Below are positions 1-64,000 of a stretch of 64,000 nucleotides of DNA, in pieces. The DNA is from Patescibacteria group bacterium (GTDB lineage Bacteria; Patescibacteriota; Minisyncoccia; UBA6257; 2-01-FULL-56-20): the NCBI GenBank assembly GCA_018971305.1, contig JAGXBC010000002.1:80046-144045 (forward strand). The letters run 5' to 3'. The notes under the pieces were generated by a model, which had not been told where the DNA came from, did no database searches, and was given only the letters and a program-made list of their open reading frames with translations. The stretch's first letter is position 1, and each line of letters begins with the position of its first letter. The position numbers were made by a program, and so were the translations under genes.

Positions 1-668
1 AAAAAGACGCGCCAGAGCTCTACAATGCCGTTGAGAATCTTTGTATCGCTTCCGGTTTGCCGATGCCGAAAGTTTATATTACACCCGAAGAGCAGATAAA
101 CGCTTTCGCTACTGGCCGCGACCCGAAACATGCGGCTATAGCTGTTACTGCCGGAGCTTTACAGCGTTTGAACAAAACCGAGCTTGAGGGAGTATTGGCG
201 CATGAACTTTCCCATGTCGGCAACCGCGACATTCTGGTTTCTACGGTCGCGGGAATTCTCGCCGGAATTATTTCGCTTGTAGCGGATATTTTTTTACGTT
301 CGCTTTTCTTCGGGGGGTTCGGCGGCAGGAATAACAGAGACGAAGGTGGTGGATTGTTCTTGATTCTTGGCATTGCGCTTTCAATCCTCGCTCCGATCGG
401 GTCTATGCTTATCCAGCTCGCCATCTCCCGCAGACGTGAGGCCTTAGCCGACGCTTCCGGAGTTTTACTCACCCGCTACCCGCAGGGATTAATTTCGGCA
501 CTGGAGAAAATCGCCGTTGATAACGTTCCTATGGCTTCGGCAAAGGATTCTACGGCGCATATGTGGATAGATACGCCGTTCAAGGGCCAGGGTGTTTCCT
601 GGTGGCACAAAATTTGGATGACCCATCCGCCGATACAAGATAGGATTGCGGCGCTTAAAAAACTGTAA
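1..668 (+). CDS. htpX: Zinc metalloprotease HtpX (M48 family), 5' end truncated by window edge
   Basis: In-frame from window start; translation ...ELYNAVENLCIASGLPMPKVYI... and HELSHVGNRD zinc motif (HExxH) typical of HtpX; C-terminal TM segments. Confidence 0.85.
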   Translation, partial: KDAPELYNAVENLCIASGLPMPKVYITPEEQINAFATGRDPKHAAIAVTAGALQRLNKTELEGVLAHELSHVGNRDILVSTVAGILAGIISLVADIFLRSLFFGGFGGRNNRDEGGGLFLILGIALSILAPIGSMLIQLAISRRREALADASGVLLTRYPQGLISALEKIAVDNVPMASAKDSTAHMWIDTPFKGQGVSWWHKIWMTHPPIQDRIAALKKL

Positions 669-673
669 CCAAG

Positions 674-1366
674 ATGAAATACTCTTTCGGTAAAACGGTG
701 GTCATAGCTTTGGGCGGCTCCATTATGCATCCGGACGAGATTGATGTTGCCTACCTGAAGAGTTTTGAAAAATTCATACGAAAATTTATAAAGAAGGATT
801 TCAAATTCGTTGTTGTTGTCGGCGGCGGGAGATTGGCCCGCGTTTTTCAAAATGCGGCGCAGGAAGTATCAGCTTTGCCGGATGAAGATAAGGATTGGCT
901 GGGAATCCATTCTACCCGTCTCAACGCCCATCTACTCCGTACTATTTTCAGAAAAGTTGCCGACCCGGTTGTTATCGATGAACGCGGCAAGATTAAAAAA
1001 TTAAAGTATCCCGTGACCATCGCTTCCGGCTGGGTGCCGGGGTGGTCCACGGATTTCGTTGCCGCCGCCATCGCCAAAGATTTTAAGGTGCAGGAATTCA
1101 TCGTGGCCGGGAAGCCGGCGTTCGTTTATGAAGCTGATCCGGCTTTGGATAAGAACACCAAGCCATATCAAAGGATCGGCTGGCCGGCATACAGGAAGTT
1201 AATTCCCAAAAAATGGATTCCCGGCTCGCACGCGCCGGTTGATCCGGTAGCTGCGCGGCTTTCCGAGAAGGCTAAATTGCAGTCTATAATCATCAACGGC
1301 AGAGACCTTAGGAATTTTGAGAAGCTCTTGAATGGAAAAGATTTTCGGGGCACAATTATTGGATAA
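674..1366 (+). CDS. Amino-acid-kinase family protein, probable UMP kinase (archaeal-type PyrH)
   Basis: N-term VVIALGGS; VVVVGGGRLAR (GGG loop) and SGWVPGWSTD resembling the PyrH FTTD motif; 230 aa. Confidence 0.55.
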   Translation: MKYSFGKTVVIALGGSIMHPDEIDVAYLKSFEKFIRKFIKKDFKFVVVVGGGRLARVFQNAAQEVSALPDEDKDWLGIHSTRLNAHLLRTIFRKVADPVVIDERGKIKKLKYPVTIASGWVPGWSTDFVAAAIAKDFKVQEFIVAGKPAFVYEADPALDKNTKPYQRIGWPAYRKLIPKKWIPGSHAPVDPVAARLSEKAKLQSIIINGRDLRNFEKLLNGKDFRGTIIG

Positions 1367-1724
1367 ATACATGGGGAAAGAGATATTAGAATTAGAATTA
1401 GAGTCGTTAAAATCTGCGGAGTCGGAACAATCCTCGGGCGAATTTAATGATTTTAAAGTAGAAAAGGAAGGGGATTATTCTGTGATAAGCTGGACCTTGC
1501 ATGACGCAGAATTAAAAGGCGACATTTCTTTTATTCTTCGGGTTAACAATAAAACCGGAGAATTGGCTGAGAGGCGGTGGACAAAAGTAGTTGATGGCCA
1601 AGAAACGCTTCTTCGGCAAGAAAATTTTGAGGCGGAAGAATCGTTGTCACCATCTCGGAGCACGGCTTATAGGCTGAAAAAGTTAGAAGAAGAGGCTTTG
1701 AATTCTTTAAAAAATCAGGTATAA
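1332..1724 (+). CDS. Hypothetical coiled-coil protein (overlaps previous gene by 35 nt)
   Basis: ORF only; charged/coiled-coil composition; no recognisable motif. Confidence 0.3.
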   Translation: MEKIFGAQLLDKYMGKEILELELESLKSAESEQSSGEFNDFKVEKEGDYSVISWTLHDAELKGDISFILRVNNKTGELAERRWTKVVDGQETLLRQENFEAEESLSPSRSTAYRLKKLEEEALNSLKNQV

Positions 1725-1745
1725 GTATTTAGTTTAGATAATATT

Positions 1746-1830
1746 GGAAGGGTCGCATAGTGGCCTAGTGCGCACGCTTGGAAAGCGTGTATACCGCAAG
1801 GTATCGAGGGTTCGAATCCCTCCCCTTCCG
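1746..1830 (+). tRNA. tRNA-Ser (anticodon GGA)
   Basis: Acceptor GGAAGGG/CCCTTCC, anticodon stem CACGC/GCGTG with loop TTGGAAA, long variable arm, T-loop TTCGAAT; CCA not encoded. Confidence 0.8.
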
Positions 1831-1908
1831 CAATACTACGACAACTCTCCTGAAATAAATCAGGTCATTTGACTGTATTATTTTTGTAGCTACGAGTATG
1901 ATTTTAAT

Positions 1909-2463
1909 ATGCCAGAAAAGACAGATGAAGACATCGCGACTGATGTCCAGCGCGGAGATGCGCAGGCTTTTGGGACGCTGGTAGAGCGTTATGAAGACAA
2001 GTTGATACGATACGCGAGGAGGTTTCTTCGCAGTAGCGATGACGCCGAGGATTTGGTGCAGGAAACATTCATTAAGGCTTATTCTAATATAAAAGGTTTT
2101 GATACTAAGCGTAGATTTTCCCCCTGGATATATCGCATTGCTCATAACGAATTCGTGAATTCCATGAGGAAGAGGAGCGGTAAGGAAAATATTTCCATTT
2201 TTGATTTCGATCTCCTTTTCCCCCATCCGGTTGCCAAGGAAACCGCGGATGACAAAGTGAATAAAGAAGAGTTAAAGAGGATGTTGGGGGGGTATTTGGA
2301 ACAGTTGGATCCCAAATACAGAGAGCCCATCGTCCTTTATTATTTTGAAGATATGGATTACGGAGAAATAGCGGACATTTTACAGATTCCTTCTTCCACT
2401 GTCGGCGTGCGTCTGCGCCGCGGCAAGGCGATGCTCAGAAAGTTGATGGATAAGTTAAATTGA
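1909..2463 (+). CDS. RNA polymerase sigma factor, ECF (sigma-70 region 2 + region 4)
   Basis: DLVQETFIKAYSNIKGFD (region 2.x), C-terminal HTH ADILQIPSSTVGVRLRRGKAMLRK (region 4). Confidence 0.8.
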   Translation: MPEKTDEDIATDVQRGDAQAFGTLVERYEDKLIRYARRFLRSSDDAEDLVQETFIKAYSNIKGFDTKRRFSPWIYRIAHNEFVNSMRKRSGKENISIFDFDLLFPHPVAKETADDKVNKEELKRMLGGYLEQLDPKYREPIVLYYFEDMDYGEIADILQIPSSTVGVRLRRGKAMLRKLMDKLN

Positions 2464-3182
2464 ATATGGAAAAAGAAAACAATAAACAATCTATTAAGGA
2501 CAGCGTTTTGAACGCAATAAAAAGCGGCAGAGCTAAGATGCTTCCGCGCTGGCATTTTGTTCTTAAGGGCGTACTGCTCGCGATTGGAGTTCTTTTGCTG
2601 GCCTTTCTTTTGCTCTATCTCGTGAGTTTTATCGTTTTTTCTATGCATCAGACGGGAGTTTGGTTTGTCCCGGTTTTTGGCTTGCCCGGTTGGTTCTCTT
2701 TCCTGCGACACATACCATGGATTCTTATCGGACTTTCTCTCTTATTCATTATTGTTCTGGAAATATTGGTCAGACGATATTCTTTCACATATCGTAAGCC
2801 CCTCTTATATTCGGTATTCGCTATAGTTCTAATCGCCGGTATCGTGGGAATTTTTGCTGCGCCGCTTCATAGGGGATTTTTCCTATCAATGCGTTTCGGC
2901 GGCAAAAGGCCTCCGCGGCCATCGATTCCTTTCTTGGACAATTTCTACCGCAGTTTCGGATTCCAGAGACTGGATGATGTTCACCGCGGGACGATAACGG
3001 AAATGATACCGGCAGGTTTTGTTATGGAAAATTTTGGTGGCGAAACTTCCACGATTATTATTTCTTCCGGTACGAGGCTTTTACCAATCAACGATTTTGA
3101 AGTCGGAGATACGGTTACGGTCTTTGGAGAAGAGAATGGTAATAGCGTGCAAGCGGTGGGCATAAGGGAAATAAGCGATTGA
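2460..3182 (+). CDS. Membrane protein, possible anti-sigma factor (start overlaps sigma stop, ATGA)
   Basis: Translationally coupled to the ECF sigma gene; multiple TM helices; no catalytic motif. Confidence 0.45.
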   Translation: MNMEKENNKQSIKDSVLNAIKSGRAKMLPRWHFVLKGVLLAIGVLLLAFLLLYLVSFIVFSMHQTGVWFVPVFGLPGWFSFLRHIPWILIGLSLLFIIVLEILVRRYSFTYRKPLLYSVFAIVLIAGIVGIFAAPLHRGFFLSMRFGGKRPPRPSIPFLDNFYRSFGFQRLDDVHRGTITEMIPAGFVMENFGGETSTIIISSGTRLLPINDFEVGDTVTVFGEENGNSVQAVGIREISD

Positions 3183-3286
3183 GATGTCCCTGGATACGGT
3201 AAGAATATTCCTGGTGGCAGCGAAATAAAAATATCTGGAATTTGTATATACATATACGGTGGATTTGCCCCCTGAAGCCCTTAACG

Positions 3287-5014
3287 ATGCTTAAAAATAT
3301 CTTCAAAAAAATTATAAAAAGAAAAATATTGTCCGCGATTGTGTTGGTTGGTGTTTGTGTCGGTGTCTATTTTTCTTATAACGCAATAAAAGGAGGTAGT
3401 GGCGGTGTCTTACCTCAATATGTTACCGCTAATGCTCAGGTCGGAACACTGGTGGTTTCCGTATCCGGCAGCGGCCAGATGGCGGCCTCCAGCCAGGTGG
3501 ATATAAAACCCAAAGTTTCGGGAGATGTGACATGGGTAGGAGTAGCGGCTGGAAACACTGTCCATTCCGGTCAAGCCCTTGTAAGAATAGATGACACTAC
3601 TGCCCTGCAGGCGGTGACCAACGCCGAACAATCTCTCGCTACATCCCGGCTTCAATATCAACAAGCAATAGCTCAGGCCCCCATAGATTATCAAAATGCG
3701 ATTAATGCTTTGGCTTCGGCGAAAACCTCTCTTAGTAATCAATACAATACTACTTTTAATATCCTTTCCAGTACGTATCTGGATTTGCCTGGTATAAATA
3801 CGGGAATGTATAACATTCTTTATGGAACCGATCTCGACCAGAAAAATGGTAAATGGAACGTCGATTCGCTTATTGATCTTTTCCAAAACCAAGACAATTC
3901 AACAATAATTTCGCTCGCCAATATCGCTAAGAGCGATTACGCCGTGGCCAATAATAAATATAATTCCAGCGTCACGTCTTATAAACAAATAACCAGGTCT
4001 TCGAGCGGTAGCGATTTAGAGAGTCTTCTCGGACAGAGCATAGATACTGCGGCTTCGGTTGCGCAGACCTTGCAAGATGAACTGAATTTATTGGGAGGAG
4101 TAACCGATCTTGCGAAGCAGTACGGTCGGACTTTACCAAATGCCATAAATACCCTACAGACAAACGCCCGCAATTATCTTACTAGTATGAACAGCGATTT
4201 GAGTTCGCTTTTATCACAGCAGCAATCTATTAATTCCGACGAGCAGGCTATTACAACGGATCAGCAAAATATTACCCTGCTTCAGGTTGGAAATCCGACC
4301 AATGATAATCCTATCAGTTTACAGATCTCTAAAAATAACTTGGCGGCACAGGAGCAGAGCCTCGCTGATCTTAAAACGGCGCTAAGCGATTACACAATAA
4401 CCGCGCCTTTCGACGGAACGATTTCCGCGGTAAACGTTAATGTGGGCGATACTCTGAGCGGCGCCGTGGCTACAATCGTTTCTACCAAGCAGCTGGCGCA
4501 GGCGACATTCAACGAGGTTGATATCGTCAATGTGAAAATAGGGCAAAAAGCCAGCGTGACCTTTGATGCGCTTCCAAATCTCACGCTTACCGGTAAGGTC
4601 GCAGAAGTTGATCCTGTGGGAACCGTAAGCCAAGGGGTGGTGAGCTATAAAGTTCAAGTTGCACTCGACGATAATAATCAATCTGTGAAGCCGGGAATGA
4701 GCGATACGGTGGAGATAATCACTAATGCCAAGCAGAACGCGCTCCTAATCCCTAATTCCGCGATAACAACAAGACAGGGAATATCTTATGTTCAGATCAT
4801 AGGAGCAGACGGAGTTCCTATAGAAACGCAGGTTACTACTGGTTTGTTTAATGACACCGAAACAGAAATATTGTCCGGTCTTAAAGAAAGCGATAAGGTG
4901 GTGACGCAGACCGTTGCCGCAAAAACAACTACGCAGAGTACTGTTGGCGCTACCGGCGGGAATGCCAGATTCGGCGGAGGGGGCGGCGGGGGATTGCGGG
5001 TTCTAGGATTATAG
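3287..5014 (+). CDS. HlyD/MacA-like periplasmic adaptor (membrane fusion protein) with long coiled-coil and Gly-rich tail
   Basis: N-terminal TM, beta-barrel/lipoyl-like segments (TITAPFDGTISAVNVNVGDTL), long Q/N-rich coiled coil; followed by ABC ATPase + FtsX permease. ATG at 3287 preferred over TTG at 3242. Confidence 0.7.
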   Translation: MLKNIFKKIIKRKILSAIVLVGVCVGVYFSYNAIKGGSGGVLPQYVTANAQVGTLVVSVSGSGQMAASSQVDIKPKVSGDVTWVGVAAGNTVHSGQALVRIDDTTALQAVTNAEQSLATSRLQYQQAIAQAPIDYQNAINALASAKTSLSNQYNTTFNILSSTYLDLPGINTGMYNILYGTDLDQKNGKWNVDSLIDLFQNQDNSTIISLANIAKSDYAVANNKYNSSVTSYKQITRSSSGSDLESLLGQSIDTAASVAQTLQDELNLLGGVTDLAKQYGRTLPNAINTLQTNARNYLTSMNSDLSSLLSQQQSINSDEQAITTDQQNITLLQVGNPTNDNPISLQISKNNLAAQEQSLADLKTALSDYTITAPFDGTISAVNVNVGDTLSGAVATIVSTKQLAQATFNEVDIVNVKIGQKASVTFDALPNLTLTGKVAEVDPVGTVSQGVVSYKVQVALDDNNQSVKPGMSDTVEIITNAKQNALLIPNSAITTRQGISYVQIIGADGVPIETQVTTGLFNDTETEILSGLKESDKVVTQTVAAKTTTQSTVGATGGNARFGGGGGGGLRVLGL

Positions 5015-5110
5015 ATCTCTGCGATCAAAAAAATAAATATAAAATATTGGCAGCCGCGAAAATGATTGGTGTAAATCAACTCTTAATTCGTTTTGCCTTC
5101 ACGGAGTAAT

Positions 5111-5824
5111 ATGATTGAAGTAAAAAATATCACGAAAATTTATAAGACTGGCGACTTTGAAACAGTCGCCTTAAAGAACGTGTCGTTTAGCGTCCGTGAC
5201 GGAGAATTCGTGGCGATTATGGGTCCGTCCGGTTCAGGCAAGTCAACGCTTATGCATTTACTCGGGGCGCTCGACACGCCTACGAGCGGAGAATATCTTC
5301 TTGACGGGAAAAATGTGGCCAAACTTTCCGAAGACGAACTTGCCGACATCCGCAACGAAAAGATTGGTTTTGTTTTCCAGCAGTTCAATCTTTTGCCGCG
5401 GGCCACTGTTTTCAGAAACGTAATGCTTCCGCTCGTGTACGCTGGAGTTGAAAGAGACAAAAGAGAAGAGCGTGCGAAAAAGGCTCTGGTTTCGGCCGCT
5501 CTGCCGGAAGATTGGTGGCAGCACCATTCCAATGAGCTCTCTGGAGGACAAATCCAAAGAGTTGCTATCGCTCGGGCGCTGGTTAATAATCCGACTTTAA
5601 TCCTGGCAGACGAGCCGACGGGAAATCTGGATTCCAAGACAGGAGAAATAGTTCTTGCTACTTTTCAGAGATTACATCAAGAAGGACGGACGATAGTGCT
5701 TATTACGCACGAGCTTTACGTTGCGGAACATGCTGAACGGATAATGCATATCCGCGACGGCGAAATAAAAGAAGACGGTAAAAATCATAGTCGCCGTATC
5801 GTCCATCATCCCGCAGCGGAATAA
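5111..5824 (+). CDS. ABC transporter ATP-binding protein (MacB/LolD-type)
   Basis: Walker [10 protein letters not shown], signature LSGGQIQR, Walker [12 protein letters not shown]; GGAG RBS before the ATG at 5111. Confidence 0.85.
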
Positions 5825-5829
5825 TATCC

Positions 5830-7056
5830 ATGATAATCTCCGAACTTTTAGAAGAAGCGTTTTCAGCCGTAACTGTAAATAAAGTGCGGTCTGGCCTTAC
5901 GGTTCTTGGAATCATCATCGGTATCGGTTCGGTTATCGCCATGATTTCCATCGGCCAGGGAGCACAGGGTTCCATTAACGCGAGCATCCAGTCAATTGGC
6001 TCTAATCTTTTAGTTGTCTCGCCGAGTTTCCAGAGAACACCGGGTTCGGTTGTTTCTTCCGGCCGTGGAGCTGCGGAGACACTAACTCAGGCCGACTCCG
6101 ATGCAATTGCTTCGCAGGTAACCCAGATTGCCGCCATCGCTCCGCAGATCAATGGCCGTTATCAGATAAAATCCAGGACTGCCAATACCAATACCCAGGT
6201 CGTGGGGACGGTTTCAAGCTATCCGCAGGTTAGGAATGTAGATATGAGCTTAGGTTCTTTCATTTCTGACCAAGATGTGGCGAGCGTGGCGAAAGTCGCG
6301 GTTTTGGGTCCGACCACAACCGGCGATCTTTTTAATTCTACAAGCACGGATCCCGTCGGTGAAACAATCCGTATCAATAACATCAACTTTAAAATAATCG
6401 GAGTTACTAAGGCGAAGGGAGGGAATGGTTTTTCCAATCAAGACGACATTATTTATATTCCGCTTTCTACTTCGCAGCGCTATCTCCAGGGCGGATCTTA
6501 TGTTGCTTCCATAAATATAGAAGCACAGGACGCCAGTTCCATGACCTCGGTTCAAGAGCAAGTTACCAATCTTCTTATGGAGCGCCATCGTATCAGCGAT
6601 CCCAATCAGGCCGATTTCAGCGTTATTAATCAAGCCGATATTGTTTCTGCGGCTTCTTCTGTTACCAATACATTCACCATATTACTCGCTTCCATCGCCG
6701 GTATTTCCCTTGTCGTCGGCGGCATCGGGATTATGAATATGATGCTGACGACGGTTACGGAACGTACCCGGGAAATCGGATTGCGTAAAGCAATTGGCGC
6801 AAAGAAAAAAGATATCAGTTCGCAGTTTCTCGCCGAATCTGTGATGCTCACTTTCGTCGGCGGCGTTATCGGCATCATTCTTGGTTGGGTAATCTCCCTC
6901 TTAGTCACCCATTTCAGCGGTATTGCCACTGCGATTTCCTGGTGGTCGGTATTTTTGGCCGTCGGAGTTTCCGCCGGTATCGGCATGATATTCGGATATT
7001 ATCCAGCCCGAAGGGCTGCGGGCTTGAATCCCATAGAAGCGCTGAGGTACGAGTAA
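5830..7056 (+). CDS. ABC transporter permease, FtsX/MacB family
   Basis: N-terminal TM, large periplasmic domain, C-terminal 3-TM FtsX-like region ending ...PARRAAGLNPIEALRYE. Confidence 0.8.
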   Translation: MIISELLEEAFSAVTVNKVRSGLTVLGIIIGIGSVIAMISIGQGAQGSINASIQSIGSNLLVVSPSFQRTPGSVVSSGRGAAETLTQADSDAIASQVTQIAAIAPQINGRYQIKSRTANTNTQVVGTVSSYPQVRNVDMSLGSFISDQDVASVAKVAVLGPTTTGDLFNSTSTDPVGETIRINNINFKIIGVTKAKGGNGFSNQDDIIYIPLSTSQRYLQGGSYVASINIEAQDASSMTSVQEQVTNLLMERHRISDPNQADFSVINQADIVSAASSVTNTFTILLASIAGISLVVGGIGIMNMMLTTVTERTREIGLRKAIGAKKKDISSQFLAESVMLTFVGGVIGIILGWVISLLVTHFSGIATAISWWSVFLAVGVSAGIGMIFGYYPARRAAGLNPIEALRYE

Positions 7057-7128
7057 TGCTTCGCAATGAAATAATATGGCGGCAAAGGTCGTAATAAATA
7101 TAAATAAGCCAAGTTTTTTAATTAAATA

Positions 7129-7572
7129 ATGCACACAAAGAAACATTTAACTATAACTATCGTTGTCATCGTAGTTGCTGTAGTGGTTTCGTTCTACGGA
7201 GGGATGCTATACGGTAAATCTTCTAGCGCTTCTTCCAGATTTGGCGGTAATTTATCGGAGGCACAGCGGGCTCAGTTTCAGGGTGGTGCCGGAGGGCGTT
7301 CAGGGCAGTTCGGCCAAGGTGGCGGGATTTTAAGCGGGGACATTGTAGCTAAAGATAATCAAAGTATTACCCTTAAAACTCGTGACGGAAGTTCGCATAT
7401 AATTTTTTATTCCACTTCCACGAGAGTAATTAAGCCTTCGCCTGCTTCTATGGATGACGTGGTGAATGGTATTTCCGTTTTGATCACAGGAACGGCTAAC
7501 TCCGATGGAAGTTTGACGGCACAGTCGATTCAAGTGCGCGGATCTCAGCCGCAGGCACAACCTCAGGGATAA
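7129..7572 (+). CDS. Hypothetical secreted/anchored Gly-rich protein
   Basis: N-terminal TM helix then GGxG-rich region; no motif. Confidence 0.45.
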   Translation: MHTKKHLTITIVVIVVAVVVSFYGGMLYGKSSSASSRFGGNLSEAQRAQFQGGAGGRSGQFGQGGGILSGDIVAKDNQSITLKTRDGSSHIIFYSTSTRVIKPSPASMDDVVNGISVLITGTANSDGSLTAQSIQVRGSQPQAQPQG

Positions 7573-7692
7573 TAAGATTAATGCATGAGTTGATCCGATC
7601 ACGAGGTGAGAGACGTGATAATCTTAAATTGATGCCGGGTTTTTGCCATGGGGTTGCCGTTGCGGGTAAGATATTCTATTGTTTTATGATAA

Positions 7693-8331
7693 ATGAAAGA
7701 AATATTTCATAGACACAGATCGCTCTGGGTTCAGAAATCCTTTTTAGTTGGCGTAATCATGGGGATTTTAATGCTCGTCGCCGGAATAAGCGCCACTTAT
7801 TACGCTAATTTTTATACAACGATACACGCCAGTAACTCGGTTACAGATATTATTTTGGATAATATTCCCACGATAAACGTTGATTTCGTGTTCTCGGAGG
7901 GGGCGTCTATATTCGTCGCTATTTTCATCGCCGTTATTCTCTATGAACCCAAGCGCATGCCGTTCGCTCTTAAGGCCGCCGCCATGTTTTTCGTTACGCG
8001 TTCTTTTTTTATGATACTGACGCATATAGCTCCGCCGACTCATGGGTCTTATGTGGATCCAACTGATCTTATCTATAAATTAAGTTCGGGAGACGACCTG
8101 TTCTTTTCCGCGCATACGGGGTTTCCTTTTCTACTCGCACTAACTTTTTGGGACGAAAGATATTTAAGGGCGCTGTTCCTTGTCGCCACGGCAATCGGCG
8201 GCGCAGCGGTGCTTTTGGGACATTTGCACTACTCAATAGATGTTTTTTCCGCCTTGTTTATAAGTTTCGGAGTATACTATGCCGCGAAAAACTTTTTCTC
8301 TTCCGATTACGCACTTCTTAAATCGCAATAA
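7693..8331 (+). CDS. PAP2-superfamily-like membrane protein
   Basis: Multi-TM protein; motifs SAHTGF and GHLHYSIDV resemble PAP2 motifs 2 and 3 (SGH ... HxxxD). Confidence 0.5.
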   Translation: MKEIFHRHRSLWVQKSFLVGVIMGILMLVAGISATYYANFYTTIHASNSVTDIILDNIPTINVDFVFSEGASIFVAIFIAVILYEPKRMPFALKAAAMFFVTRSFFMILTHIAPPTHGSYVDPTDLIYKLSSGDDLFFSAHTGFPFLLALTFWDERYLRALFLVATAIGGAAVLLGHLHYSIDVFSALFISFGVYYAAKNFFSSDYALLKSQ

Positions 8332-8464
8332 ACGATAAATTAGGAGAAAGAACTGCCCACTGGCGGAATTTCAATATTACGAAATATATTCTTCCGTACA
8401 ATACTAATAACTAAGGCCGGATGATTACTTGCCGATATGGCGAGTCCGTTCGGTTCCAAGTAAA

Positions 8465-9001
8465 ATGAAAAAATTTATTTTATCAATATCTCTTATCGGC
8501 GCATTCGCTTTTTATGTTTTAATGAGTTCGCCGCAGTTGGTGCTTGTTGTAGCGCAGACCCCTGTTTCTCCGCCGACAGAAGAAGGCAGTAATCAAAACC
8601 CGACACCCCCGATATCGGGAAATCCCACAGAGACCGATACGCAGAGCCAGCCCCCGGCTACAGCTCCAACTCCAGCACCTGTTCCGGTTGCCGCGGCGCC
8701 TAAGCCATCAAGCGGATTATATAAAGACGGTTCCTATACTGGTCCGCTTACTGACGCTTATTATGGCTACGTTCAGGTTCAGGCCGTAATTCAGGGAGGA
8801 AAGTTGGCAGATGTAAGTTTCTTGCGTTATCCGAACGACAGGGGAACATCTATCTATATAAATTCGCAGGCCATGCCTTATTTGAAAATGGAAGCAATCC
8901 AGGCTCAAAGCGCCAAAGTCGATATAATCTCCGGTGCCACGGCGACAAGCGAGGCGTTTATCAAGTCGCTTGGCTCGGCGCTTGCTTCGGCAAAAAGCTA
9001 A
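8465..9001 (+). CDS. Secreted FMN-binding domain protein (predicted ApbE flavinylation substrate)
   Basis: Signal/TM anchor, Pro/Thr-rich linker, FMN_bind-like domain with the flavinylation motif D-I-I-S-G-A-T-A-T; ATG at 8465 preferred. Confidence 0.7.
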   Translation: MKKFILSISLIGAFAFYVLMSSPQLVLVVAQTPVSPPTEEGSNQNPTPPISGNPTETDTQSQPPATAPTPAPVPVAAAPKPSSGLYKDGSYTGPLTDAYYGYVQVQAVIQGGKLADVSFLRYPNDRGTSIYINSQAMPYLKMEAIQAQSAKVDIISGATATSEAFIKSLGSALASAKS

Positions 9002-9003
9002 TC

Positions 9004-9765
9004 ATGAAACATAATAGATTCATCATGGGTATGCCCATAGAGGTTGAGATAGTCGGCGGAACTGGAACCGAAAGCGCCGCCGAGGTGGTTTTTTCTTATT
9101 TTCGCTACGTGGATGAGAAATTCAGCACTTACAAAAATACGAGTGAAATCAGTTTTATCAATAAGGGATTTTTAGGCACCGAAGATTTAAGTGAAGACAT
9201 GAAAGAAATTTTATCGCTGGCTGCTAAAACCAAGCAGGAGACCGAAGGCTATTTTGACATTTTAACTCCTGCCGGAAATTATGATCCTTCGGGAATAGTT
9301 AAGGGTTGGGCCGTCTACAATGCGTCAAAAATGCTGTGGAGGCTCGGCCTTGAAAATTTTTACATCAATGCCGGCGGCGATATTGAAGCGCATGGGAAAA
9401 ATAGCGAGGGCAGGAGTTGGAGTGTTGGTATTAGAAACCCTTTTGCCAAAGAACAGATTGTGAAGGTAATTTATATGGAGAACCTGGGAGTTGCCACGTC
9501 CGGTAACTATGAACGGGGCGAGCACATTTATAATCCGAAAGATGTAGATGATGCCTGGAAAGAAATTAAAAGTTTGACGGTTATCGGGCCGAACGTTTAT
9601 GAAGCCGATCGTTTTGTCACCGCTGCTTTTGCCATGGGGCGAAAGGGAATAGATTTTATAGAAAGCATTCCCAGATTAGAGGGATATATGATAGACAACA
9701 CCGGCCTCGCCAGAATGACGAGCGGTTTCGAGAAACATACCGAAGATTATGCTCAAGTCGATTGA
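9004..9765 (+). CDS. apbE: FAD:protein FMN transferase (ApbE family)
   Basis: ApbE-like segments GWAVYNASKML ... YINAGGDIEAHGKN ... VATSGNYER; directly downstream of the FMN-binding protein. Confidence 0.7.
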   Translation: MKHNRFIMGMPIEVEIVGGTGTESAAEVVFSYFRYVDEKFSTYKNTSEISFINKGFLGTEDLSEDMKEILSLAAKTKQETEGYFDILTPAGNYDPSGIVKGWAVYNASKMLWRLGLENFYINAGGDIEAHGKNSEGRSWSVGIRNPFAKEQIVKVIYMENLGVATSGNYERGEHIYNPKDVDDAWKEIKSLTVIGPNVYEADRFVTAAFAMGRKGIDFIESIPRLEGYMIDNTGLARMTSGFEKHTEDYAQVD

Positions 9766-11281
9766 TAATATTTTAAACAGGATAACGATGTATCGGGTAG
9801 TTTTATACTACCTTTTGGCGCTCTGGGGGATAGCGCTTGCTTTTTCTTTTTTCGGAATTTTGCCGTACAACCCGCTGGCCATGACCTTCTCCGCGGCTTT
9901 TATTGTGGCTATCTGCTGGTCGGCGAATAATATCTTTTCCAGGATATTTGAAGCGCCAACGAACGTTGAATCTATTTTTATTACCGCCCTGATTCTCGCT
10001 CTCATCATCACTCCTCTTAAATCTCTCGCCGATACCGGTGGAATGATGTTCCTCTTTTGGGCATCTGTCTGGGCAATGGCTTCCAAGTATATTTTAGCCA
10101 TTAAAAAGAAGCACATTTTCAATCCTGCTGGTTTTGCCGTAGCGTTGACGGCCTTAACTATCGGAAGCTCCGCCACTTGGTGGGTTGGAGGAACCTTACA
10201 GATGATGCCATTCGTGCTTGCGGGCGGACTGCTTCTTGTGCGGAAGATTCAAAGATTTGATCTGTCCATAGCATTTTTCTTGTCGGCGATGGTCTCAATT
10301 TTATGGACAGGCGTCTCTCCGCTTTCCGGACCGTTGGACGTTATGTACAAAGCTTTGGTTCACGCGCCTATCTTCTTTTTTGCGTTTGTCATGATAACGG
10401 AACCGTTGACGACACCCCCCACGAAAATTACGCGCATATTATACGGAATTTTCACGGGGCTCCTATTCGCTCCGGCAATCCACATCGGTTCGATCTATTC
10501 AACCCCGGAGCTCGCGCTTCTTTGTGGCAACGCTTTTTCGTATTTACTTAGCCCAAAGAGTAAATTTATTTTGCAATTAAAAAACAAAGAACGGATGTCT
10601 ACGGATGTCTACGATTTTGTTTTTACTCCCAATCAGAAATTATCTTTCAGGCCCGGGCAATATTTGGAATGGACCCTGCCGCATGAAGGATCCGACAGCA
10701 GGGGAAACAGGCGTTATTTTACTATCGCCTCCTCTCCTACCGAGAAGGAACTTAGGGTAGGAGTAAAATTTTATCCCCAGCCGAGCAGTTTCAAAAAATC
10801 GTTGTTCTCTATGGGTGCGGACAAAAAAATTGTCGGGGCGCAGCTCTCCGGTGACTTTGTTCTGCCCAGGAATAAAAATCGCAAGCTGGCGCTTATCGCC
10901 GGCGGTATAGGGATTACTCCGTTCCGGAGCATGGTCAAATATCTTTTGGATAAGAATGAAAAGAGGGACATCGCTTTATTCTATTCCAATAAAACTGCAG
11001 ACGATATAATTTATCGGGATGTATTTGACGAAGCCGAGCGGCGGCTTGGCATCAGGACAGTTTACACGGTTACCGATACGCAAAGCGCGCCTCGGGAAGG
11101 GAAAATAAGAAAAGGCAGGATAAGCCCGGAAATTCTTATGAAGGCCCTGCCCGATTATAGCGAGAGAATGTTTTACCTTTCCGGACCGCGCTCAATGGTT
11201 GTTGCTTTTGAAGAAACCCTGAAAGCTCTGGGCGTAAAAAAGAGAAAGATCAAAACCGATTTCTTTCCTGGTTTTGCTTAG
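9749..11281 (+). CDS. Fusion protein: NqrB/RnfD-like polytopic membrane domain + ferredoxin-NADP-reductase-like FAD/NAD(P)-binding domain
   Basis: N-terminal multi-TM region with NPAGFAVA (NqrB/RnfD NPA motif) and GSSAT (possible SGAT-like flavinylation site). C-terminal RYFTIASSP (RxYS FAD motif) and GGIGITPFRS (NAD(P)-binding). An alternative start at 9788 (MYRVV) would avoid the overlap with apbE. Confidence 0.6.
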   Translation: MLKSIDNILNRITMYRVVLYYLLALWGIALAFSFFGILPYNPLAMTFSAAFIVAICWSANNIFSRIFEAPTNVESIFITALILALIITPLKSLADTGGMMFLFWASVWAMASKYILAIKKKHIFNPAGFAVALTALTIGSSATWWVGGTLQMMPFVLAGGLLLVRKIQRFDLSIAFFLSAMVSILWTGVSPLSGPLDVMYKALVHAPIFFFAFVMITEPLTTPPTKITRILYGIFTGLLFAPAIHIGSIYSTPELALLCGNAFSYLLSPKSKFILQLKNKERMSTDVYDFVFTPNQKLSFRPGQYLEWTLPHEGSDSRGNRRYFTIASSPTEKELRVGVKFYPQPSSFKKSLFSMGADKKIVGAQLSGDFVLPRNKNRKLALIAGGIGITPFRSMVKYLLDKNEKRDIALFYSNKTADDIIYRDVFDEAERRLGIRTVYTVTDTQSAPREGKIRKGRISPEILMKALPDYSERMFYLSGPRSMVVAFEETLKALGVKKRKIKTDFFPGFA

Positions 11282-11314
11282 AGTGGCAGAATAATTTAAG
11301 CTGTTGATTGATTT

Positions 11315-11343
11315 TTGCAACTACACCTTACTCATTGTAGAAT
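11315..11343 (+). promoter_or_regulatory. Putative sigma-70 promoter TTGCAA-17-TAGAAT for the downstream ABC ATPase gene
   Basis: Hexamers read directly in the sequence; the -10 ends 9 nt before the ATG at 11353, which suggests a leaderless or near-leaderless transcript. Confidence 0.4.
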
Positions 11344-11352
11344 CCTTTATAA

Positions 11353-12057
11353 ATGATAGAAATTTCCAATTTGAGCAAGCGTTACGGAAAACAGGTCGTC
11401 GTTGACGATCTCTCGCTAAAAATAAGTAAGGGTGAAACCTTCGGTTTTTTGGGGCAGAACGGCGCCGGGAAAACGACCACGATAAAAATGATAGTGGGGC
11501 TTACGCGCCCCGACGAAGGGAAGATAACCATCGGCGGAAAACTTGTGGACGACATCTCTGCCAGAAGAAAAATCGGCTTTATGCCCGAAGCCCCTTATTT
11601 TTATGAGCGGCTGACGGGCATGGAGTTCATGAAATTTTGCGGAGATTTGTTCGGGGAAAATAATAGATCGGAATCAGAGTACGAAGACATTTTAAAGATG
11701 ACCGGGATTTTCGACGCCAAAGACAAGGCCATCGGTAAGTATTCCAAGGGAATGAAGCAACGCCTCGGTTTCGCGCAAACTCTAGTCAACGATCCAGATT
11801 ATATTTTTCTTGATGAACCTCTGGACGGACTTGATCCCTTGGGGCGCAAAGAGATAAAAAAAATTATTAAAACTTTGCAGGGCAACGGCAAGACGATTTT
11901 TTTCAATTCGCATATTCTTTATGACACAGAAGAGCTTTGCGACAGAATCGGTATAATCCATAAAGGTAGATTGCTTTACGCTGGTGCAGTAAAAGAATTC
12001 TGTCAGGGTAAACCCTTGGAAGAAAAATTCGTGGAATTAGTTGAAATGCAGCAATGA
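11353..12057 (+). CDS. ABC transporter ATP-binding protein (ABC-2/NatA-like)
   Basis: Walker [10 protein letters not shown], signature YSKGMKQR, Walker [12 protein letters not shown]. Confidence 0.85.
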
Positions 12058-12659
12058 GCAGAAAACTTTTAATAGCAACAGGGAGTAAGGGCAAATTTCC
12101 TGAAATCGTTAAAGAACTCGGCGCTTTACCGGTGGAATTTTTAAGTCTCGCGGATTTGGGATATCCTGCCGATTACGAGATAGAAGAACCTGCGATGACT
12201 TTTGAAGGCAACGCTATAATCAAGGCGATGACTATGGGCAAAAAGAGCGGCCTCTTAACGCTCGCGGACGATTCCGGATTGGAAGTAGACGCCCTGGGCG
12301 GGCGCCCCGGAGTTTTTTCCGCCAGATATACTCCTGGTGAAGATGCGGATAGATGCGTAAAAATTTTACAAGAACTTAGGAATGTCCCGGATGGTGAGCG
12401 TGGGGCGCAGTTCCGTTGCCTAGTAGCAATTTATGATCCGGAGACAGAAAAGGTAAGAACCTGTGAGGGCATTTATCGCGGTCGCATCATCCGCGAAGAG
12501 CATGGCACGAACGGTTTTGGCTATGACCCGATATTTTATAATGACGAGCTCGGTAAAACCAACGCCGAAATGTCTATGGAGAAAAAAAATTCCGTAAGCC
12601 ACAGAGGGGCGGCTCTAAAAAAAGCGAAGGAAATATTAATTAAGGAATTCTTAAACTAA
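12054..12659 (+). CDS. rdgB: Non-canonical purine NTP pyrophosphatase RdgB/Ham1 (dITP/XTP pyrophosphatase)
   Basis: LLIATGSKGKFPE N-terminus, FGYDPIF and ...SHRGAA C-terminal motifs typical of the Ham1 family; ~200 aa. Confidence 0.8.
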   Translation: MSRKLLIATGSKGKFPEIVKELGALPVEFLSLADLGYPADYEIEEPAMTFEGNAIIKAMTMGKKSGLLTLADDSGLEVDALGGRPGVFSARYTPGEDADRCVKILQELRNVPDGERGAQFRCLVAIYDPETEKVRTCEGIYRGRIIREEHGTNGFGYDPIFYNDELGKTNAEMSMEKKNSVSHRGAALKKAKEILIKEFLN

Positions 12660-12660
12660 C

Positions 12661-13419
12661 ATGCATAACGTACTCGTCATCGCCAAAAATACTTTCAAAG
12701 AGGCGGTTCGGGACAGGATATTTTACGCCATCCTCGGATTCGCCGTTCTCTTTATTCTTCTGGATTTATTTTTAGCCCGTCTCGCTTTGGGTGATCCCGT
12801 GATGATAAAAAGTTTCGGGCTGGCTGGTATCTACATTTTCGGCCTCATCGTCACCATATTTCTAGGCTCCTCCATAATCTATAAGGAAATAGAGCGGCGC
12901 ACGCTTTATTTTATAATTTCCAAGCCGGTCACGAGAGCTCAGGTTGTTCTGGGAAAATTCTTAGGATTGTTCATGGCGGTTGCCTTAACCACTGTGCTCA
13001 TGGCGGTCGTTTACATAGGAGTTGTGCTTCACGAAACTAGTATGTTCGATTTCCTTGGTCTCGTTGCCGTATTTTTCCAGCTTTTGGAGATGGGTCTCAT
13101 AGTGGCGGTTCTTATATTCTTTTCTTCCATTACCGCGCCGATGACGGCTACGCTCCTTGCCGTGATTATGGTTTTTATCGGACATCTCTTGGGTTCGGTT
13201 CTATATAGCGGCGAGATTATCGGTGGGACTACATATAAATTATCACTGGCCTTTTATTATTTATTTCCAAACCTGGAGAAGTTTGATCTGCGCAATCTGG
13301 TAGTGCATGGGATATCAATAACACCACATGGCGCGCTTTTTGCCATCGCCTACGCCGTGCTTTATTCGGGAATCCTTATTTGGGGAGCTATTCTGCTTTT
13401 GAACAGGCGCGAGCTTTGA
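12661..13419 (+). CDS. ABC-2 family transporter permease
   Basis: Six predicted TM helices; N-terminus MHNVLVIAKNTFKEAVRDRIFY typical of ABC-2 permeases; pairs with the ATPase at 11353. Confidence 0.65.
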   Translation: MHNVLVIAKNTFKEAVRDRIFYAILGFAVLFILLDLFLARLALGDPVMIKSFGLAGIYIFGLIVTIFLGSSIIYKEIERRTLYFIISKPVTRAQVVLGKFLGLFMAVALTTVLMAVVYIGVVLHETSMFDFLGLVAVFFQLLEMGLIVAVLIFFSSITAPMTATLLAVIMVFIGHLLGSVLYSGEIIGGTTYKLSLAFYYLFPNLEKFDLRNLVVHGISITPHGALFAIAYAVLYSGILIWGAILLLNRREL

Positions 13420-13443
13420 TTTGTGTTTCGTATCGTAACTTAA

Positions 13444-14265
13444 ATGTCACTCGCTAAAAAAATCTTATTGCCAATTTTATTTACTGGGATAATTTTGTCC
13501 CAATATTTTTATGATGCGGGAAGAGTTAATACTAAAACTGCCGGTCTTTCCTTGCCCCCGCAATTCGCCGAACATCTTGACTTAGGCCTTCACTCGGCGC
13601 TCGCGTCATTTCTATGGCTCAATACCCGCATGGAATTACCATACCTCCCAAATGGTTATCAAAGTTTTTTTGACGGATTGAATCTGATAAATACTCTCGA
13701 CCCGCGTTTCGCCGAACCCTACGTGTTCACAGAGATAGTTCTTCCCAGCACCGCTTATCCCCAAAGAATAAGCGCCGCTGTGGCCGTGGGCGAGAAGGGA
13801 GTTGCCCAAGCAGATAAGGACTGGCAGATCCCATTTTATCTGGCCGCCATATATCACCTTTATTTGCGGGATTATACAAGTTCGGCTAAATATTTCGATC
13901 TGGCTGCGCAGATGCCGGGCATACCGGAAGTCGTGAAAAGATTCGCCATTAACTACGGCATTATTCCGGATATCCGCGAGCGGACCAAGAATATTTGGCT
14001 GGCGATCTACGAAAGCACCACCGATCAAGGTCTCAAGGCCAGAGCTAAGGCTTATGTGGGTCACTATAATATCTTGGATGAGCTGCAGAAGGCGGTCTAT
14101 GACTATAAAGAACTGTATGGCAAATATCCGACGGCCATAAGCGACTTGGTGGACAAAAAAATTTTGAAAGAGATCCCCCCCGATCCATTCGGTTTAGAAT
14201 TCTTTGTCTACAGCGGTGGTGTAGTGGGCATCCGGCAGCTTCCGGGACAAGGAGTAGTTGATTGA
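13444..14265 (+). CDS. Hypothetical exported protein (alpha-helical, TPR-like?)
   Basis: N-terminal signal/TM; no motif. Confidence 0.45.
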   Translation: MSLAKKILLPILFTGIILSQYFYDAGRVNTKTAGLSLPPQFAEHLDLGLHSALASFLWLNTRMELPYLPNGYQSFFDGLNLINTLDPRFAEPYVFTEIVLPSTAYPQRISAAVAVGEKGVAQADKDWQIPFYLAAIYHLYLRDYTSSAKYFDLAAQMPGIPEVVKRFAINYGIIPDIRERTKNIWLAIYESTTDQGLKARAKAYVGHYNILDELQKAVYDYKELYGKYPTAISDLVDKKILKEIPPDPFGLEFFVYSGGVVGIRQLPGQGVVD

Positions 14266-14332
14266 CAGAGAGCATGCGGCGGAATAGTATTTTCTTAGCT
14301 TAATCTTCAATCGAAGTTATGGGAGGTGCGAC

Positions 14333-15160
14333 GTGAAGACATTAACGAGGGTTTTGTCTGTATGTTTTTTGCTTTCACCTGTCTTTGTAAGAGGTCAAGA
14401 TTGTTCTCTGGGCATAGAACAGAAAAGCAAATTATATTTCCGCATGGGCGGAGGTAATGAACCTGTATATCCCCGCGGTTCGGGTAGGTATCAAAGATGG
14501 CTTGGCGGGGTAACGCTTAATTTCCCTGGCAAGAAGTACGAAGGTTGCCTTCAGACCGGTGTTGTTGGTGCAGCGGTTTTTGACAATCCGGACAGCTTCA
14601 ATTTCGTTCTCCGTTTTGATAGGACAAAAAACCTAAACCACAATGAAAAATTAATCTTAGGCATTATGCATACGGATGCCTACGCGCTTAATTCTTTGCC
14701 TATACCGGATCCACAAGCGCGGCGTCCTACTTCCAGTACGAATACTACTTGGCTGGAAGGCGGTTGGCGGATTGAGAAGCCAAAGCTGGACGGAGAAGTG
14801 TTTTTTCGTTATGCCTTGACCGGTAAGGAGCCGCTTTTTTTCGGATATTATACGGCTCCTTACAGCCGGGAGAACCTTAGCGCTTTATTAAGGTGGCGTA
14901 TTTCTCCTAGAGACAAAGCCGTCTTCAGTTCTGAGACTTATCTAGGCGATGGTTCACGGAACAGATTTGTTGAGAGTTGTATCTTTGAGCACAACCTCAA
15001 GCGCCGCATAATCTTTGAGGCACGGGCTGCGTTCCAAGTGAACAGAGGTTTTTATCCGATATTGCCGGCTCCGCCGTTTGGTTTTGCGATAGACAGATTT
15101 CTGCGAAATCACTGGCTTGTGCAGGCAGGGTTCAATATGCCGTTTACTGTTAAATTTTAG
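14333..15160 (+). CDS. Hypothetical exported protein (GTG start)
   Basis: Signal peptide-like N-terminus; beta-rich composition; followed by a strong intrinsic terminator. Confidence 0.45.
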   Translation: MKTLTRVLSVCFLLSPVFVRGQDCSLGIEQKSKLYFRMGGGNEPVYPRGSGRYQRWLGGVTLNFPGKKYEGCLQTGVVGAAVFDNPDSFNFVLRFDRTKNLNHNEKLILGIMHTDAYALNSLPIPDPQARRPTSSTNTTWLEGGWRIEKPKLDGEVFFRYALTGKEPLFFGYYTAPYSRENLSALLRWRISPRDKAVFSSETYLGDGSRNRFVESCIFEHNLKRRIIFEARAAFQVNRGFYPILPAPPFGFAIDRFLRNHWLVQAGFNMPFTVKF

Positions 15161-15168
15161 AAACTTCT

Positions 15169-15193
15169 GGCGCGCCAAAACGCGCCTTTTTTG
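15169..15193 (+). terminator. Rho-independent terminator GGCGCGCC-AAAA-CGCGCC + TTTTTTG
   Basis: Perfect GC stem followed by a T6 run, 9 nt after the stop of the 14333-15160 gene. Confidence 0.7.
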
Positions 15194-15337
15194 TCCATAA
15201 AAACCTTATTTTTTTGGCTGGCAAGATGTCTTGTTTTATGCTAAAATTAAAAAGTCCTTAAGGCAGCCTGTCTGCCCATCCTGAATCCGGAAAAACCCGG
15301 ACAAAGGTAGGGCTATTTTTATGTTTTACGCTTTGTT

Positions 15338-17440
15338 ATGCCCAAGAAATCAATTAAACCGCAATTAAAAACCGAACCCAAGAACAGCCAACCTTCCTAT
15401 GAGGCGAAGGATATTTACGTTCTTGAAGGCTTGGAGCCGGTCCGCAAGAGGCCGGGAATGTATATTGGTACTACGGGGGTAGATGGTTTGCATCACTTGG
15501 TTTGGGAGGTGGTGGACAACTCTATCGACGAGGCGATGGCCGGCTTCGCCAAAAATATCACCGTAGAACTTTTACCTGAAAACAAAATTGCCGTGACGGA
15601 CGACGGTCGCGGTATTCCAGTTGATATTCATAAGCAGACAAAAAAATCGGCGCTGGAGACCGTTATGACCACGCTCCACGCCGGGGGGAAATTCGGCGGC
15701 GAGTCCTATAAAGTTTCCGGCGGACTCCATGGCGTTGGAGTTTCTGTTGTTAATGCTTTATCCGACTGGCTGCGTGTTGAGGTGTCCAGGGATGGAGGGC
15801 TTTATGCTCAGGAGTACGAGCGCGGCAAGCCGAAGGCTAAGGTCAAAAAAATCGGTTCCTCTAAACATACCGGAACTAAGGTTATTTTTTCTCCCGACCC
15901 GGAAATTTTTCCGAGTATCAGCTTTAATTATAAAACGATGGTGAACCACCTGCGCCAGCAGGCTTACCTTACGAAAGGAGTCCATATCAATATTTTTGAT
16001 AAGCGCGAAAAAATTCCCGAATATTACGGATTCTGTTTTGAGGGCGGGCTGCTTTCCTTCGTAAAATATTTATCCGAGGGGAAGAGGCATTTGAACGACG
16101 AGATTTTCTATGTTCACAAGGAATACGACACTGCCGAGAACAGTTCGGACAAGAGCAAGGGCAAGTTGGAAGTGGAGGGCTCTTTTCTTTATATCGATGA
16201 TACAAAAACCGAGGAGCTTAGTTTTGCCAATAATATTTATACTCCTGACGGAGGCATGCATTTGACCGGTTTCCGTTCAGCCTTGACCCGCTCCCTGAAC
16301 AATTACGCGCGCTCCGAAGGATATCTTAAAGAGAAAGAAGAGAATCTTATCGCTGACGACACTCGGGAGGGGCTCGTTACCGTTGTTTCCGTTAAACTGC
16401 GCGAGCCTCAGTTTGAGGGTCAAACCAAGGCGCGATTGGGAAATCCGGAAGCGAGAACGGCTGTCGAGGCCGTAATGAACGAGGCACTTAAAGAGTTTCT
16501 AGAGAAGAGGCCTTCGGAGGCCAGAATCATTATAGAGAAGGTATTGCTTACGGCTAAGGCGCGCCAGGCCGCCAAAGCCGCCAAGGAAACTGTTTTGAGA
16601 AAGGGCGCATTTGAAGGATTAACTCTGCCCGGCAAACTTGCCGATTGCACTTCGCGCAGCGCCGAGGAATCAGAGCTTTTCATCGTTGAGGGAGATTCCG
16701 CCGGCGGTTCAGCCAAGCAGGGGCGCGACAGGAAAACTCAGGCAATTCTGCCTCTTAAGGGTAAAATTTTAAACGTGGAGAAATCGCGGATAGATAAAAT
16801 GCTGGCTAATGCCGAGATCAGGTCGCTTGTAGTCGCCATGGGTACGGCGATAGCCGCGGAATTCGACGTGTCCAAATTGCGGTACCACAAAATTATTTTA
16901 ATGAGCGATGCCGACGTTGACGGTGCGCACATCAGAACATTACTCCTCACATTTTTCTACCGCTATTTCAAAAAAATAATAGACGATGGCTATCTCTATG
17001 TTGCCCAGCCGCCGCTTTACAGGATTCAGTCCGGAAAAGAAATTCGTTACGCTTTTTCCGACGCGGAAAAAGAGAATACAATAATTGAATTGCAAAAGAC
17101 GAAAACCAAGAAGAAAGAAGAAAAGAACAAGAAGCAAACAATGGCAGCTGATGATGGTGGCGAAGTGGTTGGTGGCGAAGAGGTCTCGGCTGAAGCCGGT
17201 GTTGGCGATAATAAGATACCGGGTATTAATATTCAGCGTTATAAGGGTCTTGGTGAAATGAGCCCGGTCCAACTTTGGGAAACTACTATGAATCCGGAGA
17301 ACAGGATTTTAAAGCAGGTGATGGTTGAAGACGCTGCCGTGGCCAGCAAGCTTTTTGAAGTTTTGATGGGCGACGAAGTCGAGCCGCGCAAGAAATTCAT
17401 TCAAACCCACGCCTCGGCAGTGCAGAACCTTGACGTTTAA
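15338..17440 (+). CDS. gyrB: DNA gyrase subunit B
   Basis: LEGLEPVRKRPGMYIGTTG, GHKL ATPase and TOPRIM segments (EGDSAGGSAKQGRDR), C-terminal IQRYKGLGEM; carries a Lys/Gly/Glu-rich ~40-aa insert before the C-terminal motif. Confidence 0.9.
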   Translation: MPKKSIKPQLKTEPKNSQPSYEAKDIYVLEGLEPVRKRPGMYIGTTGVDGLHHLVWEVVDNSIDEAMAGFAKNITVELLPENKIAVTDDGRGIPVDIHKQTKKSALETVMTTLHAGGKFGGESYKVSGGLHGVGVSVVNALSDWLRVEVSRDGGLYAQEYERGKPKAKVKKIGSSKHTGTKVIFSPDPEIFPSISFNYKTMVNHLRQQAYLTKGVHINIFDKREKIPEYYGFCFEGGLLSFVKYLSEGKRHLNDEIFYVHKEYDTAENSSDKSKGKLEVEGSFLYIDDTKTEELSFANNIYTPDGGMHLTGFRSALTRSLNNYARSEGYLKEKEENLIADDTREGLVTVVSVKLREPQFEGQTKARLGNPEARTAVEAVMNEALKEFLEKRPSEARIIIEKVLLTAKARQAAKAAKETVLRKGAFEGLTLPGKLADCTSRSAEESELFIVEGDSAGGSAKQGRDRKTQAILPLKGKILNVEKSRIDKMLANAEIRSLVVAMGTAIAAEFDVSKLRYHKIILMSDADVDGAHIRTLLLTFFYRYFKKIIDDGYLYVAQPPLYRIQSGKEIRYAFSDAEKENTIIELQKTKTKKKEEKNKKQTMAADDGGEVVGGEEVSAEAGVGDNKIPGINIQRYKGLGEMSPVQLWETTMNPENRILKQVMVEDAAVASKLFEVLMGDEVEPRKKFIQTHASAVQNLDV

Positions 17441-17469
17441 GAGCGTTGACGATATACTAATCCGTACAA

Positions 17470-17658
17470 ATGTTCGCAAAAATAAAAAAATTCTTTGAGG
17501 AATCGCGCACAGAATTGCGCCATGTCAATTGGCCGACGCGCGATGAGGCGATACGCCTTACAGCCGTTGTTATCGGTTTGTCTTTAGGTCTCGCCCTTTT
17601 CTTAGGTTTATTTGATTATATTTTTACCGCTCTCATTAAAGCCTTCGTTATAAGATAA
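17470..17658 (+). CDS. secE: Preprotein translocase subunit SecE
   Basis: 62 aa with a single C-terminal TM helix, immediately upstream of nusG (conserved secE-nusG synteny). Confidence 0.7.
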   Translation: MFAKIKKFFEESRTELRHVNWPTRDEAIRLTAVVIGLSLGLALFLGLFDYIFTALIKAFVIR

Positions 17659-17659
17659 A

Positions 17660-18217
17660 ATGAACAGCAAATTTCAAGAAGAAAAAAAAGGATTACGCCA
17701 ATGGTATGCCGTGCAGACCTATTCCGGCTATGAAGAGGCCGTATCTCGTTATCTGAAGCAAAGAGTGGAGTCGTTGGCTATGGGAGATAAGATTTTTAAT
17801 ATTGTTGTTCCTAAAGAAAAGAAGATAAAAGTAAAAGGCGGCAAGAGGCAGACGGTTGAAGAAAAAATTTATCCCGGCTACGTGCTCGTGGAAATGATAC
17901 TTTCCGAGGATTCTTGGTATGTGGTGAGGAATACCCCGAGGGTAACGGGATTCGTGGGAACGGACACAACTAACCCCACGCCGCTTTCTAAAGACGAGAT
18001 AGACGCCTTGCTTGCCAGGGCCGGAAAAGAAGAGAGCAAGTTCAATGTTGACTTAAGGGTGGGAGATTTGGTAAAAATCATAGACGGTCCTTTTAAGGAA
18101 TACGACGGCAAGATTTCCGAGATAGACGAAGAAAAGGGAAGAATAAAGGTTATGGTTCCTATCTTCGGCCGCGATACTGCCGTGGAACTTGACTCTCTGC
18201 AGGTTAAAAAAATATAA
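17660..18217 (+). CDS. nusG: Transcription termination/antitermination factor NusG
   Basis: NGN domain WYAVQTYSGYEEAV, C-terminal KOW VGDLVKIIDGPFKEYDGKISEID. Confidence 0.85.
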   Translation: MNSKFQEEKKGLRQWYAVQTYSGYEEAVSRYLKQRVESLAMGDKIFNIVVPKEKKIKVKGGKRQTVEEKIYPGYVLVEMILSEDSWYVVRNTPRVTGFVGTDTTNPTPLSKDEIDALLARAGKEESKFNVDLRVGDLVKIIDGPFKEYDGKISEIDEEKGRIKVMVPIFGRDTAVELDSLQVKKI

Positions 18218-18220
18218 ACA

Positions 18221-18421
18221 ATGACACACTGCTTTTTTTGCTCACAAAACATCAGATATATTGACTACAAGGATATTGATCTCCTGAAGCGTTTTATTTC
18301 CAGCCAGATGAAAATTATTGACCCGAAGCACACCGGAGTCTGCGCCAAACATCAGAGGAAATTGGCCGAAGCCATCAAGCGAGCCAGGTTTATGGCCCTT
18401 GTGCCGTACGTCCGCAATTAA
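18221..18421 (+). CDS. rpsR: 30S ribosomal protein bS18
   Basis: [19 protein letters not shown]...[21 protein letters not shown] aligns closely with the canonical S18 core (IDYKD...[22 protein letters not shown]). Confidence 0.8.
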
Positions 18422-18436
18422 TTTCAATAGCCGTGA

Positions 18437-18557
18437 ATCCCGTTAGAAACAGGTCGCGGTCACGACGGCTAGCACGAACCATAAAAATTCCGCAAAAATC
18501 TTGCTCATGAAACAAAGTTTTTATAGTCTATTGAGCAACCGCGGCTTCTAACGGGAT
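18437..18557. repeat. 12-bp perfect inverted repeat (ATCCCGTTAGAA / TTCTAACGGGAT), extendable to ~22 bp imperfect, enclosing ~95 nt of A/T-rich sequence just before the PAP2 gene start
   Basis: Read directly in the sequence; the distal arm overlaps the ATG at 18556. Confidence 0.5.
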
Positions 18558-19104
18558 GAACCAGTCCATTTTCCAGTTAATCCACCAGCTCTCAGGTACT
18601 AGCGCAATTCTGGACGACCTCGGTATTTTTTTAGCAAATTATTTGCCGTATCTTTTGGTTCTGGGTTTCCTAATATTGGTTATTAGGCAGAAGGAATGGA
18701 GGCGGAGTTCTGTTATTTTCACTGACGGGGCGCTTGCTGTAATTTTATCGCGCGGCATCGTGACCGAAGTCATCAGGTTTTTTTATAATCACCCCAGGCC
18801 ATTCGATGCCCTGGGTTTCACCGCGCTCATATCGGAATCGGGAAATTCTTTCCCGTCCGGGCACATGACGTTTTTCTTCGCGTTGGCACTCATTGTCTTT
18901 TACTACAACAAGAAGGCAGGCTGGTGGTATTTCGTTCTTTCGGCAATAATCGGTTTAGCGCGTATTTATGTTGGTGTTCACTGGCCAGCTGATATCTTAG
19001 GCGGCGCGCTTATCGGTTTGGTTTGCGGACTCGTCTCACATCGCCTTGTTAAACCTTATTGGAGAAAGTTGGCACCGGTTCAGGAAGCGCAAAGCAATAT
19101 CTAA
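18556..19104 (+). CDS. PAP2 family phosphatase (undecaprenyl-diphosphatase/PgpB-like)
   Basis: PAP2 motifs KxxxxxxRP-like (NHPRPFD), PSGH, and GVHWPADILGG (SRxxxxxHxxxD equivalent). Confidence 0.7.
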   Translation: MNQSIFQLIHQLSGTSAILDDLGIFLANYLPYLLVLGFLILVIRQKEWRRSSVIFTDGALAVILSRGIVTEVIRFFYNHPRPFDALGFTALISESGNSFPSGHMTFFFALALIVFYYNKKAGWWYFVLSAIIGLARIYVGVHWPADILGGALIGLVCGLVSHRLVKPYWRKLAPVQEAQSNI

Positions 19105-19144
19105 CAAAACCGTTCCTATATATTGGAGCGGTTTTTTTCGTTTG

Positions 19145-19233
19145 CGGAGGCGAGAGGATTCGAACCTCTGTGGGGCTTTTTACACCCCGACGGTTTAGCA
19201 AACCGTTGCCTTAAGCCACTCGGCCACGCCTCC
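19145..19233 (-). tRNA. tRNA-Ser (anticodon GCT)
   Basis: Reverse-complement folds as GGAGGCG...acceptor, anticodon loop TTGCTAA, long variable arm, T-loop TTCGAAT. Confidence 0.8.
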
Positions 19234-19270
19234 ATAATTGAACAGAAATTGAACCAAACTTTTTTAAAGC

Positions 19271-19322
19271 CACCCACCGCCTTTGGCGGGGCCCCGCTTT
19301 AGCGGTGGTCGGCCACGCCTCC
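19271..19322. repeat. Nested GC-rich palindrome (CCACCGC...GCGGGGCCCCGC...GCGGTGG) followed by a 14-nt copy of the tRNA-Ser(GCT) 5' end (TCGGCCACGCCTCC)
   Basis: Direct reading; the 14-mer at 19309-19322 is identical to 19220-19233 inside the tRNA. Confidence 0.5.
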
Positions 19323-19385
19323 GTGATTATCAAAATATCAGAAAAACTTGTTAAAATCAACTTTTTTTGTTAACCTTTAGCCACT

Positions 19386-20849
19386 ATGGCAGAGAAAAAT
19401 CAATCACAAAATTTGAAGCCAAGACCGCCAATTGTTGTTGTTATGGGCCATGTTGACCACGGCAAGACCTCGCTTTTGGACTACATCCGCAAAACGAGCG
19501 TTGCCTCGCGCGAAGTGGGTGGAATTACGCAAGCGGTGGGCGCTTATGAGATAACGCACAGCGACAGGAAGATTACGTTTATTGATACTCCCGGGCACGA
19601 GGCATTTACCAAAATGCGTTCGCGCGGAGCGGAAGTTGCCGACCTCGCGATTTTGGTTGTGGCTTCTGATGAAAGCGTGAAGCCGCAAACAAAGGAGGCG
19701 ATAAAAATTTTAAACGAATCAAAGACGCAGTTCATTGTTGCTATTACTAAAATTGATAAGCCAAGCGCCGACATTGAAAAAGTAAAGAACGAACTGACGG
19801 CAGAAGGAGTTCTTTTGGAAGGATATGGCGGTCAGGTTAGCTTTCACGGTGTGTCATCCAAAACCGGCGAAGGCGTAAACGATATGTTGGACATGATACT
19901 TCTTACCGCCGACGTTGAGAATCTGACTTTTGATCCAACTGTTCCCGCAAGCGGTTATGTTTTGGAGGCGAGGAACGACCCAAGGCGGGGGACGGAGGTG
20001 AGCGTGATAGTTAAAAATGGCGTCTTGGGACGAGGTTCGGGAATATATACTCCGACGACTTCTGGCAAGGTAAAAATCTTAGAAAATTTTTTGGGAGAGA
20101 ACGCCGCAATACTTGAACCATCGGCGCCGGCCTTAATAATCGGTTTTGAGAAGCTGCCGCAGGTGGGCGAGGAATTTTCTACGGAGCCGATGGTCAATGC
20201 CAAGGATCCGGAGGACAGGATTAGAGTCAACAGGTTGTCATATAAGGAAGCATCTGCGCCGGATAGGCCGACGCTTAATTTGATTTTGAGGGCAGCGGAC
20301 GTCGGGTCATTAGAAGTTCTTTCTGCTCTGATAGAAGCTCTGAAAAGTAACGAGAAAACACTGAACATTGTTAGCCAGTCCGTAGGCAATATCACGGACG
20401 GCGACGTAAAAGACGCTGTTGCCACGGGAGCGACCATAGTCGGCTTTAAAAACAAAGCGGATACGGGAGCGAAAAATCTGGCGCAGGCCCAGGAGGTGAA
20501 GATCATAACCTCAGAGATTGTTTACGATCTCGTGAAGGCCGTGCAGGAATTTATGGCGAGCTTGGGCAGGCCGGCAGTGCGCGGAGAGTTGGAAGTACTC
20601 GCGGTTTTTAATCAGAGCAAATTGAGTGAACAGCTTGTCGGCGGCAAAGTTTTGTCCGGAAATTTTTTGAAAACTAATTTTGACGTTGAGCGGCCGGGAG
20701 TTTTGGATAGCGTCGGCCAGGGCAGGATTATGAGCATCAGGGAAAAGAAGTTGGTTATCAATCAAGCCGAAAAAGGCAAAGAAATCGGCGTTCTGGTTAA
20801 TTGTTCGGTTGCGATACAGGTTGGAGATAAACTTGTAATTAGGAAATAG
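19386..20849 (+). CDS. infB: Translation initiation factor IF-2 (short form, G-domain onward)
   Basis: G1 GHVDHGKTSLLD, G3 DTPGHEAF, G4 TKID; domain order matches the IF-2 G2-C2 region; only 487 aa, so it lacks the long N-terminal region. Confidence 0.85.
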   Translation: MAEKNQSQNLKPRPPIVVVMGHVDHGKTSLLDYIRKTSVASREVGGITQAVGAYEITHSDRKITFIDTPGHEAFTKMRSRGAEVADLAILVVASDESVKPQTKEAIKILNESKTQFIVAITKIDKPSADIEKVKNELTAEGVLLEGYGGQVSFHGVSSKTGEGVNDMLDMILLTADVENLTFDPTVPASGYVLEARNDPRRGTEVSVIVKNGVLGRGSGIYTPTTSGKVKILENFLGENAAILEPSAPALIIGFEKLPQVGEEFSTEPMVNAKDPEDRIRVNRLSYKEASAPDRPTLNLILRAADVGSLEVLSALIEALKSNEKTLNIVSQSVGNITDGDVKDAVATGATIVGFKNKADTGAKNLAQAQEVKIITSEIVYDLVKAVQEFMASLGRPAVRGELEVLAVFNQSKLSEQLVGGKVLSGNFLKTNFDVERPGVLDSVGQGRIMSIREKKLVINQAEKGKEIGVLVNCSVAIQVGDKLVIRK

Positions 20850-20856
20850 AGAAAGG

Positions 20857-21192
20857 ATGAATTACAGACCTTTGCGTGTAAGTAAATTAATAAAAGAAGA
20901 ACTTGGCGAGCTTCTTTTGAAGAACCTGGAATTTCCCGGCGTTCTAGTCACAATCACGGATGTAAATGTGAGTTCCAAGCTGGATATTGCGAGAGTTGAG
21001 CTGAGCGTTCTGCCCGTCGATGCCACCAAAAAAGTTTTTAAGGCGGTGAATGCGGCCCAAAAGGAACTACAATATCTTTTGCTCAAAAAAATCAATATAA
21101 AGCCGATGCCGCAGATTATGTTCGAGGTAGACCATGGAGCGGAAAACGCGGCCAAAGTTGAAAAGTTGCTGATTCAAGACAATAATAAATAA
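20857..21192 (+). CDS. rbfA: Ribosome-binding factor A
   Basis: RVSKLIKEELGELLLKNLEFPG...VLVTITDVNVSSKLDIARV; conserved position after infB. Confidence 0.8.
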   Translation: MNYRPLRVSKLIKEELGELLLKNLEFPGVLVTITDVNVSSKLDIARVELSVLPVDATKKVFKAVNAAQKELQYLLLKKINIKPMPQIMFEVDHGAENAAKVEKLLIQDNNK

Positions 21193-21194
21193 AT

Positions 21195-21269
21195 GGCCAG
21201 GTAGCCAAGCAGTAAGGCAAGGGTCTGCAAAACCCTTATACACGGGTGCAATTCCCGTCCTGGCCTCCA
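21195..21269 (+). tRNA. tRNA-Cys (anticodon GCA), CCA encoded
   Basis: Acceptor GGCCAGG/CCTGGCC, anticodon loop CTGCAAA, discriminator T then CCA. Confidence 0.8.
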
Positions 21270-21277
21270 AAAGTTAA

Positions 21278-21425
21278 GACGGGAATTGCAGTGAAGGAGG
21301 GGTCGGGAGGAAAGTATAAGGTTTCTCCCGTGTAGGAAATAATTCAAAACCGAGGGTTTTGAAAGCGCAAGCCGATGTACATCGGCTGAGCAGTAAAATC
21401 CCCGTCCTGGCCTCAAGTGCATAAG
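21278..21425. repeat. tRNA-Cys-derived repeats: inverted copy of the T-arm (GACGGGAATTGCA, 21278-21290), 16-bp palindrome GCCGATGTACATCGGC (21371-21386), and a direct copy of the tRNA 3' end (AATCCCCGTCCTGGCCTCA, 21407-21425)
   Basis: Direct reading; the 3' copy matches tRNA positions 21250-21269 with 1 mismatch. Confidence 0.55.
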
Positions 21426-21484
21426 TTCCGGTATGATTACTGTCCGCGAAGAACTATAATTAATAAAGAAAATTTTCAGGAGAC

Positions 21485-21733
21485 TTGATCATGGAAAACC
21501 AAGAAGAGGCATTCGGCAAAAAGAAAAACAAGCTTGATATTTATCCGGTCAGATTTGACGATAAGGGCAATATGCTGGGAGCGAGTTTGCCCATAGGAGA
21601 AAGGCGAGAAGATTATTATATAAGAACTCCAACCATGGAAGAATTAGACAGACTCAAGAAGGAATTCGGTGCCAATGTTGAACACAGAAGAATAGCTATC
21701 AAGAAGGATTCGGATGCGGGAGAGTGGAATTAA
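21485..21733 (+). CDS. Hypothetical small protein (82 aa)
   Basis: ORF only. Confidence 0.35.
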   Translation: MIMENQEEAFGKKKNKLDIYPVRFDDKGNMLGASLPIGERREDYYIRTPTMEELDRLKKEFGANVEHRRIAIKKDSDAGEWN

Positions 21734-21921
21734 TTGGCGGTCTCTAAAATATCTTTGAGGCCGCTTTTTGCTTTTGTTGTTGTGATTTTCTTGGCGTAAG
21801 TTGCAAAAGGCTGAGAGTCGTATAAAATCAAAAAATCGGTTGGAAAGATAATGTGTCTTAATAGGGGCCCGGGTGGTGCCTGCCGGCAGGCAGGGAATGG
21901 TATGTAGTCCGGCACTAAATT

Positions 21922-22005
21922 GCCGCCGTGGTGAAATTGGCAGACACGACAGACTTAAGATCTGTTGCCCGCAAGGGCGTGTCGGTTCGACTCCGACCGG
22001 CGGCA
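21922..22005 (+). tRNA. tRNA-Leu (anticodon TAA)
   Basis: Acceptor GCCGCCG/CGGCGGC, anticodon loop CTTAAGA, long variable arm, T-loop TTCGACT. Confidence 0.8.
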
Positions 22006-22009
22006 CAAA

Positions 22010-22030
22010 TTCGACTCCCACCCCGGGCAC
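22010..22030. repeat. Orphan tRNA 3'-end fragment (TTCGACTCCCACCCCGGGCAC) = inverted near-copy (19/21) of the 3' end of tRNA-Leu(CAA) at 22690-22710
   Basis: Direct reading; together the two copies form inverted repeats flanking ~660 bp. Confidence 0.5.
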
Positions 22031-22067
22031 AATTGCTTAAATTTAAAAAACACATTACAACTTAAAT

Positions 22068-22454
22068 ATGGATATACACCCACAAGAAAGGCAGCCGGTT
22101 GTACCCCCATTCAGAAATCCAGAAAAAGGGCGGGATTTTGTTGGCGGAGAATTGCCTCCTCTATCAGGAAAGGCGCTGGAAGATATGAGGGAATATTTTG
22201 GCGATAACCACAAACTTACTGAGCAATATTTTTACGCGATACCGATGGTGAATTTGCAAAATTATGATGCAAAAGAGCGACCCTGGGCAAAAAAAATAAT
22301 CCGCGAGGCCGAAGGGCGAATCATGGGTTTGCCGCATCTTGGAGAAAACGAATCGTGGATTACATTCGTCGGTCCGGACGGAAATCTTTATGCGACCAAA
22401 TCCACTCCGGCGACTTCCGGTGAAATAGAAAAGTGGATTGACGAGGCCAAATAA
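22068..22454 (+). CDS. Hypothetical protein (128 aa)
   Basis: ORF followed by a clean intrinsic terminator; no motif. Confidence 0.45.
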   Translation: MDIHPQERQPVVPPFRNPEKGRDFVGGELPPLSGKALEDMREYFGDNHKLTEQYFYAIPMVNLQNYDAKERPWAKKIIREAEGRIMGLPHLGENESWITFVGPDGNLYATKSTPATSGEIEKWIDEAK

Positions 22455-22476
22455 TATCGGGGCGTCCGTGAATAAA

Positions 22477-22513
22477 GAAGCCGTGCTGATAAATCAGAAC
22501 GGCTTCTTTATTA
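22477..22513 (+). terminator. Rho-independent terminator GAAGCCGT...ACGGCTTC + TTTATTA
   Basis: 8-bp stem, T-rich tail, 23 nt after the stop at 22454. Confidence 0.6.
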
Positions 22514-22589
22514 TAATCTGATATACTTTCTCATTCCCGGGAAGAGAATTGCCCGCGACTCTTGCGCTCGCCGTCGCTCGTTTTTCTCA

Positions 22590-22690
22590 ATGGGTTTTCC
22601 CGCGTCGCCCTTCGGGCTAAAGTTCCTCCAGGCTTTCGGAACGACGCGGGACTCCTGAAAATCTAATCCCGCCTTGCGGCGGGAAAGATT
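22590..22690 (-). other. GC-rich structured element 3' of tRNA-Leu(CAA): GNRA hairpin CCCGCC-GCAA-GGCGGG, then a multi-stem unit (outer stem CCCGCGTCG/CGACGCGGG enclosing hairpins GCCC-TTCG-GGGC and GTTCC...GGAAC)
   Basis: Base-pairing read by eye; could be a tRNA terminator plus a small RNA; the overlapping ORF 22511-22786 is judged spurious. Confidence 0.35.
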
Positions 22691-22774
22691 TTCTAGTCGG
22701 TGCCCGGGGTGGGAATTGAACCCACACGACCTTGCGATCACAGGATTTTGAGTCCTGCGCGTCTGCCAGTTCCG
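22691..22774 (-). tRNA. tRNA-Leu (anticodon CAA)
   Basis: Reverse complement folds: acceptor GCCCGGG/CCCGGGC, anticodon loop CTCAAAA, long variable arm, T-loop TTCAATT. Confidence 0.8.
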
Positions 22775-22832
22775 CCACCCGGGCATATTTATAACAAGAT
22801 TATCTTACAGAAAATTAGCCGCCGAATCAATA

Positions 22833-22861
22833 TTGATTAATTATCCGACCGGCTTTATGAT
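22833..22861 (+). promoter_or_regulatory. Putative promoter TTGATT-17-TATGAT upstream of the ATPase-CYTH gene
   Basis: Hexamers and spacing read directly; GGAGGA RBS 5 nt before the ATG at 22895. Confidence 0.4.
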
Positions 22862-22894
22862 GGTGGCAGCTGTTAAAAAATTTTGGAGGATTTT

Positions 22895-24037
22895 ATGGAT
22901 AATGAAATCCTGATTGTCGGGCTTACTGGCGGACCATGTTCTGGCAAAACGAGCGTTCTAAGTTCGGCGGCGGAAAAACTTGCCGAATACGGATTTGATA
23001 CTTATTTATGCAATGAGGCGGCCACTTTTCTTATCATGCAGGGCATGTTGATTAAAAAGGCGGTTCATGCCGAAGACTGGCAAAAGGTCCAGGAATACCA
23101 GAAAGAAATTATGGATTTTACCCATACGAACGAAGAACGCATGAGGCGGTGCGCCATGATAGAGGGTAGAAAGTCCGTAGTTTTGTCTGATCGACCATTA
23201 CCCGATACGAGGGCCTACCTTCCCGAGGGTTCGAAGGGAGATGAGATTTACGTGGGTCTTCTTCGTGAAATTACGGGTTTTACGCCACCCGAAGCCCTTG
23301 ATCGTTACCATTCGGGAGTGATCAAGCTTACTACGGCCGCCGACGGAGCGGAAGAGTTTTACACTCTGGAAAATAACGCTGCGAGGGATGAGCCGCCTGA
23401 AGTGGCGCGGTATTTGGACAAGAGAATACAAGAAACCTACACCGGCCTTGAGCATTTAAAAGTAATCGACAATTCTACCGACTTTGAGACCAAGAAAAAA
23501 AGAGCATTGCAGGCTATTTGCCAGGCGCTCGGTATCCCGGAGCCGCTGGAAAACGAAAGGAAGTATATAGTTTCTTATCCGTCTCCGGAGCACTTTCTTA
23601 TTCCCTATAGGAAGATAGAGATAGAGCAGGCCTATCTTTTGGACGATGAGCAGGATGGCGAGCCGCCGCGTATTAGGAAGAGGACATACCAGCACGGTTC
23701 CACTTATTTTTGGACCAAGAAGAAACCCCGAGGTCCAGGAGTAAGGGTGGAAATTGAAAAAGCCATTAGCTGGCGCACGTATTTGGAGTTGATGGATTCG
23801 CGCGACCAGAAGCGTGGCGTTATTAAGAAACACAGATACTGCTTTTTTTGGGAAAATCAGTATTTCGCCCTGGACGTTTTCAATAATCTGCCTAAGGCAC
23901 TATGTCTTCTAGAAATCGAACTTACCGACCTGCAACAGAAAGTCGTACTGCCGCCGTTTCTCAAAGTTTCGGAGAAAGACGATGTTTCGGATGATAATAT
24001 GTATAGTAACAGCAATCTCGCTTTATTGATCGCATAA
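22895..24037 (+). CDS. P-loop ATPase/kinase (NadR/AAA_28-like) fused to a C-terminal CYTH (CyaB/thiamine-triphosphatase-like) domain
   Basis: Walker A GLTGGPCSGKTS. C-terminal half has the CYTH hallmarks: acidic ExExK-like strand KIEIEQAY near its start, basic RIRKRTY, and LEIELTD near the end. Start moved to the ATG at 22895 (RBS). Confidence 0.6.
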   Translation: MDNEILIVGLTGGPCSGKTSVLSSAAEKLAEYGFDTYLCNEAATFLIMQGMLIKKAVHAEDWQKVQEYQKEIMDFTHTNEERMRRCAMIEGRKSVVLSDRPLPDTRAYLPEGSKGDEIYVGLLREITGFTPPEALDRYHSGVIKLTTAADGAEEFYTLENNAARDEPPEVARYLDKRIQETYTGLEHLKVIDNSTDFETKKKRALQAICQALGIPEPLENERKYIVSYPSPEHFLIPYRKIEIEQAYLLDDEQDGEPPRIRKRTYQHGSTYFWTKKKPRGPGVRVEIEKAISWRTYLELMDSRDQKRGVIKKHRYCFFWENQYFALDVFNNLPKALCLLEIELTDLQQKVVLPPFLKVSEKDDVSDDNMYSNSNLALLIA

Positions 24038-24107
24038 ATTTATGTGCCCGCGCTTTAATCGCGGGCTTTTTGTTGCTAAAGCACAAGAAAAATTGCACAA
24101 TATAGCT

Positions 24108-24929
24108 ATGGCTCGCGTCATTTCCATCTGCAACCAAAAAGGCGGTGTTGGTAAAACAACTACTGCCGTAAATCTCGGCTCATATTTGGCGGCCAAAGGG
24201 CGAAAGGTCCTTTTGGTTGACTTTGACCCGCAGGCGAACGCGAGTTCGGCTTTGGGCCATGACCATAATAAAAATCTGCCGAGCGTTTATCACGGGATTT
24301 TGAATATGGTTCAGCCGGAAGAAGTTCTGCGGCCCACGCAGATTTTTAATTTTCATTATGTTCCGGCGGCTCCGCATCTTGCCGGAGCGCTTGTGGAATT
24401 CGTGGACACGCCGGAACGCGAATACTTTTTGCGGAAATTTTTGCACCAATTGCGGCATAAATACGACTATATTCTTATAGATTTGCCGCCGTCACTCAGT
24501 TTGCTCACGGTAAACGGGCTTATTGCGTCCGATGAAGTTCTGATTCCGGTGCAGGCGGAGTATTATTCTTTGGAAGGATTGGGCCAACTACTGGAAACGA
24601 TAAATTTGGTGCAGGGGAATCTGCAGCATCCGCTTAAAGTGGCTGGAGCGCTTGTTACGATGTATGATAAGCGCGAGCACTTGAGCCGCGAGGTCGCGAA
24701 AAACCTGCGCCGGCATTTTCCCCACTACGTTTTTGCCACAGAAATTCCGCGTAGTGTGGCTTTGGCCGAAGCACCGAGTTTTTCTCTGCCGATATTGTTG
24801 TATCGTCCTGATTCTCCTGGCGCGCTCGCTTATCGCCGCCTGGCGGAAGAAATTATCGGCCAAGAGAAGGGGCTGATAAGTAAAGAAGAAGTGCTCTCAA
24901 GCCGTGACTTCGGCAATTTTAATATATAA
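24108..24929 (+). CDS. parA: Chromosome partitioning ATPase ParA/Soj
   Basis: Deviant Walker A KGGVGKTTT, typical ParA length and motifs; followed by parB. Confidence 0.85.
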   Translation: MARVISICNQKGGVGKTTTAVNLGSYLAAKGRKVLLVDFDPQANASSALGHDHNKNLPSVYHGILNMVQPEEVLRPTQIFNFHYVPAAPHLAGALVEFVDTPEREYFLRKFLHQLRHKYDYILIDLPPSLSLLTVNGLIASDEVLIPVQAEYYSLEGLGQLLETINLVQGNLQHPLKVAGALVTMYDKREHLSREVAKNLRRHFPHYVFATEIPRSVALAEAPSFSLPILLYRPDSPGALAYRRLAEEIIGQEKGLISKEEVLSSRDFGNFNI

Positions 24930-24931
24930 AC

Positions 24932-26014
24932 ATGTTAGGCAAAGGACTTGAATCTTTAATACCACCACAGAAAAAACCGCAAGGCGACGATGGTGCTGTG
25001 CAAAACATCCAGCAACCGGAGGATAACGCCATTCAGGCGCCGCAAAGCGATTCGGGCGATACGGGCGCCCCACAAACTCTGCCCGTGTTTCCGGTTGATG
25101 ACAGCACTGTAGTAGATAAACCGCAATTTGCCGGAGACGATTTTCGCGCCGCGGTCTACGCGAAACCCGCTGAACCGCAACGCGAGAGAGTGAAGGTTAA
25201 AGAACCGATTGACTCCGTTTTTCACATTGAAGTTATAAAGATAAAACCGAATCCGAATCAGCCGCGCAAACATTTTGACGAACAGGCGTTGTGGGAACTT
25301 GCGAACTCCATCCGCGAATTCGGTTTCCTTCAGCCGCTTGTTGTTTCCAAAACCGATAAAGAAATTTCTACCGGAGTGGACGTTGAGTATCAGATCATCG
25401 CTGGCGAACGGCGTTTTCTGGCGGCAAAACTTTTGGGCTTGGAGGTAGTACCCGCGATAATAAGGAACGTTGATCTGGAAAGGGAAAAACTGGAGCTCGC
25501 TGTCGTGGAAAACATTCAGCGCGAAGATCTGAATCCTATAGAAAAAGCCCGGGCGGTGGCACGCCTGCAGGAAGAATTCCGTATGACGCAAAGAGAAATT
25601 GCCGCAAAGCTCGGCAAATCGCGCGAATCGGTTGCGAACTCCGTGCGGCTGCTCGACTTGCCCATGTATATTCAGGAAGCATTGGAGAAGGGCCAGTTAA
25701 CCGAAAGCCACGGCAGATTTTTACTCGCGGTCCAGGACCCGGGAGCGCAGAAACAGCTTTTTGACGACATCGTGCTCCACGGCATCACGACTCGCGAATT
25801 AAGGAACCGCGTCCGCGCCGGAAGACCGCGCGGAGTTTCCCGCGAAGCCGGTTTGCCGCCGGAACTCAGAATGATGGAAGAAAAATTAAGTTCGGAACTC
25901 GGTACGCCCGTGAAAATAGAAAAAGACGGCGCCTCCGGCAAGATAACGATCACTTTTTATTCGGACGAAGAATTAGAAAGTATTATGCGAAAAATCGGAA
26001 AAGAAGAGGTTTAA
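24932..26014 (+). CDS. parB: Chromosome partitioning protein ParB/Spo0J
   Basis: ParB box GERRFLAAKLLG, HTH region, Q/P-rich N-terminal extension. Confidence 0.8.
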   Translation: MLGKGLESLIPPQKKPQGDDGAVQNIQQPEDNAIQAPQSDSGDTGAPQTLPVFPVDDSTVVDKPQFAGDDFRAAVYAKPAEPQRERVKVKEPIDSVFHIEVIKIKPNPNQPRKHFDEQALWELANSIREFGFLQPLVVSKTDKEISTGVDVEYQIIAGERRFLAAKLLGLEVVPAIIRNVDLEREKLELAVVENIQREDLNPIEKARAVARLQEEFRMTQREIAAKLGKSRESVANSVRLLDLPMYIQEALEKGQLTESHGRFLLAVQDPGAQKQLFDDIVLHGITTRELRNRVRAGRPRGVSREAGLPPELRMMEEKLSSELGTPVKIEKDGASGKITITFYSDEELESIMRKIGKEEV

Positions 26015-26032
26015 GAGTTCGAATCCTCTCCT

Positions 26033-26066
26033 GCGCTAAGGCGTTTTTGATATAGTTAACTTATGA
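26033..26066 (+). repeat. 34-bp perfect direct repeat copy 1 (GCGCTAAGGCGTTTTTGATATAGTTAACTTATGA) containing the start codon of the 26063 gene
   Basis: Identical 34-mer recurs at 26828-26861. Confidence 0.7.
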
Positions 26067-26812
26067 ACCGCAAAGGTTTCGCGCCAATAGTAATCATCCT
26101 AATAGCACTAGGACTTATTGCTGTCGGGGCAGGGGTTTATTTTTATGTCGGAAAAGTCGTTCCACCGTCAATAAAGCCCATATCCTCGGTGTTACCCATA
26201 AATACGCAACAGATCGTTGCCACGACAACTAAATCATTCGCAACATCCTCAATCGCGATAACCAATTGTATAAAAATTGCTTGTTATGGAGCTGGAAGTA
26301 GCAGCACGGTAAGTTATGACAGTCGTCCATTGTTTGATTGGTACGAAGGGAAGGTGCATTTCAGTTTACGGGAAGTTGGAGTCGGTTTAATACCATTGAC
26401 GCCAGGAACCCCGTACGTTGATCCTCAGAAACTCGCAACGCATGGTATTGATTTCGGAGAGGGTGTCTTGATGGATAATATAGGAAATCTTTACCCCAAC
26501 GGCTCCGTTCTTTTTGGCGTATTGCTTAGTTACGATATTTCTGGTCTCGGCAATACCTTGCCCATCTCACAAACACAAATACCATTCTATATGCGGAGAT
26601 TAATTGATGAGAGGGGAGACCTCGTGGAATCAAATGTGGACCCCGACTTTTTATATTTCGGGACGGCCGTTTTTGTCATTCCAGATGATCAAATTGTTCA
26701 GGCGGGAGGTGAGTATACATTTACAACGGGAGGAACATCAAACATCTTCTTTTACATTAAGCCCCACGCAGATGGTTCATTGGAAATAAATCGGGAACCG
26801 ACTAACGGATAA
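26063..26812 (+). CDS. Hypothetical membrane-anchored exported protein (249 aa)
   Basis: N-terminal TM helix; beta-rich ectodomain; no motif. Confidence 0.5.
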   Translation: MNRKGFAPIVIILIALGLIAVGAGVYFYVGKVVPPSIKPISSVLPINTQQIVATTTKSFATSSIAITNCIKIACYGAGSSSTVSYDSRPLFDWYEGKVHFSLREVGVGLIPLTPGTPYVDPQKLATHGIDFGEGVLMDNIGNLYPNGSVLFGVLLSYDISGLGNTLPISQTQIPFYMRRLIDERGDLVESNVDPDFLYFGTAVFVIPDDQIVQAGGEYTFTTGGTSNIFFYIKPHADGSLEINREPTNG

Positions 26813-26827
26813 GTAGTAAATATCCCC

Positions 26828-26861
26828 GCGCTAAGGCGTTTTTGATATAGTTAACTTATGA
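26828..26861 (+). repeat. 34-bp direct repeat copy 2; its ATG opens only a 23-codon ORF
   Basis: Identical to 26033-26066; begins 16 nt after the stop of the 26063 gene. Confidence 0.7.
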
Positions 26862-26972
26862 CTAAGGCTAGCCACGTAGAAGTAGACCTCGAAGAAAAAA
26901 CCGTAGGTGTTATAAAGACCGTAGACTAGTTCGAACAGTGTCCACTCCCGCGCACGCGATGTAATCTGATTT

Positions 26973-27347
26973 ATGGAAAACTCAAATTTTGAACAATCAA
27001 GAGAAGAACGTGAAAATCCCAATTTTGCGGTTGAAAAATATCCGGCAAGAAACGGGTTTATATACGAATTGCATTTTGCTACTGAAGCGGAGGCAGAAGA
27101 AGGAGTAAAAGCATTTTGGAATGCCCGTGAGGGGACTGGGATGGCAAGACAGGGATTGAAGTCGGGGATGTTAAAGCCGTTCAAGCACGACATTACGAGC
27201 GGAGACAGAACAGCTCCCCGCCAAGCCAATCCCGGAGACCTAAGAAAACATCCCGATAAGCCATTCGTTGTTCAGTTCAATGGCAATACCGAAGCGCTAA
27301 GTCCTAACGGAGAAGAGGCCTTGCGTTCACTGGGTTTTATAGAATAA
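26973..27347 (+). CDS. Hypothetical protein (124 aa)
   Basis: ORF only. Confidence 0.4.
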   Translation: MENSNFEQSREERENPNFAVEKYPARNGFIYELHFATEAEAEEGVKAFWNAREGTGMARQGLKSGMLKPFKHDITSGDRTAPRQANPGDLRKHPDKPFVVQFNGNTEALSPNGEEALRSLGFIE

Positions 27348-27399
27348 AAATCAAAAACCCTTAAACACCCCGACGTGTTGTTGGGATGGTCATATCCGA

Positions 27400-29118
27400 T
27401 TATTCCAATTTATAGCTTATCTCGCGCACTCCTTTTATTTGTTTCACTTTGAAAACCAGCTTTTCTATTTTTTGTTTGTCGGTTGTCGCGCACTCTATTT
27501 TATGCAAAGAAAAATGGCTGCCTCCGGGGGAGTTCGGAGTGTGGAAGCTGAGGATGTTTACGTGCGATCTGCTGATGACCGAAGAAATATCTTTGATTAT
27601 TCCCAGACGGTTTTCCGTGGTTATTCTGAGTTCTGTTTTGGAAGGCGCGGATACGCTGGTGGCGAAACTGTTTTTCCCGCGCAGGGCAGTTCTCACGCGA
27701 TCGCGAGCGATGGCGGTTTTTACGAATTTAAGCCAGTCCTCGGAGGGCTTTTTATTTTTTTGCGTTAGGATTTCCACGAGGTCGCCGGAGCGCAACTCGT
27801 GGCTCAGGGGAACGAGCTGGTTGTTCACTTTGGCGCCTACGCAGGAATTGCCTATGTCCGTATGTATCTGATAAGCGAAATCAATGGGAGTCGCCCCTTT
27901 CGGCAGGTCAATAACGTCGCCGCGCGGGGTGATGGCAAAAATCCTGTCTTTAAAAAAATCTATTTTCATTGACTGGAGGAATTCTTCCGAGTCCGCGCCG
28001 CCCTGCTCTTCATTTTGTTGGGAAGGAATATAAGCGAGCCAATTTTTTAGTTGCTCTATCCAGCGGATATCTTCGGCTGTTTTTTTGGAGCGCATCTTTT
28101 CTCCGCTTCTTGCCTGTTGATACAACCAATGCGCAGCAATGCCGTACTCGTTTTCCTCGTGCATTTCTTCGGTTCTAATCTGGACTTCCAATATCTTTTC
28201 ATCCGGACCGATGATGGTTGTGTGCAGGCTTCGGTAGCCGTTCGGTTTAGGCATGGCAATGTAATCTTTTATCCGTCCCGGCAGAGGCGGCCATTTTTCG
28301 TGAATAAGACCGAGGACGGCGTAGCATTCTGGAATGGTTTTTACGATAATACGCATGGCAACAAGGTCGTATATTTTTTCTATGTCCATGTCGTGGCGCA
28401 GAAGCTTTTGATACAAACTGCTGTAACGCTTGGCGCGAAAATCAATGCTTACGAGGCGGATGTCGTGTTCCTTCAACATTTTTCTCACTTCCGGTTCTAT
28501 TTTCTCCAGATATTTTCTGCGCGCTTCAAAGTGCTCCACGGCAATAGTGTGGAGCCATTTGTCCTTGTCCGGATGGAGATAGGGGAAGGCGAGGTCATAA
28601 AGCTCGCCGGCGAGATTTTGCATACCCAAGCGATAGGCGATGGGAGCGTAAATTTCGTCTGTTTCCATGGCAATCCTTTTCTGCTTTTGCGGCGGCAGAG
28701 CTTTAAGGGTATTCATGTTGTGCAGGCGGTCGGCGAGTTTAATAAAAACCACTCGCAGGTCCTGGCTGATGGAAAAAATGAGCTTTCTCAGATTCTCAAT
28801 TTTTTCCTGCGTGCCGCGGTATTTTATGTGTCCGAGTTTTGTTACGCCGTCCACAAGGAACGCCACGTCGTCGCCGAATTCTTTGCGCACCTGTTCAAGC
28901 GTTGCCGGTGTGTCTTCCACGGTGTCGTGGAGGAGGGCGGCGGCGATGGTCGCTTCGTCCATCCGCCAGCGATTCAAGATTTCCGCCGCGGCCAAGGGAT
29001 GCTCAAAATAATTTTCGCCGCTTTTACGCTTCTGGCCTTTATGGGCGTTTTCGGCAAAACGAAAAGCTCGGGCGATAAGACCCGTGGGATTGGTTTTGAT
29101 ACTTTCTTTAATGGTCAT
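27400..29118 (-). CDS. rel: Bifunctional (p)ppGpp synthetase/hydrolase (RelA/SpoT homolog)
   Basis: HD domain (LLHDTVEDT), RelA_SpoT synthetase segment (RAKRYSSLYQKL...AMRIIV), TGS (ITPRGDVIDLPKGATPIDFAY), C-terminal ACT-like segment. Confidence 0.85.
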   Translation of the reverse strand: MTIKESIKTNPTGLIARAFRFAENAHKGQKRKSGENYFEHPLAAAEILNRWRMDEATIAAALLHDTVEDTPATLEQVRKEFGDDVAFLVDGVTKLGHIKYRGTQEKIENLRKLIFSISQDLRVVFIKLADRLHNMNTLKALPPQKQKRIAMETDEIYAPIAYRLGMQNLAGELYDLAFPYLHPDKDKWLHTIAVEHFEARRKYLEKIEPEVRKMLKEHDIRLVSIDFRAKRYSSLYQKLLRHDMDIEKIYDLVAMRIIVKTIPECYAVLGLIHEKWPPLPGRIKDYIAMPKPNGYRSLHTTIIGPDEKILEVQIRTEEMHEENEYGIAAHWLYQQARSGEKMRSKKTAEDIRWIEQLKNWLAYIPSQQNEEQGGADSEEFLQSMKIDFFKDRIFAITPRGDVIDLPKGATPIDFAYQIHTDIGNSCVGAKVNNQLVPLSHELRSGDLVEILTQKNKKPSEDWLKFVKTAIARDRVRTALRGKNSFATSVSAPSKTELRITTENRLGIIKDISSVISRSHVNILSFHTPNSPGGSHFSLHKIECATTDKQKIEKLVFKVKQIKGVREISYKLE

Positions 29119-29245
29119 TTAAGGCGTAGCTTAATTGTAGTCCTATCTTTCAATGTTTTTCAAACCAAGCCGAGCTGTTCTTTGACGTCGTACAGAATCT
29201 ATTATAAAAATAACTTAGCTGTTTTCAATTAACCGAGGTGGAATT

Positions 29246-29719
29246 ATGCAGGGAATGGTGGTGGGTATATTTATTTGCAGTAGGGCCGGAGATCCTCTGA
29301 ATAGCGTTCCTAGCGCTTTCGCTGTTGCGGGCAAGGGATTGCAAGGAGATCGTTATGAAATGGGAACTGGAGTATATTCCAAGCTCGAAAATAAAGTAAG
29401 GCAGGTTTCTATCATAGCCTCCGAGGCGATAATCAAAGCCAATGAAGGGCTAATAGATAGATTTTTACCAGGCGAGACGAGACGCAATATCATCGTTGGC
29501 GGCATTTCGCCGGAAGAACTGAATAAGTTGGTCGGCAAAGAATTTTACATCGGCTGCGTTCGTATGCGCGGCGCGGAACTCTGTCATCCTTGTGACAGGC
29601 CATCGGCTATAACGAAGAAAGACGATTTCAGAAAGGCTTTCCAAATGCGTGGCGGTCTTCTGGCCGAGGTTCTATTCGACGGTCCTATAAGCGTCGGCGA
29701 TACTTTACGCTGGGATTAA
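29246..29719 (+). CDS. MOSC domain protein
   Basis: GDRYEMGTG...RQVSIIASEA... pattern of MOSC (YiiM/YcbX-like) beta-barrel; 157 aa. Confidence 0.55.
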   Translation: MQGMVVGIFICSRAGDPLNSVPSAFAVAGKGLQGDRYEMGTGVYSKLENKVRQVSIIASEAIIKANEGLIDRFLPGETRRNIIVGGISPEELNKLVGKEFYIGCVRMRGAELCHPCDRPSAITKKDDFRKAFQMRGGLLAEVLFDGPISVGDTLRWD

Positions 29720-29725
29720 ATACTC

Positions 29726-32050
29726 CTATTGCTTTTTAATTACTTGTGGCGCTTCCTTGGGAGCGCTCTTTTCTTTTTTACTCTCGTTCTTTTTGGTTTT
29801 CGTTTTGGTTTTGCCGTCGTTATTTTCTTTTTCCGCGGCCTTGGCTTTCCATGTTTTCAGCCCTTCAAGAAGTTCGGCTTCGTTCTCCGGCTTTTTATTC
29901 ATAATAAACAGGCAATCGGGATAGCGCGTGCAGGCGTAAAATGGTTTGCCGCGTCCGCGGGATTTTTTCTCCACTATATCACCCGGCTTTTCGCGGCGTT
30001 CGGGGGATTCCAGGCACATTGGGCACTTAAAACCGGTTTTGTTCCAGATTTTGCCAACGCCTTTGCATTTGGGGTAATCAACGCAGCCAAGGAAAAAGCC
30101 AAAGCGTCCGCGGCGGACCTTCATTTCTTTACCGCAGATAGGGCAGCGTTCATCTTTGGTTTTTTCTTCCAGCTCTTTTATTTTGGCGGCTTCTTCGGGC
30201 ATGGGAAGAGTTACTTTGCTTTCCGGTTCCGGACAGGCAAGGAATTTTCCATTGCGTCCGAACTTGATGAGCATCGGTTTTCCGCAGTGCGGGCAGGGAG
30301 TTTCCGAAATCTCCACTTGTTTCTCAACGGACTTCTCTTTAGCGTTCAGATTTTTCTTGAACGGCTCGTAGAATTCCCGGATTACCGGTACCCACTCAGA
30401 TTTGCCCTCAGCTATTTCGTCTAGTTCTCCTTCTATGTGAGCGGTAAATTTGATATCCACGATTTCCGGAAAATTTTCAACGAGCATATCGTTAACAAGT
30501 ATGCCGATTTCGCTGGGATGATATCGTTTTTCTATTTTTTCTACGTAGCCGCGGTCTTGGATTGTGGAAAGTGTTGGAGCGTATGTTGACGGCCTGCCGA
30601 TGCCCTCCGTTTCCAATGCTTTGATAAGCGTCGCGTCCGAGTAGCGCGCCGGCGGCTCCGTGAAGTGCTTAAGAGGCACAAGTTCCTTAGAAGCAAGGCG
30701 TTCGTTTTTTTGGAGTGGCGGAAGTATGCCCTCTTCGCTCTCCGCATCTTTCTCGTCCTGGCCTTCGGTATAGACCTTCATGAAGCCGTCGAACTTTACA
30801 ACCTGACCGCTCGCCCGGAAAATAAATTTTTCTCCAGCCGAGATGGTGGCGGTGGTTTGCTCAAGCAGCGCGGCCTGCATTTGCGAAGCGATGGTGCGCT
30901 TGGAGATAAGGTCGTACAATCTTTTTTGTCCGCTGTCGCGAAGGGCATCGGATGTTTTCGCCAAGTTTGTGGGACGGATGGCTTCGTGTGCTTCCTGGGC
31001 CCCCTTAGATTTATTCGTGTAGAAACGGGGTTCGGCGAGAGCATAGTTTTCTCCGAAGCGTTCTTTAATAACGGTGCGCGCCTGTGCGAGGGCCGAGGCC
31101 GCGAGGTTTAAACTGTCCGTTCTCATATAGGTTATAAAACCGTTTTCATATAATTTTTGGGCTATAACCATCGTTTGTTTGGCGGAGAAACCGAGGCGGC
31201 GGCCAGCTTCTTGTTGTAGGGTTGAAGTGGTAAACGGCGGCGCAGGCGTGCGCGTTGTGTCTCGTGTTGCGAGCTCTTCAACAATATATTTTGCGCCCTT
31301 CAGGCCGTCGAGAAGCTCCTGTGCCTGATTCTCATCTTTAATATCCATTTTGCCGAGATTTTTCCCATCCACGGAATAAAGCCGGGCTGAAAAAACCTGA
31401 GCACCATTTTCTTTGGCTAGCTGAGCTTCGATTGACCAATATTCTTCAGTCCGGAATTTCTGAATTTCACGTTCGCGTTCTACTATAATCCGCACAGCCA
31501 CAGATTGTACGCGGCCGGCCGAAAGCCCGTAGCGGATTTTTCTCCAAAGAAAAGGGGATAACTCGTAGCCAACAAGGCGGTCCAAAATCCGACGCGCTTG
31601 CTGGGCGTCCACGAGGTGCAGGTCTATTGAGCGCGGATTGGCAAGCGCTTCTTTAATAGCCGACTCCGTTATTTCGTGGAAAACTATCCTCTCGTATTCT
31701 TTTTTGCCCGCGCCGTGCTTTTTGCCCTCTTCTTCGATACCGTCCAAGTTCAACGCCCGAACAAGGTGCCAGGCAATTGCTTCTCCTTCGCGGTCTTCAT
31801 CGGTTGCGAGAATTATTCTTCCCGCTTTTTCGGAATATTTCTTCAGGTTTTCAACTGTAGCGATCGCCTTTTTTGGGATTACGTAGGTTGGCGTGAAATT
31901 ATGCTTTACGTCAATGCCGATCTTGCTTTTCGGCAGATCGCGCAGATGGCCGTATGAAGATTCCACTATAAATTCCTTTCCCAGAAATTTACTTATCGTT
32001 TTCGCCTTGGTGGGCGACTCTACTATGACTAAGCTTGGGCCGGTTTTCAT
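29726..32050 (-). CDS. topA: DNA topoisomerase I with C-terminal zinc ribbons and Lys-rich tail
   Basis: TOPRIM N-terminus LVIVESPTKAKTISKFLG, active-site region, multiple Cxx C Zn-ribbon repeats, Lys-rich C-terminus. Confidence 0.9.
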   Translation of the reverse strand: MKTGPSLVIVESPTKAKTISKFLGKEFIVESSYGHLRDLPKSKIGIDVKHNFTPTYVIPKKAIATVENLKKYSEKAGRIILATDEDREGEAIAWHLVRALNLDGIEEEGKKHGAGKKEYERIVFHEITESAIKEALANPRSIDLHLVDAQQARRILDRLVGYELSPFLWRKIRYGLSAGRVQSVAVRIIVEREREIQKFRTEEYWSIEAQLAKENGAQVFSARLYSVDGKNLGKMDIKDENQAQELLDGLKGAKYIVEELATRDTTRTPAPPFTTSTLQQEAGRRLGFSAKQTMVIAQKLYENGFITYMRTDSLNLAASALAQARTVIKERFGENYALAEPRFYTNKSKGAQEAHEAIRPTNLAKTSDALRDSGQKRLYDLISKRTIASQMQAALLEQTTATISAGEKFIFRASGQVVKFDGFMKVYTEGQDEKDAESEEGILPPLQKNERLASKELVPLKHFTEPPARYSDATLIKALETEGIGRPSTYAPTLSTIQDRGYVEKIEKRYHPSEIGILVNDMLVENFPEIVDIKFTAHIEGELDEIAEGKSEWVPVIREFYEPFKKNLNAKEKSVEKQVEISETPCPHCGKPMLIKFGRNGKFLACPEPESKVTLPMPEEAAKIKELEEKTKDERCPICGKEMKVRRGRFGFFLGCVDYPKCKGVGKIWNKTGFKCPMCLESPERREKPGDIVEKKSRGRGKPFYACTRYPDCLFIMNKKPENEAELLEGLKTWKAKAAEKENNDGKTKTKTKKNESKKEKSAPKEAPQVIKKQ

Positions 32051-33120
32051 TTATTTAATGTATAACCTTGACTTGTTTCTTGTATTATATCTTTAAGCAA
32101 TAAAAAAGTGATAGCTTGGTTCACGTCCGAAATGTTCAGATTAGTGAGTTCCAGGATTTTGTCAATAGTTGCCGGCGCCGAAAATTTTTTTAACGCGGCA
32201 AAAATCTTTTGCTCAGTATCGGTTTTCGCAATTTCCGAGGTGGGCATTTCTTCCTTCGCTTCAACACCTAAATCTTCTAAAATTTCTTCTGTGGATGTTA
32301 TAAGCATGGCGCCCCTTCTTATTAGCTGATGGGAGCCGCTGAAGTTGGGATGGGAAACTGGTCCGGGCAGAACAAAAACGTCGCGATTTTGGTCCAGGGC
32401 CAGGCTCGCCGTGACTAGCGACCCCGACTCTTTCGGCGCCTCGATTACCAAAACTCCCCGCGAGAGGCCGCTCACGATTCTGTTCCTCTCTAAAAAACGG
32501 TATGGCAATGGTTGTACCCCCGGGGGATATTCGGAGATTATCGCTCCGCCGCCATCCAATATTTTTTTAGCGAGACGTTCGTTGGTTCTGGGGTAGAAAT
32601 AATCCAAGCCGTTTCCGAGAACTGCAACTGTTGTTCCTCCGGCTTCCAGGCAGCCTTCATGGGCAGCGGCATCAATGCCGAGGGCTAAGCCGCTTACAAT
32701 ACATATTCCGGCACGAGAAAGCTCCGCTGCAAATTGTTTGGCCAACTCTTTTCCCTCGTAAGTTGCCTTTCTTGTGCCGACAATTCCCAGATTAATTTTA
32801 TCTTTCGGCATCTTGCCTAGTACATAAATTCCGAACGGAGAGAAAGGAATTTCTTTAAGGGATGGCGGATATTCCGGCGAATTATCAAGGTATAATTTTA
32901 TGCCGAGCTTGTTTAACGATTCCCAGCTATTCTCGGGATCGGTCGCTAAGCCCACCTTCTTAACATCTAACCAAGATCGTTCCCAGCTGCCGAATTTATT
33001 TCTGAGATCTGCGAGCTTCTTATAATTACTGTCAACTGCCAAGTTTACGGAATTATAGAAAATTTCTTCGGACATTCTTTTGAGTATAGCGAGTAGGATA
33101 TCAAACTGGCAAACCAGCAA
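32047..33120 (-). CDS. dprA: DNA-processing protein DprA (Smf)
   Basis: Rossmann-like core GIVGTRKATYEG...GLALGIDAAAHEG...VIEAPKESGSLVTA typical of DprA; C-terminal winged-helix. Confidence 0.8.
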   Translation of the reverse strand: MLVCQFDILLAILKRMSEEIFYNSVNLAVDSNYKKLADLRNKFGSWERSWLDVKKVGLATDPENSWESLNKLGIKLYLDNSPEYPPSLKEIPFSPFGIYVLGKMPKDKINLGIVGTRKATYEGKELAKQFAAELSRAGICIVSGLALGIDAAAHEGCLEAGGTTVAVLGNGLDYFYPRTNERLAKKILDGGGAIISEYPPGVQPLPYRFLERNRIVSGLSRGVLVIEAPKESGSLVTASLALDQNRDVFVLPGPVSHPNFSGSHQLIRRGAMLITSTEEILEDLGVEAKEEMPTSEIAKTDTEQKIFAALKKFSAPATIDKILELTNLNISDVNQAITFLLLKDIIQETSQGYTLNK

Positions 33121-33181
33121 AAAATTTGTTCTCCGGTAATAACAAGGATAAATAGTTCATATTCTGATATAATAGACTTAA

Positions 33182-33712
33182 ATGCAGAACAATTTCCGCC
33201 GAGAATTATTCATAAATTTTGGCGTCATAGTGGCGGTTATCCTCATTTTCGGAGCGGTTTTTTATTGGTTTACCGGCGAGCTGTCTTCGCAGGCTAACCA
33301 GATTGCCGCAGATCGGACACTAATATCAAAACGCACTTCGGCCATCGCCGTTTTAGCGGACTTGAAAGACAATTCCGCACAAGCCAATACATATAAACAG
33401 GCAATTGACAAAGTCTTGGTATCTCAAGACCAGCTTCTTACTTTCCCTAATTGGCTGGACAGCTTGGCGCGCGCCAGACAGGTTACGCTCTCATTCTCGT
33501 TCCAGGGAAATCAAACCGCTCCCCAAGGGGACTCTCCTGGATATATACAATTCTCCATCAATGCATCGGGGGATTTGAGCAACATTATTTCTTTCATTAA
33601 AGACGTGGAATTCCAATCGCCGCAATTCCTGGTAAGTTTGGATGGTTTTAGTTTGAGCGGCGCAGGATCAAATTATAGTGTTTCGTTAGGTGGCAGAGTA
33701 TTTTTCAAATAA
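33182..33712 (+). CDS. Hypothetical membrane protein (possibly PilO/PilN-like pilus assembly component)
   Basis: Single N-terminal TM then periplasmic domain; functional guess from the dprA/pilin context only. Confidence 0.4.
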   Translation: MQNNFRRELFINFGVIVAVILIFGAVFYWFTGELSSQANQIAADRTLISKRTSAIAVLADLKDNSAQANTYKQAIDKVLVSQDQLLTFPNWLDSLARARQVTLSFSFQGNQTAPQGDSPGYIQFSINASGDLSNIISFIKDVEFQSPQFLVSLDGFSLSGAGSNYSVSLGGRVFFK

Positions 33713-33720
33713 AAAAGTAT

Positions 33721-33933
33721 ATGAAAAAATTTTTCAAAAATCATCCGGAAACGCTCCTGATAATCTTGGCAATTTTCTTTGTGATGGTCATAGCCATGTC
33801 TTTTGTGTTCGGCATAAAGACTGTAATCGTATCCCTTAATAATGCGGTCGGGTTAGGAGGAAAGGGAACCAATAGTGCGAACTTTGATATTAAGGGGGCC
33901 GCCGCTCTGGACTTGAAAGGGCTCGTGAAGTAA
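33721..33933 (+). CDS. Hypothetical small membrane protein (70 aa)
   Basis: ORF with one TM helix. Confidence 0.4.
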   Translation: MKKFFKNHPETLLIILAIFFVMVIAMSFVFGIKTVIVSLNNAVGLGGKGTNSANFDIKGAAALDLKGLVK

Positions 33934-33960
33934 TATAGTTTTTAATATTATATAGTAGCT

Positions 33961-34032
33961 GCGCGCTTAGCTCAGTGGTAGAGCGTCACATTGACATTGT
34001 GAAGGCCGGAGGTCCGATCCCTCCAGCGCGCA
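33961..34032 (+). tRNA. tRNA-Val (anticodon GAC)
   Basis: Acceptor GCGCGCT/AGCGCGC, D-arm TAGCTCAGTGGTAGAGCG, anticodon loop TTGACAT, T-loop TCCGATC-like. Confidence 0.8.
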
Positions 34033-34135
34033 CACTCCAGTGATAGGTGTTTCAAGACCGTAAGATATGAGGTTCCTGGGCGTCCTTGAGCCTTGACCCT
34101 CTAGTACACTGAAACTCTATCACATGAAAATACCG

Positions 34136-34169
34136 CGACGAAATCGTCGCGGTATTTTCATCTCGGGCT
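34136..34169. terminator. Bidirectional intrinsic terminator: perfect palindrome GAAAATACCGCGACGA-AA-TCGTCGCGGTATTTTC flanked by A-run and T-run
   Basis: 16-bp stem; ends 12 nt before the stop of the minus-strand recombinase gene. Confidence 0.7.
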
Positions 34170-34180
34170 TTTCGTTCCGG

Positions 34181-35521
34181 CTACGATGTTTCCTGCGGCA
34201 TCAAGCTGATCACTCTATCTTTGAGCATCAATCGGCTCTTGAGATTTGATAGCAGTTCGCGCTTCTCCGTAATCGTGCCTTCCGTCAGGATATATATGGC
34301 GTAGGATTTGGCATCGAATATCTCCGGCTCAGCATTCTGTTCACGACTTTTGCCCAAGGCAACCCTCCGGAACTTGTTGTATCGCGTAATTTCGTCTTTG
34401 AATTTTTGCTTCACACCTAGCTCGTTCATATCAAGCGTGTCGAGCATCGCCACGATCTGTTCGATGATTTCCTCCTCTTTGATGTACCCGCATTGACAGT
34501 TCACGTCGCGCTTCTTCGTGCAGCCGTAGTAGACGTACCGATGGGTATTCCCGTTCTTCTGGTATTTCCATTTTTCCGATGCTGTGATGCCCGATCCGCA
34601 TAATCCGCACGTTATCAATTTCGTGAAGGCAAACTCTTTGTCGTTTTTTACCTCGCTCCGTTTCAATTGCTCCCGCGCCCGATCATACAGTTCTTTTGTT
34701 ATGAGCGGCGCATGGGCACCGGTATACCATTTCCCCGATCCTTCGGGGAATTCGAACGTGCCGTAGTAAAATGTTTTCTGCAGGATGATGAAGATGTTCC
34801 CGAGCGAGAGGAATTTCCCGTTCACAGTTTTGAACTTGATGTCGTTCTTTAGCCACACATAGAGCCGTCGTCCCGACCACTGCTCATTCGCGACTTTCTC
34901 GAACATCTGGCGGATGATAGGAGCACGGACAGGATCCACGATCACTTGGCACTTTCGATCTTTTCGTTTCTCGTTCAAGTAACCGGTGGGCGCGATACCC
35001 GGCCAGAGGCCTTGTTCGACGCGCGTTCGCAATCCTCGCTTCACATTCTCCGATTTGTTGTCATTCTCGAGTTTCGCTGTCGAGCACAGAATCATCAGCA
35101 TAAACTTCTCGCTTGGATTGTTTGTAAATTTCTGCGAGAAGGTTCTGATTTCCAAAAGTAGCTTCTGATCCATGAGATCGACGAGCGCACCGAGATCGCC
35201 CGCATTTCTTGAAAGGCGATCCGGCGCCCATGTGAGGATGCCTGTAAATTTGCCGGATCGGATATCAAGAACGAGCCCGTTGAAAACCTCTCTTTGCCCT
35301 ACGGCTTTGGCGGAATGGCTTTCCTTTCTGATCTCAGCGATCTCGAGTCCATCGCGTTCCGCGATCTTGATCATCTCCTTGATTTGGCTGTCTATTGAAA
35401 GGACTTGCTGTTCCTCGCTCTCTGTACTCTTTCTTGCATACAGACAGTAGGCGACCTTTACTGGCAGCGGCTGGTTGGTTGAGGTCGCCGCTCCTGCCGA
35501 CCCCTTAGTTTGGTTAGTCAT
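34181..35521 (-). CDS. Large serine recombinase (resolvase/invertase-type catalytic domain + recombinase domain + Zn ribbon)
   Basis: N-terminal catalytic motif YARKSTESEE...SIDSQ (Ser nucleophile), DRLSRN, C-terminal Cys cluster CGLCGSG...C...C; higher GC than surrounding genes by eye. Confidence 0.85.
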   Translation of the reverse strand: MTNQTKGSAGAATSTNQPLPVKVAYCLYARKSTESEEQQVLSIDSQIKEMIKIAERDGLEIAEIRKESHSAKAVGQREVFNGLVLDIRSGKFTGILTWAPDRLSRNAGDLGALVDLMDQKLLLEIRTFSQKFTNNPSEKFMLMILCSTAKLENDNKSENVKRGLRTRVEQGLWPGIAPTGYLNEKRKDRKCQVIVDPVRAPIIRQMFEKVANEQWSGRRLYVWLKNDIKFKTVNGKFLSLGNIFIILQKTFYYGTFEFPEGSGKWYTGAHAPLITKELYDRAREQLKRSEVKNDKEFAFTKLITCGLCGSGITASEKWKYQKNGNTHRYVYYGCTKKRDVNCQCGYIKEEEIIEQIVAMLDTLDMNELGVKQKFKDEITRYNKFRRVALGKSREQNAEPEIFDAKSYAIYILTEGTITEKRELLSNLKSRLMLKDRVISLMPQETS

Positions 35522-35617
35522 ACCCTAAGGGATGACGCAACCCCGCCCAGGAGTCCAGAGCGTCCTGGGAACCTCCCAAAACCCCTAAAATCTCTTATTT
35601 GCATTGTAAAAGGCCCT

Positions 35618-35637
35618 ATAACCTATGATAACCTATG
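35618..35637 (+). repeat. Tandem direct repeat ATAACCTATG x2 immediately upstream of the hsdM -35 element
   Basis: Direct reading; candidate regulator binding site. Confidence 0.45.
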
Positions 35638-35643
35638 AAGGTA

Positions 35644-35672
35644 TTGACTTTACAAAATAGATCGATTAGAAT
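35644..35672 (+). promoter_or_regulatory. Sigma-70-like promoter TTGACT-17-TAGAAT for the Type I RM operon
   Basis: Near-consensus hexamers with 17-nt spacer; the -10 ends 12 nt before the hsdM ATG. Confidence 0.55.
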
Positions 35673-35684
35673 AGGGTTAACGGT

Positions 35685-37367
35685 ATGCGTAAAGATATAC
35701 AAGCAAAACTCAAGGGAATGCCGGAATTGCTCTCTATCAGCCAGGTAGCTGAGATTTTTAATATTCACCCTGATACTCTCCGGAACTGGGAAAAGGACGG
35801 TATTTTAGTGCCCTTGCGGGCTGGTAAGCGCGGCGATCGCAAATACCGTCCGCAGGACATTCAGGCCATCGTGGACAAGATGGGCAGCAAACTCACCCTG
35901 CCGCAGCTTGAGCAGTTTCTTTGGAAGAGCGCCGATATTCTTCGCGGCAAGATTGATAGTTCCGATTATAAAAAATATATATTCGGACTTCTTTTCTACA
36001 AGCGTATCAGCGACGTATGGGACGAGGAATATAAGCGCGTCATGGAGGAATACAAAGATGAGACTATCGCGCGGGCCGACTACAACCATCGTTTTCAAGT
36101 ACCGCCGGATTGCCGGTGGTCTGTTATTGAGGAACAGGCGGAAAATATCGGTCCGAAGCTTAACGGAATTTTTGATAAGCTCACGAATGCAAACAGCCCT
36201 AAACTGGACAAAATTTTTGATGATCTCGATTTCGCCCATAAAGATAAATTTCCGAACGAAACTACTCAGCGTTTAATAAACCACTTCTCGCAATATAATT
36301 TTGGCGACACTTACATCAACTCCGACCTTCTTGGAGATGCATATGAATATCTCATAAAGCAATTCGCGGCTGATGCCGGAAAGAAAGGTGGGGAGTTTTA
36401 CACCCCGCGCGAAGTTGAGCGTGTCATCATCCAAATTCTTAATCCCCACAAGAAAGACCACATATATGATCCCACGGTTGGGTCCGGTGGTTTTTTGCTC
36501 GAAGCCTACCATCACTTAAAAGAAAAAGAGGGCGAGAAAATTGCTCGCACGCTCTATCTATATGGGCAGGAGATAAATATCAGCACGTTTGCGATTGCCA
36601 AGATCAACATGTTCCTCCATGGACTTGATGCAGCTGATATTCAACGCGGCGATACACTTGCAAATCCCCAATTTCTGAATCCGAACGGAACATTAAAAAC
36701 CTTCGACATCTGCGTGGCAAATCCCCCCTATTCAATCAGTGACTGGGAAAATGAAATGTTCAAAGAACGGTATGGCCGAGTGGAGGGATATGAAATACCG
36801 CCAAAAAGTAATGCTGACTACGCTTTCGTACTCCACATCATTAAGTCCATGAACTCAAACGGCCGAGCTGGTATCGTGTTGCCGCACGGTGTTCTATTCC
36901 GTGCCGGTGCCGAGGGACGCATCCGAGAGCAAATACTCAAAAACGACCTTATTGAGGCGGTGATCGCACTTCCACCCAAGCTTTTCTATGGCACTGGTAT
37001 TCCGGCGGCCATTCTCATCTTCAATAAAAACAAGTCAGACAGTCACAGGGGAAATGTCCTTATCGTTGACGCCGAGAAGGATTTTTCTGAAGGTAAAAAC
37101 CAGAATTCGCTCCGCGCACAAGACATTCAGAAAATCGTGAAGGCGTATGACAGCTACAGAGATGTCGAGGGCTATGCCCGCGTTGTTAGCCTCAAAGAAG
37201 TCGAGAAGAATGAATATAACCTCAACGTGCACCGATACATAGAAAATGGCGATAAAGAGGAGGAAATAGACGTATCTGTTGTTCGTAAGGAACTTACTGC
37301 GCTCGAGAAGGAACGCGCTGAGGCCGATATAAAAGTCGATGAATTTTTGAATGAGCTTAAATATTGA
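35685..37367 (+). CDS. hsdM: Type I restriction-modification system, methyltransferase subunit HsdM
   Basis: N-terminal HsdM_N, AdoMet motif I DPTVGSGGFL, motif IV VANPPYS. Confidence 0.9.
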   Translation: MRKDIQAKLKGMPELLSISQVAEIFNIHPDTLRNWEKDGILVPLRAGKRGDRKYRPQDIQAIVDKMGSKLTLPQLEQFLWKSADILRGKIDSSDYKKYIFGLLFYKRISDVWDEEYKRVMEEYKDETIARADYNHRFQVPPDCRWSVIEEQAENIGPKLNGIFDKLTNANSPKLDKIFDDLDFAHKDKFPNETTQRLINHFSQYNFGDTYINSDLLGDAYEYLIKQFAADAGKKGGEFYTPREVERVIIQILNPHKKDHIYDPTVGSGGFLLEAYHHLKEKEGEKIARTLYLYGQEINISTFAIAKINMFLHGLDAADIQRGDTLANPQFLNPNGTLKTFDICVANPPYSISDWENEMFKERYGRVEGYEIPPKSNADYAFVLHIIKSMNSNGRAGIVLPHGVLFRAGAEGRIREQILKNDLIEAVIALPPKLFYGTGIPAAILIFNKNKSDSHRGNVLIVDAEKDFSEGKNQNSLRAQDIQKIVKAYDSYRDVEGYARVVSLKEVEKNEYNLNVHRYIENGDKEEEIDVSVVRKELTALEKERAEADIKVDEFLNELKY

Positions 37368-37368
37368 T

Positions 37369-38508
37369 ATGGAAACAGCGCAGAGGATAATTCCGAAAGA
37401 ATGGAGTATAAAAAAGGTTGAAGACCTTTTTGAAATAGGCCGCGGAAGAGTTATTAGTAAAAAAGAGATTCAACAAAACCCGGGACCATTCCCAGTATAC
37501 TCTTCTCAGACTTCAAACGGTGGGGAGTTCGGGAAAATAGGAACCTATGATTTTGAGGGGGAATATTTAACATGGACTACTGACGGCATTTATGCTGGGG
37601 CAGTATTTTATCGGAACGGTAAGTTTAACTGTACAAACGTTTGTGGAACCTTAAAACCAAGAGGGCATATTGATGCTCGATTTTTCTCTTACCTGCTGCC
37701 GTTGTACGCAGGGCGGCATGTCGTAAGAACCGCTAATCCAAAATTGATGAACAATGTCATGGCAAGGGTTTCAATACCAGTCCCGCCAATTAAGGAACAG
37801 AAGAAGATTTCAGAAATTTTAGTGGCGGTTGATCGGATAATTCGAGGCACGGACGAGATTATCGCCGTTACGGGGAAACTTAAGCGAGGGCTAATGCAGC
37901 ATTTTTTTGCCAAAAGCGAATGGAATAGAAAAAAGATTGCTGATATTGCAGAAGTTGTCACCGGTGGTACCCCAAAAACATCGGTCCCAGAATATTGGGA
38001 TGGTTCAATCCGATGGATGTCATCCGGCGAGGTTAATCTAAGACGGGTCAGGGATACGGAAAAAATGATCACACAGAAAGGATTTGATAATTCTAACGCG
38101 CGAATGTTACCTCTTGGGACGGTAATGGTTGCGTTGGCTGGTCAGGGGAAAACTCGAGGGAAGGTAGCAATATTAGAAATTGAGACTACGTGCAACCAAT
38201 CTCTTGCCGGGATTATTCCGAACGCGAATCTTTTATCGAATGAATTTCTCTTTTACAACCTCGAATATCGTTACCAAGAACTGAGAGATATTAGCGGCGG
38301 CGAAGGTCGCGCAGGATTAAATCTAAAACTGATCAAAGAGTTTGTGGTTCCAGTCCCGCCACTACAGGAGCAGAAAAAGATTGCAACAGCCCTGACGTCA
38401 ATCGACAAAAAGATTTCAATCAACCAGAAATTAAAAGCCGAGCTTAATCTTCTCAAAAAAGGTCTCATGCAAGATCTTTTGAGCGGAAAAGTACGGGTAA
38501 CCATCTAA
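37369..38508 (+). CDS. hsdS: Type I restriction-modification system, specificity subunit HsdS (two TRDs)
   Basis: Two target-recognition domains separated by the conserved central repeat; ATG at 37369 sits 1 nt after the hsdM stop (translational coupling). Confidence 0.8.
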   Translation: METAQRIIPKEWSIKKVEDLFEIGRGRVISKKEIQQNPGPFPVYSSQTSNGGEFGKIGTYDFEGEYLTWTTDGIYAGAVFYRNGKFNCTNVCGTLKPRGHIDARFFSYLLPLYAGRHVVRTANPKLMNNVMARVSIPVPPIKEQKKISEILVAVDRIIRGTDEIIAVTGKLKRGLMQHFFAKSEWNRKKIADIAEVVTGGTPKTSVPEYWDGSIRWMSSGEVNLRRVRDTEKMITQKGFDNSNARMLPLGTVMVALAGQGKTRGKVAILEIETTCNQSLAGIIPNANLLSNEFLFYNLEYRYQELRDISGGEGRAGLNLKLIKEFVVPVPPLQEQKKIATALTSIDKKISINQKLKAELNLLKKGLMQDLLSGKVRVTI

Positions 38509-38512
38509 AGAT

Positions 38513-39859
38513 ATGAAAGATAACGGCATCATAGAAAAAATATATGACATCGCGACTAGCCATTTCCACAAATGGTATGGTCTTCTTTCCGCGCTTCTTT
38601 TAGAGGCCATTGTCCTGCTTTTCGTTTATGGATTGGTGCCGAAAGGAGAAGTTCCTTTTGGATGGTATGTCATGGGGATGTCTGTCGTAGCAATTATTAT
38701 ATTGGCCGGCTGGGCGTTTTACGTTTGGCATTATCCAAAACGATCGAAGGATCGACTTGGAGTTGCGATTGCAGTTCAAATCGAAAACTCTGAAGACGCA
38801 AAGTTTTTTAAAAAGGACTTCCTTACCCCATTTAAGAGCAAAATTCATGAGTTGGATTTGCCATTTGATGTCTTAGTACTTAGAAACCACCAGTCGGAGA
38901 CAATTGAGACGATTGAAGATGCCAGGCATGTTTTAAAGAAGACGCGGGCGCATTTCTGCATTTGGGGTTCGATAAAAAAGAGGAGTGGCGCTCCCGCCGG
39001 AGAAAAATATCTATTTTCACTTCGTGGCATCGTTATACACCGGCCGATACAAGAGGTTCAAAAAGTGCTTCTTCGCAAAGAGTTCGATGCGCTTTTGCCC
39101 AATACTGTAATTTTTGAGGAAAACTTGGAGTTTCAGGCTTTTGAGTTCAGGGCAAACCAAGCTGTTACTGCCCTCGACTATATTACCGGACGAGCTGCTC
39201 TTTTGTCCGGCGATTTCAATACCGCAATTCGTTTACATGAATCTTTGCTTAAAGCCATAGAAAGCGGTCAATCTTTTCCGATCAGTGAGGACGCCCTTAA
39301 GAAACTGCTTTCCCTCGAATACGACCAGAAGGCTGGCTTTGAATTTTTTAACCCCCCTGCCGCAGGTACATATCAGGAAAGTATACGGAAATCGCTTCAA
39401 TACGATCAGAATAATTACGGTGCGCTTCTGAAGAGGGCAATCGTTGAATTTAATAACGGTAACGGTGATGCGCGCATCGCCATGAATACAATCAAGGAAG
39501 CTAAAAATCACGCAGGCGGTGGCTACCACTGGTTATACAGCAAGGCATTTTTACACTTCTGGCTTGAAGAATATAATGATGCACTCCAGTGCTGTGAAAA
39601 ATTGAAGGAAAAAAGTTATGGCGGCGAAGAAATTACCGTGGCGGAAGTAATCCTTTTTAACGAGAACCTACTAAAGACTTACGATAAACCGCAATTATAT
39701 TATTGGCTTGGCTTTGTAAGTATTGTGAAAAATAAAAATCTTTCTATAGCTGATAAATACTTTCAGCAATTTCTGGAACATGCGAATGATTCTACGAAAG
39801 ATCTTAAAACACGCGCCGAGAGTTATCTCTCGAGCATCAAAAAGGAAATCGGCTACTAA
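38513..39859 (+). CDS. Unknown 448-aa protein embedded between hsdS and hsdR: 2 N-terminal TM helices + cytoplasmic alpha/beta segment + C-terminal alpha-helical (TPR-like) repeats
   Basis: Starts 4 nt after the hsdS stop and ends 1 nt before the hsdR ATG; TM segments LLSALLLEAIVLLFVYGLV and WYVMGMSVVAIIILAGWAFYVW; no P-loop and no Rx4-6H HEPN motif seen. Confidence 0.6.
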   Translation: MKDNGIIEKIYDIATSHFHKWYGLLSALLLEAIVLLFVYGLVPKGEVPFGWYVMGMSVVAIIILAGWAFYVWHYPKRSKDRLGVAIAVQIENSEDAKFFKKDFLTPFKSKIHELDLPFDVLVLRNHQSETIETIEDARHVLKKTRAHFCIWGSIKKRSGAPAGEKYLFSLRGIVIHRPIQEVQKVLLRKEFDALLPNTVIFEENLEFQAFEFRANQAVTALDYITGRAALLSGDFNTAIRLHESLLKAIESGQSFPISEDALKKLLSLEYDQKAGFEFFNPPAAGTYQESIRKSLQYDQNNYGALLKRAIVEFNNGNGDARIAMNTIKEAKNHAGGGYHWLYSKAFLHFWLEEYNDALQCCEKLKEKSYGGEEITVAEVILFNENLLKTYDKPQLYYWLGFVSIVKNKNLSIADKYFQQFLEHANDSTKDLKTRAESYLSSIKKEIGY

Positions 39860-39860
39860 T

Positions 39861-42773
39861 ATGAAATTCAACGAACAACATACAATTGAAAATCACATCA
39901 TCAAGTTTCTCAAAGAGGAGCTTGGTTATGAATACATCAAACCACAGGAATTTGCGAAGCTGCGGGAATTTGAGAATGAGTATGTAATCGTTTCGTTACT
40001 TACTGCGGCCGTAAAGAAAATCAATGGAATTACCGATGAAACAGAAGCGCAAGCGGTGGTGCGCGAGATCAAAAAACTCGACTCGAATGAGGCATTTTTA
40101 AATGTCCTTCGAAACGGGGTTAACCTGAAGGACCCCGAAACCGGAAAGATGCGCGACTATTTTGTTGTTGATTATGGCAAACCCGAGGATAACCACTTCG
40201 TTGTTACGAACCAGTTTTATTTCGAGGGCAATTCAGAAAATATTCGCCCGGATGTGATGGTATTCCTAAACGGTTTGCCAGTGGTTGATATTGAGGCCAA
40301 GAGCCCAACTGTCTCAAGTAGCATTGATTACTCCAATGCCGTAGGTCAGATAAAACGATATGAGCGCAATGCATTTAAGCTTTTCTGGTCGAACTGTTTC
40401 AATATTGCTTCCGATGGCCTGAAGACCGTATACGGCGCTACCTACGCTCCGGCGGAATACTTCTTGCAGTGGCGAGAGGAAGAATTGGAGAAAAAATATG
40501 GCGAAGAGCTCGAGGTGACCCTCGCCGCACTTCTCTCGCATGATCGCCTGCTGGATATTATTGGGAACTTCATTCTCTTTGAGAAAGAGCAGGAAGGAGC
40601 CGTGAAGAAAATTACCCGTTACATGCAGTATCGGGCAACGAATAAGATTATTGAACGCGTCCAAAAAGGAGAAACGAAACGCGGCCTCATTTGGCATACA
40701 CAGGGGTCGGGCAAATCTTTTACGATGTTTTTCACTGCGTGGAAGTTGCGGTTTGACAAGAAACTCAAAAATCCGAAGGTTTTTGTATTAGTGGATAGGA
40801 TTGATCTTGATGACCAGCTCTATAACACGTTTCTCAATTGTGGCGGACAAAATGTAGTCCGGGTAGAGTCGCGGCGCGATCTTGAACGCAAAATCCAATC
40901 TCCGGAGCGTGGTATTTTCATTTCTACGATTCAAAAGTTTTCCGAGTTGGGAGATGAAGTAAAGAACCTCGATGAAAACATTATCGTGCTTTCGGATGAG
41001 GCGCACCGGGATAATGAAGGCATCTCGGCGATTAACCTACGCAGCGCCATGACGAACGCCTTCTTCTTCGGCTTTACTGGTACGCCGATTGATCGGGTAA
41101 CGCTCAACACGCACCGCAACTTCGGCGAGGAGGGAGAGCGCTATCTTGATTACTATTCTATCCAGCAAGCCATTGATGATGGCGCGACGTTGCCGGTTAC
41201 TTACGAAGCACGACTTTCTAAATTCTTTATTGACGAAGAAGAACTCGATAAACAGTTTGACGAGCTTACTGTGGGTTTGAATGAAAAAGAGAAAGACCGA
41301 ATTTCAAAGAAATATGGCAAGAAAGAAGCGATCATAAAGCTCGATAGGCGCATGGAGGCGATTGCTCGGGATATCGAGGAGCATTTCAAACTCTATGTTG
41401 AACCAGCTGGCTTCAAGGCGCAGATTGTTTGCTATGACCGCGAGGCAACTGCGAAGTATAAAAAACTGCTTGATCAGCTGGTCCCCAAAAATTGGTCCGA
41501 GGTCATCTACTCTCCCGGCGATGCTAACACCGATCCGGAAGAATTACGGACATATAATACGACGAAGGCGAAGCGTGAGAAGCTCATTAACGAGTTCAAG
41601 GATCCTAATAGCCCTCTGAAGTTCTTGCTCGTTTGCGACATGCTTTTGACTGGCTTTGATGCGCCAGTCGAGCAAGTGATGTATCTCGATAAACCACTTT
41701 GGGATCACAATTTGCTGCAAGCAATAGCACGTACAAACCGTATTTACCCGAATAAGGGAGCTGGCAAGATTATTGATTATTACGGCATTACCCGGAGTCT
41801 TTACAAGGCGTTGAACTTCGACGAGAGCATCGTGGATTCCGCGATGATTAATATCGACAAACTTAAGGAAGAATTCGGTGAGGTTTTGGGTGAGCTTAAG
41901 AACCTTTTTGTCGGTATCAATATCGAAGATCCATCCATTGAAAATCTTCGCCGCTGTCTCAAGATCTTTGCGGACAATATCGAAAAGCAGAAGTTCTTCC
42001 AAGAGAAATACGCACGTCTTAAACTCCTCTTTGAAGTCCTGGCACCGGACCCGTTCTTAAAAAAGCACATTCGCGCTTTCGAATGGTTCACAAGCGTATT
42101 CATCGCTTTCGAGAAAGAATATGGCATGAAGGAGTCCGATGCAGAGTTACTCGCGAAATATGGCGAAAAGGTAAAACAGCTTATCCAGCAACGGGTTGAC
42201 TACGAGGGCATCACCAAGAACTTCCGCGAGCTTAACGTGAACGATCTTTACGTGATGGAGCGGCTCAATAAGATGGATGACGATGAAAAGGCGCTCAATC
42301 TGGAGAAGATGTTGAAGCAGGAAATTTCGATCAACGTAGATACGAATCCGGCCTACAAGAAATTCAGCGAGCGGCTCTTGGCGATACGAAAGGAATTCGA
42401 ACAGCACCAGATTGACCTTGCCGAGCGCATTAAACGCTACCAAGAGCTTTTGTCGGATATAAAAAAGAAAGGAGACGAGGCGAAGGAGCTCGGTTTCACG
42501 CTCAAGGAATATGGCCTATTCGTTATTTCGGAGGAATTTATCGTCGACAGCGATAAAGCCGCAGTGCATGAGTTCATCAAGGAAATGACTGGCCGACTGG
42601 AAGAAATGCTTGACGAAGGTTGGCAGGAATCCTCCAAGCGAGAAGAATTTTTAAAGGAAGCCAAGAGGATCATTCAGGAGCTTGTGCTCAAAGAATACAA
42701 AGGGAAGATAAAGGTCAACGACTTCCACAAGTACTTGAATCGGCTGATTGATATCGTAATTAAGAAATTCTGA
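39861..42773 (+). CDS. hsdR: Type I restriction enzyme, restriction subunit HsdR
   Basis: N-terminal nuclease region (ENHIIKFLKEELGYEYI ... DVMVFLNGLPVVDIEAK = PD-(D/E)xK), helicase motif I HTQGSGKS, motif II DEAH-like LSDEAHR, long C-terminal region; start at the ATG at 39861. Confidence 0.9.
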   Translation: MKFNEQHTIENHIIKFLKEELGYEYIKPQEFAKLREFENEYVIVSLLTAAVKKINGITDETEAQAVVREIKKLDSNEAFLNVLRNGVNLKDPETGKMRDYFVVDYGKPEDNHFVVTNQFYFEGNSENIRPDVMVFLNGLPVVDIEAKSPTVSSSIDYSNAVGQIKRYERNAFKLFWSNCFNIASDGLKTVYGATYAPAEYFLQWREEELEKKYGEELEVTLAALLSHDRLLDIIGNFILFEKEQEGAVKKITRYMQYRATNKIIERVQKGETKRGLIWHTQGSGKSFTMFFTAWKLRFDKKLKNPKVFVLVDRIDLDDQLYNTFLNCGGQNVVRVESRRDLERKIQSPERGIFISTIQKFSELGDEVKNLDENIIVLSDEAHRDNEGISAINLRSAMTNAFFFGFTGTPIDRVTLNTHRNFGEEGERYLDYYSIQQAIDDGATLPVTYEARLSKFFIDEEELDKQFDELTVGLNEKEKDRISKKYGKKEAIIKLDRRMEAIARDIEEHFKLYVEPAGFKAQIVCYDREATAKYKKLLDQLVPKNWSEVIYSPGDANTDPEELRTYNTTKAKREKLINEFKDPNSPLKFLLVCDMLLTGFDAPVEQVMYLDKPLWDHNLLQAIARTNRIYPNKGAGKIIDYYGITRSLYKALNFDESIVDSAMINIDKLKEEFGEVLGELKNLFVGINIEDPSIENLRRCLKIFADNIEKQKFFQEKYARLKLLFEVLAPDPFLKKHIRAFEWFTSVFIAFEKEYGMKESDAELLAKYGEKVKQLIQQRVDYEGITKNFRELNVNDLYVMERLNKMDDDEKALNLEKMLKQEISINVDTNPAYKKFSERLLAIRKEFEQHQIDLAERIKRYQELLSDIKKKGDEAKELGFTLKEYGLFVISEEFIVDSDKAAVHEFIKEMTGRLEEMLDEGWQESSKREEFLKEAKRIIQELVLKEYKGKIKVNDFHKYLNRLIDIVIKKF

Positions 42774-42774
42774 A

Positions 42775-43344
42775 ATGCAAAAACAGATCGCATTGCAAAA
42801 TAAGAAAGTCGCTTACATCCTCCGAAAAAGCAAACGGGCCCGGAGGATGCGCCTTGCGGTGTATTGCGATGGATCTGTTGTGGTGACGATGCCACACGAT
42901 CTTCAGGAAACTATCGCTGAGCGATTTATTCGAGAAAAAACCGAATGGCTATTTTCAAAGTTGGCGTTTTTCAAGCAATTTGAGGGCAAGCCGGTTGCAC
43001 GATATAGTCATGACGATTATCTCAAGTATAAGGATGGCGCTCTTGCGCTTGTCCAAGATAAAGTTAATCACTTCACCAGCCAGCACGGATACCGATATAA
43101 CAAGATCGCGATTAAAAATCAGAAGACGTGCTGGGGCAGCTGCTCCCGAAAAGCCAATCTGAATTTTAACTATAAGATCTTGTTTTTGCCAGAAAACATT
43201 CAGAACTATATCGTTGCACACGAACTGTGCCACCTAAAAGAATTCAATCACTCGAAACAGTTTTGGAAATTAGTGGCAAATGTAATACCGGAATATATGG
43301 AGATTCGTAATCAGCTCAAAAAGAGCGGGGTAAGTTTTTATTAA
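42775..43344 (+). CDS. DUF45/YgjP-like (SprT/WLM-like) zinc metallohydrolase
   Basis: YILRKSKRARRMRLAV..., WGSCS, and HELCHLKEFNHSKQFW (HExxH...NHS) typical of COG1451; begins 1 nt after the hsdR stop. Confidence 0.75.
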   Translation: MQKQIALQNKKVAYILRKSKRARRMRLAVYCDGSVVVTMPHDLQETIAERFIREKTEWLFSKLAFFKQFEGKPVARYSHDDYLKYKDGALALVQDKVNHFTSQHGYRYNKIAIKNQKTCWGSCSRKANLNFNYKILFLPENIQNYIVAHELCHLKEFNHSKQFWKLVANVIPEYMEIRNQLKKSGVSFY

Positions 43345-43376
43345 TCCTACGTGGAAGAAGCTAAATTTCTAAATTC

Positions 43377-45914
43377 ATGGATAGCAGAACCCCATTTATA
43401 AAAGAAGTCGCGAAAACCATCGCGGAAAACCATGCTAAGGGCAGCGAATCTTTTATATTTGGCATCTCCGGCAAATGGGGTGAAGGGAAAACTTACTTTT
43501 TGCACGATCTCAAAAAAGAACTCAAATCTCGTGATAGCTCTTTCGAGATTTTTGACGTAAATGCATGGAAATTCTCTGCTGATAATATTTCTTTCCTTAG
43601 AAATTTCTTAAAAGCTCTCTATCAAAAAAGCGACTTTTGGACAGAAGACGATTTCCGATCATTATATTTTGACACTTCAGAAAGTGGTATTCATTGGAAA
43701 AGATTTGCAACTCTTGTTCTGGTATTGGGCGCTGCTGGCTGGGTCTATTCGCAGCCCGAAGTTTCTAGCTTTATAAACGGCCTCGCTCCGCAATGGAAGA
43801 TCATATCGTCGTTAATTTTGATCCCAACATTGCTTGCTGCTGTGGGTAAAATCGTGATTATTCAAAAGAGTGATCATGCGATTTCAACACTCGACAAATT
43901 CGATGACCTCTTAAAAAGGATAATCGCGCAGTTTAATATTGAGCAGAAAAAAGTAGTGGTATTTGTTGATGACCTTGATCGAGTAACTCCTGAGGTGGCG
44001 AGGGACGTCTTAGATAATCTCAGAACATTTTTCGACAAAAAGGAGCTTACTTTTGTCGTGACCGGAGATCATACTGTTTTAGAAAGATATCTTGGCAAAG
44101 ATCTTCTCCCGGACGAAGATGTACCGACACAGCTCGAAGAAGGGCGCAGATTCTTAAAAAAGATATTCAACGTTTATTGGCGCTTGCCGCTTCCTATAGA
44201 AAACGAGGTGGCAGTCTTCGTTGAAAACGAGTTTACTAAACGCTCCTCTGCCTTAAACGAAATGCTCACCGAAGAAGAGGATAGAAACAAATTCAAAAAT
44301 TATCTAAAAAAGTATTTTGAAAAAAACTTCCGGCAAATAATTAGATTCTTGGACACCACGCTTTTTAATTTTCAAATCATAAAACAGAAAGTGTCGGATG
44401 GCGACGATACACAAAAGCGATATTTTGAGGAAGTTGCAAAACATCCCTTGCTGATAATACGCATCTTAATGATTCAAGAATTATGTGCGCCTTTATTCGA
44501 AAAAATACTCAATGAGCCACAAATCTTAAGCGATTTAGAATACGCTGTCGATAAAAAGGATTCTGCCAAAGTAAATCAAATTGTGGACGATCATAAAAAA
44601 TATCTTTCTGACGCTCAACAGGGCTTCATAAAGAAATTTCTTTATGAAGAACCACGTTTTTACGAAGGGACGAACCTGACAGTGTCCGATCTTCGTCCGT
44701 TTCTTTTCTTAGCTGCGGATGCTAGCTTTGGTGACCAACGGGGACCGTCTAGTGACGATTTTATGATTATCGTTGATGGCGGAGATCCAGCGCAGGTCAA
44801 AAGTTCACTGGTGTCTATCGGCGAAACTAAAGCAAGGGCAGGAGCCAAAGCATTTATTACCCAATTAACTAGTCTGGCAGAACCAGCAAAAACCAATCAC
44901 ATTAAAACCTTAGTCATTGCGCTCGGGGATTTACCACCAGAATATGTGATGCACAAGATTTTTGCCGAAGAGCTGGCATCTGTGGATCTAAGCTCTACAA
45001 ATACTACCGCATCGGCAAATAAGTTAGGAGCATTTAATGCGTTTTGGGCATGGTTAGACATAGTCAAAGATGCAAGTTTACTAGCGTCATATCAAGATAA
45101 ATTTCCCTTTACAAGTGCCTCAGAGATTGATGCTATCAAAATTGATAAAGCCGGAGTATTTACTAGCAGCGTTGCTACGCGTTGGCTTAAAACTTACTAC
45201 TCTCAAGATACCCAGGACGCCGTAAACAAGATGTTGAGTATTTTCCCGAAGCTTGATCTTCCAGAAGTACACAAGCATATGGCGGGAATGGAAGAAGCAT
45301 TAGCAAATGAATTGATACGCGACGCCAATGCAGAATGGAGGGAAAAGCGATTTAGTCTAATAAAGGACTTTACTCCGGAAGGCAAAAAAGTGTTACGCCA
45401 AAAAATATTTGAACAAGCCTCAGCGTTAAATAAAGATATTGTACGGTGGGCAATCGGCAAATCCGGTGATCTATGGGAAACAACAGAAGTCGAGACTGCA
45501 GTACTTGAAAAGCTGGAAACGGCTCAAAACTTTAACGATATAGCGACTGCGCTTAGGTTTATCGTTGATAATAAAATTAGCTCACCAGAATTACTCTGGC
45601 CGAAAGTAATTCCTAAACATGCCACGCTATTAATCGATAATTTGCCACAAATGATCAACGAATCGTATCAAGCCATTTCGCCATCAGAAGAATACGCAAG
45701 CCAGATTATGGATCCCCTGATTCAAAAAATAAAGGGGCTCGGTGAGGCGGAGCAAATCCAGTGGCTTGATTATATAAAAAAGCCGAAATGGCTTTGGGCA
45801 AAAATTACTAAAAAACCGTCCGTTAGGAAATTTGCTGCTATCCAAAAATCTACTAACGATCAGCTCAAACAAGCTCTTACCGACTCTTTGGCAAGCTGGG
45901 ATGAATCGGCTTAA
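43377..45914 (+). CDS. KAP family P-loop NTPase (845 aa)
   Basis: Walker A GISGKWGEGKTYFL (KAP GxWGxGKT), two TM helices inserted after it (LVLVLGAAGWVYS / ILIPTLLAAVGKIVII), Walker B VVVFVDDLDR (KAP hhhhDDLDR); long helical C-terminal region. Confidence 0.8.
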   Translation: MDSRTPFIKEVAKTIAENHAKGSESFIFGISGKWGEGKTYFLHDLKKELKSRDSSFEIFDVNAWKFSADNISFLRNFLKALYQKSDFWTEDDFRSLYFDTSESGIHWKRFATLVLVLGAAGWVYSQPEVSSFINGLAPQWKIISSLILIPTLLAAVGKIVIIQKSDHAISTLDKFDDLLKRIIAQFNIEQKKVVVFVDDLDRVTPEVARDVLDNLRTFFDKKELTFVVTGDHTVLERYLGKDLLPDEDVPTQLEEGRRFLKKIFNVYWRLPLPIENEVAVFVENEFTKRSSALNEMLTEEEDRNKFKNYLKKYFEKNFRQIIRFLDTTLFNFQIIKQKVSDGDDTQKRYFEEVAKHPLLIIRILMIQELCAPLFEKILNEPQILSDLEYAVDKKDSAKVNQIVDDHKKYLSDAQQGFIKKFLYEEPRFYEGTNLTVSDLRPFLFLAADASFGDQRGPSSDDFMIIVDGGDPAQVKSSLVSIGETKARAGAKAFITQLTSLAEPAKTNHIKTLVIALGDLPPEYVMHKIFAEELASVDLSSTNTTASANKLGAFNAFWAWLDIVKDASLLASYQDKFPFTSASEIDAIKIDKAGVFTSSVATRWLKTYYSQDTQDAVNKMLSIFPKLDLPEVHKHMAGMEEALANELIRDANAEWREKRFSLIKDFTPEGKKVLRQKIFEQASALNKDIVRWAIGKSGDLWETTEVETAVLEKLETAQNFNDIATALRFIVDNKISSPELLWPKVIPKHATLLIDNLPQMINESYQAISPSEEYASQIMDPLIQKIKGLGEAEQIQWLDYIKKPKWLWAKITKKPSVRKFAAIQKSTNDQLKQALTDSLASWDESA

Positions 45915-45966
45915 TATAGAACCGGTTACCAAACGACAACCAGTCCGGAGGTGTTATGGGCTATTA

Positions 45967-46701
45967 TTATCCTAATACTGCTCGCTCCCTTCTTTTAAGT
46001 TCCTTCATGATAAAACCCGAATTAATCGGCTTCCTGAAAAGAAAACATTGGGGTCGGTTTTTCTCGGGAACAACATAATCGACAAGACTTTTCCCATGAG
46101 GTAAACCGCAGTGCACTTGGTGAACGAATTCTTTTCCATACTTCGGATCATTAAAATCGCAGTAATACAAAATTTCGTCGGTACTCAACTGAAAACAATG
46201 AGAGTTGCCGTGTCCGAAAAAGTAAACTTCTTTGATGTTTTGGTTGCTCATTATTTTCTCTACATCGGAAATATTTGAGTCGGGATAGAATGAAAAATTT
46301 TGCTGCTTAGCCTCTAAGAGTTTTACCAAACCCTTTATTTCGCGCTTGAGAAAAATTGGCTTGACCCACCCTTCAAGAGTGAACCAATTCGAGTGTCCGA
46401 GAACGACGACCGCTTCGGTGGGCGCGTTTTGACTAAATTTCTTCAAATATTTCCTTACAAAAATATTTTGGAGTGGCCAAAGCACCAAAAATATTGGAGA
46501 GAAGAAAAACATCAGAAATTCTTGGCCAAAATAAACGATTCCCACGATCAGCACGAAGAACAGATGAACAAAGAGAACCGGCAACAGGTGACCCGTTCTT
46601 ATCCATGCATAAACGAGCACGCTCACGTAGGCGAAAAATAAGGGCAGCTTAAATTCAAGCCTTTGAATTGTCTTTCCGAACTTGCTTTCCGGTAATAGCA
46701 T
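45967..46701 (-). CDS. Hypothetical membrane protein (3 N-terminal TM helices + C-terminal globular domain with GHSNW / GHGNSH His-rich motifs)
   Basis: Convergent with the KAP NTPase; no confident family assignment (not a canonical GxSxG hydrolase). Confidence 0.45.
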   Translation of the reverse strand: MLLPESKFGKTIQRLEFKLPLFFAYVSVLVYAWIRTGHLLPVLFVHLFFVLIVGIVYFGQEFLMFFFSPIFLVLWPLQNIFVRKYLKKFSQNAPTEAVVVLGHSNWFTLEGWVKPIFLKREIKGLVKLLEAKQQNFSFYPDSNISDVEKIMSNQNIKEVYFFGHGNSHCFQLSTDEILYYCDFNDPKYGKEFVHQVHCGLPHGKSLVDYVVPEKNRPQCFLFRKPINSGFIMKELKRRERAVLG

Positions 46702-46835
46702 GTATGTTTCAGGAGCATAATTCAGTGTTTGTAAAAAATCAATCTATTGAACTGGGAAGGTTTTTGACCATCTTTTTTCACCCACCGTGATGCAGCGGGT
46801 TTTTTGTGTTTCGCAAAAATAAATCAACAACTACC

Positions 46836-48695
46836 ATGAACAATACAAAAGAAGGGCTGTTGGAAAATAAACCGACGGCCCTGCAACAAAAACTAGAACC
46901 CCAGAATCGCTATTGCCTCTACGCAAGGAAATCATCGGAGAGCGAGGAACGTCAGGCGCTATCCATCGACTCGCAGGTCAAAGAAATGTATAAGATCGCG
47001 GAACGCGATCATCTCCTGGTAATCGAAGTGCTGACTGAATCTCACTCCGCAAAAAGCACCGCCCAGCGTCCGGTGTTCAATCAGATGGTCGAGAACGTCA
47101 AGAACGGAAAGTACGACGCAATTCTCACGTGGGCGCCGGATCGTCTGAGCCGCAACGCGGGCGATCTGGGGCAGCTCGTCGATCTCATGGATAACGGTCG
47201 GCTCTCGGAGATCCGCACCTACGGCCAGCTCTTTAAGAACTCGCCGAACGAAAAATTCCTGCTCATGATTCTTTGCAGCCAAGCGAAACTCGAGAACGAC
47301 AACAAGGCGGAAAACGTGAAGCGTGGCCTCCGGGCAGCTTGTGAGCGCGGCTGGCGTCCTTGCGTACCGCCTATTGGTTATATGAGCGGAAACCGCAAGG
47401 ATCGCCCCGGGGAAGTTTTTCTCGATAAGGCGCGTGCGCCGATCTTAAGACTGTGCTTTGAGAAGGCCGCTGAGGGATGGTCGTCAAGGAGAATCGTGGT
47501 TTGGCTTCGCAGCATCAACTTCACAACCCCAAGCGGCGCGTATATGCCGTTGAGCGGCATACAGAAAATGCTCGCGAGCACCTATTATTACGGCATGTTC
47601 GAATATCCGGTGGGCAGCGGTAAATGGTACAAGGGCCATCATAAAGCCTTGATCACGAAGGATCTCTTCGATCGCGCACGAGCGCAGATTGACAGCCGCC
47701 GCACGGCGCGGCGAACTGAGCGGAAATCGTTTGGCTTTACCAAATTTTTGCATTGCGGCTTTTGCGGGTCCAACGTAACGGCAGAAGAACACTACAAAAA
47801 CCTGAAGGATGGATCTCAATCACGCTATATCTATTACGGATGTAATCGCACAAAAGGATTGACGTGTCCTAATGTATATATCCGCGAAGAGTTACTCGTG
47901 AAACAGCTCGCCAATATCATTGATCAAATATCGCTCGATGAACTGGGCATACGCAATCTCCTCGGCAACGAAACGGAACGGATGATGAGCTTCCATAATC
48001 AAGTGATGGGTATTCCGCGCGAGGCGATGACGCCGGAACAGAAAGATGTGGACATCAGGGAATACGCCAAGTATCTTCTCGCGAGGGGCAATATGGAAGA
48101 GAAGCGGATACTCCTCTGCAACCTCAAAAGCCGCCTCGTGCTACGGAACAGAGTAATATTTCTCGAAGAAGCAGACGGCATCTCATGGAAGGAATACTTC
48201 GGGCATCTGCGAAAGTGCCCCGAGTGCGGATCGAAGAACATCAATGAAAGCGGATCGCACGCGCATTGGAAATTCGGCGACGCGCCGATCGATGACACGC
48301 CACGCGTCATTTATTTCACCTGCATGGATTGCGAACGCTCTTGGAAGCAGGTCAACGAAGGCGACCTCCGGCTTTTGCGTGTCTACACCGTCGCGCTCGA
48401 GAAAAACGGAGCATGGATCAAGACGCCCGGCGAATCGGAGATTTTTGTCACGTCTACTTTTGTAGCCCGTTTTAGCGATCCAGTGGAATCCAGTGGGAAA
48501 AAGATACGGCCGAAACATATTCTGGGAGCAATGTCCTATGACGCCTACAAGAACGCTTATAAAACTACGATCGAATACGATGACGGAAGTGAACAGACAT
48601 TCGACATTCCGAGTCTTCGCGGACTTAAGAACCCAGGGGAAGGCATGAAGCCGATCGGCAACAAAGATGGCCTGATGGAATACGAAGAAAAATAG
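46836..48695 (+). CDS. Large serine recombinase (integrase-type, 620 aa), paralog of the 34181-35521 recombinase
   Basis: YARKSSESEERQALSIDSQ / DRLSRNAGDLG closely parallel the first recombinase; C-terminal Zn ribbon CPECGSK...CMDCERSW and long extension. The track ORF starts at GTG 46806; ATG at 46836 preferred. Confidence 0.85.
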   Translation: MNNTKEGLLENKPTALQQKLEPQNRYCLYARKSSESEERQALSIDSQVKEMYKIAERDHLLVIEVLTESHSAKSTAQRPVFNQMVENVKNGKYDAILTWAPDRLSRNAGDLGQLVDLMDNGRLSEIRTYGQLFKNSPNEKFLLMILCSQAKLENDNKAENVKRGLRAACERGWRPCVPPIGYMSGNRKDRPGEVFLDKARAPILRLCFEKAAEGWSSRRIVVWLRSINFTTPSGAYMPLSGIQKMLASTYYYGMFEYPVGSGKWYKGHHKALITKDLFDRARAQIDSRRTARRTERKSFGFTKFLHCGFCGSNVTAEEHYKNLKDGSQSRYIYYGCNRTKGLTCPNVYIREELLVKQLANIIDQISLDELGIRNLLGNETERMMSFHNQVMGIPREAMTPEQKDVDIREYAKYLLARGNMEEKRILLCNLKSRLVLRNRVIFLEEADGISWKEYFGHLRKCPECGSKNINESGSHAHWKFGDAPIDDTPRVIYFTCMDCERSWKQVNEGDLRLLRVYTVALEKNGAWIKTPGESEIFVTSTFVARFSDPVESSGKKIRPKHILGAMSYDAYKNAYKTTIEYDDGSEQTFDIPSLRGLKNPGEGMKPIGNKDGLMEYEEK

Positions 48696-48732
48696 ATCTC
48701 GTTATCTGGATATCTGTTGAACATCCTGTGCA

Positions 48733-48798
48733 TAAACCTGTCCAGATTTTGGACAGGTAGGTCAAACCTGTCCACTTTCTGGACGTCCAGAAAGTGGA
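48733..48798. repeat. Paired palindromes directly 3' of the recombinase: CCTGTCCA-gatt-TTGGACAGG (48736-48756) and a 30-bp perfect palindrome GTCCACTTTCTGGAC|GTCCAGAAAGTGGAC (48769-48798), each preceded by the direct repeat AAACCTGTCCA
   Basis: Direct reading; no T-runs, so not classic terminators; candidate recombinase or DNA-binding sites. Confidence 0.55.
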
Positions 48799-48863
48799 CA
48801 CTACAAAAGAAACTTATATACAAAATAATTATAGCAATAAAAATTGTGGAAAACTCGGAAATA

Positions 48864-50351
48864 CTACACCCAGCAACTCCCGCCGTTGCTCTCCACCCAG
48901 TTTTTCCAGGTATCCCATGCCCGGTCGTTTTCTAGCCCTCCAATGGCATCAATAACCGCCATACTGAAGGCATCGGCAAGGTCATCGTGGTTTTCGATGC
49001 CGAATCCCGTAAGTTGAGAAATGAGTTCTTCCGCGCCGTGGCGTGGGAAAACAATTGTGCCGTTCTGGATAAGTTCTCCGGTAAGAGCCAGCCGCGATCT
49101 CTTATCCCCGGTATTCTTGATGCCTTCAACATTGCAGCCAGCTTCATTTACCGCCTGCACATAAATTTCTTGGAAGCCGTTCGATTCAACGATGAATTTT
49201 GGGCGTATATTCCCCGTTTTGAAATATTTGTCCATCGCCCGCATAGTACGCACCGCCTCCGGAAACGAAACCCGTTCATTGAAAGGGTTCGGAATGACGT
49301 ACAATCGCATATCATTCCCGTGGCCATATCTTTTTATTCCCACCATGGCCGTATAGTCGGCGCCGTCTCTTTGTGAGATTGCAAGATCGACGCCGATATG
49401 GACGTCTCGGCATTCAGTCGTAGGAAGTTCGTCATAATGTTTGATCCACTCCGGGAAGACCACCCGCGTATTGTCGGAAACGATATTCAAAAGATACTCC
49501 TGCTGCCAGGCGATCTCGTTTGCGACGCTATGCCGTAACTCATCGATTTTCTCTTTCGTATCGAACTTGCCCGGCCAGAGGCAGTCGCCGTGTTCGTCGA
49601 GAAGCGGGAACCATAAATAGACACCCCGCAATTCCTTCTCGAATATTTTCCGTTTCAACCGCATCATGAGTGAATCTTCGTGCAAAAGATTTCCCACGAT
49701 CACGATTCGTGTGCCAATGTCGCCCAAGGGTACCACTTCGCGTGTGAACCAATCGAATATCTTGTTTCGGCCCTCCAGCGTTTTCGTAGAGTTGATATCC
49801 TCAATATCGTCCAAGATGAGAAGGTCAGGGCGATGCTCGTAGTGGCGGAGGCCTCGGATACTCTGGTCGATAGAAGCGATCATGATTCTCGCCCCTGTAT
49901 TCTGGAATACGATCGAGGACATGGCCCACTCTCCGGCTGACTCCACGCGAAAAGGGCCGAGGTCGCTTTTGAGGAGCGGGTTGTTCTCTAGCTCTCGGCG
50001 AAGGTTTGCCATATGTTGCCGTGCCTGCGCCTGGGTTTGGCAAATGATAAGGACGAACTTCTTTTTCTGCACGCCGAGGATCGCCCACAACGCATACGAC
50101 AAAGTAATCAGGGTAGATTTGCCGCTGCCTCGAAACGCCACGATGCAAGCCAATCTATTCGACATATCCTCTGTGATTCGAAAAATATCTTTCTGAAATT
50201 CGGCTACCGGGTACTTGATGTAATGCGCGAGATAAACCGAAAAGAAGAGGAGATGGCTTTCGCGGGCAACTGCCTGACGCACGGCGCGGTCGTTCGCGAT
50301 TGCCTCAAGTAAATTATTTTGATTGTTCGTTGTCTGTTCCATGATTTTCAA
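48864..50351 (-). CDS. Phage terminase large subunit
   Basis: Walker A AFRGSGKST, Walker B LLILDDIED, C-terminal RNaseH-like nuclease region; 495 aa. Confidence 0.8.
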   Translation of the reverse strand: MKIMEQTTNNQNNLLEAIANDRAVRQAVARESHLLFFSVYLAHYIKYPVAEFQKDIFRITEDMSNRLACIVAFRGSGKSTLITLSYALWAILGVQKKKFVLIICQTQAQARQHMANLRRELENNPLLKSDLGPFRVESAGEWAMSSIVFQNTGARIMIASIDQSIRGLRHYEHRPDLLILDDIEDINSTKTLEGRNKIFDWFTREVVPLGDIGTRIVIVGNLLHEDSLMMRLKRKIFEKELRGVYLWFPLLDEHGDCLWPGKFDTKEKIDELRHSVANEIAWQQEYLLNIVSDNTRVVFPEWIKHYDELPTTECRDVHIGVDLAISQRDGADYTAMVGIKRYGHGNDMRLYVIPNPFNERVSFPEAVRTMRAMDKYFKTGNIRPKFIVESNGFQEIYVQAVNEAGCNVEGIKNTGDKRSRLALTGELIQNGTIVFPRHGAEELISQLTGFGIENHDDLADAFSMAVIDAIGGLENDRAWDTWKNWVESNGGSCWV

Positions 50352-50763
50352 GATTTATGTTTGCAAGTTCAAGAGCTTTTCGCACCAACTCCTTTTGTTC
50401 AGGAGAAAGTTCTTGGATCGTATTTATGGTTCCCTCGATCTCAAGTTTTGGAGCGTACTTTGGATGGTGATGCCGGAGCCAGAGTTGTACAGCGGGAAAA
50501 TGCTTGTCGCGGACGAGAGAGATGAGTTGGGATTCAGACATGTCGGTAATCAAAGCCTCGCCTTCGGCGATTGCTTTTTCTGCATCCTTCAGAAATTCTT
50601 TGTCCTCGTCCCGCCAGTTGTAGTACGTGGAACGGGAAAGTTGCGCCCGTTCAAGCGCGACCTGCAGAATCGGCATTTTGCGGAATTGATCGAGCAAAGA
50701 TGCCTTGTCTTTTGCCATCCGTTCCGCAATCGCCTTGTTCCAATTTTCCCGAGTATCACTCAT
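50314..50763 (-). CDS. HTH protein, putative terminase small subunit
   Basis: HTH-like QLSRSTYYNWRDEDKEF; overlaps the terminase large-subunit start by 38 nt; assignment by context. Confidence 0.45.
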   Translation of the reverse strand: MSDTRENWNKAIAERMAKDKASLLDQFRKMPILQVALERAQLSRSTYYNWRDEDKEFLKDAEKAIAEGEALITDMSESQLISLVRDKHFPAVQLWLRHHHPKYAPKLEIEGTINTIQELSPEQKELVRKALELANINLENHGTDNEQSK

Positions 50764-52090
50764 TGATCTTCGTGGCTTTGAGGCCCGTTAGTTTCTCGAA
50801 TCGACGCTTGATGACTTCGGCATAGACCGGAGATTTCTCCATGAGACGGCACCGGCGCTTCATCTTCTCGCAGGCGATAAGTGTCGATCCGCTTCCGCCG
50901 AAGGGCTCGATAACGATATCGTCCCGTTTCGTGAGTACTTTGAGGTACGGAATGAGAATCTGAATGGGCTTCGTACCGAAGATGATTCCTTGGCCGGACG
51001 ATTTTTCATCTGCCGCAACATACTCGATGAAATCGGTCGGGCAGATTTTCTTGCCCTTTTCGTACCCTTCCCACTGTGGCTTGCCGGAGGTGGCATAGAG
51101 AGCATTCTCGTATTCCTCTTGGAAAAGAGAATCGGATTCTGGCTCAAGGTTCAACGCAACCTCGCCTTGTGTACCAACGACCGCAATGTCGTTCTTGTTG
51201 AAGAATTTGTACTTCGCCGCAAATCCTTGCACGCGATTCGGCAGGTGCCAGGCGATCGTGTTGCGGTACTTCCAGTGTTTCTCGAGCGCATTCCAAATCG
51301 TGCGGAGATTTTTCGGATGCTCGAAGATGATGATCGAGAAATCCGGTTTCTGGATCTTCGCCACATTCGCCATCCAAAGATCGGAGAAGTTTTCCGGCAA
51401 CTCATCGGTTTCGAGGTATTTGCGATCACGCTTCAAGCCGAAGCCTTCTGTGGCTTTTCCATTCCGCTTCTTGCCATGAAGATAATCCAGGATATACGGA
51501 GGATCGGTGAAACACATGTCCGCTTTTTTCTCGCCCATCAGTTTCAGAACATCGGCCTCGACCGTGGAATCACCGCACATCAATCGGTGCTCGCCCAACT
51601 GCCATAGATCTCCTTTCTGCGTTTCTATTTTCCCGATCTGCAATTTCTGTAATTCTTTCGCGAGATCGAATTCTTCGGGATGTTCGTCGATGCCAAAAAT
51701 CTCATCCATTTCTTCCGACGAGAAGCCGACATCTTTCAGGAATTCCTCGCTGAAGTTCGCGAGCAGGTCCCAATCAAACTCTCCGGTATTTTTGTTGAGT
51801 CGGATATTCAACTCTTGTTCCTGCTTTATGTCTGGAATATTGATGTAGACCGCAGGCACCCTCTCCATCCCGAGTTCCTTCAGAACTTCGAGGCGGAAAT
51901 GGCCTCCGATCACGACGTTTTCTCGACCTGGGGCGCAGTTGACCACAAGCGGATCAACGACCCCGAAGCGGCTGATTGATTCTTTGAGCTGGTCCGCGGC
52001 CGCTTTGTCGTGTTTGCGCGGATTGTACTCAGCAGGCTTCAGGCCTGCGGCTGGCACATACTCGATGTGCAATGGCATGGTGTTTTTCAT
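50756..52090 (-). CDS. ParB/Srx-like nuclease domain fused to a DNA N6/N4 methyltransferase (phage-type)
   Basis: N-terminal ParB-like segment (PLHIEYVPAAGLKPAEYNPRKHD...), C-terminal MTase with DPPY (CFTDPPYILDY) and SAM-binding segment EPFGGSGST. An internal ATG (MKNTMPLH) is preferred over the longer track ORF ending at 52147. Confidence 0.75.
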   Translation of the reverse strand: MKNTMPLHIEYVPAAGLKPAEYNPRKHDKAAADQLKESISRFGVVDPLVVNCAPGRENVVIGGHFRLEVLKELGMERVPAVYINIPDIKQEQELNIRLNKNTGEFDWDLLANFSEEFLKDVGFSSEEMDEIFGIDEHPEEFDLAKELQKLQIGKIETQKGDLWQLGEHRLMCGDSTVEADVLKLMGEKKADMCFTDPPYILDYLHGKKRNGKATEGFGLKRDRKYLETDELPENFSDLWMANVAKIQKPDFSIIIFEHPKNLRTIWNALEKHWKYRNTIAWHLPNRVQGFAAKYKFFNKNDIAVVGTQGEVALNLEPESDSLFQEEYENALYATSGKPQWEGYEKGKKICPTDFIEYVAADEKSSGQGIIFGTKPIQILIPYLKVLTKRDDIVIEPFGGSGSTLIACEKMKRRCRLMEKSPVYAEVIKRRFEKLTGLKATKINE

Positions 52091-52216
52091 GCTTTTAATT
52101 AGTTTATTTTTCGACTTTTTTGTAGGCAACGAAAAACGCCCAGACACGCATCCGTACCCTTGTACAGATGAATGTCTGGGCGTTCCAGACGATGCTCGAT
52201 TCAGTTGTTAACTGCC

Positions 52217-52597
52217 CTACACAGGAAAGTATACCATGGCCTCCTCCCAATACTCAAGCTGCCCATTCTCGTTCACGAACCGCATCCCGCCGGTCACATG
52301 GATAAAGTTGAAGCCCCGGTGGCAGACGGGACAGGCGATGTCGAGGCTGCCGTCGCGGAACTCCGTCTTCACAACCGACTTCTGCCCGCGGTGGAACTTC
52401 ACGATCTCGAATTCCCGGATGCCCGTGCGGCGGACGAGCGGGACCCCGCAGTCGCAGACGAAGAGATTGCCGACGGGCATGGCCTTCCCTGAAGTTGGTG
52501 CTAGTTTCTCCATGCCTGCATTATACCAAACAAGAGCCCGTTTTCCTTCAATTTTGATCCCGCCGGAATATATTTTTGCAGTGGCTGGCGTGGACAA
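52217..52597 (-). CDS. Hypothetical protein with Cys pairs (CDC...CPVC; possible zinc ribbon)
   Basis: ORF; followed on the minus strand by a long GC stem (52135-52184) plus T-rich tail. Confidence 0.4.
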   Translation of the reverse strand: MSTPATAKIYSGGIKIEGKRALVWYNAGMEKLAPTSGKAMPVGNLFVCDCGVPLVRRTGIREFEIVKFHRGQKSVVKTEFRDGSLDIACPVCHRGFNFIHVTGGMRFVNENGQLEYWEEAMVYFPV

Positions 52598-52695
52598 TTT
52601 AATGACCTACCCTCGGTGGGACGTTATGCCTTCCAATTTATTCGATTTCGGATTATTGTCATAAAATCGTCATCTTTGAGAGTCATATTGTAACC

Positions 52696-53367
52696 ATGAA
52701 AGTCCTCATCGTAGAAGACAACGAAAAATTAGCTCAATCGCTTAAGCGCGGCCTTGAACAGGAAGGCTTCTCTGCCGACTACCTTCTCGACGGCGAATCA
52801 GGACAAAGAAGAATCGAAACCAAGTCTGATGCCTACAACGCAGTCGTATTGGACATTATGCTTCCCCAAAAAGACGGACTCGCGGTTTGCAGGGATTTGC
52901 GTGCGCAAAATATTTCCATACCGATTCTTATGCTCACCGCAAAGGACACCATCCCCGACAAGATCACCGGCCTCAACGTCGGCGCAGACGATTATCTCGT
53001 AAAGCCGTTCTCCTTCGACGAACTCGTGGCTCGATTGCACGTATTGATGCGCCGCACCCGTTCCGTGTATACCCATGAGTTGAATCTGAACAACGTCCGC
53101 CTGAACCCCCTCACGCGCCGCGTGTTCAAAAACGATAAGGAGATTAAATTGACTCAGAAAGAATTCGCCATCTTGGCTTACTTTATGCGGAATCCCGACA
53201 GAGTTCTCAACCGACAAGAGATTCTTGATCACGTATGGGATTATGATTTCACGACCTTCAGCAATCTTGTGGACGTGAAAATAAAAAACCTGCGCAAGAA
53301 AATCGATCCGAAAGGAAAAATCATCGAAACCGTATGGAACGTGGGGTACCGGTTCAATAAACAATAG
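52696..53367 (+). CDS. Two-component response regulator, OmpR family
   Basis: Receiver domain (VEDNEKLAQ...LDIMLP..D phosphoacceptor region), C-terminal winged-helix (NKQ...VWNVGYRF). Confidence 0.85.
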   Translation: MKVLIVEDNEKLAQSLKRGLEQEGFSADYLLDGESGQRRIETKSDAYNAVVLDIMLPQKDGLAVCRDLRAQNISIPILMLTAKDTIPDKITGLNVGADDYLVKPFSFDELVARLHVLMRRTRSVYTHELNLNNVRLNPLTRRVFKNDKEIKLTQKEFAILAYFMRNPDRVLNRQEILDHVWDYDFTTFSNLVDVKIKNLRKKIDPKGKIIETVWNVGYRFNKQ

Positions 53368-53369
53368 CT

Positions 53370-54332
53370 ATGTTCAAGAAAGCCAGACTCAAGCTCACTG
53401 CCTTTTATCTTCTCATCATCGTCGTGATCATCACGGCGTTCAGCTTGCTGCTATTCCGCTATACCGCCCAGCATCTGCGTGACAACATGGAAGAGGACTC
53501 TTCCCAGCGAGTCGCCGTTCTTGAACGGACAATCGGCGAACTGGGCTATGCCATCATCATCGCGGATGGCATCGTCATCGCATTTGCGGGACTTTTGAGC
53601 TACTGGCTTGCCGGAAGGACGTTGGAGCCGATTGGTGTTGCGCTTGAGGCGCAGGAGCAATTCAGCGCCAATGCTTCTCATGAATTGCGCACTCCCTTGT
53701 CCGTAGTAAAAAACGACGTCGAGGTTTTCTTGAAGAAACAACAGCCGACGATGGAGGATGCCAAAGCGGTTGCTTCGCGCAGTCTTGAAGAAATAGACCG
53801 CATGAGCGGCATGGTCGAAAACTTGCTCACGCTCGCACGCAGCAAGAAAACCGATGTTCCCATCGAACTTGAAGAAACCAATGTGGCAAAAGCCATAGAT
53901 GTCGCCGTGAAAAAACTCCAGCGTTCAGCCGAAGCCAAGCACTTATCGCTTGTCGTCAAAAAAGAAAACGTCGCCCTTGTGCTGGGTAACGAACGGCTGC
54001 TTGAACAATTATTTTTCAATCTGATCCAGAATGCCATCACGTATACCAAAGAAGGAAGTGTTACGGTGGCCATCACGGCTTCAAAAGTCGTTACCGTTCA
54101 AGTTGCAGATACCGGCATCGGCATTGATCAAAAAGAGCTCGGACACATTTTCGAGCCGTTTTATAAAGCGGATGCATCTCGTACCTCACGTTCCAATGGG
54201 GTTGGCCTCGGACTCGCGATCGTGAAAGAGATTGTCGATAAACATAAAGGATCCATCCAGGTCGAGAGCGCACCGGGCAAGGGCACCGAGGTTACGGTTA
54301 CGTTCCCTTTGTGGGATGAAAAGGCGTCATAG
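53370..54332 (+). CDS. Sensor histidine kinase, intramembrane-sensing type (two TM helices with a minimal extracellular loop)
   Basis: H-box SHELRTPL, N-box and G-boxes (DTGIGI, GVGLGLAIVK); short N-terminal 2-TM sensor. Confidence 0.8.
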   Translation: MFKKARLKLTAFYLLIIVVIITAFSLLLFRYTAQHLRDNMEEDSSQRVAVLERTIGELGYAIIIADGIVIAFAGLLSYWLAGRTLEPIGVALEAQEQFSANASHELRTPLSVVKNDVEVFLKKQQPTMEDAKAVASRSLEEIDRMSGMVENLLTLARSKKTDVPIELEETNVAKAIDVAVKKLQRSAEAKHLSLVVKKENVALVLGNERLLEQLFFNLIQNAITYTKEGSVTVAITASKVVTVQVADTGIGIDQKELGHIFEPFYKADASRTSRSNGVGLGLAIVKEIVDKHKGSIQVESAPGKGTEVTVTFPLWDEKAS

Positions 54333-54419
54333 TTCTGTCATATCCATCCTATAGGGTTAAAAATATATGCCTTTCGGTCGATAGGCATATATTATCAAAC
54401 AACTATCAACTTTTATGAT

Positions 54420-54764
54420 ATGAATAAAAAATTATTGATGCTCGTCGGACTCATCGCTCTCGTCGTTGGCGGAGCGAGCACTATCGCGTTTCAATCCCAC
54501 GCGCAGAAAGCGTCGGATCAATCGGGAACTACCGACACTTCGACCGTGACGGCCGCGCCGTCGCAGGAAAATAAAGCGGGCGATACCGATAATATCCAAG
54601 ACCAAAAAGGAGGCCCAGAAAAACCCGATGCCGCAATCTCGGAGAACGCTGACAAGGAAACTAACGACAGCCAGGATGCCACCTCGACGGTAAAACAAAG
54701 CGATTCACAGGATCACGGCGAAAGCAACGCTACCAGTACCGGTGAAACGGAAAACGGCGATTAG
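54420..54764 (+). CDS. Small secreted acidic low-complexity protein
   Basis: Signal peptide then D/E/S/T-rich sequence; followed by an intrinsic terminator. Confidence 0.45.
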   Translation: MNKKLLMLVGLIALVVGGASTIAFQSHAQKASDQSGTTDTSTVTAAPSQENKAGDTDNIQDQKGGPEKPDAAISENADKETNDSQDATSTVKQSDSQDHGESNATSTGETENGD

Positions 54765-54781
54765 CGAATCACTGAAATCAG

Positions 54782-54812
54782 AAAGCCCCGGCGGGAGCCG
54801 GGGCTTTTCTTA
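54782..54812 (+). terminator. Rho-independent terminator AAAGCCCCGGC-GGGA-GCCGGGGCTTT + TCTTAT
   Basis: 11-bp GC-rich stem with GNRA-like loop and U-rich tail, 18 nt after the stop. Confidence 0.65.
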
Positions 54813-54909
54813 TCCCGCAGACCTTAAAGAATTGTCATAAATGCGTCATTTCTAACTGTGAAGATAAAGGAGTCGTTATCTTATTATAAAAAACCAATAA
54901 AAAAATTTT

Positions 54910-55734
54910 ATGCCAGAAAGCCATACTGCGTCCTCGGTCGGCCATCAACTATTGCGGAAGGTTCCGCAAATCACGATCTTCTTTTGGATAATTAAAGTCC
55001 TCTGCACAACCGTTGGTGAAACCGCTGCGGATTTTTTGAGCACGAGCCTTAATCTCGGGCTGACTACGACCACGTGGATCATGAGCGCGCTCTTGATCTT
55101 CGTGTTGTTTTTCCAGTTCAAATCAAAAAAATACGTACCGGGGCTCTACTGGCTCGTGGTCGTTCTGATCAGCATCGTCGGCACCCAAATTACCGACAAC
55201 CTAACGGATAATTTGGGAGTTTCCCTAGCGACAACGACCATCATCTTCAGTATTGTCTTGGCAGTGGTTTTCGCGGTATGGTTCCTGATCGAAAAAACCT
55301 TGTCGATCCACTCGATTTATACGAGGCAACGAGAGGCATTCTACTGGTTAGCCATTCTCTTCACCTTCGCGGTGGGCACGGCAGCAGGAGATCTTGTGGC
55401 GGAAAAATTCGCCCTTGGATACCTTACGGCGCTAGGCATATTCGCCGGTTTGATTACAGTCGTGACTGCCGCGCATTATATCTTTAAAGCTATCTTGGGT
55501 ATGGAGCATAGGCATTTTTCCAGGAACGCAGTCTTGGCTTTCTGGCTGGCCTATATTCTGACGCGTCCTCTCGGTGCTTCAATCGGCGATTATCTCTCGC
55601 AAGCTCAAAGCGATGGTGGTCTAGGATTAGGAACTGTTGTGACCAGCGCAATCTTCCTTGGAGCAATTTTGATTACCGTTATCTACCTTACCGTCACGAA
55701 AAAAGACGTGGACAAGACTAAGGAACTGGCGTGA
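54910..55734 (+). CDS. Polytopic membrane protein with internal two-fold repeat
   Basis: Repeated segments IKVLCTTVGETAADFLS... / FTFAVGTAAGDLVAEKF...; ~8 TM helices. Confidence 0.5.
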   Translation: MPESHTASSVGHQLLRKVPQITIFFWIIKVLCTTVGETAADFLSTSLNLGLTTTTWIMSALLIFVLFFQFKSKKYVPGLYWLVVVLISIVGTQITDNLTDNLGVSLATTTIIFSIVLAVVFAVWFLIEKTLSIHSIYTRQREAFYWLAILFTFAVGTAAGDLVAEKFALGYLTALGIFAGLITVVTAAHYIFKAILGMEHRHFSRNAVLAFWLAYILTRPLGASIGDYLSQAQSDGGLGLGTVVTSAIFLGAILITVIYLTVTKKDVDKTKELA

Positions 55735-55746
55735 GAACTAACATAA

Positions 55747-56355
55747 ATGAATAAAAAAGTTATCGCCATATTCGTCATCACGATTGCTGCGCTCGCCATG
55801 CTGTGGGCATACGCGTTTGGGCCTCTTTCGGGAACGATAACCCCAAAAGCGAATCCCGCCTCACTTCAGCCGACCGCAACACAGACGACGGTGAATAACC
55901 AAAACGTCGCGTTCAATGCGTATCATAATCGCGATCTCGCGGAAAACTTCTATACGATCAAGTTCCCGCAAACGTGGCAATCGCAGTCGTCGACCCAAGT
56001 CGGGAGTTATCAATTCACATTCAGCAACGGGAGCGGCTCCGCGGGGCTTCAGGATGTAGCCGACAACACGACACTCGAACTGTTTGTTTTAAGCCAAGAT
56101 GAGCCGAATTTCAAAAAGACCGTTCCCGGATACAGTCGCATCAATTACCAGAAAATATCGGTGAACGGCAATGACGCATACCAGTTGACGTATCACAGCA
56201 CTGCGAGCGGCTCGGATTACGAGACGGTAAAGACATACATCGCAGGTGTGGATCATGCCGCCGTAATCACTCTCGCTGCGAAGCAGAGCGACTTCGCAAA
56301 TATGCAGCCGCTTTTCACATCCATCTTGAACAGCTTCCAATGGGAGAATAAATGA
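55747..56355 (+). CDS. Hypothetical exported protein (202 aa)
   Basis: Signal/TM anchor; no motif. Confidence 0.45.
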   Translation: MNKKVIAIFVITIAALAMLWAYAFGPLSGTITPKANPASLQPTATQTTVNNQNVAFNAYHNRDLAENFYTIKFPQTWQSQSSTQVGSYQFTFSNGSGSAGLQDVADNTTLELFVLSQDEPNFKKTVPGYSRINYQKISVNGNDAYQLTYHSTASGSDYETVKTYIAGVDHAAVITLAAKQSDFANMQPLFTSILNSFQWENK

Positions 56356-56356
56356 C

Positions 56357-56554
56357 ATGAGACAAATCTTCCTTTTCGTTTCGCTTGCGGTGTTGGGATT
56401 CGGATTCTACCTCAAGTTTTTCTATGACGTGCCCGACAGCCAGATCCAGATCAATTTCTTCGTGAGCTGGTTTTTAATCATCGTGGGCGGCGCAAGCATT
56501 TCGATGAATCTTTTCTGGAGCGGTTCCAAAAGGAAGAACAATAACGATGCCTGA
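56357..56554 (+). CDS. Small membrane protein (65 aa), overlaps the ABC ATPase start
   Basis: Two TM helices; ATGA-type coupling with the previous stop; 8-nt overlap with the next gene. Confidence 0.4.
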   Translation: MRQIFLFVSLAVLGFGFYLKFFYDVPDSQIQINFFVSWFLIIVGGASISMNLFWSGSKRKNNNDA

Positions 56555-57281
56555 CATTATTGCAGCGGAAAACTTGAGCAAATCGTATGGCAGTAACAAG
56601 GCCGTGGACGGGTTGAATCTTCATATCAAGAAAGGCGAGTTTTTTGGTTTCTTGGGACCAAACGGCGCAGGGAAGACCACGACGATTCGGATAATCACGG
56701 GGATTTTGAAGCCGGACAGCGGGACGGTCGCGATCGACGGCAACGCTTCGGGGGATAAACAAAAAATCGCGCAGACCATCGGCGTTATCCCAGAGAGTCG
56801 CGGCTTTTACGATTGGATGACCGCCGTTGAATATCTCGGATTTTTCGCGGATCTCTATGGGATCGCCGGAAAGGAAAAAGAGGGGCGAATCAATTCTTTG
56901 CTTACAGAAGTCGATCTTCTGAAGCGCAAGCATTCAAGAATAGGGACATATTCCCGCGGCATGCGGCAGCGCCTCGGCCTCGCGCGGGCGCTTATCAACA
57001 ATCCACAGATACTTTTTCTTGATGAGCCGACGCTCGGGCTTGATCCGCAGGGGCAGGAGGACATCCAGCTTCTCTTGAAAAAACTGAACACAAAAGGCGT
57101 TACCGTTTTTCTCTCGTCGCACCTTTTGAACGAGGTTTCAAATCTTTGCTCACGCATCGGAATTATCAATAACGGAGTTTTAATCGCCGAGGGCACTGTC
57201 AACGAATTGCGGGAGAAGACCAAGCTCGACAAAGACAAAACGCTTACCGACATTTTTCTCAATCTCACCCGCAACAACTAA
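56547..57281 (+). CDS. ABC transporter ATP-binding protein (ABC-2 type)
   Basis: Walker A GPNGAGKTT, signature YSRGMRQR, Walker B LFLDEPTLGLD. Confidence 0.85.
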   Translation: MPDIIAAENLSKSYGSNKAVDGLNLHIKKGEFFGFLGPNGAGKTTTIRIITGILKPDSGTVAIDGNASGDKQKIAQTIGVIPESRGFYDWMTAVEYLGFFADLYGIAGKEKEGRINSLLTEVDLLKRKHSRIGTYSRGMRQRLGLARALINNPQILFLDEPTLGLDPQGQEDIQLLLKKLNTKGVTVFLSSHLLNEVSNLCSRIGIINNGVLIAEGTVNELREKTKLDKDKTLTDIFLNLTRNN

Positions 57282-57286
57282 AACTC

Positions 57287-58057
57287 ATGTTCACTCACAT
57301 TTGGAAAAAAGAAATACGGGGAGAGCTCTATACATGGAAAAGCATGCTCTGGCTTGTGATCGCATCGCTCCTCTTTAGCTTCACGAGCTATCTGTTGCTT
57401 ACGAACCAGGAGCTAAGCCTCCTCGACCAGACGGAACTCCTGTGGCTTCTCGGCAAGATCATCATCGGGGTCGCGTTGCTCATCGTTACGATCGACGCTT
57501 CGTCCATCGTGAATGTTGAATTCGAAAAAGAAACAGCGGAGAGCTTATTTCTCTCGCCAATATCCCTCAAGGATCTCATCCTCGGAAAGCTTTTCGCTTC
57601 ACTGACGCTCTGGGCCGCAATCTTTGTTATATCAATCCCATATATCATCGTCACATCAGCGGGATCGCATCTCGCGTGGGCGTTCGTGGGCTATGTCGCA
57701 TTGCTTGGCACGCTCGGTGTCGTTGGGCTCGTTTTCCTGATCTTCGGGTTATCGCTTCTCTATCGCTCAAGCAAGAACACGATCACGACAGCACTCATCA
57801 TTCTGCTTGCTTTTGCCACGCCAGCGCTTTTCACCTCGACCCTCAAGAACGACATTGTTTCGCAAACCTTCAGCGTCGTGAATCCGATCGATAACATCTT
57901 CAATTCGCTCGATAACGTGCTCGTGGACTACAAAACATCCCTACTGGAGAATTGGCAGTTTCTTTTGCCGCTTATCATATTCTGCGCCGTCGCATTCCTT
58001 TTCCTGTTCGTGAGCGCGAAACGATTTACCAAGCAAGGGATTATCAAAAATGATTAA
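57287..58057 (+). CDS. ABC-2 family transporter permease
   Basis: Six TM helices; paralog of the 12661 gene. Confidence 0.65.
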   Translation: MFTHIWKKEIRGELYTWKSMLWLVIASLLFSFTSYLLLTNQELSLLDQTELLWLLGKIIIGVALLIVTIDASSIVNVEFEKETAESLFLSPISLKDLILGKLFASLTLWAAIFVISIPYIIVTSAGSHLAWAFVGYVALLGTLGVVGLVFLIFGLSLLYRSSKNTITTALIILLAFATPALFTSTLKNDIVSQTFSVVNPIDNIFNSLDNVLVDYKTSLLENWQFLLPLIIFCAVAFLFLFVSAKRFTKQGIIKND

Positions 58058-58586
58058 GCCGATGAAAAATATATTCTTTTTGTTCGCGCTCTTGATCTCG
58101 GCGGGCTTTGTGGCGAACGCACATGCGGCTGCACCACCGCTCACAATGCAAATCCTTTCATCGAGTAGCTTGAGCGGCACGGCGGGTGATTTCGTGACCG
58201 TACAAGGTCAGATTGCCAATACCGGATCGCAGCCACAGAGCGACGTCACGACATATCTTTCGCTTATGGATAATCAGAACAAGCTCCCCGTCGATCTCGA
58301 AGACTGGAGCGCGGAGAAAGGACTCTATATAGGAACGATCGATGCACATCAAACGCTCCCATTGAATTGGAAAATACATTTCGTAAAAGCCGGAACGTAT
58401 TCTCTCATCATTATCGCGGAGGCGTCGGGAAGCGACCTTCCGCAAGTAAGCAGTATCACTCAATTCAACGTGAGTCCGAAGCGGAACTTGAATCCCGGGC
58501 AGGTTTTGCCGGTCGCTCTTGGAACGCCGATCGTCCTTATTTTCATAATTTTTCTACTGGCCTACCGAAGGCGGGTGGAGGAATAA
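58050..58586 (+). CDS. Exported protein with C-terminal TM anchor and basic tail
   Basis: N-terminal signal peptide, C-terminal ...PIVLIFIIFLLAYRRRVEE. Confidence 0.45.
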   Translation: MIKPMKNIFFLFALLISAGFVANAHAAAPPLTMQILSSSSLSGTAGDFVTVQGQIANTGSQPQSDVTTYLSLMDNQNKLPVDLEDWSAEKGLYIGTIDAHQTLPLNWKIHFVKAGTYSLIIIAEASGSDLPQVSSITQFNVSPKRNLNPGQVLPVALGTPIVLIFIIFLLAYRRRVEE

Positions 58587-58615
58587 CGTTTAACAAAAAT
58601 TTTTTAGCTCCTCCT

Positions 58616-59434
58616 ATGGCAAAGCTTCAAAACAGCGGCAAAAAACATACAGAACACAAACAAGAAAACCGAATCGAAACAAAAGTTGCCGCGTTTTATG
58701 ATACCTACGACTACATCGCATTCTGGAAAGGAAGAGATTACGAAAACAAGGCGGACGTTATCGCCGTTTCAAAACTTCTCCGCAAGATTAAGAGTCCTCA
58801 TAAACGGATTATCGATATAGGCGTCGGAAGCGGCAGGATGGTGCCGCTGTATGAAAGCAAGTGGGATGCATGCGTCTTTCTTGATCCTTCGAATGTCCAG
58901 CTCGAGATCGCACGCCGGGCCGTAAAGGAACCGGAGAAAGCTACCTTTATGCAGGGCGCGGCGGAATCCATTCCTCTCCCCGATGGCGCATGCGACACTG
59001 CGCTCTGCACGAGGGCATTCCATTACGTCGATCAACCCGACCGCGCGATTGCGGAAATAGCACGCATTCTGGTGCCCGGTGGCTATCTTATTCTTGAAAT
59101 CCCGAACAAGGTGCATTTCAAGGCGAGGGTAGCCGCCTGGTTTTCGCCAAAGAAGCGTCAGGAGATATTCTCAAGAGATCCCGTGAGCCGTCTCGTCAAA
59201 GAGGTGGATATCGTTTTTCTCAATCACCATCCCGAAGCGATTGCCGTGGCCCTACAATCAAAAGGATTTGTTATCGAAAAAGTGCTTTCCGCATCCAACT
59301 TCAGGCATCCCTTGTTCAAGAAAATCATCCCCTTGGGCATTCTTCTCTTCGCCGAGCGTTTGCTCCAGAGGCCGCTTGCGGGAACATGGTTCGGGCCGAG
59401 CATCTATTTTTTGGCGAGGAAAATGAAAAAATAA
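58616..59434 (+). CDS. Class I SAM-dependent methyltransferase
   Basis: Motif I IIDIGVGSGRM, motif post-I/II ...LILEIPNK; start at the internal ATG (MAKLQN); the longer track ORF overlaps the previous gene. Confidence 0.65.
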   Translation: MAKLQNSGKKHTEHKQENRIETKVAAFYDTYDYIAFWKGRDYENKADVIAVSKLLRKIKSPHKRIIDIGVGSGRMVPLYESKWDACVFLDPSNVQLEIARRAVKEPEKATFMQGAAESIPLPDGACDTALCTRAFHYVDQPDRAIAEIARILVPGGYLILEIPNKVHFKARVAAWFSPKKRQEIFSRDPVSRLVKEVDIVFLNHHPEAIAVALQSKGFVIEKVLSASNFRHPLFKKIIPLGILLFAERLLQRPLAGTWFGPSIYFLARKMKK

Positions 59435-59448
59435 AACCGTTTTATTTC

Positions 59449-59760
59449 ATGAAGAAAACCTTCGTATCGATAATTCTTTTAACCTTTTTACTTGGCGGAG
59501 TTTCTTTTGCCCAAGCACAGAATTCTTCCTCCTCAACGAGTACGTTACGCTATCCAACGATCCACTTCCCGGGACAGATGCCGCCTCCTTCGCAAACCGG
59601 CGCGGCATCCCCGGCAAAGCATAAAACTTCGTCGAAAGCTAAACAGGCCAAGAAGCCAATTGTTAAGAAACCGACGAAGCCGAAAAAGAAGCTTGCCCCC
59701 AAGGTGAAAAAAGTTATAGGAGCCAAACCACCCAAACCGATCATAAAGAAAACCAAATGA
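59449..59760 (+). CDS. Small secreted protein with Lys/Pro-rich basic C-terminal tail
   Basis: Signal peptide MKKTFVSIILLTFLLGGVSFAQA, then KKPxKPKKK repeats; start at the internal ATG. Confidence 0.45.
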   Translation: MKKTFVSIILLTFLLGGVSFAQAQNSSSSTSTLRYPTIHFPGQMPPPSQTGAASPAKHKTSSKAKQAKKPIVKKPTKPKKKLAPKVKKVIGAKPPKPIIKKTK

Positions 59761-59776
59761 GGAAAATATAAATGAC

Positions 59777-60367
59777 ATGCGCCCGGCTTCCAAGAAATAT
59801 TATTATGTCGTCGCGGCCGCTGTTTTATTTTTCGTAGCTGCGGGCATGTTTTTGATCCCTCGGGTGATAACAGTTGTGCAAAAATCGGTTCCTCTGCCCA
59901 CCGCGATCGACCCCAATTTCTCAACGCAAGTGAACGAGTGCTTTATTCCGGTTGCTGCCGCGTACGGATATTCGCTGCGCATCGTATCGGGTTTCAGAAG
60001 CATGGCACAGCAACAGCAAGTATACGACCAAGGCAGATTGGAAAATGGAGTTGTCGTCTCGGAAGCATCGCCCGGACACAGCCTTCATAATTATGGTTTT
60101 GCCGTAGACGTCGCCGACATATGGAGAGGATATAATATCAACTGGCCAAGGCTTATCGCAATCGGCGCGTATTGCGGTTTGGGCAACGGCGGTGTCGGAG
60201 ATTATCCTCACTTTGAATACCGGGGCGGGCTTGTCACGGCGGATTTTGCCGCTGGCAAGAGGCCACCGCTGCTCACGCTCCCATGCGCGATTATGGACGC
60301 ACGGGCAAAAGCAAGCAAACCGCTAACGCTCAAAGATCTTCAGGGCTGCGCCGCCCCTAAATTCTAA
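59777..60367 (+). CDS. Peptidase M15 family (VanY/D-Ala-D-Ala carboxypeptidase or L-Ala-D-Glu endopeptidase-like) with N-terminal TM anchor
   Basis: SPGHSLHNYGFAVDV (SxHxxGxAxD) and upstream LRIVSGFRS...QQQ segment typical of M15; N-terminal hydrophobic anchor. Confidence 0.65.
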   Translation: MRPASKKYYYVVAAAVLFFVAAGMFLIPRVITVVQKSVPLPTAIDPNFSTQVNECFIPVAAAYGYSLRIVSGFRSMAQQQQVYDQGRLENGVVVSEASPGHSLHNYGFAVDVADIWRGYNINWPRLIAIGAYCGLGNGGVGDYPHFEYRGGLVTADFAAGKRPPLLTLPCAIMDARAKASKPLTLKDLQGCAAPKF

Positions 60368-60410
60368 CAAGGCATCGGACAGGCGAGTCGTATGGTGTTT
60401 TAGTATATTC

Positions 60411-61106
60411 ATGGATTTCGATAAAAGCATTGTTATTCTCAATCAATTACTTTCTGACGAAAACCCCGAGGCATTTAACAGCTCGTGGATTTTGAAGCAT
60501 GCGCCGAAGGTGTACCGCTTCATTTGGAAAAATGTCCGAACCGAAATTGGCACGGTAGACTGGGATCGCGTGACTTATGCGATCGAATGGAAATACCAGC
60601 GGCGATGGGCTCCAGGCAAGCAAAAGAAGAACATCGTTCCTTACGAGAATCCGGTCGAGGTTGAATCGATACTCAAAAAATATGAGGGCAAGACGTATGT
60701 CTTTGTCGCTCCCACTGATCTGAACGACCGCCGCGTTCGAGATATCATGAGTATCTCGCTCGTGCGGCTGGCGCAGAACGGCAATCTTTCAGCCAAAGAA
60801 GAATTGATGAAGCTTCTCGGTTACACAATTGCCGATTGGTTGGAACGTTTCTATTTCCTTTCTCGCTGGCAGGGATACGATGACCAAATTCGAGAAAATC
60901 TTGAGCGATGCATCCGCCGCTACCGCTACACCGGATCATTTGCGATGTATCTTTTTCGGACGCTTGAGTACGCAGGGCGTGGTATCCGGCCATTCTACGC
61001 GTATTCACTCGACAAGCCCGTCGCATGCGATGCTGAGAAGCGGATGATCGAGAACGTCGTCCAAGATACGGAAACAGGCGAGATACAGCTCTATGGCCGA
61101 GCATAA
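60411..61106 (+). CDS. Hypothetical protein (231 aa)
   Basis: ORF; no motif. Confidence 0.45.
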   Translation: MDFDKSIVILNQLLSDENPEAFNSSWILKHAPKVYRFIWKNVRTEIGTVDWDRVTYAIEWKYQRRWAPGKQKKNIVPYENPVEVESILKKYEGKTYVFVAPTDLNDRRVRDIMSISLVRLAQNGNLSAKEELMKLLGYTIADWLERFYFLSRWQGYDDQIRENLERCIRRYRYTGSFAMYLFRTLEYAGRGIRPFYAYSLDKPVACDAEKRMIENVVQDTETGEIQLYGRA

Positions 61107-61149
61107 ATTATCGCGCAGAAAATCGTGCGCAACTTTATCGGCTACAATC

Positions 61150-61360
61150 GGATATAATCGGCTATAGGTGGTATATCCGATTCCATTTTGGACTTATGGC
61201 CATTTCAGTTTTTGTACTGAATTGTTAAATAACTGAAATGACTATTTGTATGAAATGTTCCATTTTGGACAAAGTCCAAAATGCCCTCCGAGTGTCCAAT
61301 ATGTCCAAAATGGATGCGACCGCGAGGCTTCGGCCCTACCAAAATTTCCGAAAATGCCCT
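61150..61360. repeat. Iteron-like array: five copies of GTCCAA(A/T)ATGG / CCATTTTGGAC (61183-93, 61260-70, 61274-84, 61294-303, 61303-13) including the palindrome CCATTTTGGAC-AAA-GTCCAAAATG, plus inverted repeats CGGATATA/TATATCCG and CATTTCAGTT/AACTGAAATG
   Basis: Direct reading of an intergenic region between the 60411 gene and tRNA-Ile; the TTTTGGACA/TGTCCA core recurs in the palindromes at 48733-48798. Confidence 0.55.
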
Positions 61361-61539
61361 ATAATTTTTTCCAAACCCAGCGATCGGGAGGCCTCAAAAG
61401 AGAGGAGAAGAAAACCCTTGGAAACGCTTGTGTGGTTGCATCCAAAGAGGTCGCAGACCGCTAGGGGGCACCAGTTAGTTTGTCCTTTGAAGAAATAATA
61501 AAATAGAGTCGTATTGAAACAGCCCTATTTTATTTTTTG

Positions 61540-61611
61540 TGCGCATGGTAGGAATCGAACCTACGACCTCGTTCTTATCAGGAACGCGTTCTACCACTGA
61601 ACTACATGCGC
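61540..61611 (-). tRNA. tRNA-Ile (anticodon GAT)
   Basis: Reverse complement folds: acceptor GCGCATG/CATGCGC, D-arm GTTCAGTGGTAGAAC, anticodon loop CTGATAA, T-loop TTCGATT. Confidence 0.8.
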
Positions 61612-61702
61612 CTTTTCGGTTTTGGGGTGGTATGCCTACGATGACAATTATAGACAATTTTATTTAAAAATTCCATTCCAGCCAACGTGCCTCTTTGGAC
61701 AT

Positions 61703-62449
61703 ATGGCGGGTTATAATGAATATATGCTTGAACCGGAAGTTATCTATGAGGATAAAAATTTTTTGGCGGTGAATAAACCGGCCGGGCTTTTAGTCCATGG
61801 CGCAAGGAACATAAGTCAGGTAGCGAGTGAGTCAACTCTTGTTGATTGGCTTGTGCAAAAATATCCGGAAATAAAAACGGTGGGGGATGACCCCGAAACG
61901 CGTCCAGGAATTATCCACCGTTTAGACAAAGCGACTTCCGGCGTTTTGCTTATAGCGAGAACACAGGACTATTTTAAATATCTAAAATCTCTTTTTCAGA
62001 AGCATGAAATCAAAAAAATTTATTTAGCCGTTGCTGCTGGAATAGTTGAGCCGCGGGAGGGGATTATAGACAGGCCAATCGGCATCCGCAATGGCACGCT
62101 TAAGCGGAGCGTTCATTCGGCGAAAATGGCCAAAGAAGCGGTTACTGGATATAAGGTGGTCAAATATATCAGTGACACGGGACAAGCGGGAAGCGAGAAA
62201 AAACTTTCTTTTTTAGAAATTTATCCCAAAACGGGAAGGACGCACCAAATCCGGGTGCACCTCGGAAGCATAGGACATCCTATAATGGGTGATTTGTTGT
62301 ATGGAGGAAAAGTTGGTCATCGACCCTTAAAACGATTAATGCTTCATGCCCTATCCATCGAATTTACCGACAATAATGGGAGGAGAATGAAAATAGAAGC
62401 TGAACCGCCAGATGACTTTATGAGTATCATTAACGCGTCCGATAATTAA
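61703..62449 (+). CDS. Pseudouridine synthase, RluA family
   Basis: LAVNKPAGLLVHG, catalytic HRLDKATSGVLLIAR (Asp), ...RTHQIRVHL; start at ATG 61703 or 61724. Confidence 0.8.
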   Translation: MAGYNEYMLEPEVIYEDKNFLAVNKPAGLLVHGARNISQVASESTLVDWLVQKYPEIKTVGDDPETRPGIIHRLDKATSGVLLIARTQDYFKYLKSLFQKHEIKKIYLAVAAGIVEPREGIIDRPIGIRNGTLKRSVHSAKMAKEAVTGYKVVKYISDTGQAGSEKKLSFLEIYPKTGRTHQIRVHLGSIGHPIMGDLLYGGKVGHRPLKRLMLHALSIEFTDNNGRRMKIEAEPPDDFMSIINASDN

Positions 62450-62563
62450 TTTACCTCTTCATAAAAACGAAAAATAAGTTATCCACAGTACTCCATTTGG
62501 CGGTTTCCGGCATTTGCTATAATAAATCTATTAATGAAAGGTCGGGTTTCAGGCTAATTTCAA

Positions 62564-63145
62564 ATGAAACATAACAAAAATAATAATAAGGGTTTCACCC
62601 TCATAGAGCTTCTAGTTGTCATCGCCATTATCGCCGTTCTTTCCATTGTTGTCATCCTAACCTTGAATCCGGCAGAGCTTCTGAAGCAGGCCAGGGATTC
62701 CAACAGGATTTCAGATTTAAATACGATGAAAAGCGCCATCTCCCTATATTTGGCGGATGTCAGCACTGTGAATTTGGGAACTGCAAGTAAGTGTTATTTT
62801 GGAGTCATTACTACAACAACTTGTGCTACTTGGATGACTACCCAGAGTGCCACCCAAACGACGGCTATAGCTACGGCAAGAAGTGTTAGCGGTAATGGTT
62901 GGATACCGGTAGCGTTCACGAACATCAGTTCGGGTGCGCCAATTGGGTCAGAGCCTCTTGATCCAACAAACACAGGCAACCTTTTCTACAGCTATATGGC
63001 CACTTCTTCGCCGTCGACTACCTTCAAACTTGCTGCGAAGACAGAGAGTGTCAAATACAGCGCAAGCGGAACTTCCGATGTTGAATCTACTGACGGTGGT
63101 AAAGATAATTCGACCTACGAGACGGGGACTGAGATTACGATGTAG
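62564..63145 (+). CDS. Type IV pilin / pseudopilin (prepilin N-terminal cleavage/methylation domain)
   Basis: MKHNKNNNKG|FTLIELLVVIAIIAVLS with Gly-1/Phe+1/Glu+5; Thr/Ser-rich variable C-terminal domain. Confidence 0.85.
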   Translation: MKHNKNNNKGFTLIELLVVIAIIAVLSIVVILTLNPAELLKQARDSNRISDLNTMKSAISLYLADVSTVNLGTASKCYFGVITTTTCATWMTTQSATQTTAIATARSVSGNGWIPVAFTNISSGAPIGSEPLDPTNTGNLFYSYMATSSPSTTFKLAAKTESVKYSASGTSDVESTDGGKDNSTYETGTEITM

Positions 63146-63176
63146 TTTGAACTGGCGATTCTTGCTTATGCGGCAA

Positions 63177-63215
63177 AACAGCGGCAATTCTTCGCGAATA
63201 GCCGCTGTTTTTGTT
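63177..63215 (+). terminator. Rho-independent terminator AAACAGCGGC...GCCGCTGTTT + TTGTTATT
   Basis: 9-10 bp stem with T-rich tail ~30 nt after the pilin stop. Confidence 0.6.
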
Positions 63216-63336
63216 ATTATTATGATAATCACGATACAAGATATACGCAACACGAGATGTAAAAATGAAATGTAATTAGAGTGCTTTTTCATAATACTTG
63301 CCTCGTGATATGTGATACGCGCTTCGTGTCAATGCC

Positions 63337-64000
63337 ATGCACATCCCCTTACCCGAACCGCAATTAAAGAGAATATTGATTGACGACAAGCTCATAACTT
63401 CGGAGCGTTTTGATGCTCTTCTTGACGAAGCCGAAAGGAAAAATCAGAGTATTTTGGATGTGCTCGTAGCTCAGGGTATAGTTGACGCAAATTATTTGGG
63501 AAATTTAGTGGCCGATGCCTTAGGGGTGGGGCGTGTTGATTTTTCCAATATTGCGATAGATAAGGAATTAGTTCAGCTTATACCGGAGCAGACCTCCAGA
63601 CAGAGGCAGGCGATTCTTTTCCGCCGCGAACCGGACGGAATTATAGATGTGGCGATGACCGATCCGTCTGACCTGGAAACGATAGAATTTTTAACCCAGC
63701 GCCTAAAAACAAAAATAAAACCGTTCCTGGCCACGACAGACGATTTGAACAGGGGATTTTCCGTTTATGGCTATGAGCTTGGTCAAGATTTCAAAAAACT
63801 GATTGAAGACAATATCCGGCAGTCGCTATCCGTGAGGTCGAAGACAATAGAAGAGGCCGCCGCAGAACTGCCAATTGTGGGTATCGTTGATAATTTATTG
63901 TCTTACGCCATTGCTTCGCGGGCTTCAGACATCCATATAGAAATTCTAGAAGACTCCATGCTTGTGCGTTACCGCATAGACGGCATCCTTTATGAAGTTT
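63337..64000 (+). CDS. pilB: Type IV pilus assembly / type II secretion ATPase PilB/GspE, 3' end truncated by window edge
   Basis: N-terminal T2SSE_N-like domain (...ILFRREPDGIIDVAMTDPSD...), entering the ATPase N-domain (...LPIVGIVDNLLSYAIASRASDIHIE); runs to the window end. Confidence 0.8.
   Translation, partial: MHIPLPEPQLKRILIDDKLITSERFDALLDEAERKNQSILDVLVAQGIVDANYLGNLVADALGVGRVDFSNIAIDKELVQLIPEQTSRQRQAILFRREPDGIIDVAMTDPSDLETIEFLTQRLKTKIKPFLATTDDLNRGFSVYGYELGQDFKKLIEDNIRQSLSVRSKTIEEAAAELPIVGIVDNLLSYAIASRASDIHIEILEDSMLVRYRIDGILYEV

Follow-up and report, generated by a model that had tools for sequence, protein, structure and literature searches.

Why should a KAP-family P-loop NTPase gene stand at the end of a type I restriction-modification (RM) string in a Patescibacteria genome, and does its product serve the restriction system, the mobile DNA around it, or a defence of its own? 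We address this in the window, by which we mean the whole 64,000-nucleotide stretch of contig JAGXBC010000002.1 that was analysed. By analogy with PifA, EF_KAP and Tmn, we put the probability at about 60% that the KAP protein would be an autonomous, membrane-anchored, single-protein sensor-effector for anti-phage defence or superinfection exclusion, encoded beside a cargo hotspot. The gene and its parts are these:

43377..45914, + strand: KAP-family P-loop NTPase gene, 845 aa, ATG start; member of a subfamily of ~850-aa proteins
43470..43493, + strand: Walker A, GKWGEGKT, residues 32-39 (from the translation)
43695..43856, + strand: hairpin of hydrophobic helices, residues ~107-160, set between the two Walker motifs and predicted to anchor the protein in the membrane (hydropathy and AlphaFold2)
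43953..43982, + strand: Walker B, VVVFVDDLDR, residues 193-202 (from the translation)
44757..45911, + strand: all-alpha C-terminal solenoid, residues 461-845, helices only (AlphaFold2, pLDDT ~90); proposed sensor

The gene product is confirmed as a real KAP-family NTPase, with a match to PF07693 (KAP_NTPase, Pfam) well past chance: it scores 119 bits (cutoff 20; E 3.2e-34), and residues 4-337 cover positions 1-281 of the 293 in the profile. Homologs align at 100% coverage from residue 1, so the ATG start at 43377 is sound. Across an alignment of 29 sequences, G32, W34, G35, G37 and K38 of Walker A and D198, D199, L200, D201 and R202 of Walker B are invariant, and both motifs fit the KAP types GxWGxGK[ST] and hhhhDDLDR, which bears out the first-pass annotation, where the hallmarks GxWGxGKT and hhhhDDLDR had been read from the letters. 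A STAND NTPase identity was considered and rejected, as nSTAND_NTPase5 (Pfam) stays below its cutoff of 34 bits, with 22.9, and matches nothing beyond the Walker B region. KAP proteins, as reportedly described in 2004, have two (or four) TM helices embedded in the NTPase domain between their Walker motifs, and the window protein has helices at this position, with membrane insertion predicted. The same annotation had counted two of them, and the count holds with a shade of difference between the segments: residues 142-160 are strongly hydrophobic (Kyte-Doolittle 2.18 over 19 residues), while the first segment (~109-125, FATLVLVLGAAGWVYS) falls under the usual hydropathy threshold in the window protein and is marginal. 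Its equivalent lies above the 1.6 threshold in most of 28 homologs, and hydropathy finds both inter-Walker segments in most of them. The AlphaFold2 model agrees, with helices H107-124 and H138-157 between the P-loop core strands E100-105 and E160-165.

The long helical C-terminal region that had been proposed is also found, with residues ~460-845 entirely alpha-helical at a pLDDT around 90. Mean pairwise identity is 24% for this solenoid as against 45% for residues 1-460, and it drops to 22% in the hairpin, the least conserved part of the N-terminal half; C-terminus and hairpin thus change at roughly double the rate of the NTPase core (45-53%). A search of 1.84 billion representatives with the C-terminal domain returned 63 hits, each either built like this KAP or a fragment of a protein so built, and the solenoid is private to this KAP subfamily and occurs in no other architecture. 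Foldseek on the AlphaFold2 model retrieves ARM/HEAT proteins and the helical part of RdrA at low TM-scores (about 0.18), which are weak because the model is multi-domain.

Around the gene, the window holds the following:

33961..34033, + strand: tRNA-Val, left island border (ARAGORN)
34181..35521, − strand: large serine recombinase 1, divergent from the string of cargo and KAP (Pfam Resolvase, Recombinase and Zn_ribbon_recom)
35685..43344, + strand: type I RM cassette, 5' of KAP on the same strand (Pfam and PADLOC)
35685-37367, + strand: hsdM, with an N-terminal MerR-type HTH
37351-38508, + strand: hsdS
38513-39859, + strand: 448-aa TM and TPR-like gene, inserted between hsdS and hsdR
39780-42773, + strand: hsdR
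42775-43344, + strand: YgjP-like metallopeptidase gene
45967..46701, − strand: membrane protein with a caspase-like His/Cys domain, convergent with KAP (AlphaFold2 pLDDT 90.4, Foldseek)
46806..48695, + strand: large serine recombinase 2, divergent from the membrane protein (Pfam)
48864..52147, − strand: island backbone of TerL, TerS-like and ParB_N-N6_N4 methyltransferase (PHROG and Pfam)
48864-50351, − strand: TerL (PHROG/Pfam)
50314-50763, − strand: TerS-like (PHROG/Pfam)
50756-52147, − strand: ParB_N-N6_N4 methyltransferase (PHROG/Pfam)

KAP therefore sits between two recombinases and beside a tRNA gene, and the lowest GC of any 2-kb bin in the window (0.406) falls on it. To the left of tRNA-Val lie dprA, topA and relA, and a two-component system from 52696 forms the right border. 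No direct repeats of at least 11 nt occur between the island borders and the internal junctions, so the exact ends are unplaced. Recombinase 1 shares 61% identity with its counterpart beside KAP in a related locus, L002, whereas recombinase 2 is missing from the otherwise collinear backbone of another, L172, and is probably a second insertion of recombinase plus cargo. Judged from its gene content, the locus looks like a small, capsid-less, phage-like island.

The type I RM cassette fills the slot between recombinase and KAP. All genes from hsdM to KAP are on the + strand with intergenic distances ranging from overlaps up to 32 nt, the last of these being the gap before KAP. The first-pass annotation had made KAP the terminal gene of an RM operon; it is indeed last in the same-strand string, and its co-transcription with the RM genes is plausible, which we infer from the short gaps and from the lack of any terminator-like site on the + strand between hsdS and the KAP stop in a terminator scan. 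An 11/12 promoter-like match at 39550-39577 could instead drive a separate hsdR-YgjP-KAP transcript, but site counts in the promoter and terminator scans are no higher than in shuffled sequence (28 vs 22.4; 19 vs 16.9), so these scans cannot settle the transcription units.

To place the locus we compared it with those of its relatives. The ~850-aa subfamily comprises 225 full-length homologs at 30-62% identity and is almost wholly from Patescibacteria (CPR), where it is patchy: 185,579 species genomes yield about 10 loci, and at 50% identity its members form 63 clusters. The cultivated phage genomes of INPHARED contain no member, only one distant Salmonella KAP match. Over 20 subfamily loci the recurrent neighbours are an integrase, the pair of TerS-like and ParB-methyltransferase genes, in some TerL, and an adjoining tRNA gene (tRNA-Gln or tRNA-Thr in homologous islands); a recombinase lies near KAP in half of the 20 (10/20) and a ParB-type methyltransferase in 7/20. 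No capsid genes were seen in these islands, and blastp among the loci found no conserved small gene on either side of KAP. L172, an IMG/VR contig, reads SerRec(-), KAP(+), a 222-aa gene, TerL(-), TerS-like(-) and ParB-MTase(-), the last 72% identical to its counterpart in the window; L082 reads SerRec(-), KAP(+), 201 aa, 151 aa(-) and ParB-MTase(-); L195, with a KAP of 32% identity, has SerRec, cargo, a 138-aa gene plus an N6_N4 methyltransferase, and KAP; and in L084, L086 and L087 the order is ParB, TerS, TerL, a ~150-aa gene, a Tyr-integrase, cargo and KAP. These comparisons show KAP to be a recurring gene of a small, tRNA-adjacent Patescibacteria island with a serine or tyrosine recombinase, TerS-like and ParB-methyltransferase genes and sometimes TerL.

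What changes from locus to locus is the cargo. Restriction modules of unrelated types adjoin KAP in about half of the 20 loci, and the others have none there. Type I RM adjoins KAP in the window and L001 (2/20 loci), EcoRI-methylase with GmrSD_N-HNH in L002, an N6_N4 methylase with ResIII (type III-like) in L086, a C5-methylase with HinP1I and Vsr (type II) in L087, and SNF2 with an Eco57I-like methylase in L095 and L083, while L092 has Dam and GmrSD 3' of KAP. In L082, L092 and L172 nothing stands between recombinase and KAP, and in L195 other cargo fills this slot; at least seven loci with visible flanks lack adjacent RM (L082, L084, L172, L195, L004, L005 and L094). In six loci (window, L001, L002, L086 and L095 among them) a restriction module stands tight 5' of KAP and reads the same way, overlapping its neighbour or leaving no more than 32 nt, and in L087, L083 and L092 one lies near it. 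Even the two type I cases point to independent insertions, since HsdR of the window and of L001 share ~31% identity against 51% for KAP and the architectures differ. The slot directly 5' of KAP is thus shown to be a cargo hotspot in which several RM types have been captured independently, and it is because the cargo captured in the window happens to be type I RM that KAP reads as the last gene of its string. A survey of neighbourhoods had been proposed beforehand, in which a lack of defence-island association in the subfamily would have overturned the earlier reading; KAP proved to lie in a context of defence and mobile elements, with RM-type genes within 6 kb in 9/20 subfamily loci against 4/113 loci of other KAP proteins, a contrast that is overstated because the probes for the RM census were drawn from subfamily loci.

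That prokaryotic KAP NTPases are poorly characterised, as the first-pass annotation put it, is a dated view. KAP NTPases fused to uncharacterised C-terminal regions have been shown experimentally to protect against phage, a protection that depends on Walker B as well as on the C-terminal region (PMC13552941). Those proteins, like the one in the window, are encoded by a single gene, have a TM helix in the NTPase domain and a long C-terminus without a known domain, and adjoin serine recombinases on mobile DNA. They differ in coming with small serine recombinases from Firmicutes and gut bacteria, whereas the window subfamily comes with large serine or tyrosine recombinases from Patescibacteria and has a solenoid private to itself, a comparison made by description and not by sequence. 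As the antiphage activity of such KAP NTPases was demonstrated in 2025-26, the novelty here is modest: a recently validated class is extended, and the system is not of a new kind.

At the profile level the NTPase domain resembles PifA, PDC-S20 and QatA, which links it to known defence families. PifA, which mediates T7 exclusion by the F plasmid and is likewise a single-gene, mobile-element-borne defence with a KAP NTPase domain, is the best PADLOC match (E 3.8e-21), with residues 9-339 aligned to positions 26-324 of the 720 in the profile; full-length homology was rejected because these positions alone are matched and the C-terminal halves are unrelated. Work from the Molineux laboratory has PifA acting at the membrane. 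TM helices are reportedly missing from PifA (PMC13001434), whereas the window protein has its hairpin insert. PDC-S20, a PADLOC candidate, matches over residues 13-398 (E 2e-16); its profiles span ~450-464 positions and lack the solenoid. Both PDC-S20 and QatA of QatABCD bring KAP-type NTPase domains to defence systems, and QatA too matches in the NTPase part (E 9e-15 in PADLOC, 2e-15 in NCBIfam). A QatA equivalog was rejected at 56.4 bits against the NCBIfam cutoff of 600: the neighbours are hsdR, the YgjP-like gene and the caspase-like membrane protein, and profile searches found no QatB, QatC (QueC-like) or QatD (TatD-like) gene near KAP. The best match among solved structures is RdrA of RADAR (Foldseek E 1.5e-5, TM-score 0.17-0.19; hmmsearch E 7e-4 around Walker B). 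This defence ATPase forms rings and is helical in its C-terminal part but has no TM hairpin; membership of RADAR was rejected on that TM-score and because Pfam finds no RdrB adenosine deaminase in the locus.

The best mechanistic template is Tmn, in which a TM hairpin is inserted into a P-loop NTPase and solenoid arms sense a phage protein and bring about collapse of the cytoplasm (PMC13001434). It shares the architecture of the window KAP: a pair of TM helices interrupts the P-loop domain, and arms resembling a solenoid reach into the cytosol, where those of Tmn take hold of the phage trigger. Its gene lies in defence hotspots of mobile elements, and it works as a decamer through ATP turnover, Mg2+ export and plasmolysis. 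Its authors place Tmn in a different NTPase family, YobI. The likeness is one of architecture and not demonstrated homology; no Tmn or YobI model appears among the Pfam and PADLOC matches at E ≤ 0.01, a result informative only if those libraries hold such models. On this template, the hairpin between the Walker motifs would anchor a KAP oligomer in the membrane, and the fast-evolving cytosolic alpha-solenoid (residues 461-845) would bind a phage protein. Binding might alter NTP turnover, whereupon the membrane-embedded part would upset ion or nucleotide homeostasis or membrane integrity and halt phage replication. Pfam and Foldseek recognise no effector domain in the window KAP, so how it would kill or block is argued purely by analogy.

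Tight 5' placement of RM cassettes in the same direction leaves room for real functional coupling, and it is possible, though we consider it unlikely, that KAP is a second-line guard called upon when the RM system is inhibited or overwhelmed, or a membrane tether or regulator of restriction complexes. The model for such a guard is PrrC with EcoprrI, an extra defence gene within a type I RM cluster that encodes an anticodon nuclease physically silenced by its cognate RM. The adjacency described above for the named loci, and the lack of a terminator-like site between hsdR-YgjP and KAP, are in keeping with coupling, and the original description of the KAP family proposed membrane-associated complexes that restrict foreign DNA (PMC13552941). 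But PrrC has a dedicated RM partner, whereas the KAP subfamily accompanies many RM classes or none, which does not support a partnership of that kind: the RM partners are mechanistically unrelated, so that a specific interface with all of them is improbable, at least seven loci do without adjacent RM, and the two type I systems are not orthologous. On the same grounds KAP is not a dedicated RM subunit, and the role of a type I accessory subunit was rejected because hsd genes flank KAP in just 2/20 loci. Of the earlier proposal of a sensor or switch NTPase in a defence module, the defence context and the association with RM therefore stand, and the part as component or switch of the RM operon falls. 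Any cooperation between KAP and RM would be layered defence by co-expression.

Equally, given its constant synteny with the island backbone, KAP could work for the element itself: it might sense a helper phage to set off excision and packaging, or have a membrane role in DNA transfer. From 62% down to 32% identity, and in serine and tyrosine versions alike, KAP stays by recombinase, TerS-like and ParB-MTase genes, and TerL and TerS without capsid genes recall phage satellites. We nonetheless doubt such a life-cycle role, for in L001 KAP follows type I RM with no recombinase, TerL or ParB-MTase within 10 kb (blastp with a small labelled set; Pfam on four ORFs), KAP evolves faster than the backbone (39% identity against 72% for ParB-MTase in L172, 41% against 67% in L005), and the prokaryotic KAP NTPases with experimental data are all defence proteins. 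A bolder idea, which we hold to be a long shot, is that KAP marks undescribed terminase-carrying, capsid-less Patescibacteria elements, the first phage-satellite-like elements of the CPR, whose promoter-proximal slot captures RM and whose KAP would be a co-expressed membrane guard that fires when RM is bypassed. Very improbable, finally, is an ordinary housekeeping role in host membrane signalling with RM adjacent by coincidence. Eukaryotic KAP NTPases do act as membrane scaffolds (Kidins220/ARMS), and the lack of a visible effector domain would suit this, but the patchy distribution, the GC minimum at KAP, its position between recombinases by a tRNA gene and the recurrence of defence and mobile-element neighbours all speak against it.

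If the reading of KAP as an autonomous sensor-effector were confirmed, it would matter for the hosts. Patescibacteria have tiny genomes and for the most part are not known to carry CRISPR, so their phage resistance has largely been inferred from RM gene counts. A membrane NTPase of ~850 aa that recurs on their mobile islands by a landing site for restriction systems would add a second, membrane-level layer of defence, and the newly validated class of KAP-NTPase defences would reach an uncultivated superphylum. The trio of recombinase, KAP and ParB-methyltransferase could also serve as bait for defence cargo in CPR genomes, in parallel to the published use of recombinases as bait for defence genes (PMC13552941).

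Two further genes of the window bear on its cargo. The 448-aa gene between hsdS and hsdR was rejected as an RM subunit, as its homologs at 66% and 50% identity stand isolated among housekeeping genes. The convergent membrane protein with His-rich motifs that had been noted earlier is borne out as an ORF (45967-46701, −) with N-terminal TM helices and the motifs GHGNSH and HQVHCGLPHG, and its best Foldseek matches are SAVED-CHAT, caspase-3, gingipain and legumain. We rejected it as a partner of KAP, since none of the first 80 KAP loci (0/80) encodes a homolog, and the caspase-like membrane protein is independent cargo. H163 and C197 are invariant, and its homologs occupy other defence-type neighbourhoods without KAP.

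The KAP-family P-loop NTPase gene (KAP) most likely encodes a single-gene, membrane-anchored sensor-effector defence protein, carried on a small phage-like island where the slot immediately before KAP repeatedly captures restriction systems, and our data fit this reading. The 845-aa ORF (43377-45914, +, ATG start) was judged real and matches Pfam KAP_NTPase over residues 4-337 (119 bits against a cutoff of 20, E 3.2e-34). Walker A (G32-KWGEGK38-T39) and Walker B (V193-VVFVDDLDR202) show no variation across a 29-homolog alignment, and two hydrophobic segments lie between them. One, at 142-160, has a Kyte-Doolittle value of 2.18 over 19 residues; the other, at ~109-125, is marginal here, and the equivalent segment exceeds our threshold of 1.6 in most of the 28 homologs. 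In the AlphaFold2 model (mean pLDDT 82.6) a helical hairpin (H107-124, H138-157) juts out between two core strands, and residues ~460-845 form a solenoid of alpha helices only (pLDDT ~90). The hallmarks that the first-pass annotation had listed, namely both Walker motifs, an inserted hydrophobic pair and a helical C-terminus, were thus all recovered by ORF, Pfam, hydropathy and AlphaFold2 analysis, and by every sequence criterion applied the protein belongs to the KAP family.

A search of 5.8 billion proteins gave 225 matches. Distribution is patchy, with only ~10 subfamily loci in 185,579 species, scanned at one genome per species. Among the 120 matches listed, proteins are 658-956 aa long (mostly ~850 aa) and 30-62% identical to KAP, and nearly all named hosts are lineages of the candidate phyla radiation (CPR), or Patescibacteria. 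The window itself comes from a Patescibacteria metagenome-assembled genome, and an identical protein is annotated as KGJ89_04305. When the solenoid alone was searched against 1.84 billion representatives, the only 63 matches were all KAP-architecture proteins or fragments of them, so this region is private to the subfamily. It also evolves fast, with mean pairwise identity of 24%, compared with 45% for residues 1-460 and 22% for the hairpin insert.

KAP is neither PifA, which acts in T7 exclusion at the membrane and matches only in the NTPase domain, nor QatA, which scores 56 bits (cutoff 600) and whose usual Qat neighbours are absent. A STAND NTPase was rejected by Pfam profile search. Among solved structures the ring-forming defence ATPase RdrA ranks first, with a low TM-score on which we rejected it, followed by ARM/HEAT proteins. 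Among viral proteins, a KAP protein of a giant virus matches best. The resemblance between Tmn/YobI and KAP is one of architecture. We would place KAP, as a new and CPR-specific member, in the recently validated class of KAP NTPases whose C-terminal regions are unknown; its novelty as a gene is modest.

The gene lies in the window's lowest-GC 2-kb bin (0.406), within an island (34100 to about 52650) bordered on the left by relA/spoT, topA, dprA and tRNA-Val and on the right by a two-component system. A search for att repeats found no flanking direct repeats of at least 11 nt at this island. Its genes run as follows.

Left end (-): large serine recombinase
35685-37367 (+): hsdM, first gene of a type I restriction-modification (RM) string, followed by hsdS (+)
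38513-39859 (+): 448-aa gene, its TPR-like helical body preceded by two N-terminal TM helices; then hsdR and a YgjP-like metallopeptidase gene (both +)
43377-45914 (+): KAP
45967-46701 (-): 244-aa membrane protein, "His-rich", convergent with KAP
46806-48695 (+): second serine recombinase, 629 aa, divergent from the 244-aa gene
Right part (all -): TerL, TerS-like, ParB_N-N6_N4 methyltransferase (ParB-MTase)

Related islands recur in Patescibacteria (L172, L082, L083, L084, L086, L087 and L195, loci of KAP homologs). Several, the window's included, are bordered by tRNA genes (Gln in four cases, Thr, Val). The islands combine KAP with a large serine or tyrosine recombinase and with TerS-like and ParB-MTase genes, plus TerL in some; neither capsid nor portal genes were seen in them. 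Layouts, and cargo next to KAP, are as follows.

L172 (listed in IMG/VR as a viral contig): serine recombinase (-), KAP (+), 222 aa, TerL (-), TerS-like (-), ParB-MTase (-)
L082: serine recombinase (-), KAP (+), 201 aa, 151 aa (-), ParB-MTase (-)
L092: serine recombinase (-), KAP (+); Dam and GmrSD downstream of KAP
L005: ParB-MTase (-), KAP (+)
L195 (32% identity) and L083: serine recombinase (-), cargo, small gene (-) and ParB-type methyltransferase (-), KAP (+)
L195 5147-8122: GHKL (HATPase_c_3) ATPase and HTH protein in the recombinase-KAP slot
L083 and L095: SNF2 helicase and giant Eco57I-like methylase
L084, L086, L087: ParB, TerS, TerL, ~150 aa, tyrosine integrase, cargo, KAP
L086: N6_N4 methylase and ResIII helicase
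L087: C5 methylase, HinP1I, Vsr
L002: EcoRI-type methylase and GmrSD_N-HNH
L001 and window: type I RM

The L172 layout is that of the window without the RM string, the 244-aa protein and the second recombinase, and the two ParB-MTases are 72% identical. Measured against this backbone, the second recombinase and the 244-aa gene appear to have entered between KAP and TerL as a recombinase-plus-cargo insertion of their own. The recombinase's C-terminal extension shows weak similarity to a Lar-like zinc ribbon (E 7e-4). The island family may be one of phage-satellite-like elements. This hypothesized family, with its putative restriction-capturing slot, is the more original aspect, more so than KAP itself. 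Farther downstream, various loci carry Shedu, AbiEi, an AAA_16-hydrolase, a VWA/MoxR system or a diversity-generating retroelement. In L083 the Shedu (SduA_C) gene lies at 14822-16018; in L087, a VWA and MoxR-like AAA_5 pair with the retroelement (bAvd and RT) occupies 12964-20685.

Genes from hsdM to KAP overlap or are at most 32 nt apart, and a scan saw no terminator-like sites on the + strand from hsdS to the KAP stop. The region's best promoter-like match (TTTACA-16-TATAAT, 11/12, 39550-39577, +) falls within the 448-aa gene, at its 3' end and shortly before hsdR, so the string may comprise two transcription units, hsdM-hsdS-448aa and hsdR-YgjP-KAP. Because promoter and terminator counts were no higher than in shuffled sequence, we reasonably infer, rather than report as a result, that KAP is co-transcribed with at least hsdR-YgjP. 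HsdM bears an N-terminal MerR/HTH_17 DNA-binding domain (residues ~15-64), a possible built-in control over transcription of the string. A MerR/HTH_17 domain also occurs in the non-orthologous HsdM-HsdS fusion of L001 (4467-6962). The 448-aa gene follows its upstream neighbour by 4 nt and overlaps the hsdR ORF; among its 50 CPR homologs (44-80% identity), two (L193, L194) stand alone amid housekeeping genes, which makes it look like a self-contained insert rather than a subunit of the RM system.

Such tight placement of RM modules upstream of KAP speaks for a dedicated partnership, in the manner of a PrrC-like guard, but the RM classes are diverse and some KAP loci have no RM at all; we regard this explanation as improbable. 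The type I insertions in the window and L001 are separate events, since their HsdR and HsdM are only ~31% identical (KAP, 51%) and the L001 system is built differently, with an HsdM-HsdS fusion and neither YgjP nor the 448-aa insert. A probe census returned RM-type genes within 6 kb at 9/20 subfamily loci against 4/113 other KAP NTPase loci, and recombinases at 10/20 against 7/113, contrasts that are inflated and only indicative because the probes came from subfamily loci. A role for KAP in the life cycle of the island would accord with its constant synteny with the backbone, but we judge it no likelier than the partnership: KAP is more divergent than backbone genes of the same loci, L001 yielded no backbone gene within 10 kb (blastp against a small labelled set), and the experimental precedents are all defence proteins. 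A housekeeping role is far less probable than either, being ruled out by patchy distribution and genomic context.

The 20 subfamily loci show KAP in a mobile-island setting, next to restriction systems of many types or none, and no partner gene is conserved among them. For the preferred reading, a sensor-effector defence protein, we propose a mechanism by analogy with PifA, Tmn and the KAP NTPases of PMC13552941: the solenoid would sense a phage protein, and the assembly of NTPase and hairpin would then perturb the membrane or ion balance. In Enterococcus, KAP NTPases whose C-terminal regions are unknown protect against phage, and for this Walker B is needed as well as the C-terminal region (PMC13552941). 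Tmn has a TM hairpin within its P-loop domain as well as solenoid arms, which bind a phage protein, upon which ATP turnover rises, Mg2+ is exported and the cytoplasm collapses (PMC13001434).

The family of the convergent 244-aa protein, with at least 132 members (45-74% identity), is unannotated and has no match in Pfam, PADLOC, PHROG or NCBIfam. Its model (pLDDT 90.4) joins N-terminal TM helices to an alpha/beta domain whose top structural matches are SAVED-CHAT, caspase-3, gingipains and legumain, all of them weak (best E 0.015, TM-score 0.3-0.4). His163 (FFGHG) and Cys197 (QVHCG) are invariant, each at a strand end, and we take them as putative catalytic-dyad positions of a caspase fold; together with the fold matches this suggests a membrane-anchored mini-caspase-like protease. 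Homologs occur without KAP in defence-type neighbourhoods, beside Fic, SocA/Panacea, type II RM, DUF4145 and LexA-S24 genes.
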